Source: Patescibacteria group bacterium (GTDB taxonomy: Bacteria > Patescibacteriota > Patescibacteriia > JAXHNJ01). From it: a stretch of 64,000 nucleotides of DNA. Where the stretch lies: NCBI GenBank assembly GCA_034520665.1, contig JAXHNJ010000002.1, forward strand, positions 179,166-243,165. Reading direction: 5' to 3'. The notes under the pieces are model-generated. The model searched no databases, was not told the origin of the DNA, and saw only the letters and a program-made list of their open reading frames with translations. Of this stretch, positions 1 to 64,000 are shown in pieces (within the stretch, counting starts at the first letter, position 1; every line of letters starts with the position of its first letter). Both the position numbers and the translations under genes were made by a program.

Positions 1-978
1 TTCATCCACTTTTCTTTTTAAGTATTTATAATCGTCTACACCAGTGCGCGAAGGCACGGAAACCATTAAATAAGTCACTTTTTCCTGATACTCGGGATAT
101 TTTTTTAAAAAGTCACGAAAAGCCTCCAGTCGCTTAATAATACCTTTAGTATACTCCATACGGTCAACGGAAAGAATAACTTTTTGTCCGCCTATTTCTT
201 TTTTTAATTTTTTTATCTCATTTTTTACTCTTTTTCTTTTATCAGACTGGTTAAACTTATCAAAATCAATGCCCATGGGAAAACTGTCAACTTTGGTTAA
301 ATGATCCTTAACTATAATTTCACCCAGATTTGACTCATACCCCAAAAGACGAAAAACACTTTCCAGAAAATGCTGGACATAATCATAGGTATGAAAACCG
401 ACTACATCTGAACTGATTAAAGATTGTAAAATTTCCCTTGACCAGGGTATTTGACGAAAAACTTCATATGAAGGAAAAGGAATATGCAAAAAGAATCCAA
501 TATCCAGATCAGGCATTTTCTTTCTTAGCATTTCCGGTAAAAGCATTAAATGATAATCATGAATCCAGACTAAGTCGCCGGGTTTGGCTTTTTCTAAAAC
601 TGCTTCACAAAATTTATGATTTACCCTTTTATAAGCTTTCCACAATTCCTCACTATAATCAGGCAGCTGCAAAAAATAATGAAAAAGAGGCCAAACTACT
701 TTATTGGAAAAGCCATAATAAAATTCCTTAAAATCTCTCTCACTTAAATAAACTGGAGAGTAATTTTTACTTTCTAATTCTTTAGTTAGTTTTTCTCTAT
801 TATCCCCCAACTGGTTAGAAGTTAGTCCCGGCCAGCCAACCCATAAAGCTTTTCTGGACTGAAAAAAAGACTTCATAGCTGTAGCTAAACCTCCGGGTGA
901 GGATATAAAGTTTATATCATCATCTTCTATTTTAGTTTTAATCGGCAGACGGTTGGAAACTATGATCTTTTTGGACAT
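1..978 (-). CDS. otsA: Alpha,alpha-trehalose-phosphate synthase (GT20), partial: N-terminal ~325 aa, C-terminus lies beyond window start
   Basis: Hand translation of the reverse strand from the ATG at 978-976 gives MSKKIIVSNRLPIK...LWVGWPG...VVWPLFHYF...VWIHDYHLMLLP..., the hallmark OtsA N-terminal motifs. The ORF runs off the window, so it is absent from the complete-ORF track. Confidence 0.8.
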   Translation of the reverse strand, partial: MSKKIIVSNRLPIKTKIEDDDINFISSPGGLATAMKSFFQSRKALWVGWPGLTSNQLGDNREKLTKELESKNYSPVYLSERDFKEFYYGFSNKVVWPLFHYFLQLPDYSEELWKAYKRVNHKFCEAVLEKAKPGDLVWIHDYHLMLLPEMLRKKMPDLDIGFFLHIPFPSYEVFRQIPWSREILQSLISSDVVGFHTYDYVQHFLESVFRLLGYESNLGEIIVKDHLTKVDSFPMGIDFDKFNQSDKRKRVKNEIKKLKKEIGGQKVILSVDRMEYTKGIIKRLEAFRDFLKKYPEYQEKVTYLMVSVPSRTGVDDYKYLKRKVDE

Positions 979-1124
979 ATTTTGGGCTATTAAACAACTT
1001 TATTACGTAAAACTTATACTACACCAATAAAAAAAATATGTAAAATAAATAATATTTAATATTGACATTTCTAACAATATTGTTTAATATATTTTATGGT
1101 TCTTTAAACTTAAGGAGGTGCCAA

Positions 1125-1610
1125 TTGAAATCAGGAATTGTGGCTTTTGCTTTCGGAAAACCAGATTATCTAAGGGCTAATCGTATTCTTGCTCAAATAA
1201 CTTCTAAAAAGGCGTTAGAAGAAAAAGACTGTCCTATTTTTACGCAAGAAGATATACCTTTACAAGGAGAAAATTTTGAAATTATAAAGAATAAAAAGGG
1301 CGAACCACCATCAACACTAGAAATAGCTAAGGCGGCTGTTTCTTGGGCTAAAAGAAACAAAATTAATAAACTTATTATTGTTTCAGCTTGTCCGCATCTT
1401 TGGCGATGCAAAAGAGATTTGTCCCGAATAATTAAAGAAAGACAAATGGAAATTGAAATACAAATCGCTGAAGAAATTACAAAAATACCACAAAATTTTT
1501 GGTTCTGCCCCAAATCGCATCAGAAACGAACACAAAAACGATTTAATTGGTTAATACGCGAGGCAATAATAAAAATAATGCCTTTTTTAATTTACCGGCG
1601 TATAACTTAA
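1125..1610 (+). CDS. Hypothetical protein. Likely TTG start 6 nt after AGGAGGTG; an alternative ATG at 1062 has no RBS.
   Basis: ORF 1062..1610 is in the track. A strong SD AGGAGG at 1113-1118 is followed by an in-frame TTG at 1125. No recognisable domain. Confidence 0.4.
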   Translation: MKSGIVAFAFGKPDYLRANRILAQITSKKALEEKDCPIFTQEDIPLQGENFEIIKNKKGEPPSTLEIAKAAVSWAKRNKINKLIIVSACPHLWRCKRDLSRIIKERQMEIEIQIAEEITKIPQNFWFCPKSHQKRTQKRFNWLIREAIIKIMPFLIYRRIT

Positions 1611-1695
1611 ATTTAAATAATCCCTGGAAAAATAATCTAGGGATTTTTTATTAGACGTAAAAATTTTTATTTAGATTTATAAATTAATAATATAA

Positions 1696-1912
1696 AAAAT
1701 TCTAAGCGGACCCGATCTCCCTTTGGGAGACGATCTTCTCCGTGACCCCACACTATATTTGCTTCTTTCACAAGTGCAAAGCCGACAAAAGAGATACTAA
1801 AATTCTAAGCGGGCCCGATCTCCCTTCGGGAGACGATCTTCTCCGTGACCCCACACTATATTTGCTTCGCTCATATGTTTGGGGCAAGCAGGGAGATATA
1901 CTAAAATTCTAA
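1696..1912. repeat. Two tandem ~103-bp units, each a degenerate copy of the 3' part of the adjacent tRNA-Asp gene plus its 3' flank
   Basis: Units begin at 1701 and 1804 and share 68 nt (tctaagcggacccgatctccc-TTTG/TTCG-gggagacgatcttctccgtgacc...). Versus the real gene at 1914-1988 they keep the acceptor 3' strand, the variable region and the anticodon 3' stem. The T-arm hairpin is replaced by a different 6-bp GC hairpin, TCTCCC-loop-GGGAGA. Confidence 0.75.
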
Positions 1913-1913
1913 G

Positions 1914-1988
1914 CGGACCCGACGAGATTTGAACTCGCGATCTTCTCCGTGACAGGGAGATGTGTTAGACCAGCTACACCACGGGTCC
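1914..1988 (-). tRNA. tRNA-Asp (anticodon GTC)
   Basis: The reverse complement folds as a cloverleaf: acceptor GGACCCG/CGGGTCC, D-stem GTGT/ACAC, anticodon stem TCTCC/GGAGA with loop CTGTCAC, T-arm GCGAG-TTCAAAT-CTCGT. The gene is embedded in a 16-bp perfect inverted repeat, aattctaagcggaccc / gggtccgcttagaatt. Confidence 0.85.
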
Positions 1989-2135
1989 GCTTAGAATTCT
2001 TAGAGTATAAATATAAATTATTTTAAAATCCATTGCTTTAAATTGTAATAAATATATTAGCAGATAAATTATTATTTGTCTAGGTCAATTTATCATTAAT
2101 ATTTTTGCGAATTTATAATCTTTATCACTTTTCAC

Positions 2136-5100
2136 TTATTCAATAAGATAGCCCATATAATCAAATTGAACTACTTCTGGCGCTCCCGACATTTCTGAAG
2201 TAATAATTTCGTCTAAACCATCATTATTAACATCACCACTGGATACATAAACTCCATTTCTATTACTAGAAGAAAAAGCAAAGAATTGGCCGACCACGCC
2301 ACCATTAATATCTAGCATTCGCACATGCGGGGCTTTATTAAAGCTAGTACCGGTAATAATTTCCTGGGTGCCATTACCATCAACATCACCAGAAGCTAAA
2401 TTAACCCCACCCCGATAAGCTTGGGCATAAGCAAAAAACTGAGAAATCAAATTTCCATTGCTTTCAAATACACGAATATGAGGACCACCACTTTGATAAG
2501 GAGCGGTAATTACTTCGCCTTGGCCATTATTATTAACATCCGAAATTAAAACATTAATACCAATTCTAAAATGTTCTGGATAAGCAAAAAACTGGTCAAT
2601 TAAAGATCCCTGACCATTAAAAATTCTAACATGAGGCGCTGAAGCTCCCATAGTGCCAGTAGCAATTTCCGCCACACCGTCACCGTTTACATCCCCTACT
2701 GCCAAATTTACTCCTCTTCTAAAAGCTAAAGCATAAGCAAAAAATTGATTTTCCAGATTGCCATTCATATCAAATATTCTCACGTGAGGTCCACCACCTG
2801 GTCCAGCGGCTGTTACTATTTCTTTTTGACCATCCCCGTCAACATCACCAATATCTAAATTAAAACCCCCGCGAAAACTGTTTTGATAGGCAAAAAACTG
2901 ACTCTTTATATTCCCTAAAGAGTCAAAAACTCTGACATGAGGACCGCCACCCTGGCTGGTGCCAGTGACTATTTCCGCCGTGCCGTCGCCGTCTAAATCA
3001 GCCGTGGCTGTTTTTACACCGCCTGTGTAAAGCGAAGAGTAGGCTTTAAAACCATCACCAGATTCTAAAGAATAAAAAATATGAGGCACTTGTCCACTTG
3101 AATTAGTTACTGTAAAACCAACCGACAAGAGATCACTTTGTCCATCAGTGTTTTCTACCTTAACATCATAATAGCCCCCGGACATTTGGCCCAAAGGAAT
3201 AACCACAGTCATTTGCTCTGAACTTTTTACATAACTAATAGCTTCATGATCACCAAAATAAGTAGTAGCGCCGTGACGGAAATTTTGACCGTATAAGTCT
3301 AAGTAGGCTTGATAATCTGAGTTATCAGTTACTGATAAACGATTAGGGCTGACTGAACTGACCACTGGCGCTTCACTAGTATAAGGAGCCACGCCTCTAA
3401 TATTTATTTTTCTAATCATATCATTCCAGGAATCACAAACATATAAATATTTGGTATCATTATCAATAACCATACCCATTAAATTATTAAACTTTGTATC
3501 CGTACGGCTGCTATTATGAAATCCTCTGGTGCCTGAACCGGCTACTAGCTTAACAATATCTGAATTGAGTTCAACTAATCTAACCCGATGACTACCAGAC
3601 TCAGAAACAAAAACTTTATTAGCATAGTATTTTACATAAACTGGATAGGAAAAAACCGCTCTGGAAGCAAGTCCATCTAAATAGCCGTTTCGACCATCAC
3701 CAGCTACTGTAGTAACTTTCCCCGTAGAAATTTTTACCCGACGTATTCGATGATTATCTCGATCAGCCACATATAAGTACTGACCTGAGGAATCAATATC
3801 TATGCCATAAGGATGATTAAATTTAGCGGCTGCGCCCATACCGTCAGCAAAACCAGCTTCACCCGAGCCAGCAATAAGCCAAGTTTGACCGTCTGAAATT
3901 CGTACCTTTCTAATACGGTTATTACCGGTATCAGAAACATACAAATACTGATCATCGGGAGAAATAACTAGATTAGCCGGAATATCAAAAAGAGTCGTAT
4001 TTTTAGTACCTTCCTGATAGCCATTACCAGAGCCGGTAACATTAGTATCACCGCTGCCAGAGACTAAAAACGAGCTCTGATTGGCAATATTTACTCCTCT
4101 GATACGATTATTCCAGCGATCGGCTACATAGAGAGTATCACCGCTTGAATTAATGGTAATGCCGGAAATATTGGAAAATCGAGCGGCTGAGCCTGTCCCC
4201 TCTTCATTATTATAACTGTCAACACTGTTACCAATAACAAAGCTGGTATAACCAGTTGATAAATTTATTTTTCTGATTTTATTATTTTCAGCCAGGTAAA
4301 TATAATTGCCATCCGGTGACTTGACCATATCATAAGGACGGCCGATTAAAGCACTGGTGGAATAGCCATTACGATAACCAAAACGGTCTGACCCGACATA
4401 AACTTCATTGTCAGAGGCATCATTTTTGTTATAGCGATGAATAGTGCCGTTGCCGGCCAAATAAATATAATCGCCATGAATACGCACACCCGAAGTCGGA
4501 TAAATACTGGTCATCGAAGAGTCATAAGCAAACTGGGTAGTCTCCCCTGTTTCTGGATTAATTTTTCTAATAACCCCAATACGATTTTCATCCTCATCAG
4601 TCACATATAAATAACCTGAGGAAGCATCATAAGCAATGCCATAAACCATTCTAAAACTAGCATTACTGCCAGTACCTTCTTCATAAGCACTAGTGCTTGA
4701 GCCAGCAATTAAACTAACACTGCCAGTTGAAGTATTGACTTTAATTACACGATTATTACCTTCATCAGCCACATAAAGAGTGCTTCCGTCTGAAGAAATA
4801 GCCATTTTTCTGGGGCTGCTAATTGAAGTAGTTAAGTTATAAACAGCTCCGTTAGAGCGATTTACTTTTTTAATAGCATTATTACCGGTATCAGCAATAT
4901 ATAAATAATCGCCTTGAGCTAAAATGCCTTCTGGTGAAGATAACCCAGAAGAAATGTAAGTACTAACACTACCATAAACATCAACTTTACGAATCATGTT
5001 ATTACCGGTATCAGCTACAAAGACATTGCCGGAAGAATCAACAGTCACTCCTTTAGGTAAAGCAAATTCGGAAAGTTCAGCCGAAGCATTATAATAACCA

Positions 5101-5375
5101 TACTTACCACAACCAGCATGAGTATAAATTAGACCTTCTGGGGTTATTTTACGAATAACATTATTATAAGTATCCGCTATATAAAGATTACCTGAAGCGT
5201 CAAAAGCCACGTCATGAGGAAAATCTAAAAAAGAATCAGTAGCCGGCCCGCCATCTCCGGCATAAAGCTTACCCACAAAAGTAGTAGTATCACCATAGGC
5301 GGCTAGAGCTTGACTGGAAAAAACAAAAAAAAGACCTAAAATTAGTAAAGGTAAAAATAAATAAATTTTTCTCAT
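2136..5375 (-). CDS. Secreted NHL-repeat protein with C-terminal FG-GAP/VCBS-like repeats (1079 aa, signal peptide)
   Basis: The N-terminal signal peptide is MRKIYLFLPLLILGLFFVFSSQALA. There are many YIADTGNNRIRKV-type NHL repeats. C-terminal repeats of the form GDVDGDG..EI..G...GGPHVR.FD are FG-GAP-like. Confidence 0.7.
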   Translation of the reverse strand: MRKIYLFLPLLILGLFFVFSSQALAAYGDTTTFVGKLYAGDGGPATDSFLDFPHDVAFDASGNLYIADTYNNVIRKITPEGLIYTHAGCGKYGYYNASAELSEFALPKGVTVDSSGNVFVADTGNNMIRKVDVYGSVSTYISSGLSSPEGILAQGDYLYIADTGNNAIKKVNRSNGAVYNLTTSISSPRKMAISSDGSTLYVADEGNNRVIKVNTSTGSVSLIAGSSTSAYEEGTGSNASFRMVYGIAYDASSGYLYVTDEDENRIGVIRKINPETGETTQFAYDSSMTSIYPTSGVRIHGDYIYLAGNGTIHRYNKNDASDNEVYVGSDRFGYRNGYSTSALIGRPYDMVKSPDGNYIYLAENNKIRKINLSTGYTSFVIGNSVDSYNNEEGTGSAARFSNISGITINSSGDTLYVADRWNNRIRGVNIANQSSFLVSGSGDTNVTGSGNGYQEGTKNTTLFDIPANLVISPDDQYLYVSDTGNNRIRKVRISDGQTWLIAGSGEAGFADGMGAAAKFNHPYGIDIDSSGQYLYVADRDNHRIRRVKISTGKVTTVAGDGRNGYLDGLASRAVFSYPVYVKYYANKVFVSESGSHRVRLVELNSDIVKLVAGSGTRGFHNSSRTDTKFNNLMGMVIDNDTKYLYVCDSWNDMIRKINIRGVAPYTSEAPVVSSVSPNRLSVTDNSDYQAYLDLYGQNFRHGATTYFGDHEAISYVKSSEQMTVVIPLGQMSGGYYDVKVENTDGQSDLLSVGFTVTNSSGQVPHIFYSLESGDGFKAYSSLYTGGVKTATADLDGDGTAEIVTGTSQGGGPHVRVFDSLGNIKSQFFAYQNSFRGGFNLDIGDVDGDGQKEIVTAAGPGGGPHVRIFDMNGNLENQFFAYALAFRRGVNLAVGDVNGDGVAEIATGTMGASAPHVRIFNGQGSLIDQFFAYPEHFRIGINVLISDVNNNGQGEVITAPYQSGGPHIRVFESNGNLISQFFAYAQAYRGGVNLASGDVDGNGTQEIITGTSFNKAPHVRMLDINGGVVGQFFAFSSSNRNGVYVSSGDVNNDGLDEIITSEMSGAPEVVQFDYMGYLIE

Positions 5376-5483
5376 AATTTTAAAATTTAATTTCTAATAA
5401 CTAATTTAATTATATAATAATTAGCTCATAAAAAAAAGAGGGCGAATGTTGGTACATCCGCCCTTAAAGTTCAATAAGTTCAA

Positions 5484-6890
5484 TTAATCCGGCAGATCCT
5501 CAGGATCTACCCGATATATGAATAATTTAGATTTTCCCTTCAATAGATTGAAGGTAAAATCTTTTGCCCCAAATAACTTTTTGGGGCGATTATAGCCAAC
5601 TTCTAGAAAGCCATTGGCTCGCATTTGGACCAAGAGCCATTTCTGGCCTTTATAAAGGGCTGGCTTCCATTCAAAGTAAGGCCCGTATTCATGTCTGAGC
5701 CTAAAAAGTGGGGCAAAGACCGGTGCTCCCTCAAGGATATAATCACCTTGGTGATCATTTTTGGGATATAATAAATTCTTACTATCCCAATTTACTACTG
5801 AAGAGAATTTACCAACTTTAGACACTTGGTAAAACCCTCCAATATTTATACCCTCTTGGACATTAATTAAGATCAACTCGCCTTTAAAGACGGGAAGAAA
5901 ATTATTTTCCCCGTCAAGGTCGAGATGTCTAACCAAACAATCGGTACTTTCAGGGGGTTTATAATCATTAGGAATCTCTATTCCCCGAGGATCAAAATTC
6001 TTTTCCTCTTCACTAACTCTTGTTTGTAAGTTAGTGCGAAAAGCCGAATTTTTCCAATTTTTTAAATCTATCTCAGGAAACAAATGAAACCATTTATAGC
6101 TTATAATAATTATTAGGATAATTAAAATTAAGCTAGCAAACTGACCCAGAGGATCTCTTTCTTTTTTAAATAAACCTAAAAACCATCTAAACACTAACCA
6201 CAAGAAAACTCCGATTAACATATAGTACCGAAATACTATATAAAAGATATGACTCAAGCTCATACCCTTAACAACCTCTGGTACAGGTAAATAATAGCCG
6301 AAAGCATTATTCATTATCAGAGCCGTAAGAACTAGAGGCACGATCGCTTCTTTTAATCCGGTTAAGAATAAAGCTATTACCAGAAGAGCTAGAAAAACTA
6401 GCTGTAAATTTTCCTTTGAAAATTGTATTACCACTCCACCGTATATTAAAAACAATCCGTAAATTAGCCACAGTAAGGCGCCGATAAATCCTATAGTACT
6501 TATTATTTTTCTCCACCGCCAATTCTTTACTTTTATAAACTCTAGAAATTTCTTTCTAGTAATACCATAAACTAATAAAGAAATAAGCAGATAAAAAATA
6601 ATAAATTGTTTTGAAAAAACAGAAGTTTCTTCTTTAACCACACTAGTTTTTTCAACTACCGGCTTTTCAACTACTTCTTGGGTTACCTGCTGAATGACTT
6701 CTTCTTCACTTCCGGAAAAAAATAAGACCTTCGGTGAAAAAATAGCAACAATCAAAAGGCTACCTAGGACAGTAATATAGATAATAGTACCAGTATGTTT
6801 ACGTAAGAACGAAATAGTTTCCCAATACTTCTTTTTTAGAAATTTCTGACAATGCTTACACAGCTTCCACTTGAATTTCATTTTCATCAA
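5484..6890 (-). CDS. Hypothetical polytopic membrane protein with a C-terminal soluble domain (468 aa)
   Basis: ORF track. Multiple hydrophobic helices in the N-terminal 300 aa. No recognisable catalytic motif. Confidence 0.5.
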   Translation of the reverse strand: MMKMKFKWKLCKHCQKFLKKKYWETISFLRKHTGTIIYITVLGSLLIVAIFSPKVLFFSGSEEEVIQQVTQEVVEKPVVEKTSVVKEETSVFSKQFIIFYLLISLLVYGITRKKFLEFIKVKNWRWRKIISTIGFIGALLWLIYGLFLIYGGVVIQFSKENLQLVFLALLVIALFLTGLKEAIVPLVLTALIMNNAFGYYLPVPEVVKGMSLSHIFYIVFRYYMLIGVFLWLVFRWFLGLFKKERDPLGQFASLILIILIIIISYKWFHLFPEIDLKNWKNSAFRTNLQTRVSEEEKNFDPRGIEIPNDYKPPESTDCLVRHLDLDGENNFLPVFKGELILINVQEGINIGGFYQVSKVGKFSSVVNWDSKNLLYPKNDHQGDYILEGAPVFAPLFRLRHEYGPYFEWKPALYKGQKWLLVQMRANGFLEVGYNRPKKLFGAKDFTFNLLKGKSKLFIYRVDPEDLPD

Positions 6891-7057
6891 CTCCTTATCT
6901 TTTGATTTTTATTGTTATTTACAAGTTATTTAAAATTTAAAGGACAATCTATTATCATAAAGATAACAGATCATACTAGCATAAAAATATATTTTTGTCA
7001 AGTATGAAAAAAGGAGCTATTTATTATGGAAATAGCTCCCCTGTGAAAATTAATTGT

Positions 7058-8985
7058 TTACTCCCTGGAAGAGGTAGACTCTTCATCCACCTCATTCACC
7101 TCTTCAGGTAATATATCACGACCAACTTCAAAAGAAAGACCAGCTTTAGCTAGCATGTCGCTAACATTACCGACTCCCTGGGTAAAAACTACACGACCCT
7201 TGCCTTCTTCGCCAGCTAATCTTTCCTGGGCTTCCCAACCCCGCGTGATCAAGTAAGCAGAGCGCGCCTGCTCACTGAGCTTATTACCAGACTTAGGTTT
7301 AGTCTCAAAAGCTAAGATCTGTTGGCGCACTGATTCTCGAATACCAGCACCTCTAAGAGCTTCCGCTCTAGCCTTACCAGAAGACTCGATAATAGCTTTG
7401 CGTCTTTGAATAAGGGCTTTGAGCATTTCCTCGAGGTTGTCACGCAAACCGCTGATTTCTTCAAGATCAGTAATAGGCAGATCAATAATCTGAGTACCAT
7501 AACGCTTCCAAATCATAGCTGCTTTACTATTGGGAGTAAAGAGATAAGGATTTTCTAATAGTGCTACTTCATCGAGCCCAAAGATTTTACCCTTATCTTT
7601 ACGCCAACCGTCTTTTTCCTGCCACTTACTTTCTTCCCTTTTCTCAGATTCACCTCTATTTTCCTCCGAATTTTCCTGATTATCATCTCCTTTTATTTCT
7701 TTCCAAACACCATCAGCTTCGTTCCTAGCCTTTTCAGCCCATTTTTTCAATTTACAGAATTCTAGCTGATCTTTATCTTTGTCTAAACCTCGATCTTTTT
7801 TCTGCGACTCTTCGTATTCCTCGGCAGTCCCAAGTTCATCATCAGATAATTTTTGAGATCCCGCTTCTTTAGGAACAAAACCATGGTTTTTCTCGAAGGT
7901 TTTTCTGGCTAAATCGACCTCTCTTTCCCACTTCTGGGCTTTTTTTTCAAATAATTCAATGTTTTTGTTATTCATTAATTTAATATTAGTCAATGTCTGA
8001 CCAATACCAAATTCCAAGCGCAAAAGTGATTGAGCTTCCTTAATAATCTCTGGCTGGTAGCTTTCGATATAAGCCTCTAAATCTTCCTCCATAGCTTTTA
8101 AACGCTTAATTTCCTCTTCATCAACCTTGACTTCGCCTTTTTTCATTTTAGCAAGTTTAGTTTCTACATCTTCAGCTGACTCTTTAAGAGTGCTGATACT
8201 TCCTTCTCGAAAAAACTTCAGCTGAGGTAGAATTCGGCGTAAGACTTCAAGGATTAGATCCTTGAAAGTGTCTTTTGGTTTTTTTAAGGTAAAGGCAGCT
8301 TTTTCATAATCCCAGAAACGAAGGATTATATCTAAAGCTACTGCTACCCCAGCTGGATCGCCGGATTCATAAAGAGGCACCCCATGGGGATCATAACCTG
8401 AAGACAATTCCTTTTTTATCGGATTATTAGTCCCATCTTTTATAATATTACCCTCTTTATCCTTTTCAAACTCTCTGTATTGAGAGAGAAGTCTTATAAC
8501 CTCATCCCCCATAAAAAGAGAATGTCGTACTTCATCTTCACTTTCGTATTCAGACCAAGAAAAAGCCTGAACTGTGAAACGGGGATGAAAACCAATCCAA
8601 ATCAAGCCATCGTCATGTTCATCCAGTAATATTATTTTATACTGAACTCCCATTTGTTCCATTTCCTTTTTCCAGCGAAGGACATGTTCTCTCAACTCAG
8701 TCGGCGAGTTGATAATCACTTTATTTATTTTGTTATAATCCATAATAAAAAGCATTTTATTATGGGGACAGATAGCAAAATAATGGCCTATCTTTGCCAA
8801 AGACTTTACCTTAGAAATAGCTTTCTGGTATAAATAAGGCGCCACCGAAATATAGGCTATAGTCAGAACAACAACCACCCAAAACATCTTGGGATGAATG
8901 AGTTTAGCTACCAGTAATAGTAGTATAAAAACTACCAATATACTCAATAGGTATACTCGGCCCCAATTTATTTTTTTTAATCTCA
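7058..8985 (-). CDS. Hypothetical membrane-anchored coiled-coil protein, Glu/Lys-rich (about 642 aa from the preferred start)
   Basis: ORF 7058..9076 is in the track. The internal Met at 8985 (MRLKKINWGRVYLL) is preceded by AGGGAGTGGAG 4 nt upstream and by a TM helix, so it is the preferred start. Confidence 0.5.
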
Positions 8986-9535
8986 TTTTCTCCACTCCCT
9001 TTCCTTTCAAGTAAAACAAAAAAAACATCAAATTCCGTGATTTATTTATTGGAGTAAACTCCTTTTTAAAGAACAAGTAAAGTTACAGACAATTATTTAT
9101 TGTTAGTAACTATAGAGATTAGCATTTATTGTTAGATTTGTCAAGTGCCAGTATAAATCTCACAAAAAATATAGCGATTTTTTTAGGAAAGAAATTAAAG
9201 ACTTAATTATAATAAGAATTGTCTTTCTTTTACGCGTAGGCGGAGATTCATCTCCGCTATAATTATTTTTTTTAAGAGCGTAGATGTCAGTCGCGACTGA
9301 CATCTACTAAATTATTTTAAGCATATTTCTACTCAACTTGTCCCGAGCTGCGCGAGGCGATCTAAATAGTGATAAACACTATAGTGTTAAAGTGCTAAAT
9401 AAAAGATTTATCTTTAATTAGCTCTATTTAATTATTAAAAACCGCCAGAAATATGTACCTAAAATTTAATAAAGTTTCCAGGGTTTACAAAATAAAAGTA
9501 TCAGTAGTAACTTTTATTTTTTAAAGATTTCTCTG

Positions 9536-10408
9536 CTACTTCCCGTTACTTCTATTACATTTAATACCTTCTTCAAAGCCCTGACAAAAAATCTCTCCGT
9601 CTTTATCATTCCTCAATATCTCAATATCTTGATCATTCAATCTTTCAATAGCCGCCTCATGCGGATGGTCAAAACGGTTATCCTGACCGCACTGAATAAT
9701 GGCATAGGCCGGGTTAACTTTCTTAATAAAATCACGATCTGAAGAATACTTTGAGCCATGATGCCCTACTTTTAAAACATCGGCTTTTACGGTTAAATTA
9801 TTGGCTATTAGTTTTTTTTCTATCTCTTTAGAATTATCACCAGTGAATAAAAAACAATGCTCAAAATAACAAAGCCGATTGACAATAGAAGCGTCATTAA
9901 GATCCTCAAACTCTTGGCCTGTAATATCTTCAAAGGGATATAAAGTTTCTAAATATAAATTTTTTGATAAAATAAATTTGTCACCAGCTAAGGTTTCACT
10001 ATAGTCAATTTCTTTTTCCTTAATTAATTTTTGCCACTGCTTATAAGTAGACGAATTATAATCAATATCAAAGCCCAAAACCTGATCGACTTCATATATT
10101 TTTAAAACTTCCACTAGTCCATTGACATGATCAGCGTGTGGATGAGTCAAAATCATTAGCTCAATATCTCGGTTCCAAAAACTCATGTGTTTATCCAATT
10201 CATTGATTACTGCTTTGCCCGGTCCCCCGTCAATAAGAATATCCTGACCAGCTGGAGTTTGAATTAATATAGAATCTCCCTGGCCAACATCTAAAAAATA
10301 AACCTTTAATAAATCATTTTTTGAAGAATTTAGACTAAATATTAAAAAACATACAATACTAATTAAGCCTAAAAAAACATAGAATAATTTTTTATTAGGA
10401 ATAAACAT
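9536..10408 (-). CDS. comEC: ComEC/Rec2 C-terminal metallo-beta-lactamase domain protein (290 aa)
   Basis: YFLDVGQGDSILIQTP...ILIDGG...MILTHPHADHVNGL is the MBL-fold signature of ComEC. An N-terminal TM helix is present. Confidence 0.8.
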   Translation of the reverse strand: MFIPNKKLFYVFLGLISIVCFLIFSLNSSKNDLLKVYFLDVGQGDSILIQTPAGQDILIDGGPGKAVINELDKHMSFWNRDIELMILTHPHADHVNGLVEVLKIYEVDQVLGFDIDYNSSTYKQWQKLIKEKEIDYSETLAGDKFILSKNLYLETLYPFEDITGQEFEDLNDASIVNRLCYFEHCFLFTGDNSKEIEKKLIANNLTVKADVLKVGHHGSKYSSDRDFIKKVNPAYAIIQCGQDNRFDHPHEAAIERLNDQDIEILRNDKDGEIFCQGFEEGIKCNRSNGK

Positions 10409-10410
10409 AA

Positions 10411-11871
10411 TTAATTTTTTAATTCTTTTCTAAAAAGTGGTTTTTTTATTAATATTATAATAAGGAAAATAATTAGATATATAATTAATATTAAATTAAA
10501 ATCAAAGTTTTCTATGGCAAAAGAAGAGAATTTTATCTCACTTAAAAAACTAGCTGCTCCACTAATATATTTTAAAAGTAAATAACAAGGCCAAAATATT
10601 AATTGCCCCAAAGGTAAAAATATTAAGGAAAAAATTACACCCAGAAAACCGCTGATTAAGACAAAGGGTAAAACCGGCAGAACTAATACGTTAGCCAGAG
10701 GAGCAATTAAAGAAAATCTTTGAAAATAAAAAATTATTAAAGGCAGAGTAAAAAACTGGGCTGAGAGAGTCATTAAAACCGTACTTTTTATATTGAAAAT
10801 TTCCGGAACTTTTTCTACTAATTTTTCTAAATAAGGACCAATATAAATCAAACCCAAAACGGCTAAAAAAGAGAGCTGAAAACCAATATCATATCTTAAC
10901 AATTTAGGATTAACCAAAAGCATTAAACTGCCAGCTAGGACAAAAGCATTAGTCGAATTATTTAACCGGCCTAGATACATAGCCAATAAAACCAGAAAAC
11001 CCATAATGCCGGCTCGCACGGCTGAAGACGGCATACCCACCAAAATAATAAATAGAAATAATCCGGCACTTGCCAGCCAAAAAGCTCGTCGGCGGTTTAA
11101 ACCCAGACCCAAGGCTAAATTCATCAAAATACCGGCAATAATAGTGATGTGGAGCCCGGAAATGGCAATAATATGACTGATACCGGCTTTAGAAAAATTA
11201 TCCCTAACCTCATCGGGAATTTCCTTTTTAAGGCCTAGCATCATAGCTTGCAAAATTGAAGACTGCGGTTGTTTAAGACTGATCTTAATAGTTTCAGACA
11301 TGTGATTTCGTATTTTATATATATTGGCTAAAAACCAAGTCCCCTTATTTCTTTCTATAATCTCTATTTTCGGTTTATAGCTAACTAAATAAATATTATA
11401 ACGACTTAGATAGGACCGATAATCAAAATCCTCAAAATTTTCTGGCTCTTTTATCTCTCCGGTTATTAATAAGATATCTCCGTAATGATATTCCGGATAT
11501 AAACCAGAGGTGATTAATAAATTCTCATTTTTTAAATGGCTTTCTTTTATTTTTACTTTAACTTTTTGATTATCTCCTTTTGTCGGTTCCTTATAAACTA
11601 AACCTTTTAATTTTTGATTATTACTCTCTATTTGGGGCGGCTCTTTAATGCTTAACTGAAATCTAACCAGACCAGCCAGACAAAAAATTAAACAAAATAA
11701 AATAATTCTAAAAATTTTATACTGCCAAAATAAAATTATTAAAAAAATAATAATTATCAATAAAATGAATAAATAAAAATAATTAAAATAAAAAAAGGAA
11801 GCCAAAGCTAGGCCCAAAATAAAAGAAATTAATAAATATAAAAATATTTTTGATTTAGAAAAATAATTCAT
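10411..11871 (-). CDS. comEC: ComEC/Rec2 N-terminal part: DUF4131 plus the polytopic competence channel domain (486 aa)
   Basis: GISHIIAISGLHITIIAGIL...MPSSAVRAG is typical of the ComEC competence domain. Many TM helices are present. It ends TAA-TT-ATG against the MBL ORF, in a different frame. Confidence 0.8.
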   Translation of the reverse strand: MNYFSKSKIFLYLLISFILGLALASFFYFNYFYLFILLIIIIFLIILFWQYKIFRIILFCLIFCLAGLVRFQLSIKEPPQIESNNQKLKGLVYKEPTKGDNQKVKVKIKESHLKNENLLITSGLYPEYHYGDILLITGEIKEPENFEDFDYRSYLSRYNIYLVSYKPKIEIIERNKGTWFLANIYKIRNHMSETIKISLKQPQSSILQAMMLGLKKEIPDEVRDNFSKAGISHIIAISGLHITIIAGILMNLALGLGLNRRRAFWLASAGLFLFIILVGMPSSAVRAGIMGFLVLLAMYLGRLNNSTNAFVLAGSLMLLVNPKLLRYDIGFQLSFLAVLGLIYIGPYLEKLVEKVPEIFNIKSTVLMTLSAQFFTLPLIIFYFQRFSLIAPLANVLVLPVLPFVLISGFLGVIFSLIFLPLGQLIFWPCYLLLKYISGAASFLSEIKFSSFAIENFDFNLILIIYLIIFLIIILIKKPLFRKELKN

Positions 11872-12412
11872 TTATTTTATCTTCATTTATATATTGATAA
11901 GGTTGTTTTGAATACTTTTTTGATAAATTATGCTTTTTATAATTATATTTAATGTAATTAATTGTATTACGGAGTCTTTTTGGGGTATTAATAATGCGAA
12001 AATTAAAACGAGTATGCCAAGGTGAATAAAAAATATTATATTGATTTCGCAATTGATAGCAATAATATGATTTAACAGCATGCATTAGATCAGATATATT
12101 ATATTTACTACGGCTCGTTGTGGCTGCATTTTTAATTTTTCTTTTATTTTTTTCACTGCGGCCCGCTGTGGCCGCAGTTTCAAAAAGAGCAGGCGCAGCG
12201 GCCAGCGCTGGAATAAATTTTACTAACATATGAATATGATTATTTAAAATACTAAAAATATAAGGAAGAAAAAACTTTTTCTTACTGGAAATAAGAACAA
12301 TTTTATATAATAATTTTGCCTTTTTTGTATCGGCAAAAAAAGGGTAATTATTTTTTGTATTAAAAGTAACAAAATAGGGAAATATATTTTGATATATCCT
12401 TCTTTGAGTCAT
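11855..12412 (-). mobile_element. IS200/IS605-family (Y1 HuH, RAYT-like) transposase-like gene, 185 aa. A single gene with no obvious IS ends.
   Basis: HuH motif NNHIHMLV. A C-terminal Tyr-containing helix, NTINYIKYNY, is comparable to IS608 TnpA YIENQ. An Ala/Gly/Arg-rich segment, TAATAGRS...AATTSRS, sits where IS200 TnpA has TAKGRSSR. It overlaps the comEC 5' end by 17 nt. Confidence 0.55.
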
Positions 12413-12480
12413 TAAAAAAAGCGGCTCCTTTCATAAGCCACCTTATTTTTATCTTAAATTATTACTTATAAAAAGTCAAA

Positions 12481-14313
12481 TTATTCCACGGTGACACTCT
12501 TAGCCAGATTTCTTGGCTGGTCCACATGACAGCCCCTTAAAACAGCCAAATGATAAGCCAGAAGCTGCAAAGGAATAACCGTTAATAAGGGTGTAATAAT
12601 TTCTTCAGTCTCAGGTACATAAATAACGTGGTCAGCCATTTTTCTAATTCTTTCGTCTCCCTCAGTAGCTATACAAATAACCTTACCCTGACGAGCCTTA
12701 ACTTCTTCAATATTGCTGATTATTTTTTCATAAATCGTGGAATTACCAGTAGCAATAAAAACCACCGGCATATTTTCATCTATCAAGGCGATGGGCCCGT
12801 GTTTCATTTCAGCCGCTGGATAGCCTTCAGCATGAATATATGATATCTCTTTAAGCTTTAAAGCTCCTTCCAAAGCTACTGGGAAATTATAACCACGTCC
12901 AAGGTACAAAAAATTATTTGCCTTTTTAAATCTACCCGCTAAATCTTTAACGACTTGGCTTTTATCTAAAGCTTTTTTTACCTGTTTTGGTATTACTTCC
13001 AAAGCTTTTAAATATTTTTTAATTTGCTCAGGCTTTTTTCTTTTCAATTCCTGAGCTAAATAAAGCGAGAAAAGATAAAGCGCTGTTACTTGAGAAGTAA
13101 AAGCTTTAGTCGAAGCCACACCAATTTCCGGTCCGGCATGAATATAAACACCAGCATCTGTTTCTCGGGCAATACTAGAGCCAACCACATTAACAATACC
13201 CATAACCTTGGCTCCTCTTTTCTTGGCTTCTTTTAAGGCGGCTAAGGTATCAGCTGTCTCACCCGATTGACTAATAACGATAATCAGAGTTTTTTTACCG
13301 ATTATTGGATGACGATAACGAAATTCTGAAGCATAATCTACTTCCACTGGCACCCCAGCCATTTCTTCAATTAAATATTCGCCCAAAAGCCCAGCGTGCC
13401 AGGAAGTACCGCAAGCTGTGATAATTATTCTTTCAAAATCTTTAAATTTATCTTTTAAGGAGAAAAGTCCGCCTAATACTAATTTACCCTTGCTTGAATC
13501 AATTCGACCACGGAAAGCATTTTTAATAGTTTCTGGCTGTTCAAAAATTTCCTTTAACATATAGTGAGAATAATTTGCTTTTTCTAATTGCTGCAGATCC
13601 CAATCAACTTCTTTAATACATTTAATTACCTTACTATTGGTTATGGTAGATATTTTAAAGTCATTTCGACTCAAAACAGCCATTTCTTTATCGTCTAAAT
13701 AAATCACTTTTTTAGTCTGAGAAATAAGCGGCGTAACATCTGAAGCTACAAAAAACTCATTTTCTTTTATACCAATTACCAAAGGACTACCGTTTTTAGC
13801 TACAATAATTTTATCCGGCTCATCACTGCAAACTATAGCTAATCCATAGGCACCCTCAAGTTGTACTAGGGCTTTTTGTACAGCTTTTTCAAAATTACCC
13901 TTATAATACTTTTCTATTAAATGAGCAATAACTTCGGTGTCAGTATCGGAAATAAATTTATGGCCTTCTTTTATTAAAAGTTCTTTTAAAAGAGAATAGT
14001 TTTCAATAATACCGTTGTGAACTACGGCAATTTTCTTATGACAATCAAAATGAGGATGAGCGTTCTTCTTATTAGGCCTACCATGGGTAGCCCAGCGAGT
14101 ATGGCCAATACCAAAACTACCTTCAATGCCTTCTTTTTTAATAGATTTTTCCAGTTCTTTAATCTTGCCTTGGCATTTACGGTATACCAGTTTATTTTTA
14201 TTAACTAAAACCACGCCAGCTGAATCATAGCCACGATATTCTAAACGTTTTAAACCTTTTATCAAAAGAGGTAAGGTTTTTTTAGGGCCAATATAGCCTA
14301 CTATGCCACACAT
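12481..14313 (-). CDS. glmS: Glutamine--fructose-6-phosphate aminotransferase (isomerising)
   Basis: MCGIVGYIG at the N-terminus is the class II amidotransferase Cys1 motif. Two SIS domains and a C-terminal ...KSVTVE are present, over 610 aa. Confidence 0.95.
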   Translation of the reverse strand: MCGIVGYIGPKKTLPLLIKGLKRLEYRGYDSAGVVLVNKNKLVYRKCQGKIKELEKSIKKEGIEGSFGIGHTRWATHGRPNKKNAHPHFDCHKKIAVVHNGIIENYSLLKELLIKEGHKFISDTDTEVIAHLIEKYYKGNFEKAVQKALVQLEGAYGLAIVCSDEPDKIIVAKNGSPLVIGIKENEFFVASDVTPLISQTKKVIYLDDKEMAVLSRNDFKISTITNSKVIKCIKEVDWDLQQLEKANYSHYMLKEIFEQPETIKNAFRGRIDSSKGKLVLGGLFSLKDKFKDFERIIITACGTSWHAGLLGEYLIEEMAGVPVEVDYASEFRYRHPIIGKKTLIIVISQSGETADTLAALKEAKKRGAKVMGIVNVVGSSIARETDAGVYIHAGPEIGVASTKAFTSQVTALYLFSLYLAQELKRKKPEQIKKYLKALEVIPKQVKKALDKSQVVKDLAGRFKKANNFLYLGRGYNFPVALEGALKLKEISYIHAEGYPAAEMKHGPIALIDENMPVVFIATGNSTIYEKIISNIEEVKARQGKVICIATEGDERIRKMADHVIYVPETEEIITPLLTVIPLQLLAYHLAVLRGCHVDQPRNLAKSVTVE

Positions 14314-14326
14314 GTTATAAAAATTA

Positions 14327-15416
14327 TTATTTTTTTCTCAGATAATATTCAATAAATTTATCAATTTCACCGTCTAAAATTTCTTCTATATTTGACTGTT
14401 CATAATCAGTACGGTGATCTTTAACCATTTGATAAGGATGAAGAACATAAGAGCGAATTTGGTTGCCCCAGGCCGCTTCATGATACTCACCCCGTAATTC
14501 TTCTTTTTTCTGCTGTCTTTGTTTTTCGGAAATTTGATGGAGCCGACTTTTTAATATTTTTAAGGCATTTTCTTTATTTTGTCTCTGAGACCTTTCATTC
14601 TGGCAACTCACAGTAATTTTTGTCGGTAAATGAGTTATTCGAACCGCTGAATCTGTTTTATTAACTGACTGCCCCCCGTGACCTGAAGCCATAAAAGTAT
14701 CTATTCTTATATTTTTGTCCTTTATTTCCACTTCGGCATCTTTTTCCAATTCAGGGATTACCTCTACCAAGGCAAAAGAGGTGTGTCTCATTTTCTCGGC
14801 GTCAAAAGGAGATATACGTACCAGGCGGTGAACACCATTTTCTGATTTTAAAAATCCGAAAGCATAAGAGCCAGAAATTGCAAAAGTAACGCTTTTTATA
14901 CCAGCTTCCGAGCCAACAGATTTATCGTGAATTTTTACAGACCAGCCTTTTTTTTGACAATAACGCAGGTACATTCTAAGTAGCATACCAGCCCAGTCTT
15001 GAGCATCAACACCACCAGCTCCGGCGTGAATAGAAATAATAGCATTATTTTTATCGTATTTTTCGCTTAATAAAATAAAAAATTCAAGTTCATTAAATTT
15101 TTCCTTTAATTTTAACAGCTTATCTTCAATCTCATTTTTTATAGAAAAATCTTCCTCTTTTAATGATTCATTGGCTAGCTCCAGAAGAGTTTTATTTTCT
15201 TTTTTTATATTATTCCAAGTTTCAATTTCTTCCTTAAGCTCTTCAAAACGACGACTTTTGTTTTCGGCCCTTTGGCGATCCCGCCAAAAATCCGGCTCTC
15301 TCATTTCATACTCCAGTTTTTTCTTTTCTATTTCCTTTTTTTCTAAGTCAAAGAAACCCCCTTGCTCGTTCTATTTTTGAGCTAAGATTCTTTATTTCTT
15401 TAATTAAGTCTTCCAT
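14327..15416 (-). CDS. prfB: Peptide chain release factor 2, with programmed +1 ribosomal frameshift near 15347-15353
   Basis: GGQ motif (SGHGGQSVNKT) and SPF motif (RISPFD) indicate RF2. Upstream ORF0, ATG 15416 MEDLIKEIKNLSSKIERARGFL, ends at CTT TGA C and is preceded by AGGGGG. A +1 shift joins it to ...DLEKKEIEKKKLEYEMREPDFW. Confidence 0.9.
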
Positions 15417-15434
15417 TTAAAAATTTTTAGTTTA

Positions 15435-16673
15435 TTATTCTTCCGACCACTGGCCTAATGTGGCCATTAAGTTTTTTTCTTGGCCATCATGCAAAATTTT
15501 CATTTCTATTTGATCTTCCGGATTTTTTTCTAAAATTAACTCAGCTAAAGTATTATCTTCATTAACTTTGGTGCCGGCAAACTCTAAAATAATATCATTC
15601 TCTTCCAGACCAGCTTTATCAGCTGGACTGCCAGGCACCACAGCTAATTCATCAGAAGTAGAGCCCTTAACCAAGAGAGCGCCATAATCAACACTTAAAT
15701 TATTAGCCTTTTTAAGGCTTTCATTAATAATAACATATCTCACCCCGAGATAAGGGCGAACAATTTTGCCTTTTTCTTTTATACTTTCAATATCTTTCTT
15801 AGCTTCATTTATCGGTATAGCAAAGCCAAGCAGCTGTCCTTCTTGAGAAATAGCGGTGTTTACACCAATGACCTGTCCAGCTAAGTTTATCAAAGGCCCG
15901 CCTGAATTGCCGGGATTAATGGCCGCATCAGTTTGAATAGTATTATTTAAAGTTTCTGTAGCACCAGTATAACTCGAGGCCGTAATTTCTCTAGATAAAC
16001 CAGAAATAATGCCCTTGGTCACCGTATTACGGTATTCACCCAAGGCATTACCAATAGCAATAGCTGTCTGACCGATTTCTAAAGAGCTAGAGTCACCTAA
16101 TTCAGCCACTGATAAATCATTGGCTTCAATTTTCAAAAAAGCCAAATCATTAGTTGGATCTTTAGCTAAAACTTCAGCATCATATTTATGGCCATTATTC
16201 AAAACTACCGAATATTCGGTTTCTGAATCAGAAACAACATGTTTGTTAGTTAAAATAATTCCCTCACTGGAAATAATAAAACCAGTACCCCCGGAAACCT
16301 GCTGCTTGCCCTCAGGTATAGAAAAAGGGTAACTGTAAAAAAAGTAATCAAAAGGAGAAAGATTATCATCCTGAAAATATTTAGAATAATCCTTAGTACC
16401 AACAATACTTACTACCGCTGAGTTTATTTTTTCTACCGCTTTAATAGTAGCGGAATTTTCCTCAACTTCTATGGTCGAAGTGTCTATATTTTGAAAGCTT
16501 TCTTGAGAGGTTTCCTGACCTAATAAATTCTTTTTTAACCATGAACCAAGTTTTCCCTCAGAAGCCATATAGCCAAAAAAGGCCCCCGAAGTGCCGCCAA
16601 TTAAAAAACTAATAAGCACACTAATTAAGATAATACTGGCAATTGATTTTTTATTATTTTTTTCTAATCCCAT
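15435..16673 (-). CDS. HtrA/DegP-family trypsin-like serine protease with PDZ domain
   Basis: GNSGGPLINLAGQVIGVNTAI is the catalytic Ser motif. An N-terminal TM anchor and a C-terminal PDZ-like region (ILEFAG) are present. Confidence 0.9.
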   Translation of the reverse strand: MGLEKNNKKSIASIILISVLISFLIGGTSGAFFGYMASEGKLGSWLKKNLLGQETSQESFQNIDTSTIEVEENSATIKAVEKINSAVVSIVGTKDYSKYFQDDNLSPFDYFFYSYPFSIPEGKQQVSGGTGFIISSEGIILTNKHVVSDSETEYSVVLNNGHKYDAEVLAKDPTNDLAFLKIEANDLSVAELGDSSSLEIGQTAIAIGNALGEYRNTVTKGIISGLSREITASSYTGATETLNNTIQTDAAINPGNSGGPLINLAGQVIGVNTAISQEGQLLGFAIPINEAKKDIESIKEKGKIVRPYLGVRYVIINESLKKANNLSVDYGALLVKGSTSDELAVVPGSPADKAGLEENDIILEFAGTKVNEDNTLAELILEKNPEDQIEMKILHDGQEKNLMATLGQWSEE

Positions 16674-16746
16674 ATATTTTAATTTATTTTACATTTATTA
16701 AGATATTATTATTTTAATAATCTGTCAATACAAACTCCATCTAACT

Positions 16747-16786
16747 TAAAGAAAAGAGTCCGCATTAAAGGACTCCTTTCTTATTT
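16747..16786 (-). terminator. Rho-independent terminator after the small membrane protein gene
   Basis: On the minus strand: GGAGTCC-TTTAATGC-GGACTC followed by TTTTCTTT. Confidence 0.5.
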
Positions 16787-16800
16787 AATAATTTCAAATA

Positions 16801-17058
16801 CTAAGTCTGAGGAGTTTCTGGAGGAGTTTCAGAAGGAGTTTCTGGAGGAGTTTCAGGAGTTTTTTCTTCAGGAGAAGTAGTGCTCATAGCGCCTTTTTCT
16901 TTGTCAGAAAAAGCCACAATAAGACCAATGGCACCAACAATAATTTTAGCAATAGCATGCCAGGTTGGTTCAGTCGCTAATTCCCAACCAGGAATTACGC
17001 CAGCTACTCCCATCAGAAGAACCAATAAACTGATAATAATTAGAGTTGTTTTACACAT
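16801..17058 (-). CDS. Small membrane protein (85 aa) with a C-terminal PETP/ETPP proline-rich repeat tail
   Basis: ORF track. Two hydrophobic helices, then ...EEKTPETPPETPSETPPETPQT. A terminator follows. Confidence 0.5.
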   Translation of the reverse strand: MCKTTLIIISLLVLLMGVAGVIPGWELATEPTWHAIAKIIVGAIGLIVAFSDKEKGAMSTTSPEEKTPETPPETPSETPPETPQT

Positions 17059-17233
17059 AATTTCGAGTCTCCTTTTGGTTAATTAACCTGTTTTTAATTA
17101 TAGCTTAAATAGCCAATTTTGTTAATGTTAGTAATATTTTTGTCTAATATTAGGTAAAAATTAATTAAAATCTCTTAAATAATTTACTCTGAAAATAAAG
17201 TATTTTTTTATTTTTAAAATAAATTCCTTCTTT

Positions 17234-17473
17234 TCAAAGAAGTCTTTTTTTGGCTTCTTTACCTTTAACATAATTTCCAACCGAGCCGTTAGATTTTACT
17301 ACACGATGACAGGGAATTTTTACTAGAAAATTGTTTTTATTTAAAGTATTATCAACACTCCGGCTAGCCCTTGAATGACCAGCAGCCTTGGCTAATAATT
17401 TATAAGTGGTTACTTTACCTTGAGGAATTTTCTGACATAAATTCCAAATATTTTCTTCAAAGACTGTACCCAC
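17234..17473 (-). CDS. Methylated-DNA--protein-cysteine methyltransferase, DNA-binding domain only (79 aa)
   Basis: PCHRVV active-site motif, plus an ...NNFLVKIPCHRVVKSNGSVGNY context typical of Ogt/MGMT C-terminal domains. Confidence 0.8.
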   Translation of the reverse strand: MGTVFEENIWNLCQKIPQGKVTTYKLLAKAAGHSRASRSVDNTLNKNNFLVKIPCHRVVKSNGSVGNYVKGKEAKKRLL

Positions 17474-17477
17474 TTTT

Positions 17478-18362
17478 TTAAGGAGTTAATACTGTCGGCA
17501 AATCAACAAATTGATAACCCTTATTTTTTACTTCATTAATTAAATCCGGTAAAAACTGCGGTACCAAATCTGTGCCCACCTGCATGACCACAATAGTCCC
17601 TTCTTTTAAACTATCCAACACTCGTGACTGAGCCTCTTGGGCTGTCTGATCAGTATCCCAGTCAAAGGCATCCACTGTCCAGGTAACCGTACAATAACCT
17701 TCCTCCAGAGCTGTGTCAAAAACTTCTCCCCCGGTTTCTCCATAGGGTGGCCGGAAAAAGGGTTTAGTGCTGGCTCCAGTTGCTTCCTGAAGAGCTTCTT
17801 CTGTTTTTTCTAATTCCTCGGCAATTTCCTCAGAAGAAAGATCAGCCAAATGTGAATAATCATAACTTAAATTATAAACGCCAAATCCTTGATTGACTAG
17901 ATTATTAATATCATTGCTATTTTCTTCAATGACCTCACCAGTTATAAAAAAGCTACCTGGTACTGAATTAGACTTTAATATATCAATTATTTCAGAGAGG
18001 TTGTCAATACTGGAAGCACTATTAAAAGTTAGGACTACTTCCTGACGATCTTGACCTCGGGAAAAAACCGCCGTACAATTTTCTAAATCAAAATTTGTGC
18101 TAACCGGTTCCAAATTAGTATTAGTATTAAGATTTAAGTTAGTCTTATTATTACTGTTAATATTGTCGTTTAAATTACTGGCCGCATTTACATTTTCATT
18201 AGCTGTATTAGTATTAACTGATTTTTTCTCACCGCCAAAACATCCTTTTAATATCCAAATAAAAACAACAATAATTATCAACCAAAGAACAAATTTAAAA
18301 ACTTTTGAACCAGAAGATTCTTTTTTCATACGGTATTTCTGATATTTTTGTAAATCACCCAT
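17478..18362 (-). CDS. Polysaccharide deacetylase (NodB-homology) family protein, membrane-anchored
   Basis: N-terminal TM, an Asn-rich linker, then NodB-like ...VLTFNSASS...GSFFITGE...TWTVDAFDWDTD. Confidence 0.75.
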   Translation of the reverse strand: MGDLQKYQKYRMKKESSGSKVFKFVLWLIIIVVFIWILKGCFGGEKKSVNTNTANENVNAASNLNDNINSNNKTNLNLNTNTNLEPVSTNFDLENCTAVFSRGQDRQEVVLTFNSASSIDNLSEIIDILKSNSVPGSFFITGEVIEENSNDINNLVNQGFGVYNLSYDYSHLADLSSEEIAEELEKTEEALQEATGASTKPFFRPPYGETGGEVFDTALEEGYCTVTWTVDAFDWDTDQTAQEAQSRVLDSLKEGTIVVMQVGTDLVPQFLPDLINEVKNKGYQFVDLPTVLTP

Positions 18363-18366
18363 TTTT

Positions 18367-18915
18367 TTAAGCTAATTTTCTTTTATAAGCTTTGTTTCTA
18401 ACTAAATACAAAACTAATTCATAGCTGCCAAAAAGAACAAAAACAAAAAATAAGTCTCCTAAAAGAGTATTTCTAAAGAAAGGTAAGGCCATAAAATAAC
18501 TTTGTCCCAAACCAGACCAGGTTTTAGCATACCACCCACTGGCCGCCCAGACCGCAAAATTAGTAGTTAAAAAAAACAAAATTGAAGAAGCTAAAGTACC
18601 AGTAATTATTGTGGCAATATTCTTTCTTTTCCGCAAATATAAGCCAAATAATCCAATCAAAGCAAAGCTACCCCAAACCGTCAGTAAAACTCCTATATTA
18701 TAAAAACCAATAAAATAATCACTAATCGCTAAAACAGCTAATGGAATTAATATAGCGTATTTTCGGCTTAAATAAACCCCGCTAAATAAGGCTACAGCCC
18801 CTATCGGCGCAAAATTCGGGGGTAAGTTAATAATTTTGTAAAAAGCCAAAATTCTTAAGCCTACCGCTAAAATCACTAAAAAATAAGGTAATATTTCTAT
18901 AGTCTTTTTTTTCAT
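18367..18915 (-). CDS. Small polytopic membrane protein (182 aa). Possibly a cobalamin-specific ECF-type S component (CbrT-like) or another B12 uptake protein.
   Basis: Five to six TM helices. It lies immediately downstream of the DUF4430 gene and inside the cobalamin-riboswitch-controlled unit. The assignment rests on context only. Confidence 0.4.
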   Translation of the reverse strand: MKKKTIEILPYFLVILAVGLRILAFYKIINLPPNFAPIGAVALFSGVYLSRKYAILIPLAVLAISDYFIGFYNIGVLLTVWGSFALIGLFGLYLRKRKNIATIITGTLASSILFFLTTNFAVWAASGWYAKTWSGLGQSYFMALPFFRNTLLGDLFFVFVLFGSYELVLYLVRNKAYKRKLA

Positions 18916-18937
18916 AAATCTTTATTTAATTATAAAC

Positions 18938-19393
18938 CTAGAAAGAACTTTTTTCAAATTTAAATTCTACTTCATCGCCAGCCGACAGCTCAAAAGAGTC
19001 TACTCCGACCATAGGCATTTCACCATTTACATAATACATCCAGTATTTATTTTTTTCACCATTTTTATAACCATCTATTTCTTTAATTAAAACTCCAAAA
19101 TCAGACTCTTCAATAGTTATATCCAACAATTCATCTTTATCAGCTTTTTCTAAGACATCAAATACTGTTTCTCCTTTACTAAAAGTCGAGATTAATTCCT
19201 TTTCTTTATCCTCATAATTAATAGCTAAAAAAGCCCGGCGCCTGGCCATGATACTTTCAGCGCCAGCTATATCCCCTTCTAGTCCTAATTTATCTAAAGC
19301 CTGGTAAGTACTGACCGTCTGGGCCCCAAAAATAATACCTGACAAAACGGCCACCAGAATAAATAAACTTAAATAAAGTTTTCTTTCTTTCAT
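18938..19393 (-). CDS. DUF4430-domain secreted/anchored protein, a family recurrently found in cobalamin uptake loci
   Basis: N-terminal TM, then ...GVLIKEIDGYKNGEKNKYWMYYVNGEMPMVGVDSFELSAGDEVEFKF, the DUF4430 pattern (YW.Y.VNG). It is directly downstream of the B12 riboswitch. Confidence 0.6.
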   Translation of the reverse strand: MKERKLYLSLFILVAVLSGIIFGAQTVSTYQALDKLGLEGDIAGAESIMARRRAFLAINYEDKEKELISTFSKGETVFDVLEKADKDELLDITIEESDFGVLIKEIDGYKNGEKNKYWMYYVNGEMPMVGVDSFELSAGDEVEFKFEKSSF

Positions 19394-19399
19394 TTTTTG

Positions 19400-19635
19400 C
19401 TCTCCTTAATAAAAAAACCCTGACTTCGGCAATTAAACAAGGGTTTTTAAAATTATTAAATCTTTCTACCGAAGATTTGTTATCTAAAAGGTGTCCTGGC
19501 TTACAGAGGATTGGCTCGTCAGCCCCTTCCCCTAAAAAAGAGTGGTTATGGCCGCCTGGCTTCTCTGCTTACAGTGACGGGATCGCGCCGGATTTGTTTT
19601 TGACTTAAAAGCAAAACGCACCGGTCTTCCCTTTT
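19400..19635 (-). promoter_or_regulatory. Cobalamin (B12) riboswitch with an intrinsic-terminator expression platform
   Basis: The minus strand reads ...GGTGCG...AAATCCGGCGCGATCCCGTCACTGTAAGCAGAGAAGCCAGGCGGCC.... This matches the cobalamin aptamer consensus (GAAUCCGG, the B12 box CCCGCCACUGUAA with one substitution, and AAGCCAGGA). A hairpin AACCCTTG...CAGGGTT plus a U7 tract is followed by the AAGGAG RBS of the DUF4430 gene. Confidence 0.8.
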
Positions 19636-19674
19636 TTTCTTAAAAATTTTATTTTTAAGAAAAATATTTAATTA

Positions 19675-20208
19675 TTAATATTCAATACCTTTTCTTGCTT
19701 TTAATCCCTGGTCAAAATAATGCTTGTTTTTATTCATGATAGTTACCAAATCTGCTAGCTTAATAATTTTATCATGAGCGTTTCTTCCCGTCAAAACAAT
19801 CTCTGTGGATAAAGAATTATTTTTTAAAAACTTAATGAGTCTATCTTTTTTTATTAAACCAAAATCAAGGGCCACATTAATTTCATCTAATATTACTAAA
19901 TTATATTTTTTATTTTTAATTTTTTTAATGGCATAGGCCAAGCCTTTTTCGGCTCTTTCAAAATCTTCTTTTTTTATTTTGCTCTTATCAATAAATTTAT
20001 GGCTACCAAATTGTTTAATTTCTAAATTATTAAATTTTTTTAAGGCCTTAATTTCACTATAATCTCCTTTTTTCATAAACTGTATAATCAGGACTCGAAA
20101 ACCAGCTCCTAAGGCCCTTAAAGCTAAGCCTAAAGCAGCTGTAGTTTTTCCCTTACCTTCTCCCGTATAAACTTGAATCATATTTAGCCTAATGAACAGG
20201 CTGACCAA
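19675..20208 (-). CDS. cobO: Cob(I)yrinic acid a,c-diamide / cob(I)alamin adenosyltransferase (CobO/BtuR family)
   Basis: IQVYTGEGKGKTTAALGLALRALGAGFRVLIIQFMKK is the BtuR P-loop signature. The start may be the internal ATG at 20181, directly after the nrdJ stop. Confidence 0.85.
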   Translation of the reverse strand: MVSLFIRLNMIQVYTGEGKGKTTAALGLALRALGAGFRVLIIQFMKKGDYSEIKALKKFNNLEIKQFGSHKFIDKSKIKKEDFERAEKGLAYAIKKIKNKKYNLVILDEINVALDFGLIKKDRLIKFLKNNSLSTEIVLTGRNAHDKIIKLADLVTIMNKNKHYFDQGLKARKGIEY

Positions 20209-22430
20209 CCACAGTGCGGGCAGGTTTTACAGCCTTCTTTAATTTCCATAGTGGCTCCACACTCGGGGCATTTTGTTTTATCCACTATTTTTGATATTTT
20301 AACTTCCTGCTTGGTAGTCTCCTGACCAATTTCTTCTTCATTTTTATCTTTATTCTTTTCACCGGCTTCTATATTTAGAACCTGGGCTTCTCTTGAACGA
20401 TCTCTATAAATCGTTACTCCTTTACAATCTGCTTTAAAAGCCTTGAGATAAACCTCTTCTACATCTTCAGTGGTAGCTGAGTGAGGAAAATTAACCGTCT
20501 TAGAAACAGCGTTATCAGTGTATTTTTGAAAAGCGGCTTGCATTTTTATATGCTCTTCCGGAGTAATATCATGAGCCGTAACAAAAACTTTTTTTACCTT
20601 ATCCGGTATCTCAGAAAAATCCTGAATAGTGCCCTTTTCAGCAATTCTTTTCATTAAATTATCTGAATAAAAGCCTTCTTCCTTAGCTATTTTTTCAAAA
20701 CTAGGATTAACTTCAACCAATTCATCACCTTCATCCAGTAAATTTCTCCTGACATAAGAAATAGCAAAAAGTGGTTCAATACCAGAAGAACAGCCAGCGA
20801 TAATAGAAATAGTGCCGGTTGGAGCAATGGTAGTTAAAGTAGCATTACGCACTTTTTCTCCTTTTTTATCATTATAAATACTCTTGGCAAAGGCTGGAAA
20901 AGCTCCTCTAATTTTTGCCAGTTCCTTTGAAGCTTCTCGAGCTTTTTTAGTGATAAATTTCATAACCTTTTCTCCTGTTTTTAAAGCTTCTGAAGAATTA
21001 TAAGGTATTTCCAGCTGAATTAACATATCAGCAAAACCCATTACTCCTAAGCCTACTTTTCGATTTTTCTCCACTATTTCTTCAATTTTATCCAAAGGAT
21101 ACCGACTCATATCAATAACGTTATCCAGAAAATGAACCGCTTTTTCAACAGTTTTAGCTAATTTATCAAAATCAATTTTTTTATCTTTAACCATTTTAGA
21201 TAAATTAATTGAGCCAAGATTACAGGATTCATAAGGCAAAAGGGGTTGTTCACCACAAGGATTAGTTGATTCAATCTCTCCCTGTTCAGGCGTTGGATTT
21301 TTTTCATTGATACGATCAATAAAAATAATGCCCGGTTCACCGTTCTTCCAAGCCATAGTCACAATTAAATCGAAAATTTTTCTGGCGGAAAGTTTTGAAA
21401 CTACTAATTTGCTACGCGGATTAATTAATTCATAATCTTTATTTTTTTCTACCGCTTTCATAAATTTATCAGTAACAGCTACAGAAATATTAAAATTAGC
21501 CAACTCGCCTTCATTCTCCTTAGCGGTAATAAATTCCAAAATATCCGGATGGTCTACTTTTAATATAGCCATATTTGCTCCTCTTCGAGTGCCCCCTTGT
21601 TTTATAGCCTCGGTAGAAGCATTAAAAACTTTCATAAAAGAAATCGGTCCTGAGGCAATACCACCCGTGCTTTTTACCAGATCACCGTCCGGGCGAAGAC
21701 GAGAAAAAGAAAATCCCGTGCCGCCGCCTGACTGATGAATAATAGCCGTATTTTTAATGGTTTCAAAAATACCGCTGATCGAATCATCAACTGGCAAAAC
21801 AAAGCAGGCTGAAAGCTGTTGCAGATCTTTGCCCGCATTCATTAAAGTCGGCGAATTAGGTAAAAATTCAAAATTACTCATCATGTCATAGAATTTCTTG
21901 GCTGTCTGCTCAACATCAACTTCCTGATGATAAAGAGTTTTATAAAGTTTATCAGCATAAGCAATATTATTACCCACCCTTTTAAACATACCCGAAGGTG
22001 TTTCTGTGACATGACCCTCAGCGTCTTTGCGTAAATACCTCTTTTGCAAAACTGTCATAGCATTAGGCGTTGACTTAACCTTTACCTTATACCCTTTTAA
22101 CATTAGCTTGGCTTCTCTTATATTTTTATGCTTTTGACGATAAATAATATAAGCTTTAGCAATTTCTGCTTGACGATCTCTTATTAATACCTCTTCCACT
22201 ATATCCTGAACACCTTCCACAGTCGGAATTTCACTTTCTGATAACCTTTCCTGTAAAATAGTAGTTACTGTAGTAGCCAAGCGCTTGGAAAGACTTTTAT
22301 TACTTTTACCAATCGCTTTAGAACATTTAAAAATAGCCTCGGCAATATTTTTTCGATCAAAATCAACGATGCGGCCGTCGCGTTTTTTTATTTTTTTTAA
22401 TTTATTTTTCTTAAAAATTGAAGCTTCCAT
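20184..22430 (-). CDS. nrdJ: Adenosylcobalamin-dependent (class II) ribonucleotide reductase with N-terminal ATP-cone and C-terminal zinc ribbon
   Basis: ATP-cone ([17 protein letters not shown]). ...[23 protein letters not shown] is the class II RNR active-site Cys region. The C-terminus carries CPECG...CPHCG. Confidence 0.9.
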
Positions 22431-22556
22431 TTATTTAAATAGGTTAAAAAGGTTAAAAAAATTGACCCATAATAAAGGGCAAATTAAAATATTTTAAGAG
22501 TCAGGAAAAATAATTACAAAAATAACAAAATAAATATTTCCTGACTTTTAAAATTT

Positions 22557-23768
22557 TTACATCATTTTTTTTCTGATAAAGGCTGGTATTTCTAATTCTT
22601 CCTCTTCTTTTGTTTTTTTAGGAACTTTTTCTTGAGGCTTTTTATTCTTTTCTTCTTCTTTATAAAAGTTTTTTTGTTGGTTTTGTTGAATTTGTTGAGT
22701 TTGTGGTTTTGGCGGTTCGTTTCCCGGTTTTTCTTCAAAAGGACTAATGGTATTTCTTTCCACTTTCTTTACTGAGGAAGAGGAACCTTTACCAAAACCA
22801 GTAGCAATAACTGTTATCTTAATTTCGTCTCCTAAAGAATCATCTAATACTGAACCAAAAATAATTTTTGCCTCCGGATCAGCGGAACCAGTAATTACCC
22901 GGGCTGCTTCATTAACTTCATACATACTTAAATTAGGCCCTCCAGTGACTGTAAAGAGTATACCCCTAGCTCCATCAATAGAAAGTTCTAAAAGCGGGCT
23001 GTCAATAGCCGCCTTAGCCGCGTCAACTGCTCTATTTTCACCAGAAGCCTCACCAATACCCATAAGAGCTGAACCGGTATTTTCCATAATAGATTTAACG
23101 TCAGCAAAGTCAACATTAATTAAGCCAGGCACGGTAATCAAATCCGCAATACCTTGAACACCCTGTTTTAAAACATTATCTACCACTTTAAAAGAATCAA
23201 GCAGGCTGGTTTTTTTATCAATAATTTGTAATAAACGGTCATTAGGTATAGTAATCAAAGTATCTACTTTATCAGTCAAATTATCCAGTCCCCCTTCAGC
23301 AATCTGCATTCTTTGAGCACCTTCAAAAGAAAAAGGTTTGGTCACCACGGCCACTGTTAAAGCCCCGGCGTCTCGCGCTATTTCAGCAATAATCGGAGCC
23401 GCTCCAGTGCCAGTGCCGCCGCCTAAACCACAGGTAATAAAAACCATATCCGAGCCTTTTAAAGAGTCGTGAATTTCATCCTGGCTTTCCTCAGCGCTAG
23501 CCTGGCCTAATTCCGGATCCATACCGGCTCCTAGACCTCGGGTAGTGGTTTTACCAATATGTATCTTGTGAGGAGCGTTGGAATGATGAAGAGCTTGAGC
23601 ATCAGTATTAATGGCTGTAAATTCAATGCCCCTAATTCTGGAATCAATCATTCTTTTTATAGCCGCTCCACCAGATCCACCAACACCTAAAACTTTAATT
23701 TTAGCAAAAGTCTCCACTTCCGGCTTTACTTCCATAGAATTATTTTTTCTCTTTTTTTTATTGCTCAT
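22557..23768 (-). CDS. ftsZ: Cell division GTPase FtsZ
   Basis: [13 protein letters not shown] and the tubulin signature [16 protein letters not shown]. Confidence 0.95.
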
Positions 23769-23791
23769 ATAATTATTTTAATCTTAAAATA

Positions 23792-25036
23792 TTAAGGCCT
23801 TAAAGATTTAAACCATTCTTTCATTTTTTTAGTCACATTCGAAACAGAAGAAAAATTAGGTATGGAAAAATTAAAACCGCCCTTTTCCCGCAAAGCCAGA
23901 CCCCAGACCACTAGACCAATAGCTGTGCTAAAAGCCGGATCATTGGCCTTATCTATAGCTGAAACAAATTCTTGAGGTGAACCCACTGAACTAGGCAATC
24001 TAAATTCTTTTTTTGCCACTTTAATTAAACCGGGTAATTTAGCGCCGCCACCAGTTATAACCACTCCGGCCGGCAAAAGACCTGAACGGTCAATTTTCTG
24101 CAATTCTTTGTCAATCATTTTAAATATTTCCTCTAGTCTGGCCTCTATAATTTCAGCTACTTGTTTTTTAGAAACCTTATTATTATCTCCTCCTTCTAAT
24201 TCTCCCAAATTTATTTCTTCTCTCTTGCTGATATCATCGGGTAAAGCACTACCATATTCTAGTTTTATTTTTTCAGCTAAATCAATAGAAGTTCTAAGAC
24301 CAATAGCAATATCATTAGTAATATGAGAAGAACCAATGGGTAAGATTTTTGTATGTAAAACATCACCTTCTTCAAAAACTACCAATGAAGTAGTGCTACT
24401 GCCAATATTGACTAAAGCTACCCCAAGATTTTTTTGGCGTTTAGTTAAACAGCTTTCTGAGGAAGCTAAGACCCCTAAAACTAAATCTTCAATATCGACC
24501 CCGGTACGATAAACTGACTTGGTTAAATTTTTAATTTGGGAAGAAAGACCCTGGATAATCTGAGCCTCTACTTCCAGTCTGATGCCAGTCATACCGACCG
24601 GATCTTTAATACCTTTTTGATTATCAACCGTAAAACTTCGGGGAATAACATGTAATATTTCAAAATTAGGCGGCGTGGCTACGGCTTGAGCTGCTTCCAC
24701 CACTCTTTCTACGTCTTCTTCTTTTATTTCACCATCTGCCTTAGCTACCGCGATTACTCCATGACTATCTTGAGAATTAATATGAGAACCTGAAATACCA
24801 ACAAAAGCATTTTCTGCCGGTATACCGGTCATTCTTTCTACTTTTTCTAAACACTGGGAAATTGAGCTCACTGTTTCTTCAATACTAGTAACCACTCCTT
24901 TAGAAACTCCTTCTGAGGGCTGGCTAGCTAGGCCCATTATATGTAATTTTTCATCATTGGGATTTTTCTGGCCAACAACAGCTCTTATATAGGAAGAACC
25001 AATGTCTAGTCCAGTTATTATTTCTTCTTTTGCCAT
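23792..25036 (-). CDS. ftsA: Cell division protein FtsA
   Basis: MAKEEIITGLDIGSSYIRAVVGQ is the actin-like N-terminus. It sits in the conserved ftsA-ftsZ arrangement. Confidence 0.9.
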   Translation of the reverse strand: MAKEEIITGLDIGSSYIRAVVGQKNPNDEKLHIMGLASQPSEGVSKGVVTSIEETVSSISQCLEKVERMTGIPAENAFVGISGSHINSQDSHGVIAVAKADGEIKEEDVERVVEAAQAVATPPNFEILHVIPRSFTVDNQKGIKDPVGMTGIRLEVEAQIIQGLSSQIKNLTKSVYRTGVDIEDLVLGVLASSESCLTKRQKNLGVALVNIGSSTTSLVVFEEGDVLHTKILPIGSSHITNDIAIGLRTSIDLAEKIKLEYGSALPDDISKREEINLGELEGGDNNKVSKKQVAEIIEARLEEIFKMIDKELQKIDRSGLLPAGVVITGGGAKLPGLIKVAKKEFRLPSSVGSPQEFVSAIDKANDPAFSTAIGLVVWGLALREKGGFNFSIPNFSSVSNVTKKMKEWFKSLRP

Positions 25037-25112
25037 ATTTATCTTTTAATACTTGAATTATTTAACTTTATTATAATATATTTTTTTGTTTTTGAAAAGT
25101 GATTTTAAATTA

Positions 25113-25478
25113 CTAACTAAAAACATAAGGCCAGAAAATTAAAACTCCAATAATTAAAGAGCCTAAGGAAGCTAAAAATACCATAGCGGCCATAAGATCC
25201 TTAATTACGGCCACATAATGGTGAATGCGCGGTTTTAAAATATCTACTACTTTTTCTAAAGTAGTATTAATCAACTCCAAAACTAAAACCAACAGAATTA
25301 ACAAGAAAAGAATTATAGCTTCAGCCCGGCTTATTTCAAAAACAAACATCAATATCACAACCACTAAAGCAATAAAGCTTTGAATACGAAAATTTTGTTC
25401 ATGGCGAAAAGTATAACGTATTCCTTTTAACGCGTATTTAAAGCTTTTAATTAATGTTTTTAGGTTTATAATGGGCAT
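25113..25478 (-). CDS. dgkA: Diacylglycerol/undecaprenol kinase (DgkA family)
   Basis: 121 aa with three TM helices. ...RHEQNFRIQ is the DgkA signature. Confidence 0.8.
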   Translation of the reverse strand: MPIINLKTLIKSFKYALKGIRYTFRHEQNFRIQSFIALVVVILMFVFEISRAEAIILFLLILLVLVLELINTTLEKVVDILKPRIHHYVAVIKDLMAAMVFLASLGSLIIGVLIFWPYVFS

Positions 25479-25486
25479 AACTCTAA

Positions 25487-25936
25487 CTAGCCTACGGTTT
25501 TTATTAATTCATCTTCAATTCCCTCCATAAGCTTTCTTTCTTTTTTATTTTTGTGTTTATAGCCTAATAAATGTAATAATCCGTGAATGGTTAACTTTTT
25601 CAATCTGTCTTCCAGTTTTTCATCAATTTTATCAGCTTCTTCTTTAGCTTTCCTAGGACAGATAAATATTTCTCCTAATACATTATTTTTCAAAGGAATT
25701 TCAAAAAAAGTATTTTTATTTTTTTTCTCAGAAAAATGAAAGGTTAGAACACTGGTAGCTTTATCCTTTTTACGATAAGTTTTATTAAGTTCTTTAATTT
25801 TTTTCTTATCAACTAAAACTAGGGAGATCTGTTTTTTTATTTTTTTATCAAGTTTTTTAAGAGATTTCTCTATAACTTTTTCAAAAAAATCTTTTTTATA
25901 AGAAGTTTCAATTAAAGCCGTAAAATTAACTGGCAT
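25487..25936 (-). CDS. ybeY: rRNA maturation endoribonuclease YbeY
   Basis: The HGLLHLLGYKH zinc-binding motif (H..H....H). Confidence 0.85.
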   Translation of the reverse strand: MPVNFTALIETSYKKDFFEKVIEKSLKKLDKKIKKQISLVLVDKKKIKELNKTYRKKDKATSVLTFHFSEKKNKNTFFEIPLKNNVLGEIFICPRKAKEEADKIDEKLEDRLKKLTIHGLLHLLGYKHKNKKERKLMEGIEDELIKTVG

Positions 25937-27500
25937 TAGTATTTTGATTCTGATTGCTGTTTGTAGTTGAAGAAAGTAATTTGAAGCTCTGATACATCAT
26001 TTCAAAAGTAGTTTGATAATTTACTGCCGATAAATTACCGACATTATAATTTATTAGATATATTTTATCTTCTTTTCCCAAATAAACAGTGGTTTTATCT
26101 GGTGTTAATATTCCACTAAGTCCATTGACCACTATTTCTTCAAGTTGAGAAGTCTCTATATTGGGATTAAGAGAAAGATACCACTGCTCTGCTGAAAGCC
26201 GGGATGTATTTTCTTCAACTGTTACCTGCACGTATTCAACCGTGGAAATATCCGGCGAAAACATAATATTTTTTTCACCAGTGCTGGCACTCATCTGGGT
26301 AGCTGTCCATTTGCTGGGGTAAAGCAAGCTCCATTTGTAAGTATCATTAGTGTATTGCTCCGTAGAATCTGAAGTTGACAATTTTTTATCTTTAACCGTA
26401 GGATCATAACCTAAGTAGAGCTCACCCACAATATCTCCGGAAGATAATGTATTTTTACCGTCAATATAACCATCACCATCAGTGTCAGGGGTATTTTTAC
26501 CAGTATTCCAAAGATTCTCCTCTACGTCTGTTAGTCCATCTCCGTCATCGTCATTAGTAGAAGATAAAGGGATGGTGCTGGTATTAGTATTAGTACTAGT
26601 ATTAGTATTAACATTATTATTGCCGTTGAGATTGGCATTAGAATTAATATTAGTATTATTATTTATATTAGCATTTGAATTACCGTTTAAATTTAAGCTA
26701 CCTTCATCTTTAAGCAATTTAAAGGATTTAATAGATTCTTCAAAAATATCTTCATATTTTGAAATTTCATCTTCTGTTGAATACATAATACTTACTTGAG
26801 TATTTTGATAGACTATAAAAGCCATAAGTCCTTTAATTTCTGTTTGATTTAGGGTACCGCCACCTAATACAATTAAAGATTCTCTTCCGTCTATTGTGGT
26901 CTCTTCGGAAGTTTCAACACTAAAGGTACTACCCTTTTCACTGCTTAAAAATTCATCTTTCATACTTTCAGCATCCAAAACAGATTCACTCTTATCTTCA
27001 ATGGTAACCGTGCCCAAAGTAATTTCATCAAGAGCGGAAGGAGTAAAAGAAATAGTATTATTATTCATAGTATTCGCCTCCCAATTTGATGGATATTTTA
27101 TTGAAAAAACCGAATTAGGGTCACCATATTCTTTTAAAGTAATACTTACATTCGCATTTAAATTACTGTTTGAATTAGAATTAAGATTATCACTACTATT
27201 AGAATTATTAACCACTACATTTTTATTATCCTCCGGTGAAGAAAGTTTCTGAAAAAGATAAGCAGCCCCGACAGCTATACCGGCAAAGAGAAAAACAGAG
27301 ACAACAATAATTATTATTTTTTTCTTTTTACTGCTTCCACCCTTTTTTGAAGTATCACGAAATTTTTTGGGCATAGTATAAACATCTTTAGAGTTTTCTG
27401 GTGAACTTGCTTCTTTTTCCTGGTTCGCTTCAGAAGACTCCTCTATTGAAGGAGGGGTGGGTCTGCTTTGATTATCATTTTGATTTTTATTATCAAACAT
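25926..27500 (-). CDS. Hypothetical membrane-anchored, Asn-rich protein with thrombospondin type-3-like Ca-binding repeats (524 aa)
   Basis: N-terminal cytoplasmic segment plus a TM helix. ...DDDGDGLTDVEENLWNTGKNTPDTDGDGYIDGK matches the D-x-D-x-D-G-x-x-D TSP3-like motif. Long poly-N low-complexity runs are present. Confidence 0.5.
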   Translation of the reverse strand: MFDNKNQNDNQSRPTPPSIEESSEANQEKEASSPENSKDVYTMPKKFRDTSKKGGSSKKKKIIIIVVSVFLFAGIAVGAAYLFQKLSSPEDNKNVVVNNSNSSDNLNSNSNSNLNANVSITLKEYGDPNSVFSIKYPSNWEANTMNNNTISFTPSALDEITLGTVTIEDKSESVLDAESMKDEFLSSEKGSTFSVETSEETTIDGRESLIVLGGGTLNQTEIKGLMAFIVYQNTQVSIMYSTEDEISKYEDIFEESIKSFKLLKDEGSLNLNGNSNANINNNTNINSNANLNGNNNVNTNTSTNTNTSTIPLSSTNDDDGDGLTDVEENLWNTGKNTPDTDGDGYIDGKNTLSSGDIVGELYLGYDPTVKDKKLSTSDSTEQYTNDTYKWSLLYPSKWTATQMSASTGEKNIMFSPDISTVEYVQVTVEENTSRLSAEQWYLSLNPNIETSQLEEIVVNGLSGILTPDKTTVYLGKEDKIYLINYNVGNLSAVNYQTTFEMMYQSFKLLSSTTNSNQNQNTNAS

Positions 27501-27525
27501 ATTATTTTTATATTAATTTCTTAAT

Positions 27526-28056
27526 TTATGATTGGTTATTATTAATATTTTCAATAGCTGAATTTGTATTAAATAATTGGCCTTCACCATTAGGGTTGTA
27601 GTTTTTATCCACCTCTTCCCCGTCAGAAAAACCGTCACCATCAGTATCTTTATTTTTTGGATCAGTTTTATATATATATACTTCTTCATAATCACTGAGG
27701 CCGTCCGAGTCTGTATCCGCTTTTTTTATATCAGTGCCCAGTTCTTTTTCTTTATCATTAGAAAGTCCGTCCCGATCATCATCATCAGTTTCTTCTTTAA
27801 TTATAATTGTCTGGTTGGTTAAAGACGGTCTAAAAGACGGTCTATTAGTGTTTAAATTTACTTCCTTATCATTAACAGCCGTTGTATTCTCATTCAAGTT
27901 TTCTGCTTCTGATCCACTGAAATATAAATACAAGCCAGCTGATAAACCCAAAACTATTATTAATGTCACTATTATTATAAGTAATTTTTTTCGGCCTGTA
28001 AAAGAAGACTGGGCTATATCCTCTTCAGAGGGTTCATTAGAATTAATTTGATCCAT
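27526..28056 (-). CDS. Hypothetical membrane-anchored protein with TSP3-like Ca-binding repeats (176 aa)
   Basis: TM helix, then DDDDRDGLSNDKE...DTDSDGLSDYEE...DTDGDGFSDGEE. Confidence 0.5.
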   Translation of the reverse strand: MDQINSNEPSEEDIAQSSFTGRKKLLIIIVTLIIVLGLSAGLYLYFSGSEAENLNENTTAVNDKEVNLNTNRPSFRPSLTNQTIIIKEETDDDDRDGLSNDKEKELGTDIKKADTDSDGLSDYEEVYIYKTDPKNKDTDGDGFSDGEEVDKNYNPNGEGQLFNTNSAIENINNNQS

Positions 28057-28081
28057 ATTATTATAAAATTAATTTTTTATT

Positions 28082-31000
28082 TTAAGGGCTGGAAACCCAA
28101 TAATCAAAACTATCACAAGAAGCTGAGGAAATACTGTCACATATATCAAATTCACTGGTACTAGCATCCCAATAAGTGTTATCTGTCTCAAGATTAACAT
28201 ATAAATTATAATTTACCCCGTGATCAGTTTGATAGGCATAAATAGAAGAACCGGAGCTGCAAAGAAATTCTTTATTCTCTTCATCCCAGCAGGTATTAGG
28301 CGGAAAACTAGGACAAATAGCTTCATTTAAAGGATCAACTGGTAAACTCTTGCCTAAAGCATTACCTAAACTAGCCTGCCAGGAAGGCCATATAGAAGTG
28401 CTCATATTAGAAATATAACTGCCGGATTCTAACATAGGATAGGGTGCTTCAATTTCTTCTATTTTAAAATCATCAACCCAAGCCACATCATTACTCTCCA
28501 CAACACCTCTATGTCGGGCTATAAATCTGATTGAACGATCAGCTTTATTGGCATAAACAATATTAGTTATTTTTGTCCAATCATTATCACCATAAATATA
28601 ATCCGTATGACTGTTTAGATCACAACCTGTCCAGTCAAAGCTATGAATACTGGTTATTAAACATTCCGAATGAATTTCAAATCCTAAATCACCCGTATCA
28701 TCGTTATCATCTGTATCATCGTGATCATCTGTTTTTACCCAAGCTGTAAGTTTATAGGTTTTACCATAAGTAACCGGAACATCCTGAAGAACATAACGGC
28801 GACTAGCCGCAAGATCCGACGAATCGTAGGTACCACCCTTTAATTCCACAGAATTATTTCCTGTATGGGCTTGGCTGGAATCAACATTAACCTCTGACGA
28901 AAAAGAACCAGGTGTTTCCCAAACTTGTTCATCAGTGGAACTCACAATAGTATAAACATCTTCAAATCCAGGGCTATTAACAAGATTTGTTTCAGAAGAA
29001 CTTGGCTGATTAGCCCGATAATCTTCAAGATAACCAGTGATAGTCCTTAAATCAGCAATTCTTTTTAAATCCCTGATAATCTTTTCTTTTTCCCCAGCCG
29101 TAGTAATATTTGTATTAAAAGTCCAATAGTCAATTAACTGATCATATATATTTTTTATTTTTGAATCAGCCCCTTTATTATAGGAAATTAGATATATATT
29201 TGAATAAAGTGTACCACTGTCATAATTTGTAGCTCCAACATACACCGTTCTTCCGTCACGCACGGCCCGGTAACCGTCTACTGTAGTAGACTGGGGAGAG
29301 CCTTGATCTTTTATATTTTGTTTATACCATTCTTGCGGAGTCAGCGCCTCCGGGTTAGCATAAATACGAATACCAATGCCATCATCAGTTACTTCACAAG
29401 TGCCGCTTGTACAATTTAAAGGACTGCTAGGGTCCTTCGAACATCTTTGATGGCCTTCAGAACAACGGCCTGATTCTTTGAATAAATATTGTTTTAAAAC
29501 GTCGCCGGATTCTCCTCTGACTACGCTCATATCTAAATCCGGTAAAATATTACTGGAAAATTGACATTTTTGTCCGACATAATCACTGCAACATTCTTCA
29601 TCAGTCGGACAAGAAGTTTGATAATCCAAAGTGCAAACTGTATTAGTGGTTCCCTCACAAACGCCATAATCACCCCGGCAATAAAATAATTTAAAATTAT
29701 AATCATTACTACAACCGTCCGCGTTAATATCACAGTTACTAGCTGCTTCTTCAAATTCCCAGGGCATATCACAAAAAATTACTTCAATTTCAGCACTGGC
29801 TTTTTTACTGCCAGTCCAGCCCGTACCAGCTTGGGCTTCACTTCTAAGCCAGGTCTGGCCATTTTTTACTGGACTAGCTGTTTGAATAGGGTTAGCCGTA
29901 CAAATACCGTCCGGACAATCATCATTATTAACACAACTATCACCGTCATAAGTACCACCATTACATTTAAGATCATTGTTTACAGTAGCAATATCTTTAT
30001 TATCCATAGACCAATGCCAAGCCCAATCATAAACCCCTAATATTGATTGAATAGAATTGTCATTATCATCATAAGCTGAAGCAGTAAAATCTCGGGTTTC
30101 AGTTTTACTGGTAAACATATGATGAGAAGGATTTAAATCAATATAATCAATTTCACAAGGATCATTAGTATCAGCCGTGGTAAAACTAAAACTATCAGCT
30201 ACCATAGAAACGCCCTTAGTATTTTCAATATCATTAGTAAGATTAACAGTATAAGTAGTACTGCCCTTTAATAAGTCATTAAGATTTATTCTCACCCTGT
30301 CATCATAAGAGCTAATAGTATATGAAGCCACTCCGCCCGTTAATGTAATATTTGAATCATTCAAAGTGCTTTGATCCATATTCTGATCAAAATTTACTTC
30401 AATTAAATTATTTAAACAAACATTTGGCTCTCCGTCAGTTGGAATGGTACTACTAACTGATGGCCGGTCATAACAACAGCCGTCATCACCACAGCCCTGG
30501 CCAACCGGACAATCACCGTCATTATTACAAATATCACAAGAAGGGGGTCTAACTGTAAAAGGCCAGGTGTTACTGGCAACTCCGTCATTAAAAAGCTGTA
30601 TATTTCCGGTTTCCGCGCCTAAAGGCACGGTTGTTTCCACCATTGTATCATTAGCCCAGGAAACATAATTTGTAACATCTACCCCATCATGAAAAGTAAC
30701 TCGGTCTTCGTCAATTGGTAGGGCGTCTCTAGAACTGCCAAAATTTTTACCCTTTATTTCTACATCGGTAATATTTTCCTTGCCTAGGTTGGGATTAAGA
30801 GCGCAAATACCCGGCCTAACCGTGGAATTCACCTCAAAATAACCATCCGTAAGTACATAAGGAGCCGTGGTAAAATCACTGCTTTCAATACTATAGCTAT
30901 ACCCGCTGGCTAGATCTCCGCCTCTTACGCGAAAAGGATGATCTCCAGAGTCAGCATCATCGCTAAGATCAGCCGTTTTGCTGTTAGGCACTTCCCTTAA

Positions 31001-34000
31001 TATAAGATAATTTTTCCAAGTATCTCCGCAAATACTTTCATTAGGTTTAAGAGCCTCCTTGTCAGTCTGAAAAATTACTTTGCTTAAACTAGAGTCATAA
31101 TTGCCAAACCAACAGCCGGCTATACTGACCCAGGTGCCAATAGCCCCGTCCTTGGGCGAAAAATCATTAATCACTGGAGAGCAGTGGTTATTAATACAAG
31201 TGCTGCCTGGACAGGATATTTCTGTTCCGTCTTCAGTTATTAGATTTTCACAGTCTTCATCAGTCACACAAATAGTGGGATCATTAATAATGGTAAATTT
31301 TTCTTTTCTACTAACTGCAGAAGCTGTAACAGTTACTTCTGGCTCATCGCTTGGGTAATAAGGTGGAGGTGGGGTAATATAATGGGCTGTAAATGTTTGT
31401 TTTGGGTCAGTACGACCATCACTATTCTTATCATAATTAGTAAAAGTTCCATAGGGATCGTCAATCGGCGGACTAACCATAGGATTCTTTCTATGACTAA
31501 CTTTCCAGGCCCAATCATAAGAATTGGCAATAAGCATTTGACCAGTAGCCGGGTTACATTCATCCGGAGAACCGTAAGCAAAAGCCTCATAATCTTCTGT
31601 ATTGCCCACGGTAATCGTAGGATCTTTAGGAGTTAGATCAGCAGAAGCAATAGAACAGGCTGTTGGGTCATCTTTAGTCTTAAAGGTCCAGGAAAAACTG
31701 TCATCTGTACCGTCTTCGTCAGCGTCATAATTAATATTGGCTAAAGGCTCACTATCACTATCACTTACTATATTATTATTTAATATTACCCGGTAATAGG
31801 TGTCCGGATTTAAATAACTATCCGGGGTTAGAATGGCTTTTTTTTCCGAGGTATTATAGGTAGGGGTAATACTTACTGGACCATCCAAAGTAGTGCTGTC
31901 ACAAGCCGCCGCATCATGCTCTTCTAAAGTTATATTCGTATTATTAATAGTAGAACTATCCATAGCAATATTAAAGTTTGTTTCCGGCACTGTGTTAATA
32001 CAAGCAGTGCCACAATCAGGCCAGTAATTAGTGACAATAGGCACCCCTGGCGGCAGCTCACAAATATTAAAATCAATACTATTAGAGCTGCCAGTATCAT
32101 TAGTCACATATACATTACCGTCAGTAGTTTCATCAGCTGGCGGCTTGGGAGGAACCTGGCTTTGAATCTTTGTGTCAGTCCAATCACCAGCGTTTATTGA
32201 ATCAACATAAGGATATGAGGGGACAGCCTGAAATTCCACGTCTTTGGTGCTGGTACTAGCTCCGTCTTCAAAACGTATTCCTTCTAGAGTTAGATTTGAA
32301 CTCGGATAACATGAACCACTAATAGAAAATAAACAAGGGCCATTGGCTAGATCATTAGTATTATAATAAAATTCAACTCCTTTAGAAGTTAGAGTGCCAT
32401 AAGTGGCATCATCATAAGTAAGATCAACAGTTACTTCAGGCCGGTCTCCACTAGAAAATGTAGCCGGTGAAGTAGTCACTATATGATTTTCTCCGGAAGC
32501 TTCCAAGGATGCTGAAGTAGTGTCAAAATTAACCGCTGTGGGATTAGCAATCAAGCCAGTAGTTTTCTTTAAACACTGGCCATGGATGGTGATACATTCA
32601 CCCGGTCCACCTTTATTTGGGTCTAAACCAGTGATAAAAGGACCGCAGGTGCAATCTTCAGGAGCCGTAACATCAAAATCCCATAATGGTATACCTTCTA
32701 AGAATCCGCCACTAGAATCAATAACTCGGTCTGTTCTAACTGTTATTGAATAATTTGTACCTGGAGTAAGCGGTGTGGCCGGAGTTAACTCAAAAACCTT
32801 GAAATGATTACTGCTTGGAGCTCCCGGATCCGTAATCTCTAAAGTGCCAAAACCAGAAGGAGCGGTCCTAGTATAAGGCGGACTAATAGTATCAGCCGCC
32901 GGCATAATAACTTGATTACCATTTACAGTAAAGCTAACTTCATTAAAATACATGCTGGTATTAAAAGTAACTATTATCTTTGTATCCGGACAAACATTTG
33001 AACCAGTCGGATACCAACTATTAAAACCAGCTACTTTATCATTAGTTTGAAATTCCAAAACTGGCATGGAAACCATAACATTACCACACAAATCCTCAAC
33101 ATCTTGCACTGTTACTCGATACCAGGTAAAAGGCTCAAGATTATTTGGGGCTATTAGGGAAAGATGAAAACCGTTGCTTTTTTCTGAAATTTCTAAGAAA
33201 TTAGCGTCAATATAAGTATCCGCATCAGTGTCTAATTTATCATCAAATTGGGGAGTACCGCCTTGACTATCTATTTTCTGTAATTGTATATTATTGGAAT
33301 TAGGTTGAGGTGGATTAACTGAATCAATAACTGTGCTGGCATCTATATTCTCAGAAAAATTAATATCAATAATCGGCTCACGATTAACATTTGTATCAGG
33401 ATACCCAGTATCTCCAGTATGTATCGGATAGGTAGTAGTTACTTCCGGTGGAGTGGTATCCATTATATTATTAGTTCTAAAACTGCAAACAACTCGATTA
33501 TTAGGAGCATCTGCATTGCAGTTAACTGTCGGTCCGATAAAAGCACTGCCAGCAATATCTAAAGATAAGGTATCTTTATCATTAATTGTTTCCGGTAAAT
33601 AAAGATTATAATCTGTATCAGCCTTAAAAACCATCAAATCACAAGTGTCACTAGCACCACCGCATTCACCGTCATCCATACAGCTTTGAGTGTTGTCGTT
33701 TGAGCAAACTTTTGGGTGCTTAAAAGTAATACTTTTACCAGAAGTGATCCAGGTACCTTCTTTTACTACACCTAAATCGTCTTCAATATATAAAGTACCG
33801 CTTGATACAGCGCCATCAACTGTTGTTTTTTCCACGTTATTATTAAATATTGGCTGAATACGGCTGCACATATAGACTTCACTGCCATCATTAGAAGTTT
33901 GCACTTCATTAAGATGAAAAGATTGGCCAGCAAAAGTACACCCGGGTATGGTAAGATCAAAATCATAACCATCCCCACTAGCATTACATATAAGACAACC

Positions 34001-34429
34001 ATCAGAAGGATGAGGAGTCCCTGTAGTACAACTGATACCACCACCACCTGAAGAATTAGTAACAAAGCCCTCAACAAACAGAACAATAGCCCAGGATAAG
34101 AGTATAATCACGATGCCAATAACTGTGTTGACAATTACTTTCTTAGCTTTGGCGATCTTTTCTTCGTTGCCTTTTGAAGTCATCCAAAGAATACCGCCAT
34201 AGATTAAAAAAGAAACCGCTACTAAGCTGACAATGCCTAATACCCACTTAATAATATTAATAACAATCTCCTTCAAATTCATTGAACTCAAACCAATGGT
34301 GCCACCTATCTCCCCAATACTATATGAAGTCTGAGCTAAGGTTTGGTTATGTAAAATAAAAAACCCTCCCATCGCCAGAATGGTGATTATTAAAAATAAT
34401 ATTTTTTGTTTTCTGTTAAAAAAGCCCAT
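28082..34429 (-). CDS. Giant (2115 aa) Cys-rich cell-surface protein, with an N-terminal two-helix pilin-like (TrbC/VirB2-like) membrane hairpin, Ig-like repeats and a C-terminal CBM4/9-like domain
   Basis: The N-terminus is ...IIKWVLGIVSLVAVSFLIYGGILWMTSKGNEEKIAKAKKVIVNTVIGIVIILLSWAIVLFVEG. Then ~2000 aa of Thr/Ser/Cys-rich repeated modules. The C-terminus ...NSVELKGGTYDSSDLAASRRYVLQDVPVTYGKTYKLTAWVK resembles a carbohydrate-binding module. Confidence 0.7.
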   Translation of the reverse strand: MGFFNRKQKILFLIITILAMGGFFILHNQTLAQTSYSIGEIGGTIGLSSMNLKEIVINIIKWVLGIVSLVAVSFLIYGGILWMTSKGNEEKIAKAKKVIVNTVIGIVIILLSWAIVLFVEGFVTNSSGGGGISCTTGTPHPSDGCLICNASGDGYDFDLTIPGCTFAGQSFHLNEVQTSNDGSEVYMCSRIQPIFNNNVEKTTVDGAVSSGTLYIEDDLGVVKEGTWITSGKSITFKHPKVCSNDNTQSCMDDGECGGASDTCDLMVFKADTDYNLYLPETINDKDTLSLDIAGSAFIGPTVNCNADAPNNRVVCSFRTNNIMDTTPPEVTTTYPIHTGDTGYPDTNVNREPIIDINFSENIDASTVIDSVNPPQPNSNNIQLQKIDSQGGTPQFDDKLDTDADTYIDANFLEISEKSNGFHLSLIAPNNLEPFTWYRVTVQDVEDLCGNVMVSMPVLEFQTNDKVAGFNSWYPTGSNVCPDTKIIVTFNTSMYFNEVSFTVNGNQVIMPAADTISPPYTRTAPSGFGTLEITDPGAPSSNHFKVFELTPATPLTPGTNYSITVRTDRVIDSSGGFLEGIPLWDFDVTAPEDCTCGPFITGLDPNKGGPGECITIHGQCLKKTTGLIANPTAVNFDTTSASLEASGENHIVTTSPATFSSGDRPEVTVDLTYDDATYGTLTSKGVEFYYNTNDLANGPCLFSISGSCYPSSNLTLEGIRFEDGASTSTKDVEFQAVPSYPYVDSINAGDWTDTKIQSQVPPKPPADETTDGNVYVTNDTGSSNSIDFNICELPPGVPIVTNYWPDCGTACINTVPETNFNIAMDSSTINNTNITLEEHDAAACDSTTLDGPVSITPTYNTSEKKAILTPDSYLNPDTYYRVILNNNIVSDSDSEPLANINYDADEDGTDDSFSWTFKTKDDPTACSIASADLTPKDPTITVGNTEDYEAFAYGSPDECNPATGQMLIANSYDWAWKVSHRKNPMVSPPIDDPYGTFTNYDKNSDGRTDPKQTFTAHYITPPPPYYPSDEPEVTVTASAVSRKEKFTIINDPTICVTDEDCENLITEDGTEISCPGSTCINNHCSPVINDFSPKDGAIGTWVSIAGCWFGNYDSSLSKVIFQTDKEALKPNESICGDTWKNYLILREVPNSKTADLSDDADSGDHPFRVRGGDLASGYSYSIESSDFTTAPYVLTDGYFEVNSTVRPGICALNPNLGKENITDVEIKGKNFGSSRDALPIDEDRVTFHDGVDVTNYVSWANDTMVETTVPLGAETGNIQLFNDGVASNTWPFTVRPPSCDICNNDGDCPVGQGCGDDGCCYDRPSVSSTIPTDGEPNVCLNNLIEVNFDQNMDQSTLNDSNITLTGGVASYTISSYDDRVRINLNDLLKGSTTYTVNLTNDIENTKGVSMVADSFSFTTADTNDPCEIDYIDLNPSHHMFTSKTETRDFTASAYDDNDNSIQSILGVYDWAWHWSMDNKDIATVNNDLKCNGGTYDGDSCVNNDDCPDGICTANPIQTASPVKNGQTWLRSEAQAGTGWTGSKKASAEIEVIFCDMPWEFEEAASNCDINADGCSNDYNFKLFYCRGDYGVCEGTTNTVCTLDYQTSCPTDEECCSDYVGQKCQFSSNILPDLDMSVVRGESGDVLKQYLFKESGRCSEGHQRCSKDPSSPLNCTSGTCEVTDDGIGIRIYANPEALTPQEWYKQNIKDQGSPQSTTVDGYRAVRDGRTVYVGATNYDSGTLYSNIYLISYNKGADSKIKNIYDQLIDYWTFNTNITTAGEKEKIIRDLKRIADLRTITGYLEDYRANQPSSSETNLVNSPGFEDVYTIVSSTDEQVWETPGSFSSEVNVDSSQAHTGNNSVELKGGTYDSSDLAASRRYVLQDVPVTYGKTYKLTAWVKTDDHDDTDDNDDTGDLGFEIHSECLITSIHSFDWTGCDLNSHTDYIYGDNDWTKITNIVYANKADRSIRFIARHRGVVESNDVAWVDDFKIEEIEAPYPMLESGSYISNMSTSIWPSWQASLGNALGKSLPVDPLNEAICPSFPPNTCWDEENKEFLCSSGSSIYAYQTDHGVNYNLYVNLETDNTYWDASTSEFDICDSISSASCDSFDYWVSSP

Positions 34430-34443
34430 GGGGCAAGGCTAAA

Positions 34444-34935
34444 TTATTTATTTTCTTTATTTTTTGAGTCTTCAGTTTCTTGTTGACTCTTTTTTTCTAA
34501 TTCTTCTTTTAATATTTTACTGACTAAATTGCCGTCAGCTTGGTTTTTTACTTTTTTCATGATTATACCCATAACTTTTCCGAAATCTTTAGGCGTCTTA
34601 GCATCGGCTTCTTCAATCATTTCACAAATTATATCACGCAGTTCTTCTTCGGAAAGCTTATCCGGTAAGTACTCTTCTAAAACTGCTAATTGTTCTTTTT
34701 CTTTAGCAGCCAAATCTTCTCTTTTACCTTTTTTAAAGGCCTCTGAAGAGTCTTTATGTTTTTTTGATACTTTCATGACTACATCCAAAACTTTATTATC
34801 ATCAAAATCCTCTCTTTTGGCAATTTCCTCATTTTTTACTTCAGCTTTAAGCAAACGAAGGGTTTCTACAGCCACTTCGTTTTTTCCTTTAAAAGCCTTC
34901 TTATAATCAGCTTCCAATCTTTCTTTTAGGGTCAT
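34444..34935 (-). CDS. GatB/YqeY domain protein
   Basis: 163 aa, ...LRLLKAEVKNEEI...GKVMGIIMKKV..ADGNLVSKILKEEL is the YqeY pattern. Confidence 0.85.
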   Translation of the reverse strand: MTLKERLEADYKKAFKGKNEVAVETLRLLKAEVKNEEIAKREDFDDNKVLDVVMKVSKKHKDSSEAFKKGKREDLAAKEKEQLAVLEEYLPDKLSEEELRDIICEMIEEADAKTPKDFGKVMGIIMKKVKNQADGNLVSKILKEELEKKSQQETEDSKNKENK

Positions 34936-35216
34936 TTATTCTTATTCTTTTGATTAATCTCTTTTTTTAGCATTCGTACCACTTTTTTGGGGTCTTTAAC
35001 ATTATCGAGCTTTCCTGTTTTACTTAATTGTTCCTTAGTTTCCCGCATTTCTTTTTTTCGCAAAGCATTTTCTTTAACTTGTCTTTTATTCTCATTGCCT
35101 TGGTAAAAACGGTTCTTTTTAGCCTTCAAAAGCCGTCCGCTTTGCTGTAATTTCTTAGAAAAACGCCTAATTAAGCCTTCCACAGACTCGCTATCCTTTT
35201 TCTTGACTTCAACCAA
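34932..35216 (-). CDS. rpsU: 30S ribosomal protein S21
   Basis: 94 aa, basic. VEVKKKDSESVEGLIRRFSKKLQQSGRLLKAKKNRFYQ resembles the S21 consensus V.V.ENE..ALRRFKR....G.L.E.RRREFY. Confidence 0.65.
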   Translation of the reverse strand: MVEVKKKDSESVEGLIRRFSKKLQQSGRLLKAKKNRFYQGNENKRQVKENALRKKEMRETKEQLSKTGKLDNVKDPKKVVRMLKKEINQKNKNK

Positions 35217-35305
35217 GTTATTAACACCTCCTTCTAAAATAAGGTAATTTTTTTAATTAAATAATATGTTTATAATATAACACTTTATCGGGTAATAGGT
35301 CAAAT

Positions 35306-35641
35306 TTAAAATTCCTGTCTTTTTCCGCCTAAAAGATGTATATGTAAATGATTTATTTCCTGGCCAGCATCCAGGCCGTTATTTATAACCAAGCGGTATC
35401 CACTTTTATCAACATTCATTTTTTTAGCCATTTTCTTAGCTGTTAAAAAAAGCTTATCTCCTAAACTGCCTTCTTTTTCTGAAAAATCATTAATATTTTT
35501 TAAATGCTCTTTTGGTAGAATCAAAAGATGGACTGGAGCTTTTGGGTTAATGTCATGAAAAACAATAACCTCTTCATCTTGATATTCTATTTTTGAAGGC
35601 ATTTCTCCGGCAATAATTTTACAAAATAAACAATCATTCAT
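35306..35641 (-). CDS. HIT-family (histidine triad) nucleotide hydrolase
   Basis: HLHIHLLGG histidine triad motif. Confidence 0.85.
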   Translation of the reverse strand: MNDCLFCKIIAGEMPSKIEYQDEEVIVFHDINPKAPVHLLILPKEHLKNINDFSEKEGSLGDKLFLTAKKMAKKMNVDKSGYRLVINNGLDAGQEINHLHIHLLGGKRQEF

Positions 35642-36959
35642 TTTTTTCTTTTTTAATAGTATTAGCTTTATTTTTTTCTAATCTTTTTACCACTTCCTCA
35701 TAAATTTTATCATAATCAACCATTTCCTGAATGCCGTTTTCCATATCACGAATAAGAACTGTATCATCCATAATTTCTTTTTGACCGATAATAAGAGTAA
35801 ATTTAACCTTCTTTTTATCAGCTACTTCCAGCTGAGCTTTAAGTCCGGTTTTGGAAAGACTCTCCGCTACTTTTAAGCCTTTTTTTCGTAAAAATTCAAA
35901 AAGCTTAAGGCATTTTCTTCTGGCCTTTTTGCCTAATTGAGCCACAAAAACATCAATTTCTTTTTTTTGTGGCGGTTTAATTTTATTTTCCTTTAATTCA
36001 ATAATCAGTCTTTCAATGCCGCAAGCAAAGCCAATAGCCGGAGTCTGCCGGCCACCTAAAGACTCAACTAAATTATTATAACGTCCCCCTCCGCCCAAAG
36101 CGGCCCTATTTCCTTTTTCTTCATCCTGGCTCCAAATTTCAAAAGTAGTGCCAGTATAATAATCCAAACCTCTCACTAAGTGCGGGTTTAGGGCGTAAGA
36201 AATTTCTAAATCATCCAGATATTCCAAAACCTGCATAAAATGATTTTTACAATCCTCACAAAGATGGTCAACAATTTGAGGAGCTTCTTTGGCAATTTCC
36301 TGACATTCCTTTTCCTTACAATCTAAAAGACGCAAAGGATTTCTGTTTAAACGTTTGCGGCAACTTTCACACATAGCACTCCGCCGCGGCCGAAAATAAT
36401 CCTTTAATTTTCTTACATATTCATCCCGACATTCTGGGCAGCCAATACTATTAACCTGAATAGTAATATCAAGCCCTAACTCCTTATAAATTGAGTGGGC
36501 TAATAATATTAATTGTGAATCTACTACCGGATGGATTTCTCCCAAGATTTCAAAGCCAAATTGCCAAAACTGGCGGTAACGCCCGGCTTGAGGCCTATCA
36601 TGTCGAAAAAAAGGACCTAAATAATAAAGTTTAATCGGCTGGGGTCTGTTAATCATGCCGTGTTCAATATAAGCCCGGGCAATCGGAGCCGTGCCGTCTG
36701 GTCTTAGAGTAATTTTTTCCCTGTGGCTAGTAAAGGAATACATTTCTTTTTCGACAATATCAGTTTCTTCTCCGATTGAACGAATGAAAAGATCGGTTGC
36801 TTCCATAACTGGAGTATCGATACGTTTGAAACCATAAGTTTCTCCTATCTCTCTAATCGTATCTCTGACCCAGTGCCAATAAGGTTGATTTTCAGGCAAA
36901 ATATCTTTCATGCCTCTTAATAATTTTAATTTTTTGTTGGAGTCATTTTTTTTGCTCAT
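35634..36959 (-). CDS. hisS: Histidine--tRNA ligase
   Basis: Class II aaRS motifs ...RYRQFWQFGFEILG... and ...GGGRYNNL..., plus a C-terminal anticodon-binding domain. Confidence 0.95.
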   Translation of the reverse strand: MSKKNDSNKKLKLLRGMKDILPENQPYWHWVRDTIREIGETYGFKRIDTPVMEATDLFIRSIGEETDIVEKEMYSFTSHREKITLRPDGTAPIARAYIEHGMINRPQPIKLYYLGPFFRHDRPQAGRYRQFWQFGFEILGEIHPVVDSQLILLAHSIYKELGLDITIQVNSIGCPECRDEYVRKLKDYFRPRRSAMCESCRKRLNRNPLRLLDCKEKECQEIAKEAPQIVDHLCEDCKNHFMQVLEYLDDLEISYALNPHLVRGLDYYTGTTFEIWSQDEEKGNRAALGGGGRYNNLVESLGGRQTPAIGFACGIERLIIELKENKIKPPQKKEIDVFVAQLGKKARRKCLKLFEFLRKKGLKVAESLSKTGLKAQLEVADKKKVKFTLIIGQKEIMDDTVLIRDMENGIQEMVDYDKIYEEVVKRLEKNKANTIKKEKNE

Positions 36960-36964
36960 ATTTT

Positions 36965-37678
36965 TTATAAATTATATTCGGGTGAAATAAAATACTTCAT
37001 TTTATAAAATGGCCAAGCTCTTAGCCAAGCATAACCAACTATTTGATCTTTAATTATCGGGCCAATACTTCTTGAGTCAAGGCTGGAAGAACGATTATCT
37101 CCCAAGACATAATACTCGTTATTTTTTAGCCGGATAGTAATATTGCCTGAAGTTTTAGTATTTTTATCAAGATAATTTTCTTCTAAAATTTTTCCTTTGG
37201 AATCTGAATGGCTATAAACTTCCACTTTTCCTTCCTGAATGACAATTTTTTCACCGGGCAAACCAATAATTCTTTTAATAATATAACCGCCGGCTTTTTC
37301 TTTTTCATTTACCACCACCACATCCCCTCTTTCGGGCTGGGAAAAACGATAAGTTAATTCATTTATAATTAAATATTCATTATCATGAAAATTCGGTTCC
37401 ATAGAGGCCCCGCGCACATAAAAAGGCTGGATTAAAAAATAACGAACCGGAATAATTATAGCTAAGGAAATAACCACTACCTTTAAAACTTCAAAAATAA
37501 AAGAAACAAAAGACTTGGTAAAAGAAGGCAGGAATTCTTCCTTTTTTTGCAACTTAGTCAAACGACGAAAACCCGGCTTAATTTTTACCTTATTTTCTTG
37601 GGCTTCTTTTTCCGCTAAATTTTCTTTGGGTTGTTCTTTTTTTGTTGAATTTTTTTTGGTATTTTTTTTATTCGGCAT
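36965..37678 (-). CDS. lepB: Signal peptidase I
   Basis: ...VRGASMEPNF... carries the catalytic Ser, and GDNRSSSLDSR is box E. Confidence 0.9.
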   Translation of the reverse strand: MPNKKNTKKNSTKKEQPKENLAEKEAQENKVKIKPGFRRLTKLQKKEEFLPSFTKSFVSFIFEVLKVVVISLAIIIPVRYFLIQPFYVRGASMEPNFHDNEYLIINELTYRFSQPERGDVVVVNEKEKAGGYIIKRIIGLPGEKIVIQEGKVEVYSHSDSKGKILEENYLDKNTKTSGNITIRLKNNEYYVLGDNRSSSLDSRSIGPIIKDQIVGYAWLRAWPFYKMKYFISPEYNL

Positions 37679-37908
37679 AAAAATTTATATTTCTTTAAAA
37701 AACCTGGTGGGCCTAATAGGAGTTAAATCCCTCGATGCTACGCGGGAAAGGTTCTATGACCCTTTTAACTCTTTTAGTTTACTCTACCCTAGTAAAATGA
37801 CAAGTGAATATAAATGATATGGTGGACGATGAAGGACTTGTCACCCTACGGGTGATCCTCCGAAGGAGGAAACCAGAGACTTCTATCGCCCGCCTGCCAA
37901 AGCAGTCA

Positions 37909-37967
37909 TGGTCGCACCTGGACTTGAACCAGGGACTTCTATCGTGTGAGGATAGCGCTCTTACTCC
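37909..37967 (-). pseudogene. tRNA-like fragment with Val-CAC-like anticodon arm, T-arm and acceptor 3' strand. The 5' acceptor/D-arm is replaced by a GC hairpin element.
   Basis: The reverse complement reads GGAGTAAGAGCG-CTATC-CTCACAC-GATAG-AAGTC-CCTGG-TTCAAGT-CCAGG-TGCGACC-A. No matching 5' acceptor strand (GGTCGCA) is present. Instead it is preceded by the CGTCCCGC-TTT-GCGGGACG hairpin and GGATCC. Confidence 0.4.
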
Positions 37968-38033
37968 CGTCCCGCAAAGCGGGACGTGGATCCTCGAAGT
38001 TCTAGCGAAATCGAAGATTTCGATAACTTCGGG

Positions 38034-38105
38034 ACAGCTGAGCCCCGTCTCCCGCAGGGAGACGGGATCCCGATTTCCGACAAAGTCGGAACATCGGGAC
38101 TAATC
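38034..38105. repeat. 72-bp direct repeat, copy 1 of 2 (copy 2 at 38468-38539, one mismatch). Contains a perfect 10-bp-stem hairpin plus GGGATCC.
   Basis: acagctgagCCCCGTCTCCCgcaGGGAGACGGGatcccgatTTCCGACaaaGTCGGAAcatcgggactaatc occurs twice, 434 bp apart, bracketing the GIY-YIG gene and tRNA-Val. Confidence 0.85.
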
Positions 38106-38342
38106 GTTACATATTTTCTTAATTATTTTTGCGCTTTTCTTTTTTTTCAAAAATCTCTCTCTTTGATAAGCTGATTCTATATTAGGATATTTTTCTAATC
38201 TTACAAGAATGAAAGGCTGACGATGTTTTGTGGACTTGGATAATCCTTTATTATGTTCTGAAAAACGCTTATTAAAATTATTTGTTACCCCAATATAATA
38301 CTTAAAATCTTTTTGGCTTTTTAATATATAAACATAATACAT
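38100..38342 (-). CDS. GIY-YIG nuclease superfamily protein (80 aa)
   Basis: MYYVYILKSQKDFKYYIGVTNNFNKRFSEHNKG matches the GIY..YIG..R..EH motif. Confidence 0.8.
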   Translation of the reverse strand: MYYVYILKSQKDFKYYIGVTNNFNKRFSEHNKGLSKSTKHRQPFILVRLEKYPNIESAYQRERFLKKKKSAKIIKKICND

Positions 38343-38351
38343 ATTTTACTA

Positions 38352-38425
38352 TGGGCGCGATAGGACTTGAACCTATGACCTTACGGATGTGAACCGTACA
38401 CTCTGACCAGCTGAGCTACGCGCCC
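38352..38425 (-). tRNA. tRNA-Val (anticodon CAC)
   Basis: Reverse complement: GGGCGCG-TA-GCTC-AGCTGGTCA-GAGT-G-TACGG-TTCACAT-CCGTA-AGGTC-ATAGG-TTCAAGT-CCTAT-CGCGCCC-A. Confidence 0.85.
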
Positions 38426-38467
38426 CTAGTTCATCCTGACGAACAGACATAAAAAGTTTATTCTAAA

Positions 38468-38539
38468 ACAGCTGAGCCCCGTCTCCCGCAGGGAGACGGG
38501 ATCCCGATTTCCGATAAAGTCGGAACATCGGGACTAATC
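38468..38539. repeat. 72-bp direct repeat, copy 2 (see 38034-38105)
   Basis: Identical to copy 1 except gacaaag/gataaag. It lies just 5' (on the minus strand) of tRNA-Val. Confidence 0.85.
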
Positions 38540-39226
38540 ATCCACGAAAACGGAAACTAAATACATTTTTAAATCAATCTTTTGGCTAAAATAAACCAAA
38601 GATAGGCAAATTATAGCATAAAAAAAGAGCTAAATCAAATAAAAATTTTGCTTATTATATTTACTTTATTATTTTTTGTCATTTTTTTTAATATACATCA
38701 TCTTTTTATTATAACTGATAAGAATGGCATTAAAAATAGTAAGATACAAATTATTTTATAGCATTAAAACATAAGCGAAAGTTTATAAAGTTTTATTATT
38801 ATTAACCTATAATATTACTTACAATTTATTCAGGCCGTTATATAACCACATGAAATCAAAAAAACAACATAATTCAATATAAAATACTTGATCATCAAGA
38901 TTAACACTATTTGAGCTAGAAGTATAATAAATTATCGTTAAGATTTTCAGAAAATAATATAAAATTTTACTCCCAATTTTTATGAGTTATTATTTTATAA
39001 AAATTTAAATTACTATCCTTTTATAATTACTCTGTAATAAAAATTAATTTTATTTATTATATCATCAGAATTGTCAACACTACTATTTTTACCTACTGGT
39101 AAGAATTCAAAGTTAGCCACATATTTTCATAATTATGAGGGTCACTGTTTTAACTATTGCCTGGATTATATTTTTCTGGTGGTTTATTTTTTCTTTTGTC
39201 TTACGGCCGCCAAAAAGAAAATGTGT

Positions 39227-39925
39227 CTAACGGGAAAACCGAAGCTTAAGCACCAGCCAAAGGCTTTCCAGAATCATTTTAAAATAAAACTTGGACTTTC
39301 CTTTTTCTCTGTCTTTAAAAATTATCGGGATTTCTTTAATGCGAAAGCCTTTTTTAAAAACACGGTAATTCATTTCTATCTGGAAAGCATAATTTGAAGC
39401 GTGTATTTCATGAAAATTAATATTTTCTAAAACTTCTCGCCGGAAACATTTAAAACCACCGGTACAGTCAGAAATAGGCATACCTAGTATTAAGCGAGCG
39501 TAAATACTACCCAGCCGGCTGGTTAATCGGCGCAGCAAACCAATATCATTTTTGCCCCATTTTATAAAACGTGAGCCAATGACTAAATCGGCCTTTTTTA
39601 TTTCTTTTAAAAAGTCAGGGATACGTTTAGGATTATGAGAAAAATCAGCGTCTATTTCAAAAACCGCGCTGGCTCCTTCATCCAAAGCAAACTTAAAGCC
39701 TTCCAAATAAGCGGTGCCTAAACCTAACTTGCCCAAACGATGAATAACATGGATTTTATTATTTTCTTTTTTCAATTTTTCAGCCAGCTTGCCGGTGCCA
39801 TCCGGTGAATTGTCATCAACGACTATTATCTCTAAATCTTCTATTTCTAAAGTAAAAATTTCCTGAATTAATTTTTCTAAATTATCCCTTTCATTAAATG
39901 TGGGAATGATAACAGCTATATTCAT
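39227..39925 (-). CDS. Family 2 glycosyltransferase, polyprenol-phosphate (DPM1-like) mannosyl/glucosyl transferase
   Basis: MNIAVIIPTFNERDNL...IIVVDDNSPDGTGKLAEKL carries the GT2 DxD region. It is DPM1-like at 232 aa. Confidence 0.85.
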   Translation of the reverse strand: MNIAVIIPTFNERDNLEKLIQEIFTLEIEDLEIIVVDDNSPDGTGKLAEKLKKENNKIHVIHRLGKLGLGTAYLEGFKFALDEGASAVFEIDADFSHNPKRIPDFLKEIKKADLVIGSRFIKWGKNDIGLLRRLTSRLGSIYARLILGMPISDCTGGFKCFRREVLENINFHEIHASNYAFQIEMNYRVFKKGFRIKEIPIIFKDREKGKSKFYFKMILESLWLVLKLRFSR

Positions 39926-40049
39926 AACTAATATTAATTATAAGTAATATTTATTATAGCATATAATTATAAAGAAAAATAAGAAAATATGGTTGACTTA
40001 ATTTCTATTTATAATTATAATTTAGCTAAAGAAAGGAGATTTTCATTTC

Positions 40050-41210
40050 GTGTCTATGATTGATGATTTGGAAAAAAGAGAACAAAACTCAAAAAAACCC
40101 CCAAATCTTGTAAATAAAAAAATAAAGAAGAAGAAAAATCATCCCGCACTAAGATACTGGGGAAAGATTGTTTTAGTTTTAACTATTGCTTTATTAATAG
40201 TTGGTCTTTCTTTATCTTTTAAAATAATTTCTTCAGTTAGCTCACATTCAGGCGGCGTTGACGGAGAAAAAATATCAGTTTTTCAGCAAATCGGTAACTT
40301 ACTTTCCAATCAGGGAGAAAAATTAAAAGGTGAAGAAAATGATCGAATAAATATATTACTGATGGGTATGGGCGGCTATGGTCACCAAGGCTCGCTTTTA
40401 ACTGACACTATTATCTTAGCCAGCTTTAAACCCTCTACTAAACAAATAGCTCTGCTTTCTATTCCCCGCGATCTAGCTGTAGAATATCCCGGAGATTATT
40501 ACTGGCGCAAAATAAATAATTCCTTAGCCTTTGGCCGCGATATGGCCTACCCGGGCGGAGGAGAAGCTCTGGCTAATGATTTAGTAGAACAAGTCACCGG
40601 CCAAAAAATACACTACTATGGTTTGATTGACTTTACCGGTTTTGAACAAATTATTAATGGATTAGGTGGTATTAAAATTAATGTAGAAACGAGCTTTACT
40701 GATTATTCCTACCCCACTTCTGATTATGGCTATCAAACACTTTCTTTTTCGGCTGGTGAACAAATGATGGACGGAGCCACTGCTTTAAAGTTTGTTCGTT
40801 CAAGACACGGTACTAATGGTGAAGGTTCCGATTTTGCTCGGGCTAAAAGACAGCAAAAAATAATAATTGCCCTTAAAAATAAAATAACTTCCTTTTCTAC
40901 ACTAATCAGCCCGAAAAAAATTGCCGAGATATTAAATACCTTAGGCGGCCATACAAAAACTGACCTGGAAATTTGGGAAATGCTAAGGCTTTATAAACTA
41001 ACTCAAAGTACAGGGCAAGAAAATTTTAAATCAATAGTCCTTGATAACGCTGCTGATGGTTTACTGGAAACCGAAACCGGTATTAACGGAGCTTATATCT
41101 TAGTACCCCAGGCTGATAATTTTTCTCAGATACATGAATTCTGTGAAAATATTTTTCAAAAAAAACAAAAAATAGAAGAAGATAGTGCACAAATTAGCCT
41201 GCAAAAATAA
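40050..41210 (+). CDS. LytR-CpsA-Psr (LCP) family cell-envelope phosphotransferase
   Basis: N-terminal TM, ...INILLMGMGGYGHQGSLLTDTIILASFKP...LLSIPRDLAV... is the LCP domain signature. An AAGGAG RBS lies upstream. Confidence 0.85.
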   Translation: MSMIDDLEKREQNSKKPPNLVNKKIKKKKNHPALRYWGKIVLVLTIALLIVGLSLSFKIISSVSSHSGGVDGEKISVFQQIGNLLSNQGEKLKGEENDRINILLMGMGGYGHQGSLLTDTIILASFKPSTKQIALLSIPRDLAVEYPGDYYWRKINNSLAFGRDMAYPGGGEALANDLVEQVTGQKIHYYGLIDFTGFEQIINGLGGIKINVETSFTDYSYPTSDYGYQTLSFSAGEQMMDGATALKFVRSRHGTNGEGSDFARAKRQQKIIIALKNKITSFSTLISPKKIAEILNTLGGHTKTDLEIWEMLRLYKLTQSTGQENFKSIVLDNAADGLLETETGINGAYILVPQADNFSQIHEFCENIFQKKQKIEEDSAQISLQK

Positions 41211-41240
41211 CATTAATTACCATAATCTATTGCTGATATT

Positions 41241-41768
41241 ATGAAATTGATTGTCGGACTGGGTAATCCCGGTAAAAAATACAAAAACAACCGCCATAAT
41301 CTTGGATTTATGGTCATTGATGCTTTGGCCGAAGATTTCAAGGAAAAATTAAAGCACTGTAAACGTACAAACTCAAAACGCACCAAAGTAAAAATACGAA
41401 ACAAAGAAATAATGCTAGCCAAACCTCAAACTTTTATAAATAATTCCGGCTTAGCGGTAAAAAAAATAATTAATTATTATAAAATAAAACCTCAAGATGT
41501 CTGGATAATTTTTGATGATATTGACCTGCCTTTGGGAAAAATAAGAATTCGCTACCAAGGGTCAAGTGGCGGTCATAAGGGTCTAGCCTCAATTATTGAA
41601 AATTTAAAGACAGATCATTTTAACCGCTTGCGTGTCGGTATTGGTTCTAACCGAGAAAAAAATATACCGGCCGAAAAATACGTTCTCCAAAATTTTAAAA
41701 AAAATGAAATAAAAACTATCAATCAAACTATCAAAGAAGTGGTAGAAATATTAAAAAAAGAAATATAA
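41241..41768 (+). CDS. pth: Peptidyl-tRNA hydrolase
   Basis: MKLIVGLGNPGKKYKNNRHNLGF is the Pth N-terminal signature. Confidence 0.95.
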   Translation: MKLIVGLGNPGKKYKNNRHNLGFMVIDALAEDFKEKLKHCKRTNSKRTKVKIRNKEIMLAKPQTFINNSGLAVKKIINYYKIKPQDVWIIFDDIDLPLGKIRIRYQGSSGGHKGLASIIENLKTDHFNRLRVGIGSNREKNIPAEKYVLQNFKKNEIKTINQTIKEVVEILKKEI

Positions 41769-41785
41769 AAAAACTTGCTTCAAAA

Positions 41786-41893
41786 TTACTACCTACAAGC
41801 TTAAAGTCCGGCTCCAAAGGGAACAAAACCTTAACTTGAGGCTACAAGCGATTAGGAGGGGGCACCGCCTGGTTACCACTTGTAGGTAGTAGC
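41786..41893 (+). ncRNA. Candidate structured RNA / regulatory element: a 12-13-bp terminal stem enclosing ~80 nt, with a duplicated CTACAAGC segment allowing alternative pairing
   Basis: tactacctacaagc (41787-41800) pairs with cttgtaggtagtag (41879-41892). An internal second copy, ggctacaagcg, could pair with the same 3' arm instead. There is no U-tract, so it is not a canonical terminator. Confidence 0.3.
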
Positions 41894-42043
41894 CTTAAAA
41901 CAAGTCTTATAAAAATATAATTATTATTTATAGGTTCGATAGGACACCTTATCATATATTTTGTTATATGTCAAGTATTTTTTAAAAATAAAATGATAAA
42001 TTAAGCTAATATTAGCTGATTATAGCTAAATTAATAAAAACTT

Positions 42044-45000
42044 TTGAAAAAAGAAAAGCTAGAAAAATCCCTGCAAAAGGTTAAAAAAACAAAATCATCC
42101 AAAAAAATAAAGATCTCTGGCCTCTCCAATCAAAGTGCCAAAGCTTTATTTGTTTTGGCTCTTTTTTCATATTTTAATAAAAACAATCTCTTTTGGCTGG
42201 TTAAAAATGAAAAAGAAAAAGAAGAAATAATGGAGAATTTACAATATTTTCAGGAAGAAGATAAATTCGATAAGAAAATAAAGGCCTTTAATCTCTATTC
42301 CATTAGCGGTAAACTGCTCTTCTTTCTGGAAAAAAATAACCCAAGCATATTTTTAGGCACTATAGAAGACTTTAATAAAGAAGTGCCAACAAAAGAAAAA
42401 TATCAGGAAAATATTATTTCTTTAGAAAAAGGACAAAAATTAAGTCCGGCTAAAATCTCACAACAATTAATAAAAATGGGTTACCAATTTGACCGTTTTG
42501 CTGCCGCCCCTGGATTTTTCAGCCGGCAAGGCAGTGTGGTCAGTATTTATACTGAAAATTACTCTTACCCTCAAAGAATTGAATTAAGTGATCAGAAAAT
42601 AGAAAAAATTCAATCCTTTAATGCCAAAAATAAAAAAATAATAAAGAAAAAATCTAAAATAAAGATAATCCCGGCTAATCTAGAATTTATAAAAAAAGAA
42701 ATCAAACTTCACCAGTATTTGAGAAATTTGGATAATAAAAAAAATATTTTAATCAGCAGTGATCCTGATGAAGAAAGTAATATATTTGAAAAATTAAAAT
42801 TTTTAGAAAAAATATTATTCTATACTCTAGAAAAAGAAAAATATATTAAGCTTGATTTTTCAGCACCACCCTATTTCCACAAAAACTTCAAGAAAGCCGC
42901 TGAGGAATTAAGATTACGAAAAAAAGAGAAATATCACATAGTCATAGCCACAAAAAATAAAAAAGCTATAAAAGAATTTTTCAAAAGATACAATTTAAAG
43001 AATATAAATATAAAAAGTCTTCCTTCGAACAAAATAGAAGGTTTTATAAGCCCACAAAACAAAGTGCTTTTTTTAACTGACAAGGAAATTTTCGGAGAGC
43101 AGCAGGATAAAAATGAATTTAAAAGAAGAAAAACCAGTTTTGATTTGATTTACGAATTAAAACCTAATGACTATGTGGTTCATATGGACCATGGCATTGG
43201 GCGTTTTTTAGGTATAGTTAAAAGAAAAATTAATAATCATTATAAAGAATATTTTTCCCTAGCTTATGCTGAAAATGATAAACTTTTTGTACCAGTAGAA
43301 AACGCCGATAAAATAACCAAATATATCGGCGAGGCTCGGCCAAAATTACACCGCTTATCAAGTACTTCTTGGCTACAAACTACTAATAAAATTAAAAAAT
43401 CAGCCGAAAAAACCGCCCGTCAGCTCATTAAGCTCTATGCGGCCAGAGAAACGGCCAAAGCTATTCCACTTAAAGAATATCCGCCAGAAGAAAAAGAGTT
43501 GGAAATTAGTTTTGAGCATAAAGAAACTCCGGATCAAGCCAAAGTCATCTCAGAAGTCCTGGAAGATTTAAGTAAAAATAAACCAACCGACCGTCTAATT
43601 TGCGGTGATGTTGGTTTTGGCAAAACTGAAGTGGCCGTCCGAGCCGCTTATCGGGCTTTTTTAAACCATAAACAAACAGCCCTTCTCTGCCCGACCACTC
43701 TTTTAACTCAACAACACTATGACACTTTTAAAGAGCGCTTGGATAAACTTGGTTTAAAAATTGCTCTTTTAAGCCGTGTTCAGACACCAAGTCAGCAAAA
43801 GGAAATACTAACAAAATTAAAAACCGGTTTAATTGATATTATTATTGGCACTCACCGACTTCTTTCTCAAGACATAAAATTTAAAGATTTAGCTTTAATC
43901 ATTATTGACGAAGAACAAAGATTCGGGGTTAAAGACAAAGAAAGATTAAAATCCTTCCGTGAAGAAGCCCACGTCCTCACGCTTTCTGCTACTCCCATCC
44001 CCAGGACTCTAAATTTTTCCCTTACTGGTCTTAGAGATATCTCTATTATTAAAACTCCTCCCCAGGGTCGAAAAACCGTGGAAACCCATATCATACCTTT
44101 TTCTGAAAAAACTATAAGTCAAGCCATAAAAAAAGAAATGGCCAGAAAAGGGCAAGTCTATTACCTGCATAATCGCGTAGAAACTATTGCTCTAAAGGCT
44201 AAACATATAAAAAAACTTATTCCCAAAGCCCGCATCGGTATTGCTCATGGACAACTGATAGAAAAAGAACTTATGGAAGCTATGAAAAATTTTGATAACC
44301 GAAAAACTGATGTTTTGATTTGTTCCACTATTATTGAAAATGGTCTGGATTTACCTAATGCCAATACTTTAATTGTGGAAAACTCTACTCGTTTTGGCCT
44401 GGGTGATTTATATCAGTTGCGAGGACGTATCGGGCGCTCCGAAAAAAAGGCTTATGCCTACTTTCTTTATAACTCTAGAAAATTAAATAGCCGGGCCAGA
44501 AAAAGACTGGGAGCCCTTTTACAGGCTAAGCAGCTCGGTTCTGGTTTTCAATTAGCCCTGCGAGATCTTCAAATCAGGGGCTCAGGCAATATATTAGGTC
44601 ATAAACAATCCGGTCATATTAAAGCTATTGGTCTTAACCTTTATGTTCGACTTTTAAATCAGGCTATTGAAGAAGCTAAAACCGGCAAAAAACAAAATGT
44701 ATACCGGGACGTTATAATTGACCTGCCTTTGGATATCAGTATTCCTGATTATGTTATTTCTCAGCAGGCTAAAAGACTTAAGGTTTATCAGGAAATGGCT
44801 AATTTTTTGAGTGTCAAAGAATTAGAAGACTATCGGCGTAAATTTAAAAAGAAATACGAGCAAGAACCTCAGGAAGTAAAAAATCTTTTTGCTATGCTTA
44901 AGCTTAAAATAACGGCCCAAAAAGTTGGCATTACTCATATTTCTCATTCAAAAATAAATATTAGCGGTGAGTCAAAAGAAAAAATTACTCTCACTTTTTC

Positions 45001-45148
45001 TCATAAAATAAATCCAGATAAACTCAAAAATTTACTGGAAAAAAATAAAAACTGGGATTTTACTGAAGAACAAATAAAGATTGAAAAAAATGATCTGGGG
45101 GAAAAATGGTTGTCAAATTTAACCAAGTGTGTTAGAGTATTTACATAG
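42044..45148 (+). CDS. mfd: Transcription-repair coupling factor
   Basis: TTG start. ...LICGDVGFGKTEVAVRAAY... is Walker A of the RecG-like helicase, followed by DEEQRFG, a C-terminal TRCF domain and a D2-like region, over 1034 aa. Confidence 0.9.
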   Translation: MKKEKLEKSLQKVKKTKSSKKIKISGLSNQSAKALFVLALFSYFNKNNLFWLVKNEKEKEEIMENLQYFQEEDKFDKKIKAFNLYSISGKLLFFLEKNNPSIFLGTIEDFNKEVPTKEKYQENIISLEKGQKLSPAKISQQLIKMGYQFDRFAAAPGFFSRQGSVVSIYTENYSYPQRIELSDQKIEKIQSFNAKNKKIIKKKSKIKIIPANLEFIKKEIKLHQYLRNLDNKKNILISSDPDEESNIFEKLKFLEKILFYTLEKEKYIKLDFSAPPYFHKNFKKAAEELRLRKKEKYHIVIATKNKKAIKEFFKRYNLKNINIKSLPSNKIEGFISPQNKVLFLTDKEIFGEQQDKNEFKRRKTSFDLIYELKPNDYVVHMDHGIGRFLGIVKRKINNHYKEYFSLAYAENDKLFVPVENADKITKYIGEARPKLHRLSSTSWLQTTNKIKKSAEKTARQLIKLYAARETAKAIPLKEYPPEEKELEISFEHKETPDQAKVISEVLEDLSKNKPTDRLICGDVGFGKTEVAVRAAYRAFLNHKQTALLCPTTLLTQQHYDTFKERLDKLGLKIALLSRVQTPSQQKEILTKLKTGLIDIIIGTHRLLSQDIKFKDLALIIIDEEQRFGVKDKERLKSFREEAHVLTLSATPIPRTLNFSLTGLRDISIIKTPPQGRKTVETHIIPFSEKTISQAIKKEMARKGQVYYLHNRVETIALKAKHIKKLIPKARIGIAHGQLIEKELMEAMKNFDNRKTDVLICSTIIENGLDLPNANTLIVENSTRFGLGDLYQLRGRIGRSEKKAYAYFLYNSRKLNSRARKRLGALLQAKQLGSGFQLALRDLQIRGSGNILGHKQSGHIKAIGLNLYVRLLNQAIEEAKTGKKQNVYRDVIIDLPLDISIPDYVISQQAKRLKVYQEMANFLSVKELEDYRRKFKKKYEQEPQEVKNLFAMLKLKITAQKVGITHISHSKINISGESKEKITLTFSHKINPDKLKNLLEKNKNWDFTEEQIKIEKNDLGEKWLSNLTKCVRVFT

Positions 45149-45165
45149 ACAAAAAATGTAAAGAA

Positions 45166-45193
45166 GGTGGCTAATCTCTGAGCCATTTTTTTG
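45166..45193 (+). terminator. Rho-independent terminator downstream of mfd
   Basis: TGGCT-aatctctg-AGCCA followed by TTTTTTTG. Confidence 0.6.
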
Positions 45194-45200
45194 TTTTAAT

Positions 45201-45226
45201 AAAAAAAGGGTAGATAATTTCTACCC
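45201..45226 (-). terminator. Rho-independent terminator of the 87-aa minus-strand gene. The hairpin includes its stop codon.
   Basis: On the minus strand: GGGTAGA-AATTA-TCTACCC followed by TTTTTTT. Confidence 0.6.
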
Positions 45227-45484
45227 CTTAAGGTTTAAAGAAAGCTGCTTTTCTTGAGCTTCTTTCTTCTTTTTTCTTCCCCGTAAATAACCTTTGGCCA
45301 CCCGGAAGGCTTCTCTAATATGAAACTTTCTTGGTCCATGTAATTTTCCCTCGCATTCAAAGCCAATATTCTTTAATTCTTGTTCATCTCTTACTAAAAA
45401 CTTAATAATAAATTCATCAACTCTCACTTCTAATTTAATAATTCTCCCCGCTTTTTCTTCAATCTCAAAAACCTGTCCAGTCAT
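45221..45484 (-). CDS. Hypothetical small basic protein (87 aa)
   Basis: ORF track. Convergent with mfd and with its own terminator. No recognisable motif. Confidence 0.4.
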   Translation of the reverse strand: MTGQVFEIEEKAGRIIKLEVRVDEFIIKFLVRDEQELKNIGFECEGKLHGPRKFHIREAFRVAKGYLRGRKKKKEAQEKQLSLNLKG

Positions 45485-45546
45485 TTTTCAGCTCCTTTTT
45501 TAAAAAGATCTATACTAACAACCCAGACTAACATTAAATTAATTAC

Positions 45547-46647
45547 ATGTCAAATAATAAATTAAAAAAAGAAAAAATTTACTGGCTTTTTTTTAGTTTA
45601 GTAAAAGACTTAGGGCCCAGAAAAATTATTTATCTGGATAAATTTTTTGGCTCTTTAAAAAATGCTTTTGCCAGCAGCTTTTCAAAATTAAAAAAATCAA
45701 AAATAGAAGAAAAAACTATAAATAATATTATAGAAGCCAAAAATAAAATAAATCTCAAACAAAAATTGGAATATTTAAAAAAAAGTAAAATAAAATATGT
45801 TTATTTAAAAGAAAAAAGCTACCCTCGTCTTTTAAAAGAAATTTATACTCCCCCGCCGGTGTTGTTTTATAAAGGAAACTTAAAACAGGATGAATATAAT
45901 TTAGCTATTGTCGGCACCAGAAAGACCTCTTCCTATGGCCGTCAAGTAACTGCTGAAATAGCCGGTCATTTAGCCAGTCAGGGGTTAACCATTGTTTCCG
46001 GTCTGGCTTTAGGTATTGATACCTTAGCTCATAAGGCCGCTTTAGATCATAACGGGCGCACAATCGCTGTTTTAGGTTCGGGTTTGAACAAAGTACATCC
46101 CCGATCTAATATAAGACTAGCTGAAAAAATAATAGAATCAAGAGGCTTGATTATCTCTGAATTCTCTCCCTTAACGCCTCCTTTAAAACAGAATTTTCCC
46201 CGAAGAAACCGCATTATTTCCGGGCTTTCTCTGGGTACCTTAGTAATTGAAGCTCCGAAAAAATCCGGGGCTTTAATCACCGCCCGCTACGCCCTGGAAC
46301 AAAATCGGGAAGTTTTTGCTGTACCCGGCTCAATTTACAGCCAAAATTCAGTCGGCACTAATAATATTATAAAACAAGGAGCTAAAGTAGTAACTCAAAG
46401 TGATGACTTATTAGAGGCTTTGAACCTAAAAGAAGTAAAAAAATACAGAGAAAATAAGAAAAGCCTGCCAAAAAGCCCCGAGGAGGAAAAAATAATGGGG
46501 ATACTTAAAACTGAATCACTTCATGTTGACAAAATAATTCAACATAGTAAACTAGAACCTAGCGTCGTTAATTCTACTCTGTCCCTAATGGAAATGAAGG
46601 GACTGGTTAAAAATATCGGCGGTATGATTTATACCAAAGCAAGATAA
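45547..46647 (+). CDS. dprA: DNA processing protein DprA (Smf)
   Basis: ...LAIVGTRKTSSYGRQVTAEIAGHLASQGLTIVSGLALGIDTLAHKAAL... is the DprA Rossmann-like domain. Confidence 0.9.
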   Translation: MSNNKLKKEKIYWLFFSLVKDLGPRKIIYLDKFFGSLKNAFASSFSKLKKSKIEEKTINNIIEAKNKINLKQKLEYLKKSKIKYVYLKEKSYPRLLKEIYTPPPVLFYKGNLKQDEYNLAIVGTRKTSSYGRQVTAEIAGHLASQGLTIVSGLALGIDTLAHKAALDHNGRTIAVLGSGLNKVHPRSNIRLAEKIIESRGLIISEFSPLTPPLKQNFPRRNRIISGLSLGTLVIEAPKKSGALITARYALEQNREVFAVPGSIYSQNSVGTNNIIKQGAKVVTQSDDLLEALNLKEVKKYRENKKSLPKSPEEEKIMGILKTESLHVDKIIQHSKLEPSVVNSTLSLMEMKGLVKNIGGMIYTKAR

Positions 46648-46651
46648 AATA

Positions 46652-48892
46652 ATGAGTAAAACAAAAAATAAAAATCTGGTTATTGTTGAATCACCAACTA
46701 AAGCCAAAACAATCTCCCGTTTTTTAGGGAGTGATTTTAATATTAAATCTTCCTATGGCCATTTGCGTGATTTACCTAAAAAAAAGTTAGGTATTGATAC
46801 TAAAAATAACTTTGAGCCCGAATATGTAGTCAGCCAGGATAATCAAAAAACTGTTGCCTCTTTAAAAAAAGCAGCTAAAAAAGCTAAGACTGTTTATTTT
46901 GCTACTGATGAAGACCGTGAAGGTGAAGCTATTGCCTGGCATTTGGCTCAGTTATTCAAAACTCCAGATGAGAAACTAAAAAGAATTACTTTTGATGAAA
47001 TAACTAAAGAAGCTATAAAAGAAGCCATTAAAAATCCGCGTAAGATAGATCAGAACTTAGTTGACGCCCAGCAAGCCCGCCGGGTGCTTGATCGCTTGGT
47101 TGGTTATAAACTCTCTCCTCTTCTCTGGAAAAAAGTAGCCAGAGGTTTATCAGCCGGACGAGTACAATCAGTGGCTGTACGTTTGATAGCCCAAAGAGAA
47201 GAAGAAATAGAAGAATTTAAACCAAAAGAGTATTGGGTAATTGAAGCGGTTTTTAAGAAAAAAAATGGTCAGGAAATTACCACTAAACTAGCTAAAATCA
47301 AGGGTAAATCTTTGCGTAAATTTGATCTATCAAGCCAGAAAGACGTCAATGAGGTTAAGAAAAAAATAGAAAGCGGAGAATATAAAGTAACTTTCCTAAG
47401 TCAAAAAAAGACGACCCGAAAACCAAAGCCACCCTTTACCACTTCTTCCCTTCAGCAAGAAGCTAACCGTCGTTTTGGCTATTCAGCTAAGCAAACTATG
47501 TACCTGGCTCAAAGGCTTTACGAAGGTATTGAACTAGGAGATAAAGAAGCTACTGGTTTAATCACTTACATGAGAACTGACTCACTGAATTTATCTGATA
47601 AATTCTTAAATGAATCCAGAAAATATATTGAAAGTAAAATAGGAAAGGAATACTTACCCTCAGACCCTCAACGCTATAAAACAAAATCAAAAGGAGCTCA
47701 AGAAGCACATGAAGCTATTCGACCGACTTCTGCTTTCCGTTTTCCTCAAAGTATAAAAAAGCATATTGATAAAAAACAATATAATATATACCAATTAATA
47801 TGGCAAAGAGCTGTAGCTTGTCAAATGAATCCGGCTCAAGCCGAATCTACCACTGCTCTTATTGGTAACGGAGAGGTAAGTTTTAAAGCTCGCGGGGTGA
47901 CTCTAAAATTTGATGGCTATTTAAAAATATATCCCGATAAAATAAAAGAAAATATACTGCCTCCTTTAAAAAAAGAGGAAAAACTTGATATAAATAAATT
48001 AAAACCTGAACAGAATTTTACTAAACCACCAGCCAGATATTCAGAAGCCGGACTAGTGAAAGCCTTAGAAAATAAAGGTATCGGCCGACCTTCTACCTAT
48101 GCTCCGACTATTGATACTATTCAAAAAAGAAAATATGTGGTTAAAGAAGAAAGAAGACTAAAACCAACCGATATTGGCCGGCTAGTCAATAAGGTTTTGG
48201 TCAAACATTTCCCGAATATAGTTAGTTATGAATTTACCGCTCAAATGGAAGATAAGCTGGATAAAATTGCCCAAAATAAAATAGAATGGAAACCGGTGAT
48301 AAAAAAATTCTATAAACCTTTTAAAAATAATTTAAAGAAAAAAGAAATGGAACTATCAAAAAAAGAACTGACTGAAGAAAAGTCAAAATATAAATGTGAC
48401 AAGTGCGGCCAGCCCATGGTTATAAAAATGGGCCGTTTCGGCAAATTTTTAGCCTGTAGCGGCTATCCTGATTGTCGAAATACTAAACCTTTGGATGATA
48501 AGGGCCGTATTCAAAAAAAGAAAAAAGAAGAAAAAACCGATTTAAAGTGTGATAAATGTGGTGCTCCCATGGTTAAAAAAACCGGCCGCTACGGTCCTTT
48601 CCTGGCTTGCTCAGCCTATCCTAAATGTAAAAATATAAAAAATATTGAGAAAGGCACCGGCGTCACTTGTCCTAAATGTGGTAAAGGTGAGATTGTACAA
48701 AAAAGAAGCCGCCGTGGCAAATATTTTTATGCCTGTAACCAATATCCAGATTGTAAGTTCGCTTTGTGGGCTAAACCGACCGGCCATAAATGTCCTAAAT
48801 GCGGCTCGCTTATGCTTTTTGCTAAAGATGATATGGAACAATGTTCAAATAAAGAATGCAAGCACAAGCAAGAATATAAAGAAAAAAAATAA
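46652..48892 (+). CDS. topA: DNA topoisomerase I with four C-terminal C4 zinc ribbons
   Basis: LVIVESPTKAKTISRFLG is the TOPRIM N-terminus. There are four C-terminal CxxC...CxxC modules. Confidence 0.95.
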   Translation: MSKTKNKNLVIVESPTKAKTISRFLGSDFNIKSSYGHLRDLPKKKLGIDTKNNFEPEYVVSQDNQKTVASLKKAAKKAKTVYFATDEDREGEAIAWHLAQLFKTPDEKLKRITFDEITKEAIKEAIKNPRKIDQNLVDAQQARRVLDRLVGYKLSPLLWKKVARGLSAGRVQSVAVRLIAQREEEIEEFKPKEYWVIEAVFKKKNGQEITTKLAKIKGKSLRKFDLSSQKDVNEVKKKIESGEYKVTFLSQKKTTRKPKPPFTTSSLQQEANRRFGYSAKQTMYLAQRLYEGIELGDKEATGLITYMRTDSLNLSDKFLNESRKYIESKIGKEYLPSDPQRYKTKSKGAQEAHEAIRPTSAFRFPQSIKKHIDKKQYNIYQLIWQRAVACQMNPAQAESTTALIGNGEVSFKARGVTLKFDGYLKIYPDKIKENILPPLKKEEKLDINKLKPEQNFTKPPARYSEAGLVKALENKGIGRPSTYAPTIDTIQKRKYVVKEERRLKPTDIGRLVNKVLVKHFPNIVSYEFTAQMEDKLDKIAQNKIEWKPVIKKFYKPFKNNLKKKEMELSKKELTEEKSKYKCDKCGQPMVIKMGRFGKFLACSGYPDCRNTKPLDDKGRIQKKKKEEKTDLKCDKCGAPMVKKTGRYGPFLACSAYPKCKNIKNIEKGTGVTCPKCGKGEIVQKRSRRGKYFYACNQYPDCKFALWAKPTGHKCPKCGSLMLFAKDDMEQCSNKECKHKQEYKEKK

Positions 48893-48908
48893 GTTATATA
48901 AAAAGTAA

Positions 48909-48945
48909 AAAGCCCCTTTAAATGGCCTAGGGGCTTTTATTATAA
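48909..48945 (+). terminator. Rho-independent terminator after topA
   Basis: AAAGCCCCT-ttaaatggcct-AGGGGCTTT followed by TATTAT. Confidence 0.7.
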
Positions 48946-48958
48946 CAATAAAATAAAA

Positions 48959-49084
48959 CTAACAGCTATGATCTCTTTTCGATAATCTTTCAGCGTGATG
49001 TTTTTTATCACGTCTGACAACAATAAAAGTAATTATACCAATTAATAATAGTAAAGCGCCAAGAGGGGCTAACCAGGCTAGCAT
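48959..49084 (-). CDS. Unannotated small membrane protein (41 aa): MLAWLAPLGALLLLIGIITFIVVRRDKKHHAERLSKRDHSC
   Basis: Perfect SD TAAGGAGGTGA, then a 5-nt spacer, then ATG at 49084. One TM helix, then a basic tail. It is below the length cutoff of the ORF track. Confidence 0.5.
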   Translation of the reverse strand: MLAWLAPLGALLLLIGIITFIVVRRDKKHHAERLSKRDHSC

Positions 49085-49222
49085 AGCCGTCACCTCCTTA
49101 TTTTGGTAAAGTTCGAATTAGAGTCTATATTTATTTATCCTTTGAATATAGCTTACTAATATATTATATTCTTCCAAAAATGTCAAAAAAATTCTTTAAT
49201 TAGATTTTATCTATATTAACTA

Positions 49223-51511
49223 TTATTCACTCTTTAATTCATTTAATCTTTGCTTAACATTTTCATTTTCCGGATTTAACTTTTCAACAGCTTCCATAGC
49301 TGAAATAGCCTTGTCAATTTCTTTTTGTTTTTCATAAATAACTGATAACTGCCAATAGGCGTTTGAATGGCCCGGAAATAAATTAACTACTTTCTGAAAA
49401 TTTGTTTCCGCTTTCTCTAAATTATCTTGATTTAAATGAATCCGACCTAACTCATAAAATAAACTATAATCAAGTGGGTATTTATCAACTAAGAGAGTTA
49501 ATTCATTAATAGCTATTTCAATATCTCCTTTAAATTCATAAGTTAAGGCTCTGGCAGTTTGAGCTAAAACATAATTATTTTTCAAGTCTATAGCTCTTTC
49601 ATAGTTTTTTATGGCTAAATTAAATAAATTATCTACGGTTTCTTGGGCTTCTGACTGGTTTTCTTCCGATAATTGTTTTAGGGAATTTTTAAGAGTTTGT
49701 CCGCTGGTGGCATAATAATTAGCCAAATTATAATAACGCTTGGGATTATTCTCGTCTAAATTAATAGCTTTATTAAAATTATCCACTATTTTATCAGAAA
49801 TATCATCGCGTGTTAAAAGATTTATATCCTGATAAAGATAAGCTAAATTAGAATATATCTCGGGATCTTTACTGTTCAAATCAAGAGCTCTATTAGCATA
49901 AGTTAATGAATTTGAGATATATTGCTGTAATTCAGTGGCATCGGGATTCATTTTTTGTGAAAGAAGTTGCGCTCTAACTAAATAATTTTGGGCTAAGGAA
50001 ATATTATAGCCAACATGCCAACTGTAATTATTAATGGCTTTTACTAAATAATTTTCTACATTCTCAAGACTCTCCTGTTTTTCCAGAGAGTTATTAGCTT
50101 CTTTAAAATAATAATTAGCTAACCAAAACCGTCCGCTAAAATATATTACTACTATTGCTAATATAATCACTAAGGAAAGACCTAAGGAAGAAAAAGCGTT
50201 TCGGTACTTTTCCAGCAAACGAGAATATTTTTCTTTATTTTTAAAGCTGAGATAACTCAACCCTAAAGCAAAAAAAGTAAAAAGTAAAAATAGATGAGAA
50301 AAAGAATAAGCAAAAAACAACCCCGAAAGAAAAAGCACTCCGGATCCGCTTATAAAAATTATTAGATAATTTCTTTCTTTTTGAGATCTTGATTGATAAA
50401 ATCTTTTAATCAAAGAAAGAGTAAAGAAAACAAAAAGCGATAAAAAACTAAGAAACCCTAAAATACCAAGAGTGCTGGTTATCTGCCACCATTCATTGCC
50501 CGCTTTAATAAAATTCAAATCCCAGTAAGCAGAGTTATTAAAAGAAACCGGACGAAAACGGAAAAAATTATAATAGAAAGTACTGGGACCAGAGCCAAAG
50601 AGCGCATTTTTACTTAAACTGCCTTTAGTTATTTCTAGGGAAGTTTGTTGATTTAAGGATATATCATCAGACAAACCAATATTATAAACAGAGGTAACAT
50701 TAAAGAAAATCATTAATATAGCAAAAGCAATAATTAAAGCCGATAAACTGATCCATTTAGCTTTTATATCTTTTTGTTTAACAGAAAAGAAAAAAAGTAA
50801 AATCACAAAACCAATAATCAAAGCGTACCAGCCCGCATTAATATCAATTAAAAAAAGTATAATTAAATTTAATAAAAAATATAAAGAGAGTAAGACTTTC
50901 TGCCATTTTAGGCGACTGAGCCTAACTAAAATAAAACTCAATAGAGACATAAAACTCAGATAAACAGCCAAACCTCTGATAGTAGAACTAAAAAAATTAA
51001 AGCCGATTTGATTGGAGAAATCCCAAGGTAGTATATTCAAGCCGAAAATTTTTATCAGATAATAAACTGAAGAAAAAATAGAAGCAAATATCAGAAGATA
51101 AAAAAAGTGCTTTATTTCTTTCTTGTCCTTGATGGTATTTACCAAGATAAATAAAAAAATAATGAAAAAAATTATAGATAAAAGACTATGATGATAATAA
51201 TTGGTTTGTCCTAAAAGGCTATACTTGAGCTGATAGGAAAAAATTGTGGCTACTAGAAATATTAGACCAAAAATAATTAAAGGGGTGGAAAGAGAGGTTT
51301 TTTTTATTTTTTTGTCTTTACTGGTTGAAAAATCAGCAAACCAAAAAACAGCGGCTAAAGAAACCAGTAAATAAAAAAGAATTGTCTTGTTAAATTCTAA
51401 AACTTCAGAAGTTAAGGGTAAAAAGAAAATAGGTACCAAAAAAACTGTCAGATATAATATTGCTTTGGCAGTAGCCTTAAAGCTAATTTTGTCTTTTATT
51501 TTTTTCAACAT
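49223..51511 (-). CDS. Polytopic membrane protein (O-antigen ligase/Wzy-like) with a C-terminal TPR-repeat domain (762 aa)
   Basis: About 12 TM helices in the N-terminal 460 aa. The C-terminal 300 aa carry repeated TPR-like ...A..Y.....Y.KA..L... motifs. Confidence 0.6.
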   Translation of the reverse strand: MLKKIKDKISFKATAKAILYLTVFLVPIFFLPLTSEVLEFNKTILFYLLVSLAAVFWFADFSTSKDKKIKKTSLSTPLIIFGLIFLVATIFSYQLKYSLLGQTNYYHHSLLSIIFFIIFLFILVNTIKDKKEIKHFFYLLIFASIFSSVYYLIKIFGLNILPWDFSNQIGFNFFSSTIRGLAVYLSFMSLLSFILVRLSRLKWQKVLLSLYFLLNLIILFLIDINAGWYALIIGFVILLFFFSVKQKDIKAKWISLSALIIAFAILMIFFNVTSVYNIGLSDDISLNQQTSLEITKGSLSKNALFGSGPSTFYYNFFRFRPVSFNNSAYWDLNFIKAGNEWWQITSTLGILGFLSFLSLFVFFTLSLIKRFYQSRSQKERNYLIIFISGSGVLFLSGLFFAYSFSHLFLLFTFFALGLSYLSFKNKEKYSRLLEKYRNAFSSLGLSLVIILAIVVIYFSGRFWLANYYFKEANNSLEKQESLENVENYLVKAINNYSWHVGYNISLAQNYLVRAQLLSQKMNPDATELQQYISNSLTYANRALDLNSKDPEIYSNLAYLYQDINLLTRDDISDKIVDNFNKAINLDENNPKRYYNLANYYATSGQTLKNSLKQLSEENQSEAQETVDNLFNLAIKNYERAIDLKNNYVLAQTARALTYEFKGDIEIAINELTLLVDKYPLDYSLFYELGRIHLNQDNLEKAETNFQKVVNLFPGHSNAYWQLSVIYEKQKEIDKAISAMEAVEKLNPENENVKQRLNELKSE

Positions 51512-51515
51512 AAAA

Positions 51516-52373
51516 TTATTTAGTTATTTTATTTACTATTGAACTTAACTCTTCCTCAGAATAAAATTGAATGGTGATCTTCCCTTTTTTACCACGCTTG
51601 TTAATCTCTACTTTAGTACCGAGATGACTGCGTAACATATCTTCTTTTTCAATAATATTGGGTTCAATCGGACCACGCTGGCCCTTTTTCCCTTTTTTGC
51701 TCCGTCGGGTAAAATCTTCAGTTTTACGCACTGAGAGGTTGTTTTTTATGATTTTTTTAAAAAGCTTAAGTTGTTCTTTCTCACTTGGCAAAGCTAAGAT
51801 AGCTTTAGCATGACCTCCAGTTATTTTCTCTTCAGCCAGGCCTCTCTGTATTTTCAAGGGCAAGCTTAAAATTCTCAAGGTATTACTAACAGATTCACGG
51901 CTCTTACCCACTCGTTTGGCAATTTTATCCTGAGTAAGCTCAAACTCATCCACTAATTTCTGAAAAGCTACTGCTTCTTCTAAGGGATTTAAATTTTTTC
52001 TTTGTAAGTTTTCGACCAAAGCTAACTCCAACTTTTCCTGGCTAGTAGCGTCGCGTATAATAGCTGGGACAGTTTTTAAGCCTATAATTTTAGAGGCTTT
52101 AAGACGCCTCTCGCCAGCAATTAAAGAATAACCTTCGGTGCTTTTAGTCAATATTAAAGGCTGCAAAATACCGTGTTCTTTAATAGAATTAATTAATTCC
52201 TCTAATTCTTCATGGCCTATTTTTTCTCGGGGCTGAAAAGGATTAGCTTCAATTTGGCCGGTTTTTATTTTCAATATCTTTTCTTCATCAATCAAATCAA
52301 CGATTTCGCTCTTTCTTTTTTTAGCCGGGATAAGTGAACTTAATCCGCGGCCTAAAGCTTTATTGTTTGCCAT
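51516..52373 (-). CDS. parB: Chromosome partitioning protein ParB
   Basis: ...LIAGERRLKASKIIGLKTVPAIIR... is the ParB box, followed by an HTH. Confidence 0.9.
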   Translation of the reverse strand: MANNKALGRGLSSLIPAKKRKSEIVDLIDEEKILKIKTGQIEANPFQPREKIGHEELEELINSIKEHGILQPLILTKSTEGYSLIAGERRLKASKIIGLKTVPAIIRDATSQEKLELALVENLQRKNLNPLEEAVAFQKLVDEFELTQDKIAKRVGKSRESVSNTLRILSLPLKIQRGLAEEKITGGHAKAILALPSEKEQLKLFKKIIKNNLSVRKTEDFTRRSKKGKKGQRGPIEPNIIEKEDMLRSHLGTKVEINKRGKKGKITIQFYSEEELSSIVNKITK

Positions 52374-52377
52374 AATT

Positions 52378-53133
52378 TTATTCTAAAATTTCTCTTGATA
52401 ATTTATGATAAGCCTTGGCTCCTCTTGATTTCTTATCATATTTTAATATAGATTTTCCGTGTGAAGGAGATTCCGCCAATTTAATGCAACGCGGAATAGT
52501 GGTACGAAAAATTTTGTTAGGAAAATATTTATAAAGCTCATGAAAAACATCTCGCGAAAGCTTATATTTAGAATCAAACATGGTTATCAAAGCGCCTAAA
52601 ATCTCTAAATCTGGATTTAAATTTTCCTTAATCAAATCGATAGTTTCCATAAGCTGTCCCAACCCCTCCAAAGCATAATATTCCGCCTGAACTGGTACAA
52701 TTACTTCTTGGCAGGCTACAATACCATTTATTGTTAAAAGTCCTAGTGAAGGCGGGCAATCAATAATTATAAAATCATAGTTGCTTTCTAGTTGACTTAC
52801 CTTTCGGCCCAATATATACTCTCTGTCCGAAAAGTTAACTAGTTCTACATTAGCTCCGGCTAAATCAACATGCGAGGGCACTAAACAATAATCACGGTGT
52901 TTAGTTTTTAAAATTACGTCTTCAATCGGATGATCATCAATAATTACATCATAAATACCCCTTTTTATTTTCCTTATATTTTTCCCTAAACCTGAGCTAG
53001 CGTTAGCCTGGGGATCAATATCCACCAAAAGAACTTTGTAGCCTAAATAAGAAAGATAAGCCCCTATATTAATAGCGCTGGTGGTTTTCCCAACCCCTCC
53101 TTTCTGATTGACAATTGAAATAATTCTGGCCAT
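52378..53133 (-). CDS. parA: Chromosome partitioning ATPase ParA/Soj
   Basis: ISIVNQKGGVGKTTSAINIGAYLS is the deviant Walker A. Confidence 0.9.
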   Translation of the reverse strand: MARIISIVNQKGGVGKTTSAINIGAYLSYLGYKVLLVDIDPQANASSGLGKNIRKIKRGIYDVIIDDHPIEDVILKTKHRDYCLVPSHVDLAGANVELVNFSDREYILGRKVSQLESNYDFIIIDCPPSLGLLTINGIVACQEVIVPVQAEYYALEGLGQLMETIDLIKENLNPDLEILGALITMFDSKYKLSRDVFHELYKYFPNKIFRTTIPRCIKLAESPSHGKSILKYDKKSRGAKAYHKLSREILE

Positions 53134-53229
53134 TGTTTAATTTAAAAAACTTCTCTCTTTATAAATTATACAAAAAATTGGCCAAATTGACAACCAGCCG
53201 TTTTTTTTCTAAAATATACCTACCCTTAA

Positions 53230-53313
53230 GCCGCGGTGGTGGAATTGGTAGACACGCTGGATTCAAAATCCAGTGAGGGCAACCTCATGAGAGTTCAAGT
53301 CTCTCCCGCGGCA
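53230..53313 (+). tRNA. tRNA-Leu (anticodon CAA)
   Basis: GCCGCGG...CTGGA-TTCAAAA-TCCAG with a long variable arm TGAGGGCAACCTCAT, then GAGAG-TTCAAGT-CTCTC-CCGCGGC-A. Confidence 0.85.
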
Positions 53314-53327
53314 TATTTCCCAAACCT

Positions 53328-54083
53328 ATGAATACCTATTTCATTTCCGGAGAGCAATATGATATTCAATATCAGGGTTATCAAGAAGACCTGAAGTTTT
53401 ATTTATCAGAAATTAAAAAAGCTAATAGTACCTTAGAAATCGGCTGTGGCACCGGACGCATACTTTTATTAGCTTTGAAAAAAGGATATAAAATCGAAGG
53501 ATTGGACGGCTCAAAAAGTATGCTAAAAAAATTAAAAGAAAAAGCTAAAAAAGAAAACTTGGAGCCAAAAACTTATTTTGCTGATATGAAAAATTTTAAG
53601 CTTGATAAAAAATATAACTTAATTATAGTGCCTTTCCGCACCTTTTTACATTTAGATTCAGTCCAAGAACAAAAAGAGAGTCTAAAAAATTTTTACCGGC
53701 ATTTGAAAAAAAACGGACGATTAATTCTAAACTTTTTCAATCCTGATTATAAAAGAATGTCTTTTCAAAAAAACAAAAAAGAATTTCATTCAATAGTTAA
53801 AGATCCAGTGACTAAAAATAAAATAAAGATATACGCTATTAATCACTATTATCCAGCTAATCAGACTATAAAAACTAAATTTATTCATGAAGAAGTAGAT
53901 AAAAATAATCTCTTATTAAATAAAAAAGAATATAATCTTAAATTAAAATATATTTTCCGCTTTGAATTTGAACATCTTTTAACTTTAATGAAATTTAAAC
54001 CCCTAAAACTTTATGGAAGCTTTAAACGGAGAAAATTTACCGACGAATCCAGAGAAATGATCTGGATTGCTAAAAAGACGTAA
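53328..54083 (+). CDS. Class I SAM-dependent methyltransferase
   Basis: ...LEIGCGTGRILLLALKKGYKIEGLDGS... is motif I of Rossmann-fold methyltransferases. Confidence 0.8.
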   Translation: MNTYFISGEQYDIQYQGYQEDLKFYLSEIKKANSTLEIGCGTGRILLLALKKGYKIEGLDGSKSMLKKLKEKAKKENLEPKTYFADMKNFKLDKKYNLIIVPFRTFLHLDSVQEQKESLKNFYRHLKKNGRLILNFFNPDYKRMSFQKNKKEFHSIVKDPVTKNKIKIYAINHYYPANQTIKTKFIHEEVDKNNLLLNKKEYNLKLKYIFRFEFEHLLTLMKFKPLKLYGSFKRRKFTDESREMIWIAKKT

Positions 54084-54190
54084 AATACTTGACCTTTGGT
54101 ATTATTTTTGTTAAGATAGATTGTAAATACTCTAACAAAAAAATAGCGTGGAGTGGGATCCTGTCCCTTTTCAAAGAAAGAGTAGTATAT

Positions 54191-54362
54191 TGAAAAACTT
54201 GAAAATATAAAGACATCATCAATCTTAACAACATCGCGGGGTGGAGTCCCGTCCCGTTGAGCGGGACGAGGATCCGCGTTATCATCATATAACGATGATA
54301 ACGGGACAGTGGTATATTGAAAAACTTGAAATAAAAAAAGATATCATCAATCTTAACAACAT
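54191..54362. repeat. Partial duplication of the tRNA-fMet 5' flank plus its first 12 nt, fused to GC hairpin elements
   Basis: gaaaaacttgaaa...atcatcaatcttaacaacatCGCGGGGTGGAG occurs at 54191-54245 and again at 54318-54375 (the real gene). The first copy continues into TCCCGTCCCG-TTGA-GCGGGACG-AGGATCC and a 10-bp-stem hairpin, CGTTATCATC-atataac-GATGATAACG. Confidence 0.75.
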
Positions 54363-54437
54363 CGCGGGGTGGAGCAGTGGCAGCTCGCCGGGCTCATAAT
54401 CCGGAGGTCGAGGGTTCGAATCCCTCCCCCGCAACCA
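54363..54437 (+). tRNA. tRNA-Met (anticodon CAT), initiator-like, CCA encoded
   Basis: CGCGGGG-TG-GAGC-AGTGGCA-GCTC-G-CCGGG-CTCATAA-TCCGG-AGGTC-GAGGG-TTCGAAT-CCCTC-CCCCGCA-A-CCA. The C1xA72 mismatch is typical of the bacterial initiator. Confidence 0.8.
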
Positions 54438-54462
54438 AAATGATTTTTTTTATTTACAACAC

Positions 54463-54906
54463 GCCAGGGTAGCTCTCGCCCGCTAGCGCCTGAGCGCAAG
54501 CGATGGCGAGCGGGTAGTTGATTAGAGCGTATATTAAATTTTAAAAGCTAAATTATACTACTATAAATTATAAGCCAGGGTAGCTCTCGCCCGCTAGCGC
54601 CTGAGCGCAAGCGATGGCGAGCGGGTAGTTGATTAGAGCGTATATTAAATTTTAAAAGCTAAATTATACTACTATAAATTATAAGCCAGGGTAGCTCTCG
54701 CCCGCTAGCGCCTGAGCGCAAGCGATGGCGAGCGGGTAGTTGATTAGAGCGTATATTAAATTTTAAAAGCTAAATTATACTACTATAAATTATAAGCCAG
54801 GGTAGCTCTCGCCCGCTAGCGCCTGAGCGCAAGCGATGGCGAGCGGGTAGTTGATTAGAGCGTATATTAAATTTTAAAAGCTAAATTATACTACTATAAA
54901 TTATAA
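54463..54906. repeat. Tandem array of four identical 111-bp units, each beginning with the first 13 nt of the downstream tRNA-Met gene
   Basis: Units start at 54463, 54574, 54685 and 54796. Each reads GCCAGGGTAGCTC + tcgcccgctagcgcctgagcgcaagcgatggcgagcgggtag + ttgattagagcg + a 40-nt AT-rich tail. A fifth unit at 54907 is the intact tRNA. Not CRISPR-like: there are no unique spacers. Confidence 0.9.
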
Positions 54907-54983
54907 GCCAGGGTAGCTCAGTTGGTTAGAGCACGGGACTCATAAGCCCGGGGTCGTGGGTTCGAATCCCACCCCTGGTACCA
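54907..54983 (+). tRNA. tRNA with CAT anticodon (elongator Met, or Ile2/lysidine type), CCA encoded
   Basis: GCCAGGG-TA-GCTC-AGTTGGTTA-GAGC-A-CGGGA-CTCATAA-GCCCG-GGGTC-GTGGG-TTCGAAT-CCCAC-CCCTGGT-A-CCA. Confidence 0.8.
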
Positions 54984-55064
54984 AGCCTTCACTCCTGCGG
55001 AGTTTCAGCTTGTAAACAAAAAAACAGACTCTAAAATAGCCTGTTTTTTTGTTTATCTAATATT

Positions 55065-55862
55065 TTAATTTATGGCAAACATTTTATTATGCATTTCCCA
55101 AAACTTACCCTGATCAGCGGCACATTCAGCTGCTTCAGCAGCAATTTGAGCATTTTGATGAATACTGGTTAGCGGAAAATGACGAAAAACAAATTTAGCC
55201 TGATCCTTATATTCCTGGTATAGCTCTTCCATAGTAGGAGCATGTCTGGTACAATATGGACATTCAAAATCAGAATACTCGACAAAAATTAATTTATTGC
55301 CACTACCTCTGATATTATCATCATCAGCAATTTTAATGTCTACTGGTTCGCCTTCAGCTACATATTGAGAGGTGGGAGCACTGCCAGCCAATATTTCATC
55401 AATAATAGTATCAAATTCACTTTTTGGCAAAGCCCCGGAAACCAAATAACCGTTGATAAAAGTGGCCGGAGTGCCATTTACACCCAATTCTGTGGCCTCG
55501 CTTTGGCTTTGTGTAACCGTATCAGTTTTATCACCATTACTCATACATTCATTGAATTTTTCTGTGTCCAATCCGATCTCAGAAGCGTATGTCATAATAT
55601 TAGTGGGACTAACATTTGATTCTTCTACTGCTGTATCCGTATCAGCATCAGTATCAGCTGTATCTTCAACTCCGGCTACACTTTCACTATCATTATCACT
55701 AACAGATCTAAACACAGTTAAAGAAAGAGTAATTCCAACTACAGCTGAAAATACTAAACCAACTAAAAGACCCATAATAAAGGTATTTTTAGGAGGGGCG
55801 TCTAAAATTCCTTTTCCTTTTTTTTCTTTTTTTGATGATTTATTATTTTTTTCTTTTTCCAT
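55065..55862 (-). CDS. DsbA-like thiol:disulfide oxidoreductase (thioredoxin fold), membrane-anchored
   Basis: ...FVEYSDFECPYCTRHAP... carries the CPYC active site. An N-terminal TM and an acidic linker are present. Confidence 0.8.
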   Translation of the reverse strand: MEKEKNNKSSKKEKKGKGILDAPPKNTFIMGLLVGLVFSAVVGITLSLTVFRSVSDNDSESVAGVEDTADTDADTDTAVEESNVSPTNIMTYASEIGLDTEKFNECMSNGDKTDTVTQSQSEATELGVNGTPATFINGYLVSGALPKSEFDTIIDEILAGSAPTSQYVAEGEPVDIKIADDDNIRGSGNKLIFVEYSDFECPYCTRHAPTMEELYQEYKDQAKFVFRHFPLTSIHQNAQIAAEAAECAADQGKFWEMHNKMFAIN

Positions 55863-55924
55863 TTAATTGTTCTCCTTTTTATCTATTAATTTTTACTTAT
55901 TTATTATATTACCAAAGAATATAA

Positions 55925-56140
55925 TTTATGTCAAGAAAAAAGAAATACTCCGATGCCCTCCCGGTCCGCCGCACAAGACTTTGGCAGGCGGGGCCTCGGA
56001 GCTTGACCATTAATAAAGATTTGGCTGCGCTGAGTCCTGCACGCCGAAGCCTATCATATTATTAGTTTACTTATAATTTAGGCTCCGCTATCCTTCCCCA
56101 AGGCCAAGTATTGGGGCTGGCCGCGAAGGCGTGTCAACCA
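55925..56140. ncRNA. GC-rich (~55-60% GC in a ~33% GC genome) structured island. Candidate small RNA of unknown class; strand undetermined.
   Basis: Multiple GC helices are visible, for example CCCCAA-ggccaagta-TTGGGG with a possible pseudoknot to CTGGCC, and CGGAGC...GCTCCG. It has no coding potential longer than 26 aa. It lies between two minus-strand genes. Confidence 0.3.
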
Positions 56141-57352
56141 TTAAATAATAATTATAATCCCAATTAAATATATGACTAATAAAGTATAAACTATATTAGG
56201 GCGGTGTTGCACTCTAACTTTAATTAGTAAATTAAGGACTAAGACTAAGCTTAACAAAATAAACAAGGCCATAAAGAAATTTCTTGAGTAAAGTATCATT
56301 TTAACCAGTCTTTCTGAGGTAAAAAAGTTAGCCGGTTTCAAAACAGAATTTTTAAAATAATTGGTGGAAACTACTGGCGTAGAGACTACATTTTTATTCT
56401 CATCTTCAGTTATTACGATTACATTTTGATTGGGCTTATTATCTCCTTCTTTTACTGAGCCAATATAATCATCTCCTTTTTTGGATAATTCATTAGTTTC
56501 ATCATTTATTTGAACAACTACTTTTGTTTCTTCTGGTTTCTCTTCCTCTTTTTTTTCTTCTTCATTTTTTGCCTCAGTCTTATCTTCTTGGGCTGGCTCT
56601 TCTTTTTCTAATTTGGTAACTATATCATAAGTATTTTCTTCTACCGAAGGTATAACTACTGTTTCTTCTTTATTTACTTCGGGCAAAGATTTTTCTTCTG
56701 TTACCTCTTCAGTTACTGTTTGACTAGGCGGACTTTTTTCAACTACTTCTTTGGTAGTAGTAGTTTCGGTCAGTTTAGTTTTTGGAGCCGGTGTACCAAA
56801 CATCTGAACAACTAAAGTAGTCTTAGCTCCTTTAAAATCACCCTCCAAAACAGCCAGACCAATCTGAGTATAATTACCATTTAAAATATTTCTTTTATGG
56901 CTGGCACTGACCATCCAAGCAGATATAATATCTTCTCCTCTGACAAAATCCATAGCCAGGTTTTCCCCAGCATAAGCGTATTCATAACCAGCCTGTTTAA
57001 ACCAATACCAGGGAGAAGTATTAGAGGGACTATAGTGGGAAAAATACTGCTTGGACAGCATATCTTGGGCTTTGGCATTGGCTGCCTGGCTTAGCAAAGG
57101 ATTAAGTTCAAGCTGATTCAGTCCATTATTCAGTCTCTGCTGATTGGTCATATTTATAATATTCTGATTGGTAATATCTATTGGTTGTACTGATAGCGGA
57201 GAAAAGATCAGCAGAAAAGAAACACCAATTTTTAATAAAACGGCTAAAACTGCAATTATCTTAAGAGAATTATGCCTCATTAAAAAAGGCAGGTATTTAT
57301 TACCCTGATGCGGTATGAAGCTACTATGAAGATGTCTGGAATATTTATTCAT
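56141..57352 (-). CDS. CAP (SCP/PR-1-like) domain protein, membrane-anchored with a long Glu/Lys/Thr-rich linker
   Basis: ...YFSHYSPSNTSPWYWFKQAGYEYAYAGENLA...HKRNILNGNYTQIGLAV... are the CAP motifs. Confidence 0.75.
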   Translation of the reverse strand: MNKYSRHLHSSFIPHQGNKYLPFLMRHNSLKIIAVLAVLLKIGVSFLLIFSPLSVQPIDITNQNIINMTNQQRLNNGLNQLELNPLLSQAANAKAQDMLSKQYFSHYSPSNTSPWYWFKQAGYEYAYAGENLAMDFVRGEDIISAWMVSASHKRNILNGNYTQIGLAVLEGDFKGAKTTLVVQMFGTPAPKTKLTETTTTKEVVEKSPPSQTVTEEVTEEKSLPEVNKEETVVIPSVEENTYDIVTKLEKEEPAQEDKTEAKNEEEKKEEEKPEETKVVVQINDETNELSKKGDDYIGSVKEGDNKPNQNVIVITEDENKNVVSTPVVSTNYFKNSVLKPANFFTSERLVKMILYSRNFFMALFILLSLVLVLNLLIKVRVQHRPNIVYTLLVIYLIGIIIII

Positions 57353-57494
57353 ATATTTTATTTAACAAAATATCCTAACATATATCTAATAAAATGTCAA
57401 GTTCATCAACTTTCAACTTTATTATAATCTTATTTTCATAAAGAGTAAAAAAAACTCCTTTTTTTATTTAAAAAGAAGTTTTTTTATATAAAAC

Positions 57495-57680
57495 TTATTC
57501 TAAAGTTATAGCCTCTTCTGGACAGGATTCTACTGTTGATTGACAATCACATTCTTCACAACCCTTAGAATTTTTCACTTTTGATTTTCCGTCTTCTCCG
57601 ATTTCAAAAACTTCCGGGCATAAAGCCACGCAAGTACCACAGCCAGTACATTTTTCTTTATCAATTTTTGGTGTTGGCAT
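57495..57680 (-). CDS. 4Fe-4S ferredoxin (61 aa)
   Basis: CTGCGTCVALCP is C-x2-C-x2-C-x3-CP. A second partial Cys cluster reads CEECDC...SCP. Confidence 0.8.
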   Translation of the reverse strand: MPTPKIDKEKCTGCGTCVALCPEVFEIGEDGKSKVKNSKGCEECDCQSTVESCPEEAITLE

Positions 57681-57782
57681 AATTTTTTATTAATTAATAA
57701 CTAACAAAATTAATTATATAATATTATGTAATTTTTGTAAATATAAAAGAGGGCAAAGCATAAGCTTTGCCCCTTATAAAAG

Positions 57783-58517
57783 TCATATTATCTCCCAAGG
57801 TTTAAATCCCCGTTCCTTATCAAATACTTTATAAGCTTCCCATAACTGAGGAGAAAAATACCTGACTCTAGGCTTTATGGGATTAGGCCAATAACGCAGT
57901 TTCCTAATAAGCTCTGGCTGACTAAGCTCTTGGGGAGAGAAAAATGAATGGTGATAACTGTCGTTAATTAAAATAACTTTCTCTCCGGCTTCTTGCCAAG
58001 ATTGATTAGTATAATTAACGTTAATACGCTCCTGACCCAGTTTATCCCATTGCCAGCGAGTCATTTGGTTAAGCACACCCCAAAAATGAGCCGCCTGGCG
58101 GTAATTAATTTTCATTGGCCTGAATTCTTTTGGTTCCAGACTTTTTAAGTCAGTAGCTTCTTGAGAAGGACTCCTTATTAAATCCAAAACTACCATTTCT
58201 ACATCACCCGGTCCCCAAAGATCAACATGGCTTCTAAAATCTCTAAGGCGCTGATCAACTATCCACTCACTCCATTGAGGATGCCTTTTTCTAATTTGTT
58301 CTCTGCTTGGCCTGTCCCAAATATAGTGATAGGCAATCTGTATTCTGTTTATATATTTTCTATTGGCTAAAATAGCCAAACGAAAAAGTACTTCTTTAAA
58401 CTGCCAGAGATCACCGGGTTTGGTCACCAGTTCCGGACAAAATCTTTTAATTAAAGGTAAATAAGGGGAAATTCTTATTCCTGGAACTTTCTGCCAAATA
58501 CTTTCCATTTTCATCAC
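57783..58517 (-). CDS. Hypothetical Trp-rich protein (244 aa), function unknown
   Basis: ORF track. It sits between a B12-rSAM plus small peptide and a ferredoxin. No motif recognised. Confidence 0.5.
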   Translation of the reverse strand: MMKMESIWQKVPGIRISPYLPLIKRFCPELVTKPGDLWQFKEVLFRLAILANRKYINRIQIAYHYIWDRPSREQIRKRHPQWSEWIVDQRLRDFRSHVDLWGPGDVEMVVLDLIRSPSQEATDLKSLEPKEFRPMKINYRQAAHFWGVLNQMTRWQWDKLGQERINVNYTNQSWQEAGEKVILINDSYHHSFFSPQELSQPELIRKLRYWPNPIKPRVRYFSPQLWEAYKVFDKERGFKPWEII

Positions 58518-58624
58518 CTACTTTTTGGTTTTGTAAAAAGATCAAACACTAGAGATTAGCATAATAGATATTAAATGTCAATAATAAAAAAGAGGCGGAA
58601 ATTTCTTCCGCCTCAAATAAAATA

Positions 58625-58768
58625 TTAATAAATATCCTCATCAGGCTTTTTCTTGCCGCAGGGAAGATCCATGCCGGCATTGGCGTATTTACAGCCGCCA
58701 TCTTTGGAAGCAGCACTACATTTCAAGCATTTACCTTTCTTACCAATAATAACTGGGGAATCCTTCAT
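58625..58768 (-). CDS. Unannotated 47-aa Cys-containing peptide: MKDSPVIIGKKGKCLKCSAASKDGGCKYANAGMDLPCGKKKPDEDIY
   Basis: Strong RBS TAGGGAGGAAAAAA directly precedes ATG at 58768. Four Cys (CxxC, C, C) and Lys-rich. It lies 140 bp downstream of the radical SAM gene and is below the ORF-track cutoff. Confidence 0.45.
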   Translation of the reverse strand: MKDSPVIIGKKGKCLKCSAASKDGGCKYANAGMDLPCGKKKPDEDIY

Positions 58769-58907
58769 TTTTTTCCTCCCTATTTAAACATAAAAAAGAA
58801 CTTCCTGCTATAATATATTATTCTTTATCTTTAGTCAAGTCCTTTATTTTTTTATAAAAAAATACCCCCGGAATAACTCCAGGGGTTTAAATTAAAAGGT
58901 ACAATAT

Positions 58908-60392
58908 TTACTTATTCAAAACTCTTTTGGTCACTCTTTCAAAGTGCTGGCCATAAATAGCCATTTCTAAAGCTACTGGTAAACATTTAATTTTAGTAAA
59001 AAGGGTTTTAAAAAAGAGCTTCCAGTAAAGAAATCTTGACTTTGACAAAATGCCAATTCGCCAGATACTTCGAAAAAAAGCCATAAGACCGGCAAAATTA
59101 AACCTACCTCTATGGGTTGGCTGATAATTTTTAAGAAAGGCATGAATTCTCTGATAATACAAATCCGGTTGGCCATAAATAGTAGAAAGAATCTCTTTGT
59201 ACCCATTTATAAGATCCTCTCTTTTCATGCGCGGTATAAAATTTAAACTGCCGTCTGTATTGTCTCCGGATGTATTTTCCAAAATACGCCCTTCTTTTTT
59301 AAGTCGGTGCCAAAGCTTAGTTCTTGGTAAGGCTACCAAAAGGCCCACCATAGCCGTGACAATACCCACTTCCTGGATAAACTGAATCTGGGCTTCAAAA
59401 ATACTGGGCGGGTCTTCGTCAAAACCAACAATAAAGCCTCCCATCACCTGCATGCCGTGTTGATGAATAACTTTAACCGCTTCTTTTAAATCCATCCGGG
59501 TGTTTTGATACTTTTGACAACCTTTTAGGCTCTCCAAATGGGGCGTTTCTATACCCAGAAAAACTTTATGAAAATTAGCCTGGCTCATCAAGCGCATTAA
59601 TTCCTGATCACTAGCTAAATCAACACTAGCTTCGGTTAATAATTTAAACGGGTATTTACGAGCTTTTTGCCATTTAATTAACTCTCGCAGCATTATTTTT
59701 ACCTGTTTTTTATTACCGATAAAATTATCATCAACCAAAAAAACTGGGCCTCGCCAGTTTGCTTGATAAAGAGAATTAAATTCCTTAATCATTTGAGTCG
59801 GCGTCTTAACCCTAACTTTGTGGCCATACATAACTGTAATATCACAAAAATCACAGTTATGAGGACAGCCTCTTGAATACTGCAAGGGGATGGAAGTATA
59901 ATCACTAAAATTAATTAATGACCAAAGGGGTACTGGTACTTCAGTGACTAAAGGTTTTTCTTTACTTTTGTATAATGATCTAGTTTCTTCCCTTTCCAAG
60001 TCATTAAGAAATAAAGACAGGCAATCTTCTGCTTCATTAATAAAGACATGATCAACCACAAAGAGATCTGGCTGGGTGCTAAAAAGCGGTCCGCCGGCCA
60101 CAATTTTCTTGTCGACTTTTTTTACTCTTTCAATAACCTCACCAGCACTTTTTTGCTGAACCAGCATAGCACTAATAAAAACCATATCAGCCCAGCTGAT
60201 ATCCTCGTCCAGTAATGGATTAACATTGAGGTCAATTAGTTTTAAATTCCATTCTTTAGGCAGCATAGCCGCAATAGTCAAAAGACCCAAAGGCGGTGAA
60301 GCGGCCTTTTTTCCGATAAATTCTAAAGCTTTTTTAAAGCTCCAAAAAGTTTCGGGAAACTCCGGATAAACTAGTAATACATTCATTTTCAA
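58908..60392 (-). CDS. B12-binding domain radical SAM protein (class B) with a C-terminal DUF4070-like region
   Basis: An N-terminal cobalamin-binding Rossmann-like domain, the CPHNCDFC CxxxCxxC radical SAM motif, and a conserved C-terminal extension, over 494 aa. Confidence 0.85.
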   Translation of the reverse strand: MKMNVLLVYPEFPETFWSFKKALEFIGKKAASPPLGLLTIAAMLPKEWNLKLIDLNVNPLLDEDISWADMVFISAMLVQQKSAGEVIERVKKVDKKIVAGGPLFSTQPDLFVVDHVFINEAEDCLSLFLNDLEREETRSLYKSKEKPLVTEVPVPLWSLINFSDYTSIPLQYSRGCPHNCDFCDITVMYGHKVRVKTPTQMIKEFNSLYQANWRGPVFLVDDNFIGNKKQVKIMLRELIKWQKARKYPFKLLTEASVDLASDQELMRLMSQANFHKVFLGIETPHLESLKGCQKYQNTRMDLKEAVKVIHQHGMQVMGGFIVGFDEDPPSIFEAQIQFIQEVGIVTAMVGLLVALPRTKLWHRLKKEGRILENTSGDNTDGSLNFIPRMKREDLINGYKEILSTIYGQPDLYYQRIHAFLKNYQPTHRGRFNFAGLMAFFRSIWRIGILSKSRFLYWKLFFKTLFTKIKCLPVALEMAIYGQHFERVTKRVLNK

Positions 60393-60536
60393 ACACTCCT
60401 TTATCAGTTAAGTAATTTTTTCAAGGTTCAAAAGTACACTATTTTTAACATATTTTGAAATAATAGACAACTCTAAAAAATATTCAAATTTTAAGAAAAA
60501 ACTTGCCAAATATTATATATCAATATATTAATACAT

Positions 60537-60653
60537 ATGCCTAGAAAACCAAAAAATAAGCCAGCCTGCCTTTTTAAGGCTTTGGGCGATAACAATCGAC
60601 TTAAAATATTAAAGTTTCTTATCGGTTACTTTCTTAACCTAATGCCAGTTTAA
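60537..60653 (+). pseudogene. Truncated ArsR/SmtB-family HTH regulator (38 aa: MPRKPKNKPACLFKALGDNNRLKILKFLIGYFLNLMPV), abutting a VIT-family transporter gene
   Basis: ...FKALGDNNRLKILKFL... matches the ArsR helix 1-2 signature (LGDPTRL.IL). It is preceded by a TTGCCA-17-TATTAA promoter-like spacing. The recognition helix is missing, so it is a likely gene remnant. Confidence 0.4.
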
Positions 60654-61127
60654 TTAAAAAACACTGCTAATCCACTGGCCAATGTAATGAGTGGCTACAA
60701 TAACTAAAACAGCAATAATTAAATGTTCAGCTATGACTGAGCTAGCTTTGGTTTTTTTATCCCGGCTTATATAATAACTAAAAGCCATTATCAAGCCCAA
60801 GCCCCAGAAAATACTAACTACAATAGCCGTATCCAAACTAAAAAGTAAAACCGGAATAGTAAAAGTTAAAGCAATAACCAGCTTGGAAACAAAAGCGGAA
60901 AAAGTTGATTCCCAGATTTGTTTACTGGTGTTCTGACTTTCTGATTCTTCGGATACGTGAACGCCTAAAGCATCTGACAAAGCGTCAGCAATAGCAATAA
61001 TTAGAATACCACCTAAAACTACTGCCCGTGAATGAGTACCGGCATTAAGTCCTACCACTAAACCCAGAGTAGTAATAATACCGGAAGTTAATCCAAAAGC
61101 AAAACCTTTTTTAATTGAAATTTTCAT
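60654..61127 (-). CDS. VIT1/CCC1-family-like small membrane protein (157 aa), a putative Fe/Mn transporter
   Basis: ...GFAFGLTSGIITTLGLVVGL... and ...AIADALSDALGVHVSEESE... resemble the VIT-family conserved segments. Four to five TM helices. Low certainty. Confidence 0.45.
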   Translation of the reverse strand: MKISIKKGFAFGLTSGIITTLGLVVGLNAGTHSRAVVLGGILIIAIADALSDALGVHVSEESESQNTSKQIWESTFSAFVSKLVIALTFTIPVLLFSLDTAIVVSIFWGLGLIMAFSYYISRDKKTKASSVIAEHLIIAVLVIVATHYIGQWISSVF

Positions 61128-61133
61128 AATTTT

Positions 61134-61682
61134 TTATAAATATTTAACCATTAAAATTTCGTCTCGATACCGGCCATAATGTTTTAATGATTTTTTTATC
61201 CGGCCAATTTCTCTAAAGTTCAGTTTTTTATAGAGATTTAAAGCTTTTTTGTTCGGAGCAAAAAGATTAAGTTTAACCATTTTAATTTTAAGCTTATTTT
61301 TTGCTTCACGAATTACTTCTTTTGCTAATTTTTCGGCCCATCCCCTGCCTCTTATTTCTTTGGTCAGTAGAATACCAAATTTTCCCACGTGAGCCACAGC
61401 CTCTCTTTCACTAATCTCAATATTTGTATTACCTTTTATTTTTCCGTCTATCTCAATTAAAATTAATACTATATTTTTTCTTTTTATTTTTTTTATTATA
61501 TTATTAAGCCACTTTTTCTCCTGTTTTAAGGTAAATTTTTTCTGAGTAGTAAGATAAGCCTTTTCTTTTACTAGAGAATTGATCATACTTAAAAATTCTT
61601 TGGCATCACTTTTTTTGGGATAGCGAAAAATTATTTCTTTACCCTCATGCGTAAATTTCTTGACTATTTTCCCTGGCTTCAT
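61134..61682 (-). CDS. GNAT-family N-acetyltransferase (182 aa)
   Basis: ...EIRGRGWAEKLAKEVIREAK... is GNAT motif A. Confidence 0.8.
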   Translation of the reverse strand: MKPGKIVKKFTHEGKEIIFRYPKKSDAKEFLSMINSLVKEKAYLTTQKKFTLKQEKKWLNNIIKKIKRKNIVLILIEIDGKIKGNTNIEISEREAVAHVGKFGILLTKEIRGRGWAEKLAKEVIREAKNKLKIKMVKLNLFAPNKKALNLYKKLNFREIGRIKKSLKHYGRYRDEILMVKYL

Positions 61683-62227
61683 AAATATTTAACCATAATA
61701 ATTAAATCAATATAGCGGCCAAAATGATAGCGGCCTTTTTTAATCTGACCGACTCTTTCAAATCCTAAAGATTTATAAAGTTTAATCGCTTTTTTATTCT
61801 CAGCATAAACATTGAGCTTGATAATTTTGGTTTTTAAATGTTTTTTAGCCTCACTGATAGCTTTTTTAATTAATTTCTTGGCCAAACCTCGGCCTCTATA
61901 TTCTGACCGTAGGGAAACAGCCGCCTGACCGATATGTTTTTTATTAGTAAATTTTCCTTTAAAAACACTAGCCCAGCCAATAACTTGCCCGTTTAATTCA
62001 CCGACTAAATAAACCGCTTTTTTATTGAGTATTTTATGGAGCACATTTTTAACCCACTTTTCTTCCTTAGCCCGGCTGAACTTTTTTTGCGGTCCCAGCA
62101 TTGATTTTTCAGCCACTAATGAATTAACCACCTCAAGCAAATTATTAACATCCTCATATTTTAGATAACGGATGATAAATTTATTCTTGTTTAATTTAAT
62201 TTTTTTCAAGATTTGACCGGCTTTCAT
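61679..62227 (-). CDS. GNAT-family N-acetyltransferase (182 aa), tandem paralog of the preceding gene
   Basis: ...EYRGRGLAKKLIKKAISEAK.... Same length and same C-terminal ...IMVKYL as the neighbour. Confidence 0.8.
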   Translation of the reverse strand: MKAGQILKKIKLNKNKFIIRYLKYEDVNNLLEVVNSLVAEKSMLGPQKKFSRAKEEKWVKNVLHKILNKKAVYLVGELNGQVIGWASVFKGKFTNKKHIGQAAVSLRSEYRGRGLAKKLIKKAISEAKKHLKTKIIKLNVYAENKKAIKLYKSLGFERVGQIKKGRYHFGRYIDLIIMVKYL

Positions 62228-62294
62228 ATAATATTATTTTATCAAAAAACCGCCTAAAAAGAAAACTGGGGCGGTTTTTTGTTTGAATATTTTT

Positions 62295-62804
62295 TTATTC
62301 GTGAATAGAAGTACCAATAGTAACTAGGGTTTTGCCTTCATCTTCGTCCTCACCAATACTCACAGTGACGGTACGGTTATCTTTTTCGGCCGTCATTGAG
62401 GAAATTCCCTCAATATCCAAAGACATATTGATATCCCAACCGTCATTAGCTAATTCTTCCTGATATTCATCAGCCACGTCAGAGACCGAAGTATCAGTTT
62501 GAACCGAAACTGAATAAACTTCTCCTTCGGTAATAGTAGTAGCCGCTTTAACAGTACCGTCAATCACATGCACGTCAGAAGGAAAACCAGAAGGCAAACT
62601 TACTGACTCACCAGCCGAGAAAGAACTGCCGTTAGTGTTAACAGTCACTGAATCATTTTCCACATCAACTCCAGCTGATCCATTGGTCGAATCTTCAATC
62701 GCTTTTTCGGTCAGCTCTTCAGCCACCTTTTCCTCACCGCAGCCGGTTAAAACCAAACTGCCAGCTAAAATAAGAACTAGACTTAGAACAATTGTTTTTT
62801 TCAT
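62295..62804 (-). CDS. Acidic lipoprotein (169 aa)
   Basis: The lipobox LVLTGCGEE follows a signal peptide. Asp/Glu/Thr/Ser-rich. Confidence 0.6.
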   Translation of the reverse strand: MKKTIVLSLVLILAGSLVLTGCGEEKVAEELTEKAIEDSTNGSAGVDVENDSVTVNTNGSSFSAGESVSLPSGFPSDVHVIDGTVKAATTITEGEVYSVSVQTDTSVSDVADEYQEELANDGWDINMSLDIEGISSMTAEKDNRTVTVSIGEDEDEGKTLVTIGTSIHE

Positions 62805-62841
62805 AGGTTTTTTTCTTAATTATTATCATAGTTATTATACC

Positions 62842-63714
62842 TTAATAATAAACTATTTCAAAATAGCTGGTTGAAGGTTCTTTTAAGCTATTACTTAAAT
62901 AGCCTGAATTCGCGTGGCCAAGAATACTGGCCTTTTCAGTCTTTTCCTTCATAAGCATTAAAAATAAAGCCATAGCCGCTGGAGAATCAAGGTACTGGTT
63001 AAACTCCTGACCAAAAGAAAGAATAGTCCGATAGTCATAGTTTAGCAAAGCTTTTCTGGTTATTTCATCGCGTTTATTGGCTTTAGTTACATTTAAATAG
63101 TGGGAGAAATCAACGGCTGCCATAATAATGGTTTTTTCATCCCATAATGATATTATTTTTCTTTTCAGTCGCTCTAATTCTTTTTCTGGCGTGGAAAATT
63201 TAAAGATCAGCGGCACAATTCTTTTTTTGGGAAAATTCATTTTAATAAAAGGAACCAAATCAGAAATAGCGTGTTCCCCGGCCATTACTTCATAATTATT
63301 CTTTATACCAATTTTATTAAGCTCATTTATAAACTGTCTATCAGATTTTAACAAACCATAATCAGTTGGCCAGGAATAATCAGAGGTAAATATTTTACCA
63401 AAACCCTTTTCTTTATGATTAGGAGCCAAAAGAATAATTCTTTGGAAATCTTGTTTTTTAATTCCCTGGAAAAAATGAAAAATATATTTTTTCATTCTAA
63501 TATCATGAGGGATAATTCCGCCGACAATTTTACTTTCAGGAAACTCTTTATTTGATTTATTGGTAATAACCGCTGATATTTCATCAGATTTTAGATCTTT
63601 GGAGCCAAGAATTTTTTCTTCTTTATTTTTTTCAAAACTAATTTCATTAATAAAAGCAGGAGATGCTAATAGCAAAACAATGATAAAAATAAAGATTATC
63701 TTTTTTAATTTCAT
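62842..63714 (-). CDS. MEMO1-family (AmmeMemoRadiSam system protein B-like) protein
   Basis: GGIIPHD..., LLAPNHKE, GEHAISDLVPFI, RIVPLIF and AVDFSHY align with the MEMO-family conserved blocks. The preferred start is the internal Met at 63714 (MKLKKIIFIF, a signal/TM). The track ORF extends to 63858. Confidence 0.65.
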   Translation of the reverse strand: MKLKKIIFIFIIVLLLASPAFINEISFEKNKEEKILGSKDLKSDEISAVITNKSNKEFPESKIVGGIIPHDIRMKKYIFHFFQGIKKQDFQRIILLAPNHKEKGFGKIFTSDYSWPTDYGLLKSDRQFINELNKIGIKNNYEVMAGEHAISDLVPFIKMNFPKKRIVPLIFKFSTPEKELERLKRKIISLWDEKTIIMAAVDFSHYLNVTKANKRDEITRKALLNYDYRTILSFGQEFNQYLDSPAAMALFLMLMKEKTEKASILGHANSGYLSNSLKEPSTSYFEIVYY

Positions 63715-63715
63715 T

Positions 63716-64000
63716 TTACTCAATAGAAATATTCTGAGTACTACCAAAAGCCTTACTTGCCTCAACATTAAAGCCTTGTATAACTGGTGCTTCTGCCTTA
63801 TATTCACCTTTACCAGTAACCAGAGCGTAATAATGAAAACTTTCAGAAGACCGGTCAATTTTAAATTTTATGGCTTGACCGTTAATTTCATAAGGGTATT
63901 TCATATTTTTATCATACGAAATATTTCTCTGCCAAGTTTTGGTCAGGATTTTTAAACCCGAAGGCAGATAATCAGTGACGCGGTAATTTTTATCTATAGC
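63716..64000 (-). CDS. Hypothetical protein, partial: the N-terminus lies beyond the window end
   Basis: The reading frame is open from the window edge through ...MKYPYEINGQAIKFKIDRSSESFHYYALVTGKGEYKAEAPVIQGF... to the stop at 63716. No motif recognised. Confidence 0.4.
   Translation of the reverse strand, partial: AIDKNYRVTDYLPSGLKILTKTWQRNISYDKNMKYPYEINGQAIKFKIDRSSESFHYYALVTGKGEYKAEAPVIQGFNVEASKAFGSTQNISIE

Follow-up and report, generated by a model that had tools for sequence, protein, structure and literature searches.

A possible selfish cassette of a GIY-YIG gene and a double hairpin resident at a tRNA-Val gene of a Patescibacteria group bacterium

Background

A 64,000 nucleotide stretch of DNA from a Patescibacteria group bacterium, hereafter called the window, contains a short island where a tRNA-Val gene and a gene for a GIY-YIG protein lie together between two copies of a 72-bp repeat, among GC-rich hairpins and next to a sequence resembling a damaged tRNA. 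The question raised by this locus is how such an arrangement may have come about. The original prediction, formulated from the sequence of the window, saw in it the outcome of a segmental duplication followed by an insertion. The organization of the island, the comparison with the same site in related genomes and the recurrence of its components elsewhere are reported here, along with the explanations that they support.

Organization of the island

All features located between positions 37,700 and 38,560 lie on the minus strand. Three of them are indicated by working names: G, the 80-aa GIY-YIG gene; H, a double hairpin; T5, a tRNA 5' fragment. Along the minus strand, the first half of the island is ordered as T5, H, D-stem, a 42-nt spacer, tRNA-Val, 9 nt and G; in the second half, the end of G (..GAT TAG) is followed by H, D-stem, three tRNA fragments (A, B and C) and lepB.

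The orphan T5 (38534..38543), read from the sequence as GGATGATTAG, corresponds to tRNA positions 1-10; its terminal TAG directly precedes H, in the same layout found in 119 instances elsewhere. An AT-rich spacer of 42 nt (38426..38467), to be compared with the 22-106 nt spacers indicated as 'type C', separates this tagged 5' fragment from the working tRNA-Val(CAC) gene (38352..38425). The latter is intact, is called by ARAGORN and scores 69.6 bits with the Rfam tRNA model; its CCA is not encoded, and it is identical to the orthologous tRNA-Val of the relative L002 at about 71 of 74 positions (our own count). The ATG of G (38100..38342; Pfam GIY-YIG, 2e-17), a stand-alone gene of the UPF0213/YhbQ type, is found 9 nt past the 3' end of the working tRNA. 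At the other end, the codons AAC GAT TAG coincide with a tRNA-like 5' fragment, the TAG corresponding to tRNA positions 8-10.

The direct repeat of 72 nt spans 38034..38105 (copy 1) and 38468..38539 (copy 2), with a spacing of 434 nt, and the tRNA-Val gene and the 80-aa ORF are found between the copies. As originally described, it is present twice: the copies are identical at 71 of 72 positions, and realignment brings out no substantial difference. Each copy is made up of a tRNA 5' fragment (from positions 1-10), H inserted at G10|C11, and D-stem. In copy 2, GATTAG is followed by hp1 (38502-38533), hp2 (38478-38501) and the start of the D-stem/D-loop, GCTCAGCTGT (38468-38477). In copy 1, GATTAG overlaps the end of the ORF and is followed by hp1 (38068-38099), hp2 (38044-38067) and GCTCAGCTGT (38034-38043); here H occupies the G10|C11 position of a dead tRNA copy. 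The repeat is a duplicated T5-H-D-stem junction, not an arbitrary segmental duplication. Of the scenario first proposed, a duplication and an inserted unit are retained; the duplicated segment is a defined one: tRNA positions 1-10, H and D-stem.

A promoter-like site (38610..38638, minus strand), composed of TTGATT-17 nt-TATAAT with TG before the -10 box, was found by a consensus scan (10 matches out of 12) about 65 nt upstream of the orphan T5; a transcript covering the entire island probably starts from this putative promoter. No terminator-like site, consisting of a hairpin and a T-run, is present in 37600-38800. As there is no space for a promoter belonging to G itself, its transcription probably depends on the promoter of the tRNA, and its message would be freed when the tRNA is processed. 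Downstream of the island, and outside the element, lies lepB (signal peptidase I; 36965..37678, minus strand; Pfam Peptidase_S26, 2.6e-40), the conserved neighbour which marks the ancestral tRNA-Val site in the syntenic arrangement tRNA-Val / lepB / hisS.

Hairpins of the island

The hairpins listed by the original prediction are all present at the places reported for them. The overall number of GC hairpins in 37,700-38,560 is at least eight, and includes two elements absent from that list: hp1 (TCCCGAT-G-TTCCGAC-TTT-GTCGGAA-ATCGGGA), contained in both 72-nt copies, and a nested hairpin of 42 nt, hp3 (37992-38033). Folded as DNA, the island hairpins are far more stable than shuffled sequences, with z scores ranging from -3.0 to -7.2; the whole 283-nt stretch, folded as RNA, has z = -7.5. 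For the 72-nt repeat, the DNA fold was computed on copy 1, from which copy 2 differs at 1 of 72 positions (-25.6 kcal/mol, z = -6.9). The D-loop of the dead tRNA copy is occupied by hp3 and hp4 (37968-37986; CGTCCCGC-TTT-GCGGGACG): this region (37968..38033, minus strand) folds as DNA with -18.7 kcal/mol (z = -4.8), and in the RNA fold both hairpins are enclosed by the D-stem GCUC/GAGC of the same copy. The hairpin CCCGTCTCCC...GGGAGACGGG has no other occurrence within the 64-kb window.

The sequence GGATCC, which recurs at the borders of the hairpins, was considered as a meaningful site and discarded: it is not over-represented in the window (8 occurrences observed vs 8.4 expected) and is a by-product of hairpin ends. 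It clusters locally because the inserted hairpins begin with TC(C) and end with (G)GA, so that neighbouring ones generate GGA|TCC.

Remnants of tRNA-Val genes

Judged from their sequence, fragments A, B and C, all on the minus strand, are three nested remnants of different tRNA-Val alleles. Fragment A (37909-37968) is tRNA-Val(CAC)-like from the D-loop to the 3' end. It is not called by ARAGORN, and its Rfam tRNA score (24.2 bits, with the D-arm outside the match) is below the threshold of 29 bits; in addition, no pairing is formed between the two acceptor strands of this interrupted copy. Its 3' acceptor strand is TGCGACC (allele GGTCGCA); T-arm and acceptor are near-identical to the H-linked copy of L027, and the allele is also found in L022. 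A hairpin had been thought to replace the 5' third of this tRNA. This is not the case: positions 1-10 and the 5' strand of the D-stem persist, and four hairpins have been inserted between them and the remainder of the tRNA. The 'chimeric pseudogene' of the original prediction is indeed tRNA-Val(CAC)-like and carries hairpins, but is better described as one of the three nested remnants.

Fragment B is preceded by a junction motif, TGACTGCTTTGGCAGGCGGG (37889..37908, minus strand), where the hairpin CTGC-TTTG-GCAG is followed by GCGGG; the motif is also present ahead of 3' remnants in L001 (CCTGCCTGTGGCAGGCAGG) and L022 (GCTTTGGCAGGCGG). The fragment itself (37820..37888), a 3' remnant of tRNA-Val, extends from the 3' strand of the anticodon stem, CGATAGAAGTC, to ATCGTCCACCA. 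Its allele is GGACGAT, with an equal acceptor in L087, L081 and copy 2 of L001, and it has an 18-nt direct repeat in common with fragment A. Two hairpins, hp5 (37856-37870) and hp6 (37841-37855), are contained in its T-loop. The second of them, TCACCC-GTA-GGGTGA, matches 6 of the 7 bases of each acceptor strand of the allele GGGTGAT (L001, L002, L082). This arrangement, where the 3' acceptor strand of one allele is followed by a loop and by the 5' acceptor strand, suggested, along with a nested tRNA in L022, a permuted or split tRNA; the idea was dropped because intact ordinary copies exist and the pieces found in the window are not complementary.

Fragment C (37705..37764), the oldest remnant, is the 3' end of the ancestral tRNA-Val and is positioned as in 17 relatives. 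It contains an imperfect T-loop hairpin of 26 nt and ends with GGCCCACCA, 27 nt ahead of the lepB start codon; its 3' portion can be aligned with the tRNA-Val of L002, with a AACTCCTAT stretch in common (about 17 of 22 positions, our own count). Fragments B and C end in CCA, unlike the working tRNA gene. The alleles form a mosaic, the acceptor of A being that of L022/L027, the acceptor of B that of L087/L081/L001, and the T-arm of C that of L002.

The island is not a special case: of the five tRNA genes contained in the 64-kb window, four carry hairpin-tagged partial copies, and its architecture recurs in many genomes, as described below. Hairpin-tagged tRNA fragments without G are found at the Asp locus and at both Met loci of the window, as well as in L002, L022 and L033; the Asp fragments begin exactly at the anticodon. 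A Rfam search of the whole window, at gathering thresholds, reports five tRNAs, one cobalamin riboswitch and nothing else. Within 37400-38800 no intron, ribozyme, tmRNA, RNase P or large ornate RNA is matched at E<10.

The GIY-YIG gene

The product of G is a member of the GIY-YIG superfamily, according to both profile and catalytic residues. It matches PF01541 with E=2e-17 (63.7 bits, with a cut-off of 22.6) over residues 1-71; Y5, Y16, G18, R26, H30 and E62 are invariant in an alignment of 22 homologs. The conserved Tyr, Tyr, Arg, His and Glu presumably have the catalytic roles known for this fold. Within the superfamily, G is a single-domain protein of the UPF0213/YhbQ/YazA-like type. It matches the UPF0213 structures PDB 1ZG2 (BH0048; E=4.4e-6) and 1YWL (EF2693; E=7.9e-5), with the catalytic residues kept, and its 80 aa make it shorter than their chains (96-107 aa). 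In the PDB, members of the UPF0213 family are listed only as hypothetical proteins. YhbQ and YazA have been grouped in a review with Slx1, treated as a structure-selective nuclease (PMC7017083). The part of the literature covered by the search contains no report of UPF0213 genes being mobile or linked to tRNA genes.

The catalytic domain takes up the whole 80 aa, and no DNA-binding domain is present, which makes it unlikely that G homes to specific sequences in the manner of I-TevI or SegB. With TIGR01453 (group I intron endonuclease) the score is 22.1 bits, below the cut-off of 56, and the NCBIfam search gives no match above cut-off. By analogy with its family, G would cut DNA as a nuclease; its putative target is considered below. 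A role as a component of a defence system was rejected, since PADLOC models gave partial matches only (E=0.005). A phage origin was rejected as well: the only matches are distant, sharing about 40% identity with GIY-YIG genes annotated in Rhizobium phages, and in IMG/VR the H pattern is found in 2 contigs only.

The orthologous site in related genomes

A tRNA-Val(CAC) gene is located upstream of lepB-hisS in 19 of the 71 relatives for which enough upstream sequence is available. The locus is compact in 17 of them, with the tRNA-Val directly upstream of lepB and its 3' end 670-950 nt from hisS; the corresponding distance is about 1,390 nt in the window and 1,380 nt in L027, an expansion of about 650 nt in two loci which both contain G. 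The window, L001 and L027 have G at the orthologous site, and it is missing from the other hisS loci: a presence/absence polymorphism of the kind displayed by homing endonuclease genes. The 17 compact tRNA-Val / lepB / hisS loci, all without G, provide the empty site which the original prediction had suggested looking for. Its view of the GIY-YIG gene as belonging to an inserted unit, evidently a mobile one, is also supported. The ancestral tRNA-Val(CAC) site upstream of lepB-hisS has probably been invaded repeatedly in the window genome.

No tRNA is called by ARAGORN on L001. In L095 the layout with two copies of H is the same as in the window: the host tRNA-Val(GAC) is split around G, and a second intact allele is present.

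Recurrence of the cassette elsewhere

Homologs of G were retrieved by protein identity, and their neighbourhoods were compared. Ten neighbourhoods were obtained, which include rplS, a tyrosine recombinase/integrase-family gene, rplL, lytR, NUDIX and recG. In nine of them G lies within about 100 nt of a tRNA on the same strand; in the tenth (L214) it is flanked by tRNA-Gly genes at distances of about 180 and 410 nt. Another of the ten neighbourhoods, coaE/thrS in a Dehalococcoidia MAG, contains the cassette with other hairpins.

A metagenome scan for the H junction returned at least 120 loci, and 119 non-redundant instances were analyzed; the search pattern demanded TAG upstream of H, which biases the sample towards tRNA positions 8-10. 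The five nucleotides after H, left free in the pattern, are CTCAG in 47 of the 119 instances listed and close variants in about 15 more. G abuts H in 27 of the 119 listed (23%), at Val, Phe, Thr, Lys, Met, Ile and Ala tRNA genes. The arrangement T5|H|spacer|intact tRNA, where the tRNA has the same first ten nucleotides, accounts for 22 of the 119 listed. The sequence ending at TAG recurs downstream of H in 25 of 118 listed instances, against 2.6 expected; the recurring 7-14 nt are variable both in length and in their distance from H (0-283 nt). A full-text literature search, partial in its coverage, found no published description of a layout of GIY-YIG genes and hairpins nested in tRNAs.

Structure of the double hairpin

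H (core: ARTCGGGATCCCGAYT) is about 60 nt long, a direct doublet of hp1 and hp2 with two-fold (dyad) symmetry and a palindromic centre; its feet, TCCCGA/TCGGGA, are inverted repeats. Pairing of hp1, counted on the subset of length 30, involves 97.2% of the cells, compared with 84.3% in shuffled sequences and 26-55% when the strands are slid, and compensatory changes occur at all 7 pairs left free by the search pattern. G8 of hp1 is a conserved bulge (at least 90%), and a bulged C is seen in hp2 by reading individual sequences. Sub-terminal hairpins with unpaired bases, as in IS200/IS605- or REP-type elements, are thus a feature of H.

The consequences of removing H were evaluated by ARAGORN: a detectable tRNA is restored in 6 of the 119 instances listed. 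At least 4 of the 6 have the same tRNA, intact, upstream of G, and the contigs of two (L001, L121) end too early; no H-interrupted tRNA without G came out complete. A group I intron or other self-splicing RNA was rejected on these figures and on the absence of Rfam matches at E<10 in 37400-38800.

Origin of the island

The reading preferred here, with moderate confidence, is that the island is a much-used landing site of a selfish, tRNA-resident cassette carrying G. The gene would be enclosed by a tandem pair of its target tRNA genes, starting a few nucleotides past one copy and borrowing U8-A9-G10 of the next as its stop codon. One of the two copies would always be disabled, in this family by the conserved H, exactly between G10 and C11; as the second remains intact, the host would lose nothing essential. 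The tRNA-Val(CAC) gene by lepB may have been hit several times, the working copy moving further upstream each time and each hit leaving behind a displaced remnant (C, B, A). Extra hairpins would have been gained later by the remnants, at unpaired positions of the cloverleaf. In the latest event, the T5-H-D-stem junction would have been duplicated, yielding the 72-nt repeat around tRNA and G.

As to the mechanism, G might cut the DNA of tRNA genes in a structure-dependent manner, acting on their hairpins or cruciforms, or on H itself; the intact tRNA beside G keeps TAGCTCAG, so this sequence alone cannot be the target. The break would be repaired by copying the cassette-bearing allele, or by a single crossover using tRNA sequence as homology, to give tRNA-G-tRNA. 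H would then kill the redundant tRNA copy and interrupt the direct repeat through which the cassette could be looped out.

A free-standing GIY-YIG homing endonuclease gene, SegB, is known from the tRNA clusters of phage T4 (PMC2330249). G resembles it, being a GIY-YIG gene among tRNA genes, not associated with an intron and co-inherited with flanking tRNA sequence. SegB-type enzymes are larger and have a DNA-binding domain, whereas G is a bare 80-aa UPF0213-type domain in a bacterial chromosome, overlaps a tRNA, and is accompanied by duplicated tRNA parts and hairpins. In 1994 Paquin, Laforest and Lang reportedly described, in Allomyces atp6, a mobile endonuclease ORF carrying a replacement for the end of the invaded gene. 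As proposed for the cassette, that ORF brings a part-copy of its target, and a working hybrid remains while the displaced part becomes an adjacent pseudogene; the target there is an organellar protein-coding gene, in contrast to a bacterial tRNA whose 5' or 3' part is duplicated and whose spare copy is disabled by a hairpin.

According to a bolder and doubtful version, G and H together would be an unrecognised structure-directed mobile element and would act as an addiction module through an essential tRNA. A minimal Slx1-like G would act on tRNA genes folded as hairpins or cloverleaf cruciforms and install itself between tRNA copies; the copy belonging to the host would be split for good by H, at G10|C11, and the cell would then rely on the copy travelling with the element. 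If recombination between the two H copies removed the cassette precisely, nothing but a dead, H-interrupted tRNA would remain, and this would explain why no complete tRNA was obtained from G-less instances by removing H.

Alternative explanations

The hairpins, including H, may instead be independent miniature repeats, resembling REP/REPIN elements, IS200/IS605-derived palindromes or mitochondrial double hairpins. They would be inserted at unpaired positions of tRNA-like DNA by a single-strand transposase acting in trans, with survival limited to redundant tRNA copies since hits on the single working copy are lethal; G, unrelated to them, would hitch-hike and only create such copies. This is considered unlikely. 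That H may be an independent element is suggested by the instances listed, 42% of which have no tRNA-like flank while 77% are without G. Different hairpin families are hosted by D-, anticodon- and T-loops, and at the non-tRNA sites L170, L178 and L138 the 7-9 nt before H recur shortly after it, resembling a target duplication. The bulged bases and strict stem covariation of H are typical of folded single strands recognised by proteins: REP/REPIN-RAYT elements, IS200/IS605 palindromes and attC sites are hairpins with extrahelical bases recognised in this form, and H, too, combines such a hairpin with a short specific sequence beside it. It differs from them, however, in being a direct rather than inverted doublet with a palindromic centre, and in its apparently low copy number (1-2 per contig, and only two, both at the island, in the 64-kb window). 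Unlike REP/RAYT systems or integrons, its loci are not linked to a HUH transposase or an integron integrase: neither a HUH (Y1) enzyme nor another transposase candidate was seen beside the loci inspected. Independence from G is also at odds with the 27 cases listed where the TAG|H and H|CTCAG junctions abut the stop and start codons of G at fixed short distances, and the origin of tRNA-G-tRNA is left unexplained.

The mitochondrial hairpin and double-hairpin elements are short, GC-biased and apparently mobile, with conserved stems, variable loops and tandem arrangements, and the fungal double hairpins stay in transcripts (PMC2800124). H is similarly short and GC-biased and folds into two hairpins. 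The mitochondrial elements are organellar and avoid structurally important parts of genes (PMC2800124); H, in contrast, is bacterial and features a fixed foot (TCCCGA/TCGGGA), bulges, two-fold symmetry and a preference for tRNA positions 10/11.

Decidedly unlikely is serial integration by a tyrosine recombinase at tRNA attachment sites, where the fragments would represent attL/attR remnants, G a leftover cargo, and the island interiors would have been deleted afterwards. Integrative elements insert into tRNA genes and restore them, and flanking repeats of tRNA parts with stacked remnants are the classical signature of such events. The island has direct repeats of tRNA parts around an insert (positions 1-18 in the 72-nt repeat, about 39-56 in the 18-nt repeat), a working gene which is kept, and remnants A-C stacked away from it. 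Several break points fall in the anticodon loop or T-loop, and in L081 the series tRNA-Arg, tRNA-Val and G is immediately preceded by a gene of the tyrosine recombinase/integrase family. Yet the units are of 100-450 nt (0.1-0.45 kb) and contain no recombinase ORF between the repeats in the window, L001, L087, L095 and L117; in the window, G is the only ORF there with a protein-family match, and no integrase is encoded. Break points are also found at G10|C11 and in the D-loop, many duplications cover the 5' end of the tRNA together with 1-4 nucleotides of its leader, rather than the 3' end, and the recurring cargo is not varied, being the same small G.

It is very improbable that the fragments are retro-copies of tRNA halves or fragments, inserted beside their own genes. 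The duplication boundaries do coincide with mature tRNA ends, and both the CCA of fragments B and C, missing from the working gene, and the start of the Asp fragments at the anticodon would fit; but the 5' duplications include 1-4 leader nucleotides, CCA is encoded anyway by many CPR alleles, and no reverse transcriptase is linked to the loci.

Equally remote is a benefit to the host, where tandem duplications of tRNA leaders and trailers, with their stable hairpins, would help to process, stabilise or terminate the transcripts of tRNA operons, and G would be a housekeeping nuclease. The elements are very stable, co-oriented with the tRNA and within a probable single transcript, but no hairpin is followed by a T-run as in terminators, G is patchy at the orthologous site (3 of the related loci), the alleles are mosaic and foreign, and the foot of H is constant across unrelated tRNA genes and lineages.

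Finally, it is hardly credible that the hairpins are introns, removed after transcription from functional tRNA genes: H does interrupt one precise tRNA position, and in L087 the ten nucleotides before it and the sequence after it give perfect D-stem and acceptor pairing, but its removal seldom restores a tRNA, mostly beside an intact copy, most H-bearing copies are truncated or have further inserts, with unpaired acceptor strands in the window, and no Rfam intron or ribozyme is matched.

Implications

Were the cassette model true, at least one branch of UPF0213 would gain a context, as selfish residents of tRNA genes, and the tRNA genes of reduced genomes with one copy per tRNA would be arenas of repeated invasion. 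Annotation would be confused by the resulting foreign or mosaic alleles, pseudo-tRNAs and tandem arrays. The 80-aa nuclease and the double hairpin of about 60 nt would also form a testable pair for structure-directed cleavage or insertion of DNA. Even on its own, the descriptive part is of use as a rule for annotating the genomes of Patescibacteria and of some Chloroflexota.

A last observation comes from the comparison of the window with L001: identity is 100% for hp1 and for the anticodon arm of the 'dead' copy, whereas it is only about 75% for G, which hints at a constraint outside the cassette model.

Organization of the island

The island (37,700-38,560, all features on the minus strand) is described here 5' to 3' along that strand. 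A promoter-like site (TTGATT-17 nt-TATAAT, 38638-38610) is followed by GGATGATTAG, which represents positions 1-10 of a tRNA-Val and ends at U8-A9-G10; no terminator-like site is found in the whole island. Directly behind GGATGATTAG lies a double hairpin, indicated as H and made of the adjacent hairpins hp1 and hp2, then GCTCAGCTGT (D-stem plus the beginning of the D-loop), a 42 nt spacer and an intact tRNA-Val(CAC), the working copy (38352-38425). An 80-aa ORF, ending in AAC GAT TAG (38100-38342; GIY-YIG domain, E=2e-17), begins 9 nt behind the tRNA and is directly followed by a second occurrence of H and GCTCAGCTGT. Two more hairpins, at the would-be D-loop, separate the latter from three stacked tRNA-Val 3' remnants: fragment A, the remainder of a sequence resembling tRNA-Val(CAC), whose acceptor strand reads TGCGACC; fragment B, reached through a short junction hairpin, which starts in the anticodon stem, contains two T-loop hairpins and ends in ATCGTCCACCA; and fragment C, made of the decayed remains of T-arm and acceptor, whose end is 27 nt away from the start codon of lepB. 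A CCA end is encoded in fragments B (37820-37830) and C (37705-37716); the working tRNA-Val gene (38352) has none.

The 72-bp direct repeat of the original prediction is confirmed by realignment: its two copies (38034-38105 and 38468-38539, spacing 434 nt) differ by one base and bracket, as proposed, both the GIY-YIG gene and the tRNA-Val. From the order of the features, the repeat is the junction between tRNA positions 5-10, H and positions 10-18, present twice. Each of the hairpins originally named is present, and the island hairpins exceed shuffled controls in stability by a wide margin (z -3 to -7.5, by DNA or RNA folding). Their reported abutting on GGATCC or GATCC does occur as a local clustering, but is a by-product of hairpin ends: since the inserted hairpins start with TC(C) and end with (G)GA, neighbours read GGA/TCC, and GGATCC is not enriched in the whole window (8 found, 8.4 expected). 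What had been taken for a chimeric pseudogene, its 5' third replaced by a hairpin, is actually a tRNA copy interrupted four times.

The corresponding site in related genomes

The best hisS relatives place the genome in the Patescibacteria (CPR). Of the related loci, 71 extend far enough upstream, and 19 of these have a same-strand tRNA-Val(CAC) upstream of the conserved neighbours lepB-hisS. In 17 of the 19, its 3' end is only 670-950 nt from hisS, and hence the tRNA lies directly before lepB: this is the compact site, revealed by comparison with relatives lacking the GIY-YIG gene. The distance is expanded in the window (~1,390 nt) and in L027 (1,380 nt), both carrying the gene, which is also present in the closest relative, L001 (HisRS 75% identical). 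The duplication followed by insertion, originally proposed, agrees with this patchy presence at the orthologous site, but the repeated sequence is a tRNA-H-tRNA junction, not an arbitrary segment. In L001 (1-640) the gene is flanked by two H-interrupted tRNA-Val(CAC) copies; no tRNA is detected by ARAGORN in that contig, which begins within the first interrupted copy.

The GIY-YIG gene and its linkage to tRNA genes

The encoded protein has the residues that characterize active GIY-YIG enzymes (Tyr, Tyr, Arg, His and Glu), all invariant in 22 homologs. Among solved structures, the UPF0213 proteins BH0048 and EF2693 are nearest to it; in a review (PMC7017083), YhbQ and YazA form a group with Slx1, a structure-selective nuclease. 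The protein search yielded 42 relatives, ten of which, fetched by exact identity, are located in ten different neighbourhoods. Nine of the ten have a same-strand tRNA within ~100 nt; in the tenth, L214, the gene lies between tRNA-Gly genes ~180 and 410 nt off. There, a perfect 15-nt inverted repeat (CCCCCCACCACTTTT ... AAAAGTGGTGGGGGG; L214:1485-1800) brackets the homolog, so that the whole ORF is in the loop of a large hairpin.

In L087, L081, L082 and L085 the order is intact tRNA-Val, 0-10 nt, the gene, H and a second tRNA-Val starting from position 11; the L087 ORF end, TTG GAC GAT TAG, is exactly tRNA positions 1-10. The stop codon in L117 coincides with U8-A9-G10 of the next gene, an intact tRNA-Ile. 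L095 features the same layout as the window: the host tRNA-Val(GAC) is split between G10 and C11, and the insert consists of the gene followed by another, intact tRNA-Val(GAC) allele, with H at either end. In L210, a Dehalococcoidia MAG, the gene lies between two pseudo-tRNA-Val(GAC) 5' parts, with a small hairpin in place of the anticodon arm, and an intact tRNA-Val(GAC) follows. L218 carries tRNA-Ser, the gene and a tRNA-Ser T-arm remnant with T-loop hairpins; in L212, L214, L217 and L219 the gene is near Arg, Ser or Gly tRNA genes.

The double hairpin

A metagenome scan for the pattern TAG + TCCCGA, 8-34 nt, TCGGGATCCCG returned at least 120 loci; in IMG/VR, the pattern was present in only two contigs classed as viral (L208 and L209). 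The 119 non-redundant instances analyzed among the matches listed are biased towards tRNA positions 8-10 by the TAG requirement, and many of the contigs are short. The 5 nt behind H, outside the search pattern, read CTCAG in 47 of these 119 listed matches and CTCAA, CTCAT or TTCAG in about 15 more, corresponding to the D-stem and D-loop as found after G10 in many tRNAs. Among the matches listed, the GIY-YIG gene ends at TAG, directly before H, in 15 (Val, Phe, Thr, Lys, Met) and is downstream of H and CTCAG, before an intact tRNA, in 11 (Val, Ile, Thr, Ala, Lys, Met). For the latter, the gene starts 9-27 nt behind H and CTCAG in inspected cases, and the intact tRNA, ~275 nt downstream, has identical first ten nucleotides. 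One further listed match has the gene on both sides of H; in 22, lacking the gene, the tRNA 5' fragment (positions 1-10), H and a short spacer precede an intact tRNA (Ile, Val, Ala, Thr, Arg, Lys, Asn); the flank is D-arm-like in 20 others and not tRNA-like in 50. The sequence before H, up to and including TAG, is found again behind H in 25 of 118 listed matches (2.6 expected), and the duplicated piece is usually tRNA positions 1-10 together with 1-4 nt of the leader.

The foot of H is fixed (TCCCGA/TCGGGA). In hp1 the seventh pair covaries, a bulged G is conserved and the inner stem is variable; hp2 has its mismatch or bulge on the opposite side, which makes H the same on both strands, with a central 16-nt palindrome. 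In 30 sequences of equal length, hp1 pairing involves 97.2% of cells; shuffles reach 84.3% and slid controls 26-55%. Compensatory changes affect all 7 of the pairs left free by the search pattern. GAC-TTT-GTC, the inner part of the window's hp1 (38068-38099), is the exact reverse complement of the inner hairpin of hp2 in L087 (GAC-AAA-GTC, 730-761); the loop is thereby flipped, as would happen by palindrome inversion or by insertion of a symmetric element in either orientation. H is also found between G24 and C25, behind GGTTAGAG, in L117 (4934-5000) and L092 (near 6315): this position mirrors G10-C11 in the D-stem, as expected if a two-fold symmetric enzyme acted on the D-arm palindrome.

H was also evaluated as an intron, and this was rejected: its deletion yields an ARAGORN-accepted tRNA in only 6 of the 119 instances among the matches listed. 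For at least four of these six, the same tRNA is also present as an intact gene shortly upstream of the GIY-YIG gene; the L001 and L121 contigs end too early to show one. H-bearing copies are mostly shortened or contain further inserts, and in the interrupted copy of the window the acceptor strands do not pair. Rfam gives no intron or ribozyme match for the region at E<10.

Possible origin of the cassette

The cassette features a predicted small nuclease gene with intact catalytic residues, tied to tRNA genes across lineages. The flanking duplications of tRNA parts always leave one copy whole, and it is the redundant copy that bears the structurally conserved double hairpin at one precise position. 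The gene may be the active agent: its product would cut according to DNA structure, and the tRNA-gene-tRNA order would then arise by repair or by a single crossover between homologous tRNA sequences. H would disable the spare tRNA copy and break the direct repeat able to delete the cassette. Short tRNA-ATG gaps and stop codons inside the next tRNA suggest that the gene would be transcribed from the tRNA promoter and released through tRNA processing.

Against a central role of the gene, its product is missing a DNA-binding domain, H frequently occurs without the gene or without a tRNA, and hairpin-tagged tRNA fragments are found at loci devoid of the gene, in relatives (L002, L022, L033) as in the window. 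Also, L001 shares with the window an hp1 and a dead-copy anticodon arm at 100% identity, the gene at only ~75%. H and the other hairpins might instead be independent miniature elements, the gene being a hitch-hiker; the single-strand transposase moving them was not seen, and we consider this rather unlikely, although it could be compatible with the gene as active agent.

The stacked remnants are different tRNA alleles. Fragment C occupies the tRNA position of the compact relatives and shares with them the T-arm variant AACTCCTAT; the working tRNA-Val and its L002 counterpart are almost the same (about 71 of 74 by hand count). Different acceptor-stem alleles are found in fragments A (as in L022 and L027) and B (as in L087, L081 and L001). 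Judging from these alleles and from the ancestral position of C, the site has been filled by several events, some importing foreign tRNA-Val sequence. That these were serial integrase-mediated insertions, with interiors since lost, seems slightly less probable than the independent miniature elements. Retro-copying of tRNA pieces is very improbable, and equally so are host RNA-processing signals.

Relation to known systems

Mitochondrial endonuclease ORFs bring a replacement gene end, integrative elements restore the invaded tRNA, and REP and IS200/IS605-type elements are folded-strand elements: all are among the nearest analogues, together with the SegB-type, free-standing GIY-YIG homing genes of phage tRNA clusters (PMC2330249) and the mitochondrial repetitive and double-hairpin elements (PMC2800124). 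The cassette is distinct from all five groups in uniting four traits: its nuclease is a bare protein of UPF0213 type, gene and tRNA physically overlap, either end of the tRNA can be the duplicated one, and the site between G10 and C11 has a dedicated double hairpin. No published description of a tRNA-nested GIY-YIG arrangement was found in the literature, within an incomplete coverage, and the island belongs to a widespread, apparently undescribed family of such cassettes with hairpin-tagged tRNA remnants.

Hairpin-tagged tRNA fragments outside the island

Downstream of tRNA-Asp (1913-1988), two tRNA-Asp 3' fragments (1700-1905, minus strand; unit ~103 nt) each start exactly at the anticodon GTC, have the T-arm swapped for TCTCCC-GAA/AAA-GGGAGA and are followed by the trailer TAGAATTTT. 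Two units of ~125 nt precede the initiator tRNA-Met (54363-54437) at 54150-54362 (plus strand): in the better-preserved one, two hairpins separate CGCGGGGTGGAG (positions 1-12) from CAGTGG (positions 13-18), behind which a spacer follows; the other is degenerate. Upstream of the elongator tRNA-Met (54907-54983), a 111-nt unit is repeated in tandem as 4.1 perfect copies (54463-54919, plus strand; TRF score 914, 100% matches). In each unit a GC hairpin insert of 40 nt divides tRNA positions 1-13 from 14-26, and a promoter-like, AT-rich spacer follows. Break and insertion points are unpaired cloverleaf positions or tRNA ends (10/11, D-loop, 26/27, anticodon loop, variable loop, T-loop).

The stem of the tRNA-Asp hairpin repeats the anticodon stem of tRNA-Asp itself, and hp6, one of the T-loop hairpins of fragment B, matches the acceptor stem of allele GGGTGAT (six of seven bases per strand). 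From such repeated stems, some hairpins may arise by fold-back copying, not insertion.

In L022, a Kerfeldbacteria relative, nested tRNA-Val alleles are found without a GIY-YIG gene (4750-5170). The outer layer is a GGCCACT 5' fragment with a hairpin and, at the opposite end, a GGCCACT 3' fragment with the T-arm swapped for a hairpin; inside are a GGTCGCA 5' half, an intact GGCCACT tRNA-Val and a GGTCGCA 3' half, and the flanks of the inner tRNA can pair (CCCGCC/GGCGGG). Unrelated to the island, a cobalamin riboswitch is located at 19469-19679 of the window (minus strand; RF00174, 72.9 bits).

Follow-up and report, generated by a model that had tools for sequence, protein, structure and literature searches.

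Short GC hairpins with GGATCC, found in a 64,000-nt stretch of Patescibacteria DNA (the window), are, as we hold with somewhat better than even confidence, the cis-acting repeats of a small cassette, composed of a nuclease gene and repeats, that resides in Patescibacteria tRNA genes. In the window, the gene for a GIY-YIG nuclease lies between an intact tRNA-Val and a hairpin module, past which a different, 5'-truncated tRNA-Val follows. This arrangement, with intact tRNA, ORF and TAG followed by a module and then the tRNA from position 11, was found in at least 12 independent metagenomic loci. With such cassettes, the Ssn-type nuclease/hairpin partnership would gain a second, different genomic lifestyle inside essential tRNA genes, with a functional copy beside a broken one. 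It would also provide a concrete candidate pair of enzyme and substrate, a protein of 80 aa and a hairpin of roughly 30-35 nt. Such cassettes would account for pseudo-tRNA litter, breaks in short-read assemblies and differences in tRNA loci between close Patescibacteria relatives. tRNA annotation and completeness estimates of the reduced Patescibacteria genomes would be affected.

Hairpin units and tRNA loci of the window

The sequence-only reading had proposed a family of short GC hairpins with GGATCC tied to tRNA fragments at four loci, and a covariance-model scan as a check. Covariance model (CM) R1 was built from 25 units of other genomes and one window unit, and the whole 64 kb were scanned unfiltered. 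At E<0.01, it matched six hairpin units in four modules (Table 1), all of them in fragments of tRNA-Val or initiator tRNA-Met. The host sequences are a Val-like pseudo-tRNA (anticodon CAC), D-arm pieces and the 5' 12 nt of tRNA-fMet. The scan therefore bears out the Val and fMet elements, and only these, at the positions given by the sequence-only reading. The Asp hairpins (1716-1745 and 1819-1848) do not belong to the family: they lack GGATCC and reach a CM E value of 9.8. The number of loci has to be corrected to three. Perfect GC-rich hairpins of at least 6 bp are scarce, with eight loci in 64 kb, four of which are the tRNA-fused elements. GGATCC occurs eight times in the window, five times in tRNA-flanking elements (37988, 38065, 38499, 54156 and 54270).

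The unit consensus is NAG/TCCCGAYG-(variable palindrome)-RTCGGGA. The foot is conserved in sequence, and the inner stem varies but stays paired. A module consists of two inverted copies of one unit with two-fold symmetry, each an imperfect palindrome with a bulged base, and GGATCC is merely the GGA/TCC joint between them. Modules fold as tandem hairpin pairs with z-scores of -6 to -8. In the unit alignment, 98.4% of 321 pair cells are base-paired, only three of the 321 by G-U, and compensatory double changes occur at 7 of 13 pairs (51 cells vs 15 in shuffles). Left and right units, which lie on opposite strands, have one common consensus. Covariation with few G-U pairs and one consensus on both strands favour a role at the DNA level over one at the RNA level. 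The foot TCCCGAYG/RTCGGGA is invariant across genomes and tRNA types and does not originate from tRNA sequence. The sequence-only reading had called 54247-54275 homologous to 37966-37993 with a compensatory loop change. Both are indeed family units, but they differ in the loop (caaa vs ttga) and show no compensatory change in the stem; true compensatory changes in units are seen across genomes only.

In 57 other loci, the model found 49 matches, every one in loci of close GIY-YIG relatives; these loci were picked via the nuclease or via the hairpin, and the 64-kb window is the sole unbiased sample. Independent Logan contigs, assembled from short reads of the same strain, match the window at 100% identity and end at 38063 and 54244, within the repeats. 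The hairpin modules of the window and six loci have no Rfam family match, and no T tracts of the terminator type follow the units. A search of genome contigs with the pattern GTCCCGN5CGGGACGNGGATCC yielded mostly chance matches in high-GC genomes and three informative Patescibacteria loci. Carriage of modules by phages was considered and rejected: among 22 module-centre matches in viral contigs, the covariance model recognized none as a real unit.

Table 1. Features of the tRNA loci in window coordinates (CM, covariance model R1; L127 and L128, relatives).
Feature	Position	Strand	Evidence
Promoter-like sites upstream of the entire tRNA-Val array	38610..38682	-	TGcTATAAT region conserved with L127 and L128
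72-bp direct repeat, second copy	38468..38539	-	repeat search, 99% identity; CM 53.7 + 19.4 bits
Intact tRNA-Val(CAC)	38352..38425	-	ARAGORN; Rfam 69.6 bits; CCA not encoded
ORF of 80 aa, single-domain GIY-YIG nuclease	38100..38342	-	Pfam PF01541, E 2e-17, residues 1-71
Module M1, two tandem hairpins TCCCGATG..ATCGGGA / TCCCGTCTCCC..GGGAGACGGG	38044..38099	-	CM 54.5 + 19.4 bits
Module M3, second subtype, TCCC-GTCCCGC..GCGGGAC-GNGGATCC-..-GGGA	37965..38034	-	CM 21.7 bits; fold z -6.8
Second tRNA-Val(CAC) allele, retained from the 3' strand of the D stem to CCA	37909..37964	-	read from sequence
Older 3' fragment of tRNA-Val, from the 3' strand of the anticodon stem to CCA, with acceptor ATCGTCC	37820..37887	-	
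Oldest 3' fragment of tRNA-Val, from the variable loop to CCA, with acceptor TAGGCCC	37705..37762	-	
CM units	38065-38103(-), 38499-38537(-), 37961-37993(+), 38039-38070(+), 38473-38504(+), 54243-54275(+)		only matches with E<0.01
fMet fragment F0, decayed copy of the F1 unit, GCGTGGAGTG-GGATCC-TGTCCC plus the same spacer as F1	54146..54234	+	
fMet fragment F1	54235..54362	+	CM 18.5 bits; fold z -6.1
Intact initiator-type tRNA-Met, C1:A72 mismatch	54363..54437	+	
Four 111-bp tandem units before elongator tRNA-Met (54907-54983)	54463..54906	+	repeat search
Two 103-bp units after tRNA-Asp (1913-1988)	1696..1906	-	

The intact tRNA-Val(CAC) is the resident type and near-identical to the single tRNA-Val at the empty site of L128. 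Two 72-bp direct repeats (38034-38105 and 38468-38539) enclose a spacer, this tRNA and the ORF with a period of 434 bp. Each comprises a whole two-hairpin module and the D-arm piece GCTCAGCTG. The hairpins at 38043-38072 and 38477-38506, which had been reported to flank tRNA-Val, do lie there, but each is only a part of such a repeat. In M1, GGATCC is located at the joint of its two hairpins, the DNA folds with -25.6 kcal/mol (z -7.8), and the D-arm piece (38035-38043) comes next. The other copy, upstream of tRNA-Val, contains the last 6 nt of the ORF (GATTAG), module M2 (38478-38533) and GCTCAGCTGT.

M3 sits within the D loop of the Val-like pseudo-tRNA and points the opposite way to that tRNA. 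This agrees with the earlier description of 37966-37993 as fused to tRNA-Val-like sequence. The remainder of this tRNA has the acceptor strand TGCGACC and lacks the 5' acceptor strand; its anticodon arm matches the intact tRNA-Val of L127. In the older fragment, the T loop carries a two-hairpin insert TCCTCC..GGAGGA/TCACCC..GGGTGA (37841-37870), and in the oldest one, a decayed TCCC..GGGA insert. The latter adjoins the signal peptidase gene, where relatives place the tRNA 3' end. No terminator-like sites were found between the promoter region and this gene. We read the locus as a record of at least three successive invasions. L127 and L128 are species other than that of the window. In L128, the orthologous site is empty, with a single tRNA and an intergenic region of 189 nt vs 1548 nt in the window. 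In L127, which is a closer relative than L128, it is occupied, but differently.

At the fMet locus, F1 lies directly upstream of the intact initiator tRNA and comprises tRNA positions 1-12 (54235-54246), a second-subtype module of 60 nt (54247-54306), CAGTGG and a 50-nt spacer. Our reading is that this locus is a relic with the ORF lost. Each 111-bp unit before the elongator tRNA-Met contains tRNA positions 1-13, a 40-nt GC hairpin, 14 nt of the D arm and a 44-nt spacer. Judged by its sequence type, this array is the same syndrome with a different hairpin family. The 103-bp Asp units span the anticodon loop to the tRNA 3' end, and a hairpin GTCTCCC-RAA-GGGAGAT takes the place of the T arm, 17 nt exchanged for 17 nt (hairpins at 1707-1748 and 1810-1851). 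The Asp and elongator-Met loci are possibly also relics with the ORF lost, and their hairpins, which have different sequences, may be of another origin. On the + strand, TATATT is the common start of the spacers that follow the fMet, elongator-Met and Asp fragments. Their derivation from the nuclease N-terminus (V-Y-I-L) is plausible, but tblastn yielded no significant remnant and the idea is speculation. The partial-tRNA array at 54463-54906 (the fifth), the Val fragments 37820-37887 and 37705-37762 and the GIY-YIG ORF are additions to the features of the sequence-only reading.

The GIY-YIG nuclease gene and its cassettes in other loci

The nuclease ORF starts 9 nt after tRNA-Val, and its TAG stop codon (38100-38102) abuts module M1. 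No Shine-Dalgarno sequence was found ahead of the ATG. Its expression probably depends on the tRNA promoter and on processing of the tRNA 3' end. The protein is identical to the Patescibacteria protein P0001 of NCBI. It carries the GIY-YIG domain together with the Tyr...Tyr-x-Gly, Arg, His and catalytic Glu residues that the superfamily conserves: among 26 homologues, Y16, G18, R26, H30 and E62 are invariant and Y5 is nearly so. Homologues are 79-112 aa long. Profile matches in the PDB are UPF0213, SLX1 and I-TevI, of which the first two score nearer than I-TevI. Identity as a defence-system protein was rejected, as PADLOC gave only one marginal match (E 0.005).

In other loci, the nuclease genes likewise encode single-domain GIY-YIG proteins (80-100 aa) and are wedged against a tRNA gene. 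The intact tRNA is on one side and a truncated copy of the same isoacceptor, interrupted by a module, on the other. The stop codon is normally T8-A9-G10 of the tRNA. The order of ORF stop TAG, module and CTCAG... (tRNA from position 11) is found in the window, L060, L064, L072, L074, L075, L078, L079, L080 and L087. In 19 of 21 non-redundant loci of close homologues, an intact tRNA on the same strand (Met, Val, Thr, Lys or Ile) ends between -1 (1-nt overlap) and 21 nt before the start codon. The remaining two, L086 and L088, have the mirror arrangement of 5' remnant plus hairpin, ORF and intact fMet tRNA, whose TAG serves as ORF stop. The commonest interruption point is exactly 10/11 (AG/CT); further junctions are 12/13, about 18/19, 24/25, 35/36 (L020 and L064), 38/39 and the T loop.

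The modules had been regarded as parts of a mobile or recombinogenic entity. This is supported by their presence in different tRNAs and tRNA positions, by both orientations relative to tRNA and ORF in many Patescibacteria-like contigs, and by the empty or differently filled Val site in relatives. Nucleases that are 78-80% identical occur at different tRNAs (Lys vs Met). The more distant nuclease of the L020 type, about 45% identical, has modules of the second subtype on its flanks, in line with cognate pairs of nuclease and hairpin. In some loci, remnant and intact tRNA are identical or nearly so (65/65, 71/72 or 37/37); in others, they are diverged. Remnants retain a tRNA-like fold, with 37-40 bits against the Rfam tRNA model, and in L089, the anticodon arm (17 nt) is replaced by a 16-nt hairpin. 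Perfect tandem arrays comprise 4 x 111 bp, 2 x 103 bp, 2 x 135 bp (L073) and 337 bp (L020). tRNA fragments without an ORF are found in L073, in L127 and at the fMet, elongator-Met and Asp loci of the window, so duplication can proceed or persist without a local nuclease gene.

Ssn nucleases and other known systems

Ssn proteins are ssDNA-specific single-domain GIY-YIG nucleases of about 94 aa (Chenal et al., 2025, Nat Commun, PMC11893778). They bind hairpin repeats (SRM/NTS) on the flanks of the gene that encodes them, and cleavage is a few nt upstream (PMC11893778). Similarly, the window protein belongs to the small 80-100 aa class (domain 1-71 of 80 aa), and short hairpin repeats with a conserved foot flank its gene, often as inverted pairs. 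The spacing of the catalytic Tyr/Tyr/Glu is comparable (Y5, Y16 and E62 in the window, Y6, Y17 and E64 in SsnA). A Rhizobium homologue of 94 aa is 41% identical to the window protein (BLASTP E 2e-14) and scores 51 bits with the family profile vs 41 bits for solved UPF0213 proteins. It is flanked by five canonical SRMs, CGTCATCCCAGGG..CCCTGGGATCCAC, with a TCCC...GGGATCC foot, and the foot TCCC...GGGA followed by TCC is common to these SRMs and the window units. However, the latter show NAG rather than GTC on the 5' side, and their nested stem is longer and contains a bulged G. They are few and confined to tRNA-derived DNA, whereas SRMs occur in hundreds genome-wide, and the window gene is fused between a tRNA gene and a truncated duplicate of that tRNA. 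The published SRM pattern, HGTCWYN(0-2)YYVSBRHN(0-5)WNVSBRGN(0-2)RNCYNB, matches none of the modules and only one site of the window, away from the tRNA loci. Among 55 homologue loci, canonical SRMs occur in L080 only, which is no more than in shuffles. The Ssn nuclease/SRM pair is the closest known system. Membership of the Ssn family (cd10448) is unproven, since the units fail the published pattern and only L080 has canonical SRMs. The Ssn paper does not mention tRNA (PMC11893778), and in the literature searched, no account of a tRNA-gene lifestyle of such nuclease/hairpin cassettes was found.

REP/BIME/REPIN-RAYT systems likewise combine a single-copy enzyme gene with inverted pairs of imperfect palindromes that have a short conserved 5' flank (partly PMC11893778). 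In both cases, an ssDNA hairpin is the presumed substrate, but the enzyme linked to the window hairpins is of the GIY-YIG and not the HuH type. REPs are extragenic and numerous and do not lie within tRNA copies. RAYT genes typically have their own REPs on both flanks.

Phage T4 SegB, a free-standing GIY-YIG homing endonuclease encoded in a tRNA gene cluster, is reported to further its own inheritance by cutting DNA of the tRNA region, which brings co-conversion of flanks (PMC2330249). The window shares with it a GIY-YIG gene among tRNA genes. In contrast, SegB-type enzymes have a DNA-binding domain, cut dsDNA and come without hairpin modules or truncated tRNA duplicates. A further likeness, GC-rich palindromic clusters in an AT-rich genome, is that to the mobile GC clusters of yeast mitochondria, which use short AG-containing targets and often lie beside free-standing endonuclease ORFs. 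We know of no tRNA-internal target, TCCCGA foot or demonstrated nuclease partner of such type for them.

In the same phylum, interrupted tRNA genes have been described at unusual sites including 35/36 (2026, PMC13011429). In contrast to these, the interrupted copies of the window miss one tRNA end, which splicing cannot restore, and have an intact copy alongside. Group I introns were rejected: the window and six loci yielded no Rfam matches at gathering score, and one tRNA part is missing from the interrupted copies. Similarly, split or permuted tRNAs and archaeal-type introns do not fit, as every fragment has an intact tRNA next to it and is itself missing one acceptor strand.

Proposed mechanism and competing explanations

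We infer every mechanistic step from sequence. The cassette would be a selfish or recombinogenic entity that colonises tRNA genes and keeps one copy intact. By analogy with Ssn enzymes, the nuclease would bind its cognate hairpin in single-stranded DNA and nick each strand close to or at the junction of module and tRNA, a few nt 5' of the hairpin. The breaks would be repaired via recombination with a neighbouring or incoming homologous tRNA copy, and this repair would copy the cassette into tRNA genes. One functional tRNA would be retained for host survival, and by-products would be the partial duplications, nested tRNAs and tandem arrays of the window. To our knowledge, GIY-YIG enzymes are unable to religate; insertion would therefore have to rely on host recombination. 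A simple homing model leaves unexplained how the intact tRNA in the cassette-bearing allele escapes cleavage. A Campbell-type or homing model with an element-borne tRNA segment was rejected because it misfits some loci, in which the remnant is identical to an intact tRNA whose isoacceptor type differs from that of the nearest nuclease relative.

More tentatively, and with odds that we put below even, the cassettes could represent a previously undescribed class of tRNA-gene-specific mobile elements composed of an Ssn-type ssDNA nuclease and an inverted hairpin pair. Such elements would move between tRNA genes, including those of different isoacceptors. On arrival, they would inactivate the resident tRNA copy at one defined site (typically 10/11) and supply or regenerate an intact tRNA, and the host could not lose the cassette without risk. 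If this is true, it would explain nested and serially displaced tRNA genes and a fast turnover of tRNA loci in the ultra-small genomes of Patescibacteria. Should the nuclease be an ssDNA cutter specific for both sequence and structure, with the new specificity NAG/TCCCGAYG, it would add to the few known ssDNA-specific endonucleases.

Alternatively, modules and truncated tRNA-like tails might act at the RNA level, as processing or stability elements of a tRNA-mRNA co-transcript or as tRNA decoys. The entire array lies downstream of the tRNA promoter without terminator-like sites, the ORF starts close behind the tRNA 3' end without a Shine-Dalgarno sequence, arms are swapped for hairpins of similar length (T arm in Asp, anticodon arm in L089), and remnants still score as tRNAs. 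We nevertheless regard this as improbable: module orientation relative to tRNA and ORF goes both ways, the unit consensus is identical on either strand, G-U pairs are nearly absent, there is no Rfam family match, and the characterized relative SsnA does not bind RNA (PMC11893778). As a secondary function, an RNA-level role is compatible with the nuclease-plus-repeat cassette.

It is similarly unlikely that no dedicated element exists. In this case, GC hairpins would arise locally at tRNA genes, which are fragile and highly transcribed, through fold-back or template-switch repair, the hairpins would in turn cause slippage and hence tandem partial copies, and the GIY-YIG gene would be a passenger preferring tRNA-adjacent sites for its expression. 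The anticodon-stem strand ATCTCCC of tRNA-Asp recurs in inverted form in its hairpin GTCTCCC..GGGAGAT, and both perfect tandem arrays and arrays without ORF exist. Fold-back, however, would yield palindromes specific to each locus, whereas the foot is invariant across genomes and tRNA types and not tRNA-derived. A local fold-back origin may explain the Asp and elongator-Met hairpins.

The sequence-only reading had suggested mobilisation by the HuH protein at 11855-12412. REP- or REPIN-like pairs would then be moved in trans by a RAYT-like enzyme, with the GIY-YIG gene as an unrelated neighbour. We consider this very unlikely, although the modules are REPIN- or BIME-like with their two inverted imperfect, bulged palindromes and the ORF resembles REP-associated tyrosine transposases (NF047646 E 1.6e-12; Pfam Y1_Tnp 24.6 bits). 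Also in its favour, the two second-subtype modules of the window have the same + strand orientation, though their tRNAs are on opposite strands. Against it, the score of 47.5 is below the curated cut-off of 80 bits for REP-associated transposases, the ORF overlaps comEC by 17 nt, and the CM scan detected no units within kilobases of it. Furthermore, tblastn found no HuH homologue in roughly 70 unit-carrying loci, GIY-YIG ORFs directly adjoin units at 12 or more independent loci, and module orientation relative to the tRNA varies.

Least probable of all are attL/attR scars of serial island or prophage integration and loss, with hairpins as incidental terminators or junk: several 3' fragments with different acceptor stems, all ending in CCA, lie downstream of tRNA-Val as after successive 3'-end displacement, a tyrosine recombinase gene lies beside the L064 tRNAs, and integration-derived tRNA fragments are reportedly common in prokaryotes (bioRxiv 10.1101/2022.07.05.498093), but no integrase is present at any window locus, L127 and L128 likewise have no islands with integrases between such fragments, fragments are spaced by only 50-130 nt, 5' fragments upstream of intact tRNAs (fMet, elongator Met, L040, L086 and L088) misfit 3'-end att sites, T tracts of the terminator type do not follow the units, and the latter have a conserved foot, covariation and the fixed position 10/11.

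A GIY-YIG gene and partial tRNA copies in the window

The window is bacterial DNA with 34% GC and carries five tRNA genes (see table), among them an initiator tRNA with a C1:A72 mismatch. Four of the five are accompanied by partial copies of themselves, each with a GC-rich hairpin; no hairpin-bearing partial copies lie beside tRNA-Leu in the window. Logan short-read contigs from the same strain match the window at 100% identity and end at 38063 and 54244, within the repeats, so that the structures are no oddity of a single assembly.

At tRNA-Val, an 80-aa ORF located between the tRNA gene and the first hairpin module (M1) encodes a complete GIY-YIG domain. Its product is identical to an NCBI Patescibacteria protein from a 698-kb contig. 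The ORF starts 9 nt past tRNA-Val, and its TAG stop codon lies directly against TCCCGATG.... Downstream, in tRNA sense, it is followed by M1 and GCTCAGCTG, by a second module in the D loop, by the rest of a different tRNA-Val(CAC) allele without 5' acceptor strand and by two older 3' fragments, each with a different acceptor stem and with hairpins in the T loop. Spacer, tRNA-Val and ORF together are bracketed by a 72-bp direct repeat comprising the last two ORF codons, a module and a D-arm piece. No terminator-like site was found within the tRNA-Val array.

The two 3' copies of tRNA-Asp carry a 17-nt hairpin in place of the 17-nt T arm. The hairpin duplicates, in inverted orientation, a strand of the anticodon stem of the same tRNA (ATCTCCC), which suggests fold-back repair rather than insertion of a TCCCGA-family element. 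Elongator tRNA-Met is preceded by four perfect 111-bp tandem units, absent from the sequence-only reading, each composed of tRNA positions 1-13, a GC hairpin of 40 nt whose sequence type differs (TCGCCCGCT...AGCGGGT), 14 nt of the D arm and a 44-nt spacer.

Away from the tRNA genes, a cobalamin riboswitch (72.9 bits) was found upstream of a minus-strand operon. A 2115-aa ORF has T4SS_pilin and Big_5 domains, and its place beside the HisRS/signal peptidase block is conserved in the relatives L127 and L128. A 153-nt periodic repeat in the gene of a 1079-aa NHL/FG-GAP repeat protein represents ordinary protein-repeat periodicity.

Features of the window and their coordinates
Feature	Position	Strand	Source
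tRNA-Asp 3' copies (two)	1696-1906		
tRNA-Asp	1913-1988	-	ARAGORN, Rfam
153-nt periodic repeat	2218-2901		
HuH-like ORF	11855-12412		
9-bp GC hairpin in HuH-like ORF	12155-12178		
Cobalamin riboswitch	19469-19679	-	
2115-aa ORF	28082-34429	-	
Second-subtype hairpins, Val	37965-38034		
Module M1	38044-38099	-	
GIY-YIG ORF	38100-38342	-	
tRNA-Val-CAC	38352-38425	-	ARAGORN, Rfam
tRNA-Leu	53230-53313	+	ARAGORN, Rfam
Second-subtype hairpins, fMet	54247-54306		
Initiator tRNA-Met	54363-54437	+	ARAGORN, Rfam
111-bp tandem units (four)	54463-54906		
Elongator tRNA-Met	54907-54983	+	ARAGORN, Rfam

The hairpin unit and its module

Five of the eight GGATCC sites in the window fall within tRNA-flanking elements, outside of which perfect GC-rich hairpins are rare. 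Read in tRNA sense, the elements form larger modules of two tandem hairpins with feet TCC...GGA; a hairpin plus GGATCC makes up one half, GGATCC being the joint between the two. The modules fold with z -6 to -8. Using 16 non-redundant modules from other genomes and the window, the unit consensus NAG/TCCCGAYG-[inner palindrome]-RTCGGGA/TCC was determined, which is common to all halves once the right half is reverse-complemented. The foot is invariant in these modules. The inner stem is variable yet paired in 98.4% of 321 cells, with double compensatory changes in 7 of 13 pairs (51 cells versus 15 in shuffles) and G-U in only 3 cells. Since identical units occur on both strands and wobble pairs are lacking, selection probably acts on hairpins in DNA rather than on RNA. 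Both the Val and the fMet locus also carry a second subtype, TCCC-GTCCCGC..GCGGGAC-GNGGATCC-hairpin-GGGA, which recurs in the comparison loci L020, L040 and L048.

A covariance model of the unit was run unfiltered over the whole 64 kb. It returned six units (E 2e-13 to 0.0055), all of them in the Val and fMet elements, and the hairpins of tRNA-Asp fall outside the family. The GGATCC-hairpin family that had been described at the tRNA loci holds for Val and fMet and has to be given up for tRNA-Asp. Unrelated viral contigs of high GC content (L133, L135, L136, L139, L150; IMG/VR, GC 0.52-0.62) share a mini double hairpin, TCCCGACTGAAGTCGGGA/TCCCGATCGYTGTCGGGA. It has the module's foot and joint, but very short stems, and scores below the covariance-model threshold.

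Cassette layout and mobility in other genomes

ORF homologues were examined within their own contigs. The start codon is preceded by an intact same-strand tRNA in 19 of 21 non-redundant close homologue loci, at a distance of -1 (1-nt overlap) to 21 nt from the tRNA end; Met, Val (three anticodons), Thr, Lys and Ile tRNAs are found upstream. The stop codon is normally TAG, with two continuations. Either the module and CTCAG(Y)TGG... follow, TAG being tRNA positions 8-10 and the module lying between 10 and 11, or AGC... follows directly and TAG is part of the D-loop GG-TAG-AGC. The two exceptions, L086 and L088, are mirror images: 5' remnant CGCCGGGTAG with hairpin, ORF and intact initiator tRNA, whose TAG is the ORF stop. 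Minus the ORF, this is the arrangement of the window fMet locus. In three homologues (L081 1486-1785, L085 142-432, L087 1501-1818) the TAG stop is lost, and the ORFs read through the hairpin module (C-terminal ...SSPDV...) and stop in the tRNA D loop.

Further arrangements include a tandem unit of 337 bp that combines tRNA-Glu positions 1-35, a subtype-2 module and an ORF (L020), a module at 10/11 in a 5' fragment of tRNA-Ala adjoined by the intact gene (L040), an intact tRNA-Ala nested in a module that splits another tRNA-Ala at 35/36 (L064), modules at both 10/11 and 24/25 (L081) and ORF-less tandem units GT-TAG-module-tRNA-Lys(11-76) (L073). In L065 (2200-2900), a GIY-YIG homologue between tRNA-Gly genes is bracketed by a 15-nt inverted repeat (CCCCCCACCACTTTT / AAAAGTGGTGGGGGG) and the DNA upstream is richer in GC for about 300 nt. 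The arrangement resembles a structured RNA with an ORF in its loop, but L065 has no Rfam match at gathering score.

Nucleases that are 78-80% identical reside at tRNA-Lys and tRNA-Met. The remnant, the truncated tRNA copy beside the cassette, is identical to the intact copy at some loci (65/65, 71/72, 37/37) and a diverged allele at others, including the window. The left junction of the ORF is at tRNA positions 73-76, so that the intact copy is often without encoded CCA; remnants retain theirs. Using the neighbouring signal peptidase, the orthologous tRNA-Val site was located in two relatives. L128 (neighbour 63% identical) has a single tRNA-Val in a 189-nt intergenic region. In L127 (neighbour 89% identical), a 5' fragment contains a decayed module, and a resident tRNA-Val is split, with an intact tRNA-Val nested inside it; the ORF is absent. 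In the window, the site comprises 1548 nt. The ancestral promoter region is conserved upstream in all three. Modules lodged in different tRNAs and a variable orthologous site support, in outline, the mobile, tRNA-specific element postulated by the sequence-only reading.

Relation to Ssn/SRM and a proposed mechanism

In a profile search, the nearest solved structures were standalone UPF0213 proteins and SLX1, not I-TevI. Ssn enzymes, about 94 aa long, consist of a single GIY-YIG domain. They bind hairpin repeats (NTS/SRM) that flank the gene encoding them and cut single-stranded DNA a few nt upstream; they are inactive on dsDNA and RNA, and tRNA is unmentioned in their description (PMC11893778). 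Five canonical SRMs flank a Rhizobium plasmid protein that shares 41% identity with the window protein; their foot, TCCC...GGGATCC, is that of the window-family units. The family profile scores the Rhizobium protein at 51 bits versus 41 bits for the UPF0213 structures. Among the hairpin units of the window family, none matches the published SRM pattern, and the homologue loci have no canonical SRMs except one pair in L080. This inverted pair of NTS-like repeats (TGTCATTCCCGCGCAGGCGGGAATCCAG, 26-98) lies ~900 nt upstream of a tRNA-Val/GIY-YIG cassette on a Patescibacteria-like contig. Ssn/SRM is treated here as what the window system works like, and the window protein as a candidate Ssn member. 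The most apt description is that of a nuclease-plus-hairpin-repeat system of the type exemplified by Ssn/SRM, in a new variant lodged in tRNA genes. In the literature searched, no nuclease-hairpin cassette is described as residing within tRNA genes; a paper on Patescibacteria tRNA group I introns concerns a different phenomenon.

In the most likely mechanism, by analogy with Ssn, the nuclease would recognise its cognate unit in DNA made single-stranded by replication, transcription or uptake (the window encodes ComEC and DprA) and would nick a few nt 5' of the foot. Given the inverted orientation of the two units, each module boundary would be nicked, on opposite strands. The TAG junction that recurs immediately 5' of the module fits the predicted cut site. 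Recombinational repair from a homologous tRNA copy would then propagate or rearrange the cassette, with one tRNA always left intact, and would yield downstream 3' remnants, upstream 5' remnants, nested tRNAs and tandem arrays.

The module architecture is REPIN-like, and an HuH protein had been proposed as mobiliser. This candidate was rejected: it is weakly RAYT-like, below cut-off, and overlaps comEC by 17 nt; the 64-kb covariance-model scan found no units near it, and no unit-bearing locus has a homologue. A perfect GC hairpin of 9 bp lies in a low-complexity, Ala-rich insert of the HuH-like ORF.

What the first reader, a model, noticed from the sequence alone, without database searches (positions are those of the whole stretch)
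54100..54990. tRNA-fMet / tRNA-Met locus built from repeats: 4 x 111-bp tandem units each starting with the first 13 nt of tRNA-Met, plus a partial duplication of the tRNA-fMet 5' region
Four identical 111-bp units precede the intact tRNA-Met. Each unit is GCCAGGGTAGCTC (tRNA nt 1-13), then a 42-nt GC-rich structured insert (CTCGCC...GGCGAG enclosing GCGC-ctga-GCGC), then GGGTAGTTGATTAGAGCG, which resembles the tRNA D-arm, then an AT-rich tail. Upstream, the tRNA-fMet 5' flank plus 12 nt is duplicated and fused to hairpin elements. Together with the tRNA-Asp and tRNA-Val loci this indicates a systematic process generating chimeric tRNA-fragment repeats. The array is not CRISPR: it has no spacers.
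Basis: seen in the sequence. Interest (0 to 1): 0.65.

Follow-up and report, generated by a model that had tools for sequence, protein, structure and literature searches.

The report
Relic array of hairpin-split tRNA-Met fragments
Four identical 111-bp copies of the start of a tRNA-Met gene, each split by a GC-rich hairpin, look like the leftovers of a small nuclease-gene cassette that repeatedly duplicates and disables tRNA genes in Patescibacteria, a pattern I found at many tRNA loci but in no paper.

Summary
Positions 54463-54906 hold four 100%-identical 111-bp units. Each unit is tRNA-Met nt 1-13, a 40-nt GC hairpin, a slightly different copy of nt 14-27, and 44 AT-rich bases. The intact tRNA-Met follows. 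tRNA-fMet, tRNA-Val and tRNA-Asp in the window show the same kind of hairpin-split fragments.

It is not a CRISPR array, an intron, a known RNA family or an integrase att site. The same layout, a tRNA fragment broken in a loop by GC hairpins next to an intact copy, recurs in about 15 independent Patescibacteria loci and 12 tRNA species. Usually an 80-94 aa GIY-YIG nuclease gene lies between fragment and intact gene. One such gene sits at the window's tRNA-Val.

In a syntenic relative (L067) the orthologous tRNA-Met is followed by a GIY-YIG gene and an identical old copy split by two hairpins. Another relative (L076) has two tandem ORF-less units like these.

Best reading: an ORF-less relic of a GIY-YIG/tRNA selfish cassette, expanded by recombination. 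Nuclease-driven amplification of a tRNA segment is documented for phage SegB. Nuclease activity, mobility and the exact unit count are inferred, not shown. I judge it a new variant of a known kind, of moderate to high interest.

The parts
54089..54117 (+). Sigma-70-like promoter TTGACC-17-TAAGAT just after the methyltransferase gene. It probably drives the whole fMet-array-Met region.
   Evidence: This is the only strong + strand promoter match in 54000-55100. It is positionally orthologous to TTGACT-17-TAATAT upstream of fMet in the syntenic relative L067.
54146..54167 (+). Oldest, decayed unit: GCGTGGAG (degraded fMet nt 1-12) plus TGGGATCCTGTCCC (a remnant of the double hairpin).
   Evidence: Read directly from the sequence. 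It contains the GGATCC core of the hairpin family.
54193..54246 (+). Copy 1 of the fMet upstream spacer, ending in fMet nt 1-12 (54235-54246).
   Evidence: Direct repeat with 54321-54374, 85% identity over 54 nt. Exact 12-nt match to the tRNA.
54247..54306 (+). Double-hairpin element TCCCGTCCCG-ttgag-CGGGACGA-GGATCC-G-CGTTATCATC-atataac-GATGATAACG-GGA, inserted between fMet nt 12 and 13. CAGTGG (nt 13-18) follows at 54307-54312.
   Evidence: It folds as two adjacent hairpins, -20.5 kcal/mol, z = -5.74. The same conserved half-element occurs in other Patescibacteria.
54363..54437 (+). Intact initiator tRNA-fMet (CAT).
   Evidence: ARAGORN; Rfam tRNA 64.1 bits.
54463..54906 (+). Four identical 111-bp units. 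For unit 1: tRNA-Met nt 1-13 at 54463-54475, the 40-nt GC hairpin insert at 54476-54515, an older-type copy of nt 14-27 (AGTTGATTAGAGCG) at 54516-54529, and the AT-rich spacer at 54530-54573. Units 2-4 repeat this at +111, +222 and +333.
   Evidence: TRF, exact-match mapping, fold and the alignment to the cassette-linked hairpin family.
54907..54983 (+). Intact elongator tRNA-Met (CAT), with encoded CCA.
   Evidence: ARAGORN; Rfam 68.9 bits.
55018..55052 (+). Terminator-like hairpin followed by a T run. It is similar to the sequence after the displaced tRNA-Met copy in L067.
   Evidence: Flank comparison by eye. The terminator scan itself did not call it.
38100..38342 (-). 80-aa GIY-YIG nuclease gene between the intact tRNA-Val and the hairpin-split pseudo-tRNA-Val. 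It is the only such gene in the window.
   Evidence: Pfam GIY-YIG, E = 2e-17. Catalytic Y, Y, G, R, H and E residues are conserved with relatives.
37841..38105 (-). Displaced tRNA-Val copies. There are double hairpins at 38044-38099 and 37965-38034, on either side of D-arm nt 10-18 (38035-38043). The rest of a pseudo-tRNA-Val(CAC) lies at 37909-37964. A further 3' fragment has two hairpins in its T-loop (37841-37870).
   Evidence: Sequence, repeats, folds with z = -7.3 and -7.9 and match mapping.
38468..38539 (-). Upstream 'solo' unit of tRNA-Val: a double hairpin plus GCTCAGCTG. It is 99% identical to 38034-38105.
   Evidence: Direct repeat, 72 nt, spacing 434.
1696..1912 (-). Two 103-bp tandem units downstream of tRNA-Asp (1913-1988). 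Each holds tRNA nt 36-51, a 15-nt hairpin TCTCCC-loop-GGGAGA in place of the T-arm, and then nt 67-76 plus the trailer.
   Evidence: Direct repeats with spacing 103/104 and exact matches.

Best explanation
The 4 x 111-bp array is a non-coding relic of a selfish cassette that targets tRNA genes in Patescibacteria.

The cassette. A complete cassette is a small (80-94 aa) stand-alone GIY-YIG nuclease gene plus a replacement piece of the tRNA. It sits inside a tRNA gene at a loop-coding position, usually the D-loop. The gene is thereby restored. The displaced part of the old gene is left beside it, split by a GC-rich hairpin. The hairpin lies where the loop was and travels with the cassette.

Two mirror layouts occur:
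- [5' fragment + hairpin + a few more tRNA nt] - GIY-YIG - [intact tRNA];
- [intact tRNA] - GIY-YIG - [hairpin-split old copy].

How the array arose. The nuclease gene is easily lost, plausibly by recombination between the short direct repeats that flank it. What remains is an ORF-less 'solo' unit of the form [tRNA nt 1-x][hairpin][nt x+1..y of the older allele][short AT-rich spacer]. Such units then multiply in tandem by homologous recombination. The trigger could be out-of-register repair of breaks made in the tRNA gene, or unequal sister exchange. That would give identical copies ending exactly at the D-loop junction. The Met array is four such units. The fMet locus holds one fresh and one decayed unit.

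Expression. The region is probably transcribed as one unit from the promoter at 54089-54117. The fragments would be discarded during tRNA processing.

Shown: the anatomy, its recurrence, the linkage to GIY-YIG genes, and the state of the orthologous locus in a relative.

Inferred: that the nuclease cuts tRNA genes, that the cassette moves by homing-like repair, and that amplification was break-driven.
For: 1. Unit anatomy.

2. Same layout at other window tRNAs. tRNA-Val has a GIY-YIG gene (Pfam 2e-17) between the intact gene and a hairpin-split pseudo-copy. tRNA-Asp and tRNA-fMet carry hairpin-split fragments.

3. Orthologous locus. L067 shares the TPR-ParB-ParA-methyltransferase and DsbA-like gene neighbourhood. 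There, fMet is directly followed by an intact tRNA-Met. Next come a 94-aa GIY-YIG ORF (Pfam 4.8e-13) and a second tRNA-Met copy. That copy is identical to the intact gene at nt 5-15, 19-49 and 53-76. It is interrupted by two hairpins with the same arms, one in the D-loop and one in the T-stem.

4. Family survey. Homologues of that GIY-YIG (47-73% identity) that carry an organism name are all from Patescibacteria. All 7 contexts I looked up, chosen mainly for long contigs and all, lie within 60 nt of an intact tRNA. The tRNAs are Thr-TGT, Val-GAC (twice), Lys-CTT, Ile-TAT, Ile-GAT and Thr-CGT. Six of the 7 also have a recognisable hairpin-split tRNA fragment.

5. Tandem analogues. L076 has two tandem ORF-less upstream units of the form [nt 1-15 + hairpin + TAGAGCATGTCTT + 20-nt spacer]. 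L073 and L080 have one each. L020 has at least 2 tandem units of 337 bp that still contain the GIY-YIG ORF.

6. A second hairpin family. The pattern TCCCGTCCCG-N5-CGGGACG-N-GGATCC, present at the window's fMet and Val loci, picks out other Patescibacteria loci with the same layout. These involve Ala, Leu, Pro, Glu and the T-loop of an unidentified tRNA's 3' fragment. GIY-YIG ORFs lie at or near the element in L020, L065, L066 and L048.

7. The hairpin is constrained at the nucleotide level. TTAGCTCAG-CTYGCCCCGCC-loop-GGCGGGGTRAAG is nearly invariant in 8 copies (one has a divergent 3' end). It is read in different frames in different loci. In the ORF body only 7 of 77 third codon positions are invariant.

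8. The window's Met unit aligns to this hairpin at the same tRNA position. Its nt 14-27 carry G27, as the tRNA-Met of L067 does, whereas the window's present tRNA-Met has A27.

9. Precedent. The GIY-YIG endonuclease SegB of phage T6 cleaves within tRNA genes. It drives recombination-dependent, unstable tandem amplification of a tRNA-containing segment (PMC13096335).
Against: - No GIY-YIG ORF and no detectable remnant lies in or next to the Met/fMet region. A profile built from 11 of these proteins finds only noise there. The link to the nuclease therefore rests on analogy and on the relative's locus.
- These proteins are a bare catalytic domain. Their closest solved relatives are UPF0213 proteins and the structure-specific nuclease SLX1, not I-TevI. 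Sequence-specific homing is therefore unproven.
- Most intact tRNAs beside the cassette keep the canonical D-loop sequence. It is unclear how the host gene would escape cutting.
- The origin of the hairpins, and how they are copied into further loops, is unexplained.
- The Met insert is only loosely similar to the family hairpin.
- Plain replication slippage could also expand the array.
- Part of the sampling was biased: the loci in evidence item 6 were found through the hairpin pattern itself.
Confidence: 0.6

Rival explanations
1. Independent miniature palindromic mobile elements. GC-rich hairpins, comparable to mitochondrial GC clusters, double-hairpin elements or Rickettsia palindromic elements, insert into any dispensable tRNA-like sequence. 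The tRNA fragments arise from ordinary tandem duplication. The GIY-YIG genes are bystanders that merely share tRNA neighbourhoods.
For: - The double hairpins occur in either orientation relative to both the tRNA and the GIY-YIG gene.
- One conserved half-element is shared by genomes of 34-50% GC.
- L067 and L077 carry 2-3 hairpins in one otherwise identical pseudo-copy, which suggests repeated insertion.
- The Met, fMet and Asp loci of the window, and the Ala locus in L040, have hairpins but no nuclease gene.
Against: - One hairpin family sits at one fixed place in the displaced D-loop, beside the GIY-YIG ORF, in 8 copies from different tRNA species.
- In the 64-kb window such hairpins occur only at tRNA loci.
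- There are no target-site duplications and no terminal inverted repeats of transposon type.
- This model does not explain why fragment breakpoints and hairpins coincide.
Confidence: 0.2
2. Functional RNA or regulatory array. The units are kept because they do something. They might act as tandem promoters boosting tRNA-Met, as a structured leader controlling processing, or as decoy tRNA 5' halves against tRNA-targeting nucleases.
For: - The units lie between two essential tRNAs and are probably co-transcribed.
- Their perfect identity could reflect selection or concerted evolution.
- The hairpin is stable.
- Amplified tRNA segments are adaptive in phage T6 (PMC13096335).
Against: - No + strand promoter match lies inside the units.
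- The whole unit folds barely better than shuffles (z = -1.8).
- No Rfam family matches.
- The syntenic relative has fMet and Met 1 nt apart with no array.
- A decayed unit sits at 54146-54167.
- The fragments lack most of the tRNA and cannot be charged.
Confidence: 0.1
3. Footprints of integrase-mediated integration (att-site duplications) of genomic islets at tRNA genes, with the islets later deleted.
For: - Partial tRNA copies beside an intact tRNA are the classic signature of integrative elements (PMC9897764).
- The breakpoints lie in loops, including the anticodon loop and T-loop.
- One related locus (L077) has a Phage_integrase-family ORF about 150 nt upstream of a tRNA fragment.
Against: - No recombinase gene lies near the Met/fMet or Val loci: the flanking genes are ParA, ParB, a methyltransferase and a DsbA-like protein at Met/fMet, and a signal peptidase and a glycosyltransferase at Val. 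None was found in the other related loci.
- The Met and fMet repeats are 5' parts broken in the D-loop, not the usual 3' parts.
- The 'inserted' DNA would be only 111 bp.
- The gene consistently found between the copies is a GIY-YIG nuclease.
Confidence: 0.05
4. Assembly artefact: a single chimeric unit was over-expanded by the assembler.
For: - Perfect identity of the units.
- The array (444 bp) is longer than short reads.
- The independent short-read assembly breaks at the repeat.
Against: - The window comes from a 698-kb contig.
- Breakage of k-mer assemblies is what true repeats cause.
- Analogous tandem units occur in independent assemblies (L076, L020).
- Even with one copy, the chimeric unit and the fMet, Val and Asp structures would remain.
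Confidence: 0.05

Closest known systems
Free-standing GIY-YIG homing endonucleases of T-even phages, especially SegB in the tRNA gene cluster (PMC2330249; PMC13096335)
   Same: - A GIY-YIG nuclease gene embedded among tRNA genes.
- SegB cuts inside tRNA genes, is inherited together with flanking tRNA DNA, and drives recombination-dependent tandem amplification of a tRNA-containing segment.
- Its amplified arrays are unstable.
   Different: - SegB is phage-borne and described as a site-specific endonuclease with a sequence preference. It does not leave hairpin-split gene fragments.
- The proteins here are chromosomal, 80-94 aa, a catalytic domain only, and closer to UPF0213/SLX1.
- No activity is known for them.
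Free-standing endonuclease ORFs of fungal mitochondria that insert into a gene and bring a duplicate of the gene's end (for example Allomyces atp6; recalled from memory, not checked here)
   Same: The insertion restores the host gene with an element-borne copy of the displaced part. The original part is left as a pseudo-fragment next to the endonuclease gene.
   Different: - Organellar, protein-coding targets.
- LAGLIDADG or larger GIY-YIG enzymes.
- No conserved hairpin splitting the leftover.
GC-rich palindromic mini-elements of AT-rich genomes: yeast mitochondrial GC clusters (PMC4478555), Allomyces double-hairpin elements (recalled from memory), Rickettsia palindromic elements
   Same: - Short GC-rich hairpins or double hairpins in an AT-rich genome.
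- Structure is conserved more than sequence.
- Multiple insertions.
- Association with recombination hot spots.
   Different: - Here they are confined to tRNA-gene fragments.
- They sit precisely in loop-coding positions, without target duplication.
- One family is physically tied to a nuclease cassette.
tRNA gene fragments left by integrative elements (PMC9897764)
   Same: Partial tRNA copies next to an intact gene. They can confuse tRNA annotation.
   Different: - No integrase.
- 5' as well as 3' fragments.
- D-loop breakpoints.
- Hairpin insertions.
- Tandem multiplicity at a 100-bp scale.
Group I introns in Patescibacteria tRNA genes (PMC13011429)
   Same: Same phylum, same target genes. 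One shared position: the hairpin element in the tRNA-Glu fragment of L020 sits at 35/36, the insertion site reported for those introns.
   Different: - The inserts here are 15-70 nt with no ribozyme core and no Rfam match.
- The flanking 'exons' are truncated, so nothing can be spliced into a tRNA.

Membership tests
Free-standing GIY-YIG homing endonuclease cassette | A GIY-YIG catalytic domain with conserved catalytic residues, encoded in the element. | tested here: inconclusive
   Met in relatives and at the window's tRNA-Val. Pfam GIY-YIG gives E = 2e-17 to 5e-13, and Y, Y, G, R, H and E are invariant. At the Met/fMet locus itself there is no ORF and no remnant.
Free-standing GIY-YIG homing endonuclease cassette | A sequence-specific DNA-binding module that confers a long recognition site. 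| tested here: not met
   The proteins are 80-94 aa, a catalytic domain only. The best solved relatives are UPF0213 (5e-16) and SLX1 (1.5e-8), against I-TevI at 2e-3.
Free-standing GIY-YIG homing endonuclease cassette | Cleavage of the allele that lacks the element, followed by gene conversion that copies the element in. | not testable with these tools
   This needs biochemistry or genetic crosses. The only indirect sign is a different state of the orthologous tRNA-Met locus in the window and in L067.
Free-standing GIY-YIG homing endonuclease cassette | Insertion at a conserved site in an essential gene, with the gene's function preserved. | tested here: met
   In every case an intact tRNA is kept beside the fragment. 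The breakpoints lie in conserved loop-coding segments.
Integrase-type integrative element at a tRNA gene | A tyrosine or serine recombinase gene next to the att repeats. | tested here: not met
   The neighbours of the Met locus are ParA, ParB, a methyltransferase and a DsbA-like protein. Among the related loci only L077 has an integrase-family ORF nearby.
Integrase-type integrative element at a tRNA gene | The direct repeat consists of the 3' part of the tRNA. | tested here: not met
   The Met and fMet repeats are nt 1-13 and nt 1-12.
CRISPR array | Short repeats separated by unique spacers of similar length. | tested here: not met
   The whole 111-bp unit is identical in all copies, so there are no spacers.
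tRNA intron (group I, or bulge-helix-bulge type) | Complete exons on both sides, plus a ribozyme core or a splicing motif. | tested here: not met
   The fragments stop at nt 18-28. No Rfam family other than tRNA reaches E <= 1 in a way that explains the inserts.
Mitochondrial-type GC clusters / double-hairpin elements | Short GC-rich elements in an AT-rich genome that fold into one or two stable hairpins. | tested here: met
   The window is 34% GC. The double hairpins fold with z = -5.7 to -7.9, and the Met insert with z = -2.35.
Mitochondrial-type GC clusters / double-hairpin elements | Demonstrated mobility, seen as presence/absence at otherwise identical sites. | tested here: inconclusive
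   In L067 and L077 the pseudo-copies are identical to the intact gene except for 2-3 hairpins. That implies recent insertion, but no empty and filled pair of the same site was compared.
MITE / REP-type transposable repeats | Terminal inverted repeats with a target-site duplication, or a cognate transposase (for example a RAYT). | tested here: not met
   The insertions are exact, with no duplicated target bases. No transposase was seen in the loci examined.

The most novel reading that the evidence does not exclude
Patescibacteria carry a previously undescribed class of minimal selfish elements. Each is a stand-alone, SLX1/UPF0213-like GIY-YIG nuclease of about 85 aa that rides with a replacement piece of a tRNA gene and a conserved GC hairpin. 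The element enters tRNA genes at loop-coding positions, possibly by recognising DNA structure rather than sequence. It restores the gene and leaves a hairpin-split copy. The hairpins can spread into further loops. Recombination between the copies builds and collapses tandem arrays, so that tRNA loci across the phylum are continually remodelled. The Met array would be one fossil of this process.
Probability: 0.45. Interest if true: 0.75.

Novelty: new variant of a known kind. Interest (0 to 1): 0.62.

Why it matters
If the reading is right, four things follow.

- It explains why tRNA neighbourhoods in these tiny genomes are littered with GC-rich hairpins and partial tRNA copies.
- It warns that tRNA predictors can call pseudo-copies. 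ARAGORN called the hairpin-bearing pseudo-tRNA-Val in L076.
- It gives a concrete, testable role to the widespread but uncharacterised UPF0213-type mini-nucleases.
- It extends nuclease-driven tRNA-segment amplification, so far shown for a phage enzyme, to bacterial chromosomes.

It also marks these sites as places where short-read assemblies of such genomes break.

Tried and rejected
- Rfam. Neither gathering thresholds over the whole window nor E <= 1 on 53200-56300 gave anything but tRNAs at the locus. The few other matches were weak plastid-UTR families lying over the tRNAs. I therefore rejected a known ribozyme, riboswitch or intron.
- CRISPR. Rejected because there are no spacers.
- Promoter in every unit. 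Not supported. The units have no + strand match, only - strand ones.
- Remnant of the nuclease gene in the Met, fMet or Asp spacers. An HMM built from 11 GIY-YIG proteins, run against six-frame translations, gave only noise. The by-eye 'YIEKLE' similarity in the fMet spacer scores E = 24.
- Viral origin. Neither hairpin pattern occurs in IMG/VR contigs.
- The search for related loci with the GIY-YIG alignment failed, because no stretch was conserved enough.
- Genome-wide pattern scan. Most of the 57 hits were chance matches in GC-rich Actinobacteria. Only three loci annotated as Patescibacteria or Parcubacteria were examined and informative.
- Literature. Seven full-text searches found no description of hairpin-split tRNA fragments or of tRNA-linked GIY-YIG cassettes in Patescibacteria. 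The papers on CPR rRNA insertions (PMC11270868) and tRNA group I introns (PMC13011429) describe different things.
- Unit count. It could not be verified, because no reads are available.
Full report
**What is there**

The window is AT-rich (34% GC). It comes from a 698-kb contig of an NCBI Patescibacteria MAG.

Tandem Repeats Finder reports one outstanding array: 54463..54919, period 111, 4.1 copies, 100% identity. ARAGORN and Rfam place an initiator-type tRNA-Met at 54363-54437 and an elongator tRNA-Met at 54907-54983.

Each unit has four parts:
- tRNA-Met nt 1-13 (GCCAGGGTAGCTC);
- a 40-nt GC-rich insert;
- AGTTGATTAGAGCG, which is nt 14-27 with two mismatches;
- 44 AT-rich bases.

The insert folds as one long imperfect hairpin (-14 kcal/mol as DNA, z = -2.35). 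The whole unit is only marginally structured (z = -1.8).

Upstream, a 54-nt stretch ending in fMet nt 1-12 occurs twice. The first copy runs into a 60-nt double hairpin at 54247-54306 (z = -5.7), followed by fMet nt 13-18. A still older, decayed copy lies at 54146-54167.

An independent short-read assembly of the same sample matches both flanks exactly and stops inside the repeats. That is what real repeats do to k-mer assemblers. I could not confirm the number four independently.

**The same thing happens at the other tRNA genes of the window**

Ten of the 22 perfect GC-rich hairpins in 64 kb lie at tRNA loci.

*tRNA-Val (38352-38425, minus strand).*
- It is followed by an 80-aa ORF with a GIY-YIG nuclease domain (E = 2e-17).
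- Next comes a second tRNA-Val(CAC) copy that lacks nt 1-9. Its D-arm is flanked by two double hairpins (z = -7.3 and -7.9).
- A 72-nt piece (double hairpin plus GCTCAGCTG) is repeated upstream of the intact gene at 99% identity.
- A further 3' fragment has two hairpins in its T-loop.

*tRNA-Asp.* It is followed by two 103-bp tandem units. In each, a 15-nt hairpin replaces the T-arm.

*tRNA-Leu.* It is the only clean one.

**It recurs across the phylum, with a nuclease gene**

The fMet and Val double hairpins share a half-element, TCCCGTCCCG-N5-CGGGACG-N-GGATCC. Scanning public genomes and metagenomes for it gave chance hits in GC-rich bacteria. It also gave a set of Patescibacteria loci.

In these loci the element again sits inside a tRNA fragment, at a loop-coding position and with no duplicated target bases:

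| Locus | tRNA | Element lies between nt |
|---|---|---|
| L040 | Ala | 10/11 |
| L063 | Leu | 18/19 |
| L066 | Pro | 19/20 |
| L020 | Glu | 35/36 |
| L065 | T-loop of a 3' fragment | 55/56 |

The element occurs in either orientation relative to the tRNA. That argues for a DNA-level feature rather than an RNA motif.

In L066, L020, L065 and L048 an 80-100 aa GIY-YIG ORF lies between the fragment and the intact gene. The catalytic residues are invariant.

L066 is the cleanest example: tRNA-Pro nt 1-19, the double hairpin, nt 20-27, 14 nt, the ORF, and then the intact tRNA-Pro, in whose D-arm the ORF's stop codon lies.

L020 carries at least two tandem 337-bp units that still include the ORF.

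**The orthologous locus in a relative**

The methyltransferase next to fMet has a 63%-identical homologue on a 255-kb contig with the same gene order (L067).

There, fMet and tRNA-Met are 1 nt apart and there is no array. Immediately after tRNA-Met comes a 94-aa GIY-YIG ORF and then a second tRNA-Met copy. That copy is identical to the first at nt 5-15, 19-49 and 53-76. It is interrupted by two hairpins with the same arms (CTTGCCCCGCC...GGCGGGGTGAAG), one in the D-loop and one in the T-stem.

The terminator-like sequence after this displaced copy resembles the one after the window's tRNA-Met.

**A cassette family**

Homologues of the L067 nuclease (47-73% identity) that carry an organism name are all from Patescibacteria. 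I looked up seven, chosen mainly for long contigs. All seven lie within 60 nt of an intact tRNA: Thr-TGT, Val-GAC twice, Lys-CTT, Ile-TAT, Ile-GAT and Thr-CGT.

Six of the seven have a hairpin-split copy of that tRNA. The split copy lies on the far side of the ORF in L072, L073, L076, L077 and L080, and upstream of it in L079.

The hairpin and the adjoining D-stem bases are almost invariant at the nucleotide level in eight copies (one has a divergent 3' end). The sequence is TTAGCTCAG-CTYGCCCCGCC-loop-GGCGGGGTRAAG-TAGAGC. They are read in different frames in different loci. Only 7 of 77 third codon positions are invariant in the ORF body. So the hairpin is part of the unit, not a by-product of coding.

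L073 and L080 each have one upstream ORF-less unit of the form [tRNA nt 1-12..15][hairpin][a few more tRNA nt][short spacer]. L076 has two in tandem. That is the anatomy of the window's Met units.

The Met unit aligns to this family at the same tRNA position, though loosely and with an expanded interior. Its nt 14-27 carry G27, as the tRNA-Met of L067 does. The window's present tRNA-Met has A27.

In L077 the pseudo-tRNA-Lys is identical to the intact gene apart from three hairpin insertions. Hairpins therefore accumulate faster than point changes.

**How it most likely works**

- *Shown:* the anatomy, its recurrence in about 15 independent loci and 12 tRNA species, the physical linkage to a GIY-YIG gene, and the differing states of one orthologous locus.
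- *Inferred:* a cassette made of the nuclease gene, a replacement part of the tRNA and a hairpin enters a tRNA gene at a loop-coding position. It restores the gene and leaves the displaced part split by the hairpin.
- *Inferred:* recombination between the short repeats removes the ORF and leaves solo units.
- *Inferred:* breaks in the tRNA gene repaired out of register, or unequal exchange, multiply the units.

The last step has an experimental precedent. The GIY-YIG enzyme SegB of phage T6 cuts within tRNA genes. It is required, together with the recombination proteins UvsX and UvsY, for unstable tandem amplification of a tRNA-containing segment (PMC13096335).

What the hairpin does is open. 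It might break the target site, break the homology that would delete the cassette, stop the leftover from folding like a tRNA, or serve as the nuclease's substrate.

**Caveats**

- The Met/fMet locus itself has no nuclease ORF and no detectable remnant.
- The proteins are bare catalytic domains, closest to UPF0213 and SLX1 rather than to I-TevI. I therefore do not file them as homing endonucleases; structure-specific cutting is equally possible.
- Most intact tRNAs next to the cassette keep the canonical D-loop, so immunity is unexplained.
- No + strand promoter is detectable inside the units. The only good one is at 54089-54117, orthologous to the promoter of L067. The array is therefore probably just transcribed spacer.

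**Comparison and novelty**

The nearest known things are:
- phage Seg-type free-standing GIY-YIG genes in tRNA clusters;
- mitochondrial endonuclease ORFs that duplicate the end of the gene they enter;
- the GC clusters and double-hairpin elements of AT-rich mitochondrial genomes;
- tRNA fragments left by integrases.

None of these combines a chromosomal mini-nuclease, a replacement tRNA piece and a conserved hairpin splitting the leftover. Seven full-text searches found no description of it.

The array itself is a relic of modest interest. The process it reveals looks like a new variant of a known kind and deserves a systematic survey.

Noticed in passing
window 19469-19679 (-): Cobalamin riboswitch aptamer, full-length match (72.9 bits, E = 5e-16). 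It is unrelated to the finding.
   Followed up: no
window 55941-56143: About 200 nt of GC-rich (>60%) non-coding sequence between the DsbA-like gene (55065-55862, -) and the next gene (56141-57352, -). Rfam gives no match at E <= 1. It may be an unannotated structured RNA or a leader.
   Followed up: partly
window 1903-1999 (-): The 5' leader and 3' trailer of tRNA-Asp are complementary (AATTCTAAGC ... GCTTAGAATT). This extends the acceptor stem by about 10 bp. The same trailer follows each downstream fragment.
   Followed up: no
L048 5000-5330 (same contig as L060; the near-identical locus L064 is on a different contig): Downstream of tRNA-Arg(GCG) lie two 3' fragments (CGATTCCTGTCGAGGGCAT) and a shorter third fragment. 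Each is preceded by GC hairpins. The same tRNA also has an upstream 5' fragment, a double hairpin and a GIY-YIG ORF, so there are arrays on both sides of one gene.
   Followed up: partly
L076 1446-1522: ARAGORN calls the hairpin-bearing pseudo-tRNA-Val as a tRNA gene. This is an example of how these relics can inflate tRNA counts.
   Followed up: no
L077 1-488 and 642-962: A Phage_integrase-family ORF lies about 150 nt upstream of a tRNA-Arg(TCT) fragment. That tRNA has an upstream 5' fragment with a double hairpin and a downstream pseudo-copy cut into three pieces by hairpins. It is the only integrase seen near any of these loci.
   Followed up: no
L067 2371-2456 versus window 53230-53313: The tRNA-Leu(CAA) between ParA and the methyltransferase lies on opposite strands in the two syntenic genomes. 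This suggests a local inversion of a tRNA gene.
   Followed up: no
L071 3767-3830: In another relative (methyltransferase 67% identical) a GC-rich multi-hairpin block (GGCGAGCCCTCGCTCGCC...GGCGAAAGCGAGGGCTTTCGCC) directly follows the methyltransferase gene. The short-read contig ends about 100 nt later. This is probably another remodelled fMet locus.
   Followed up: no
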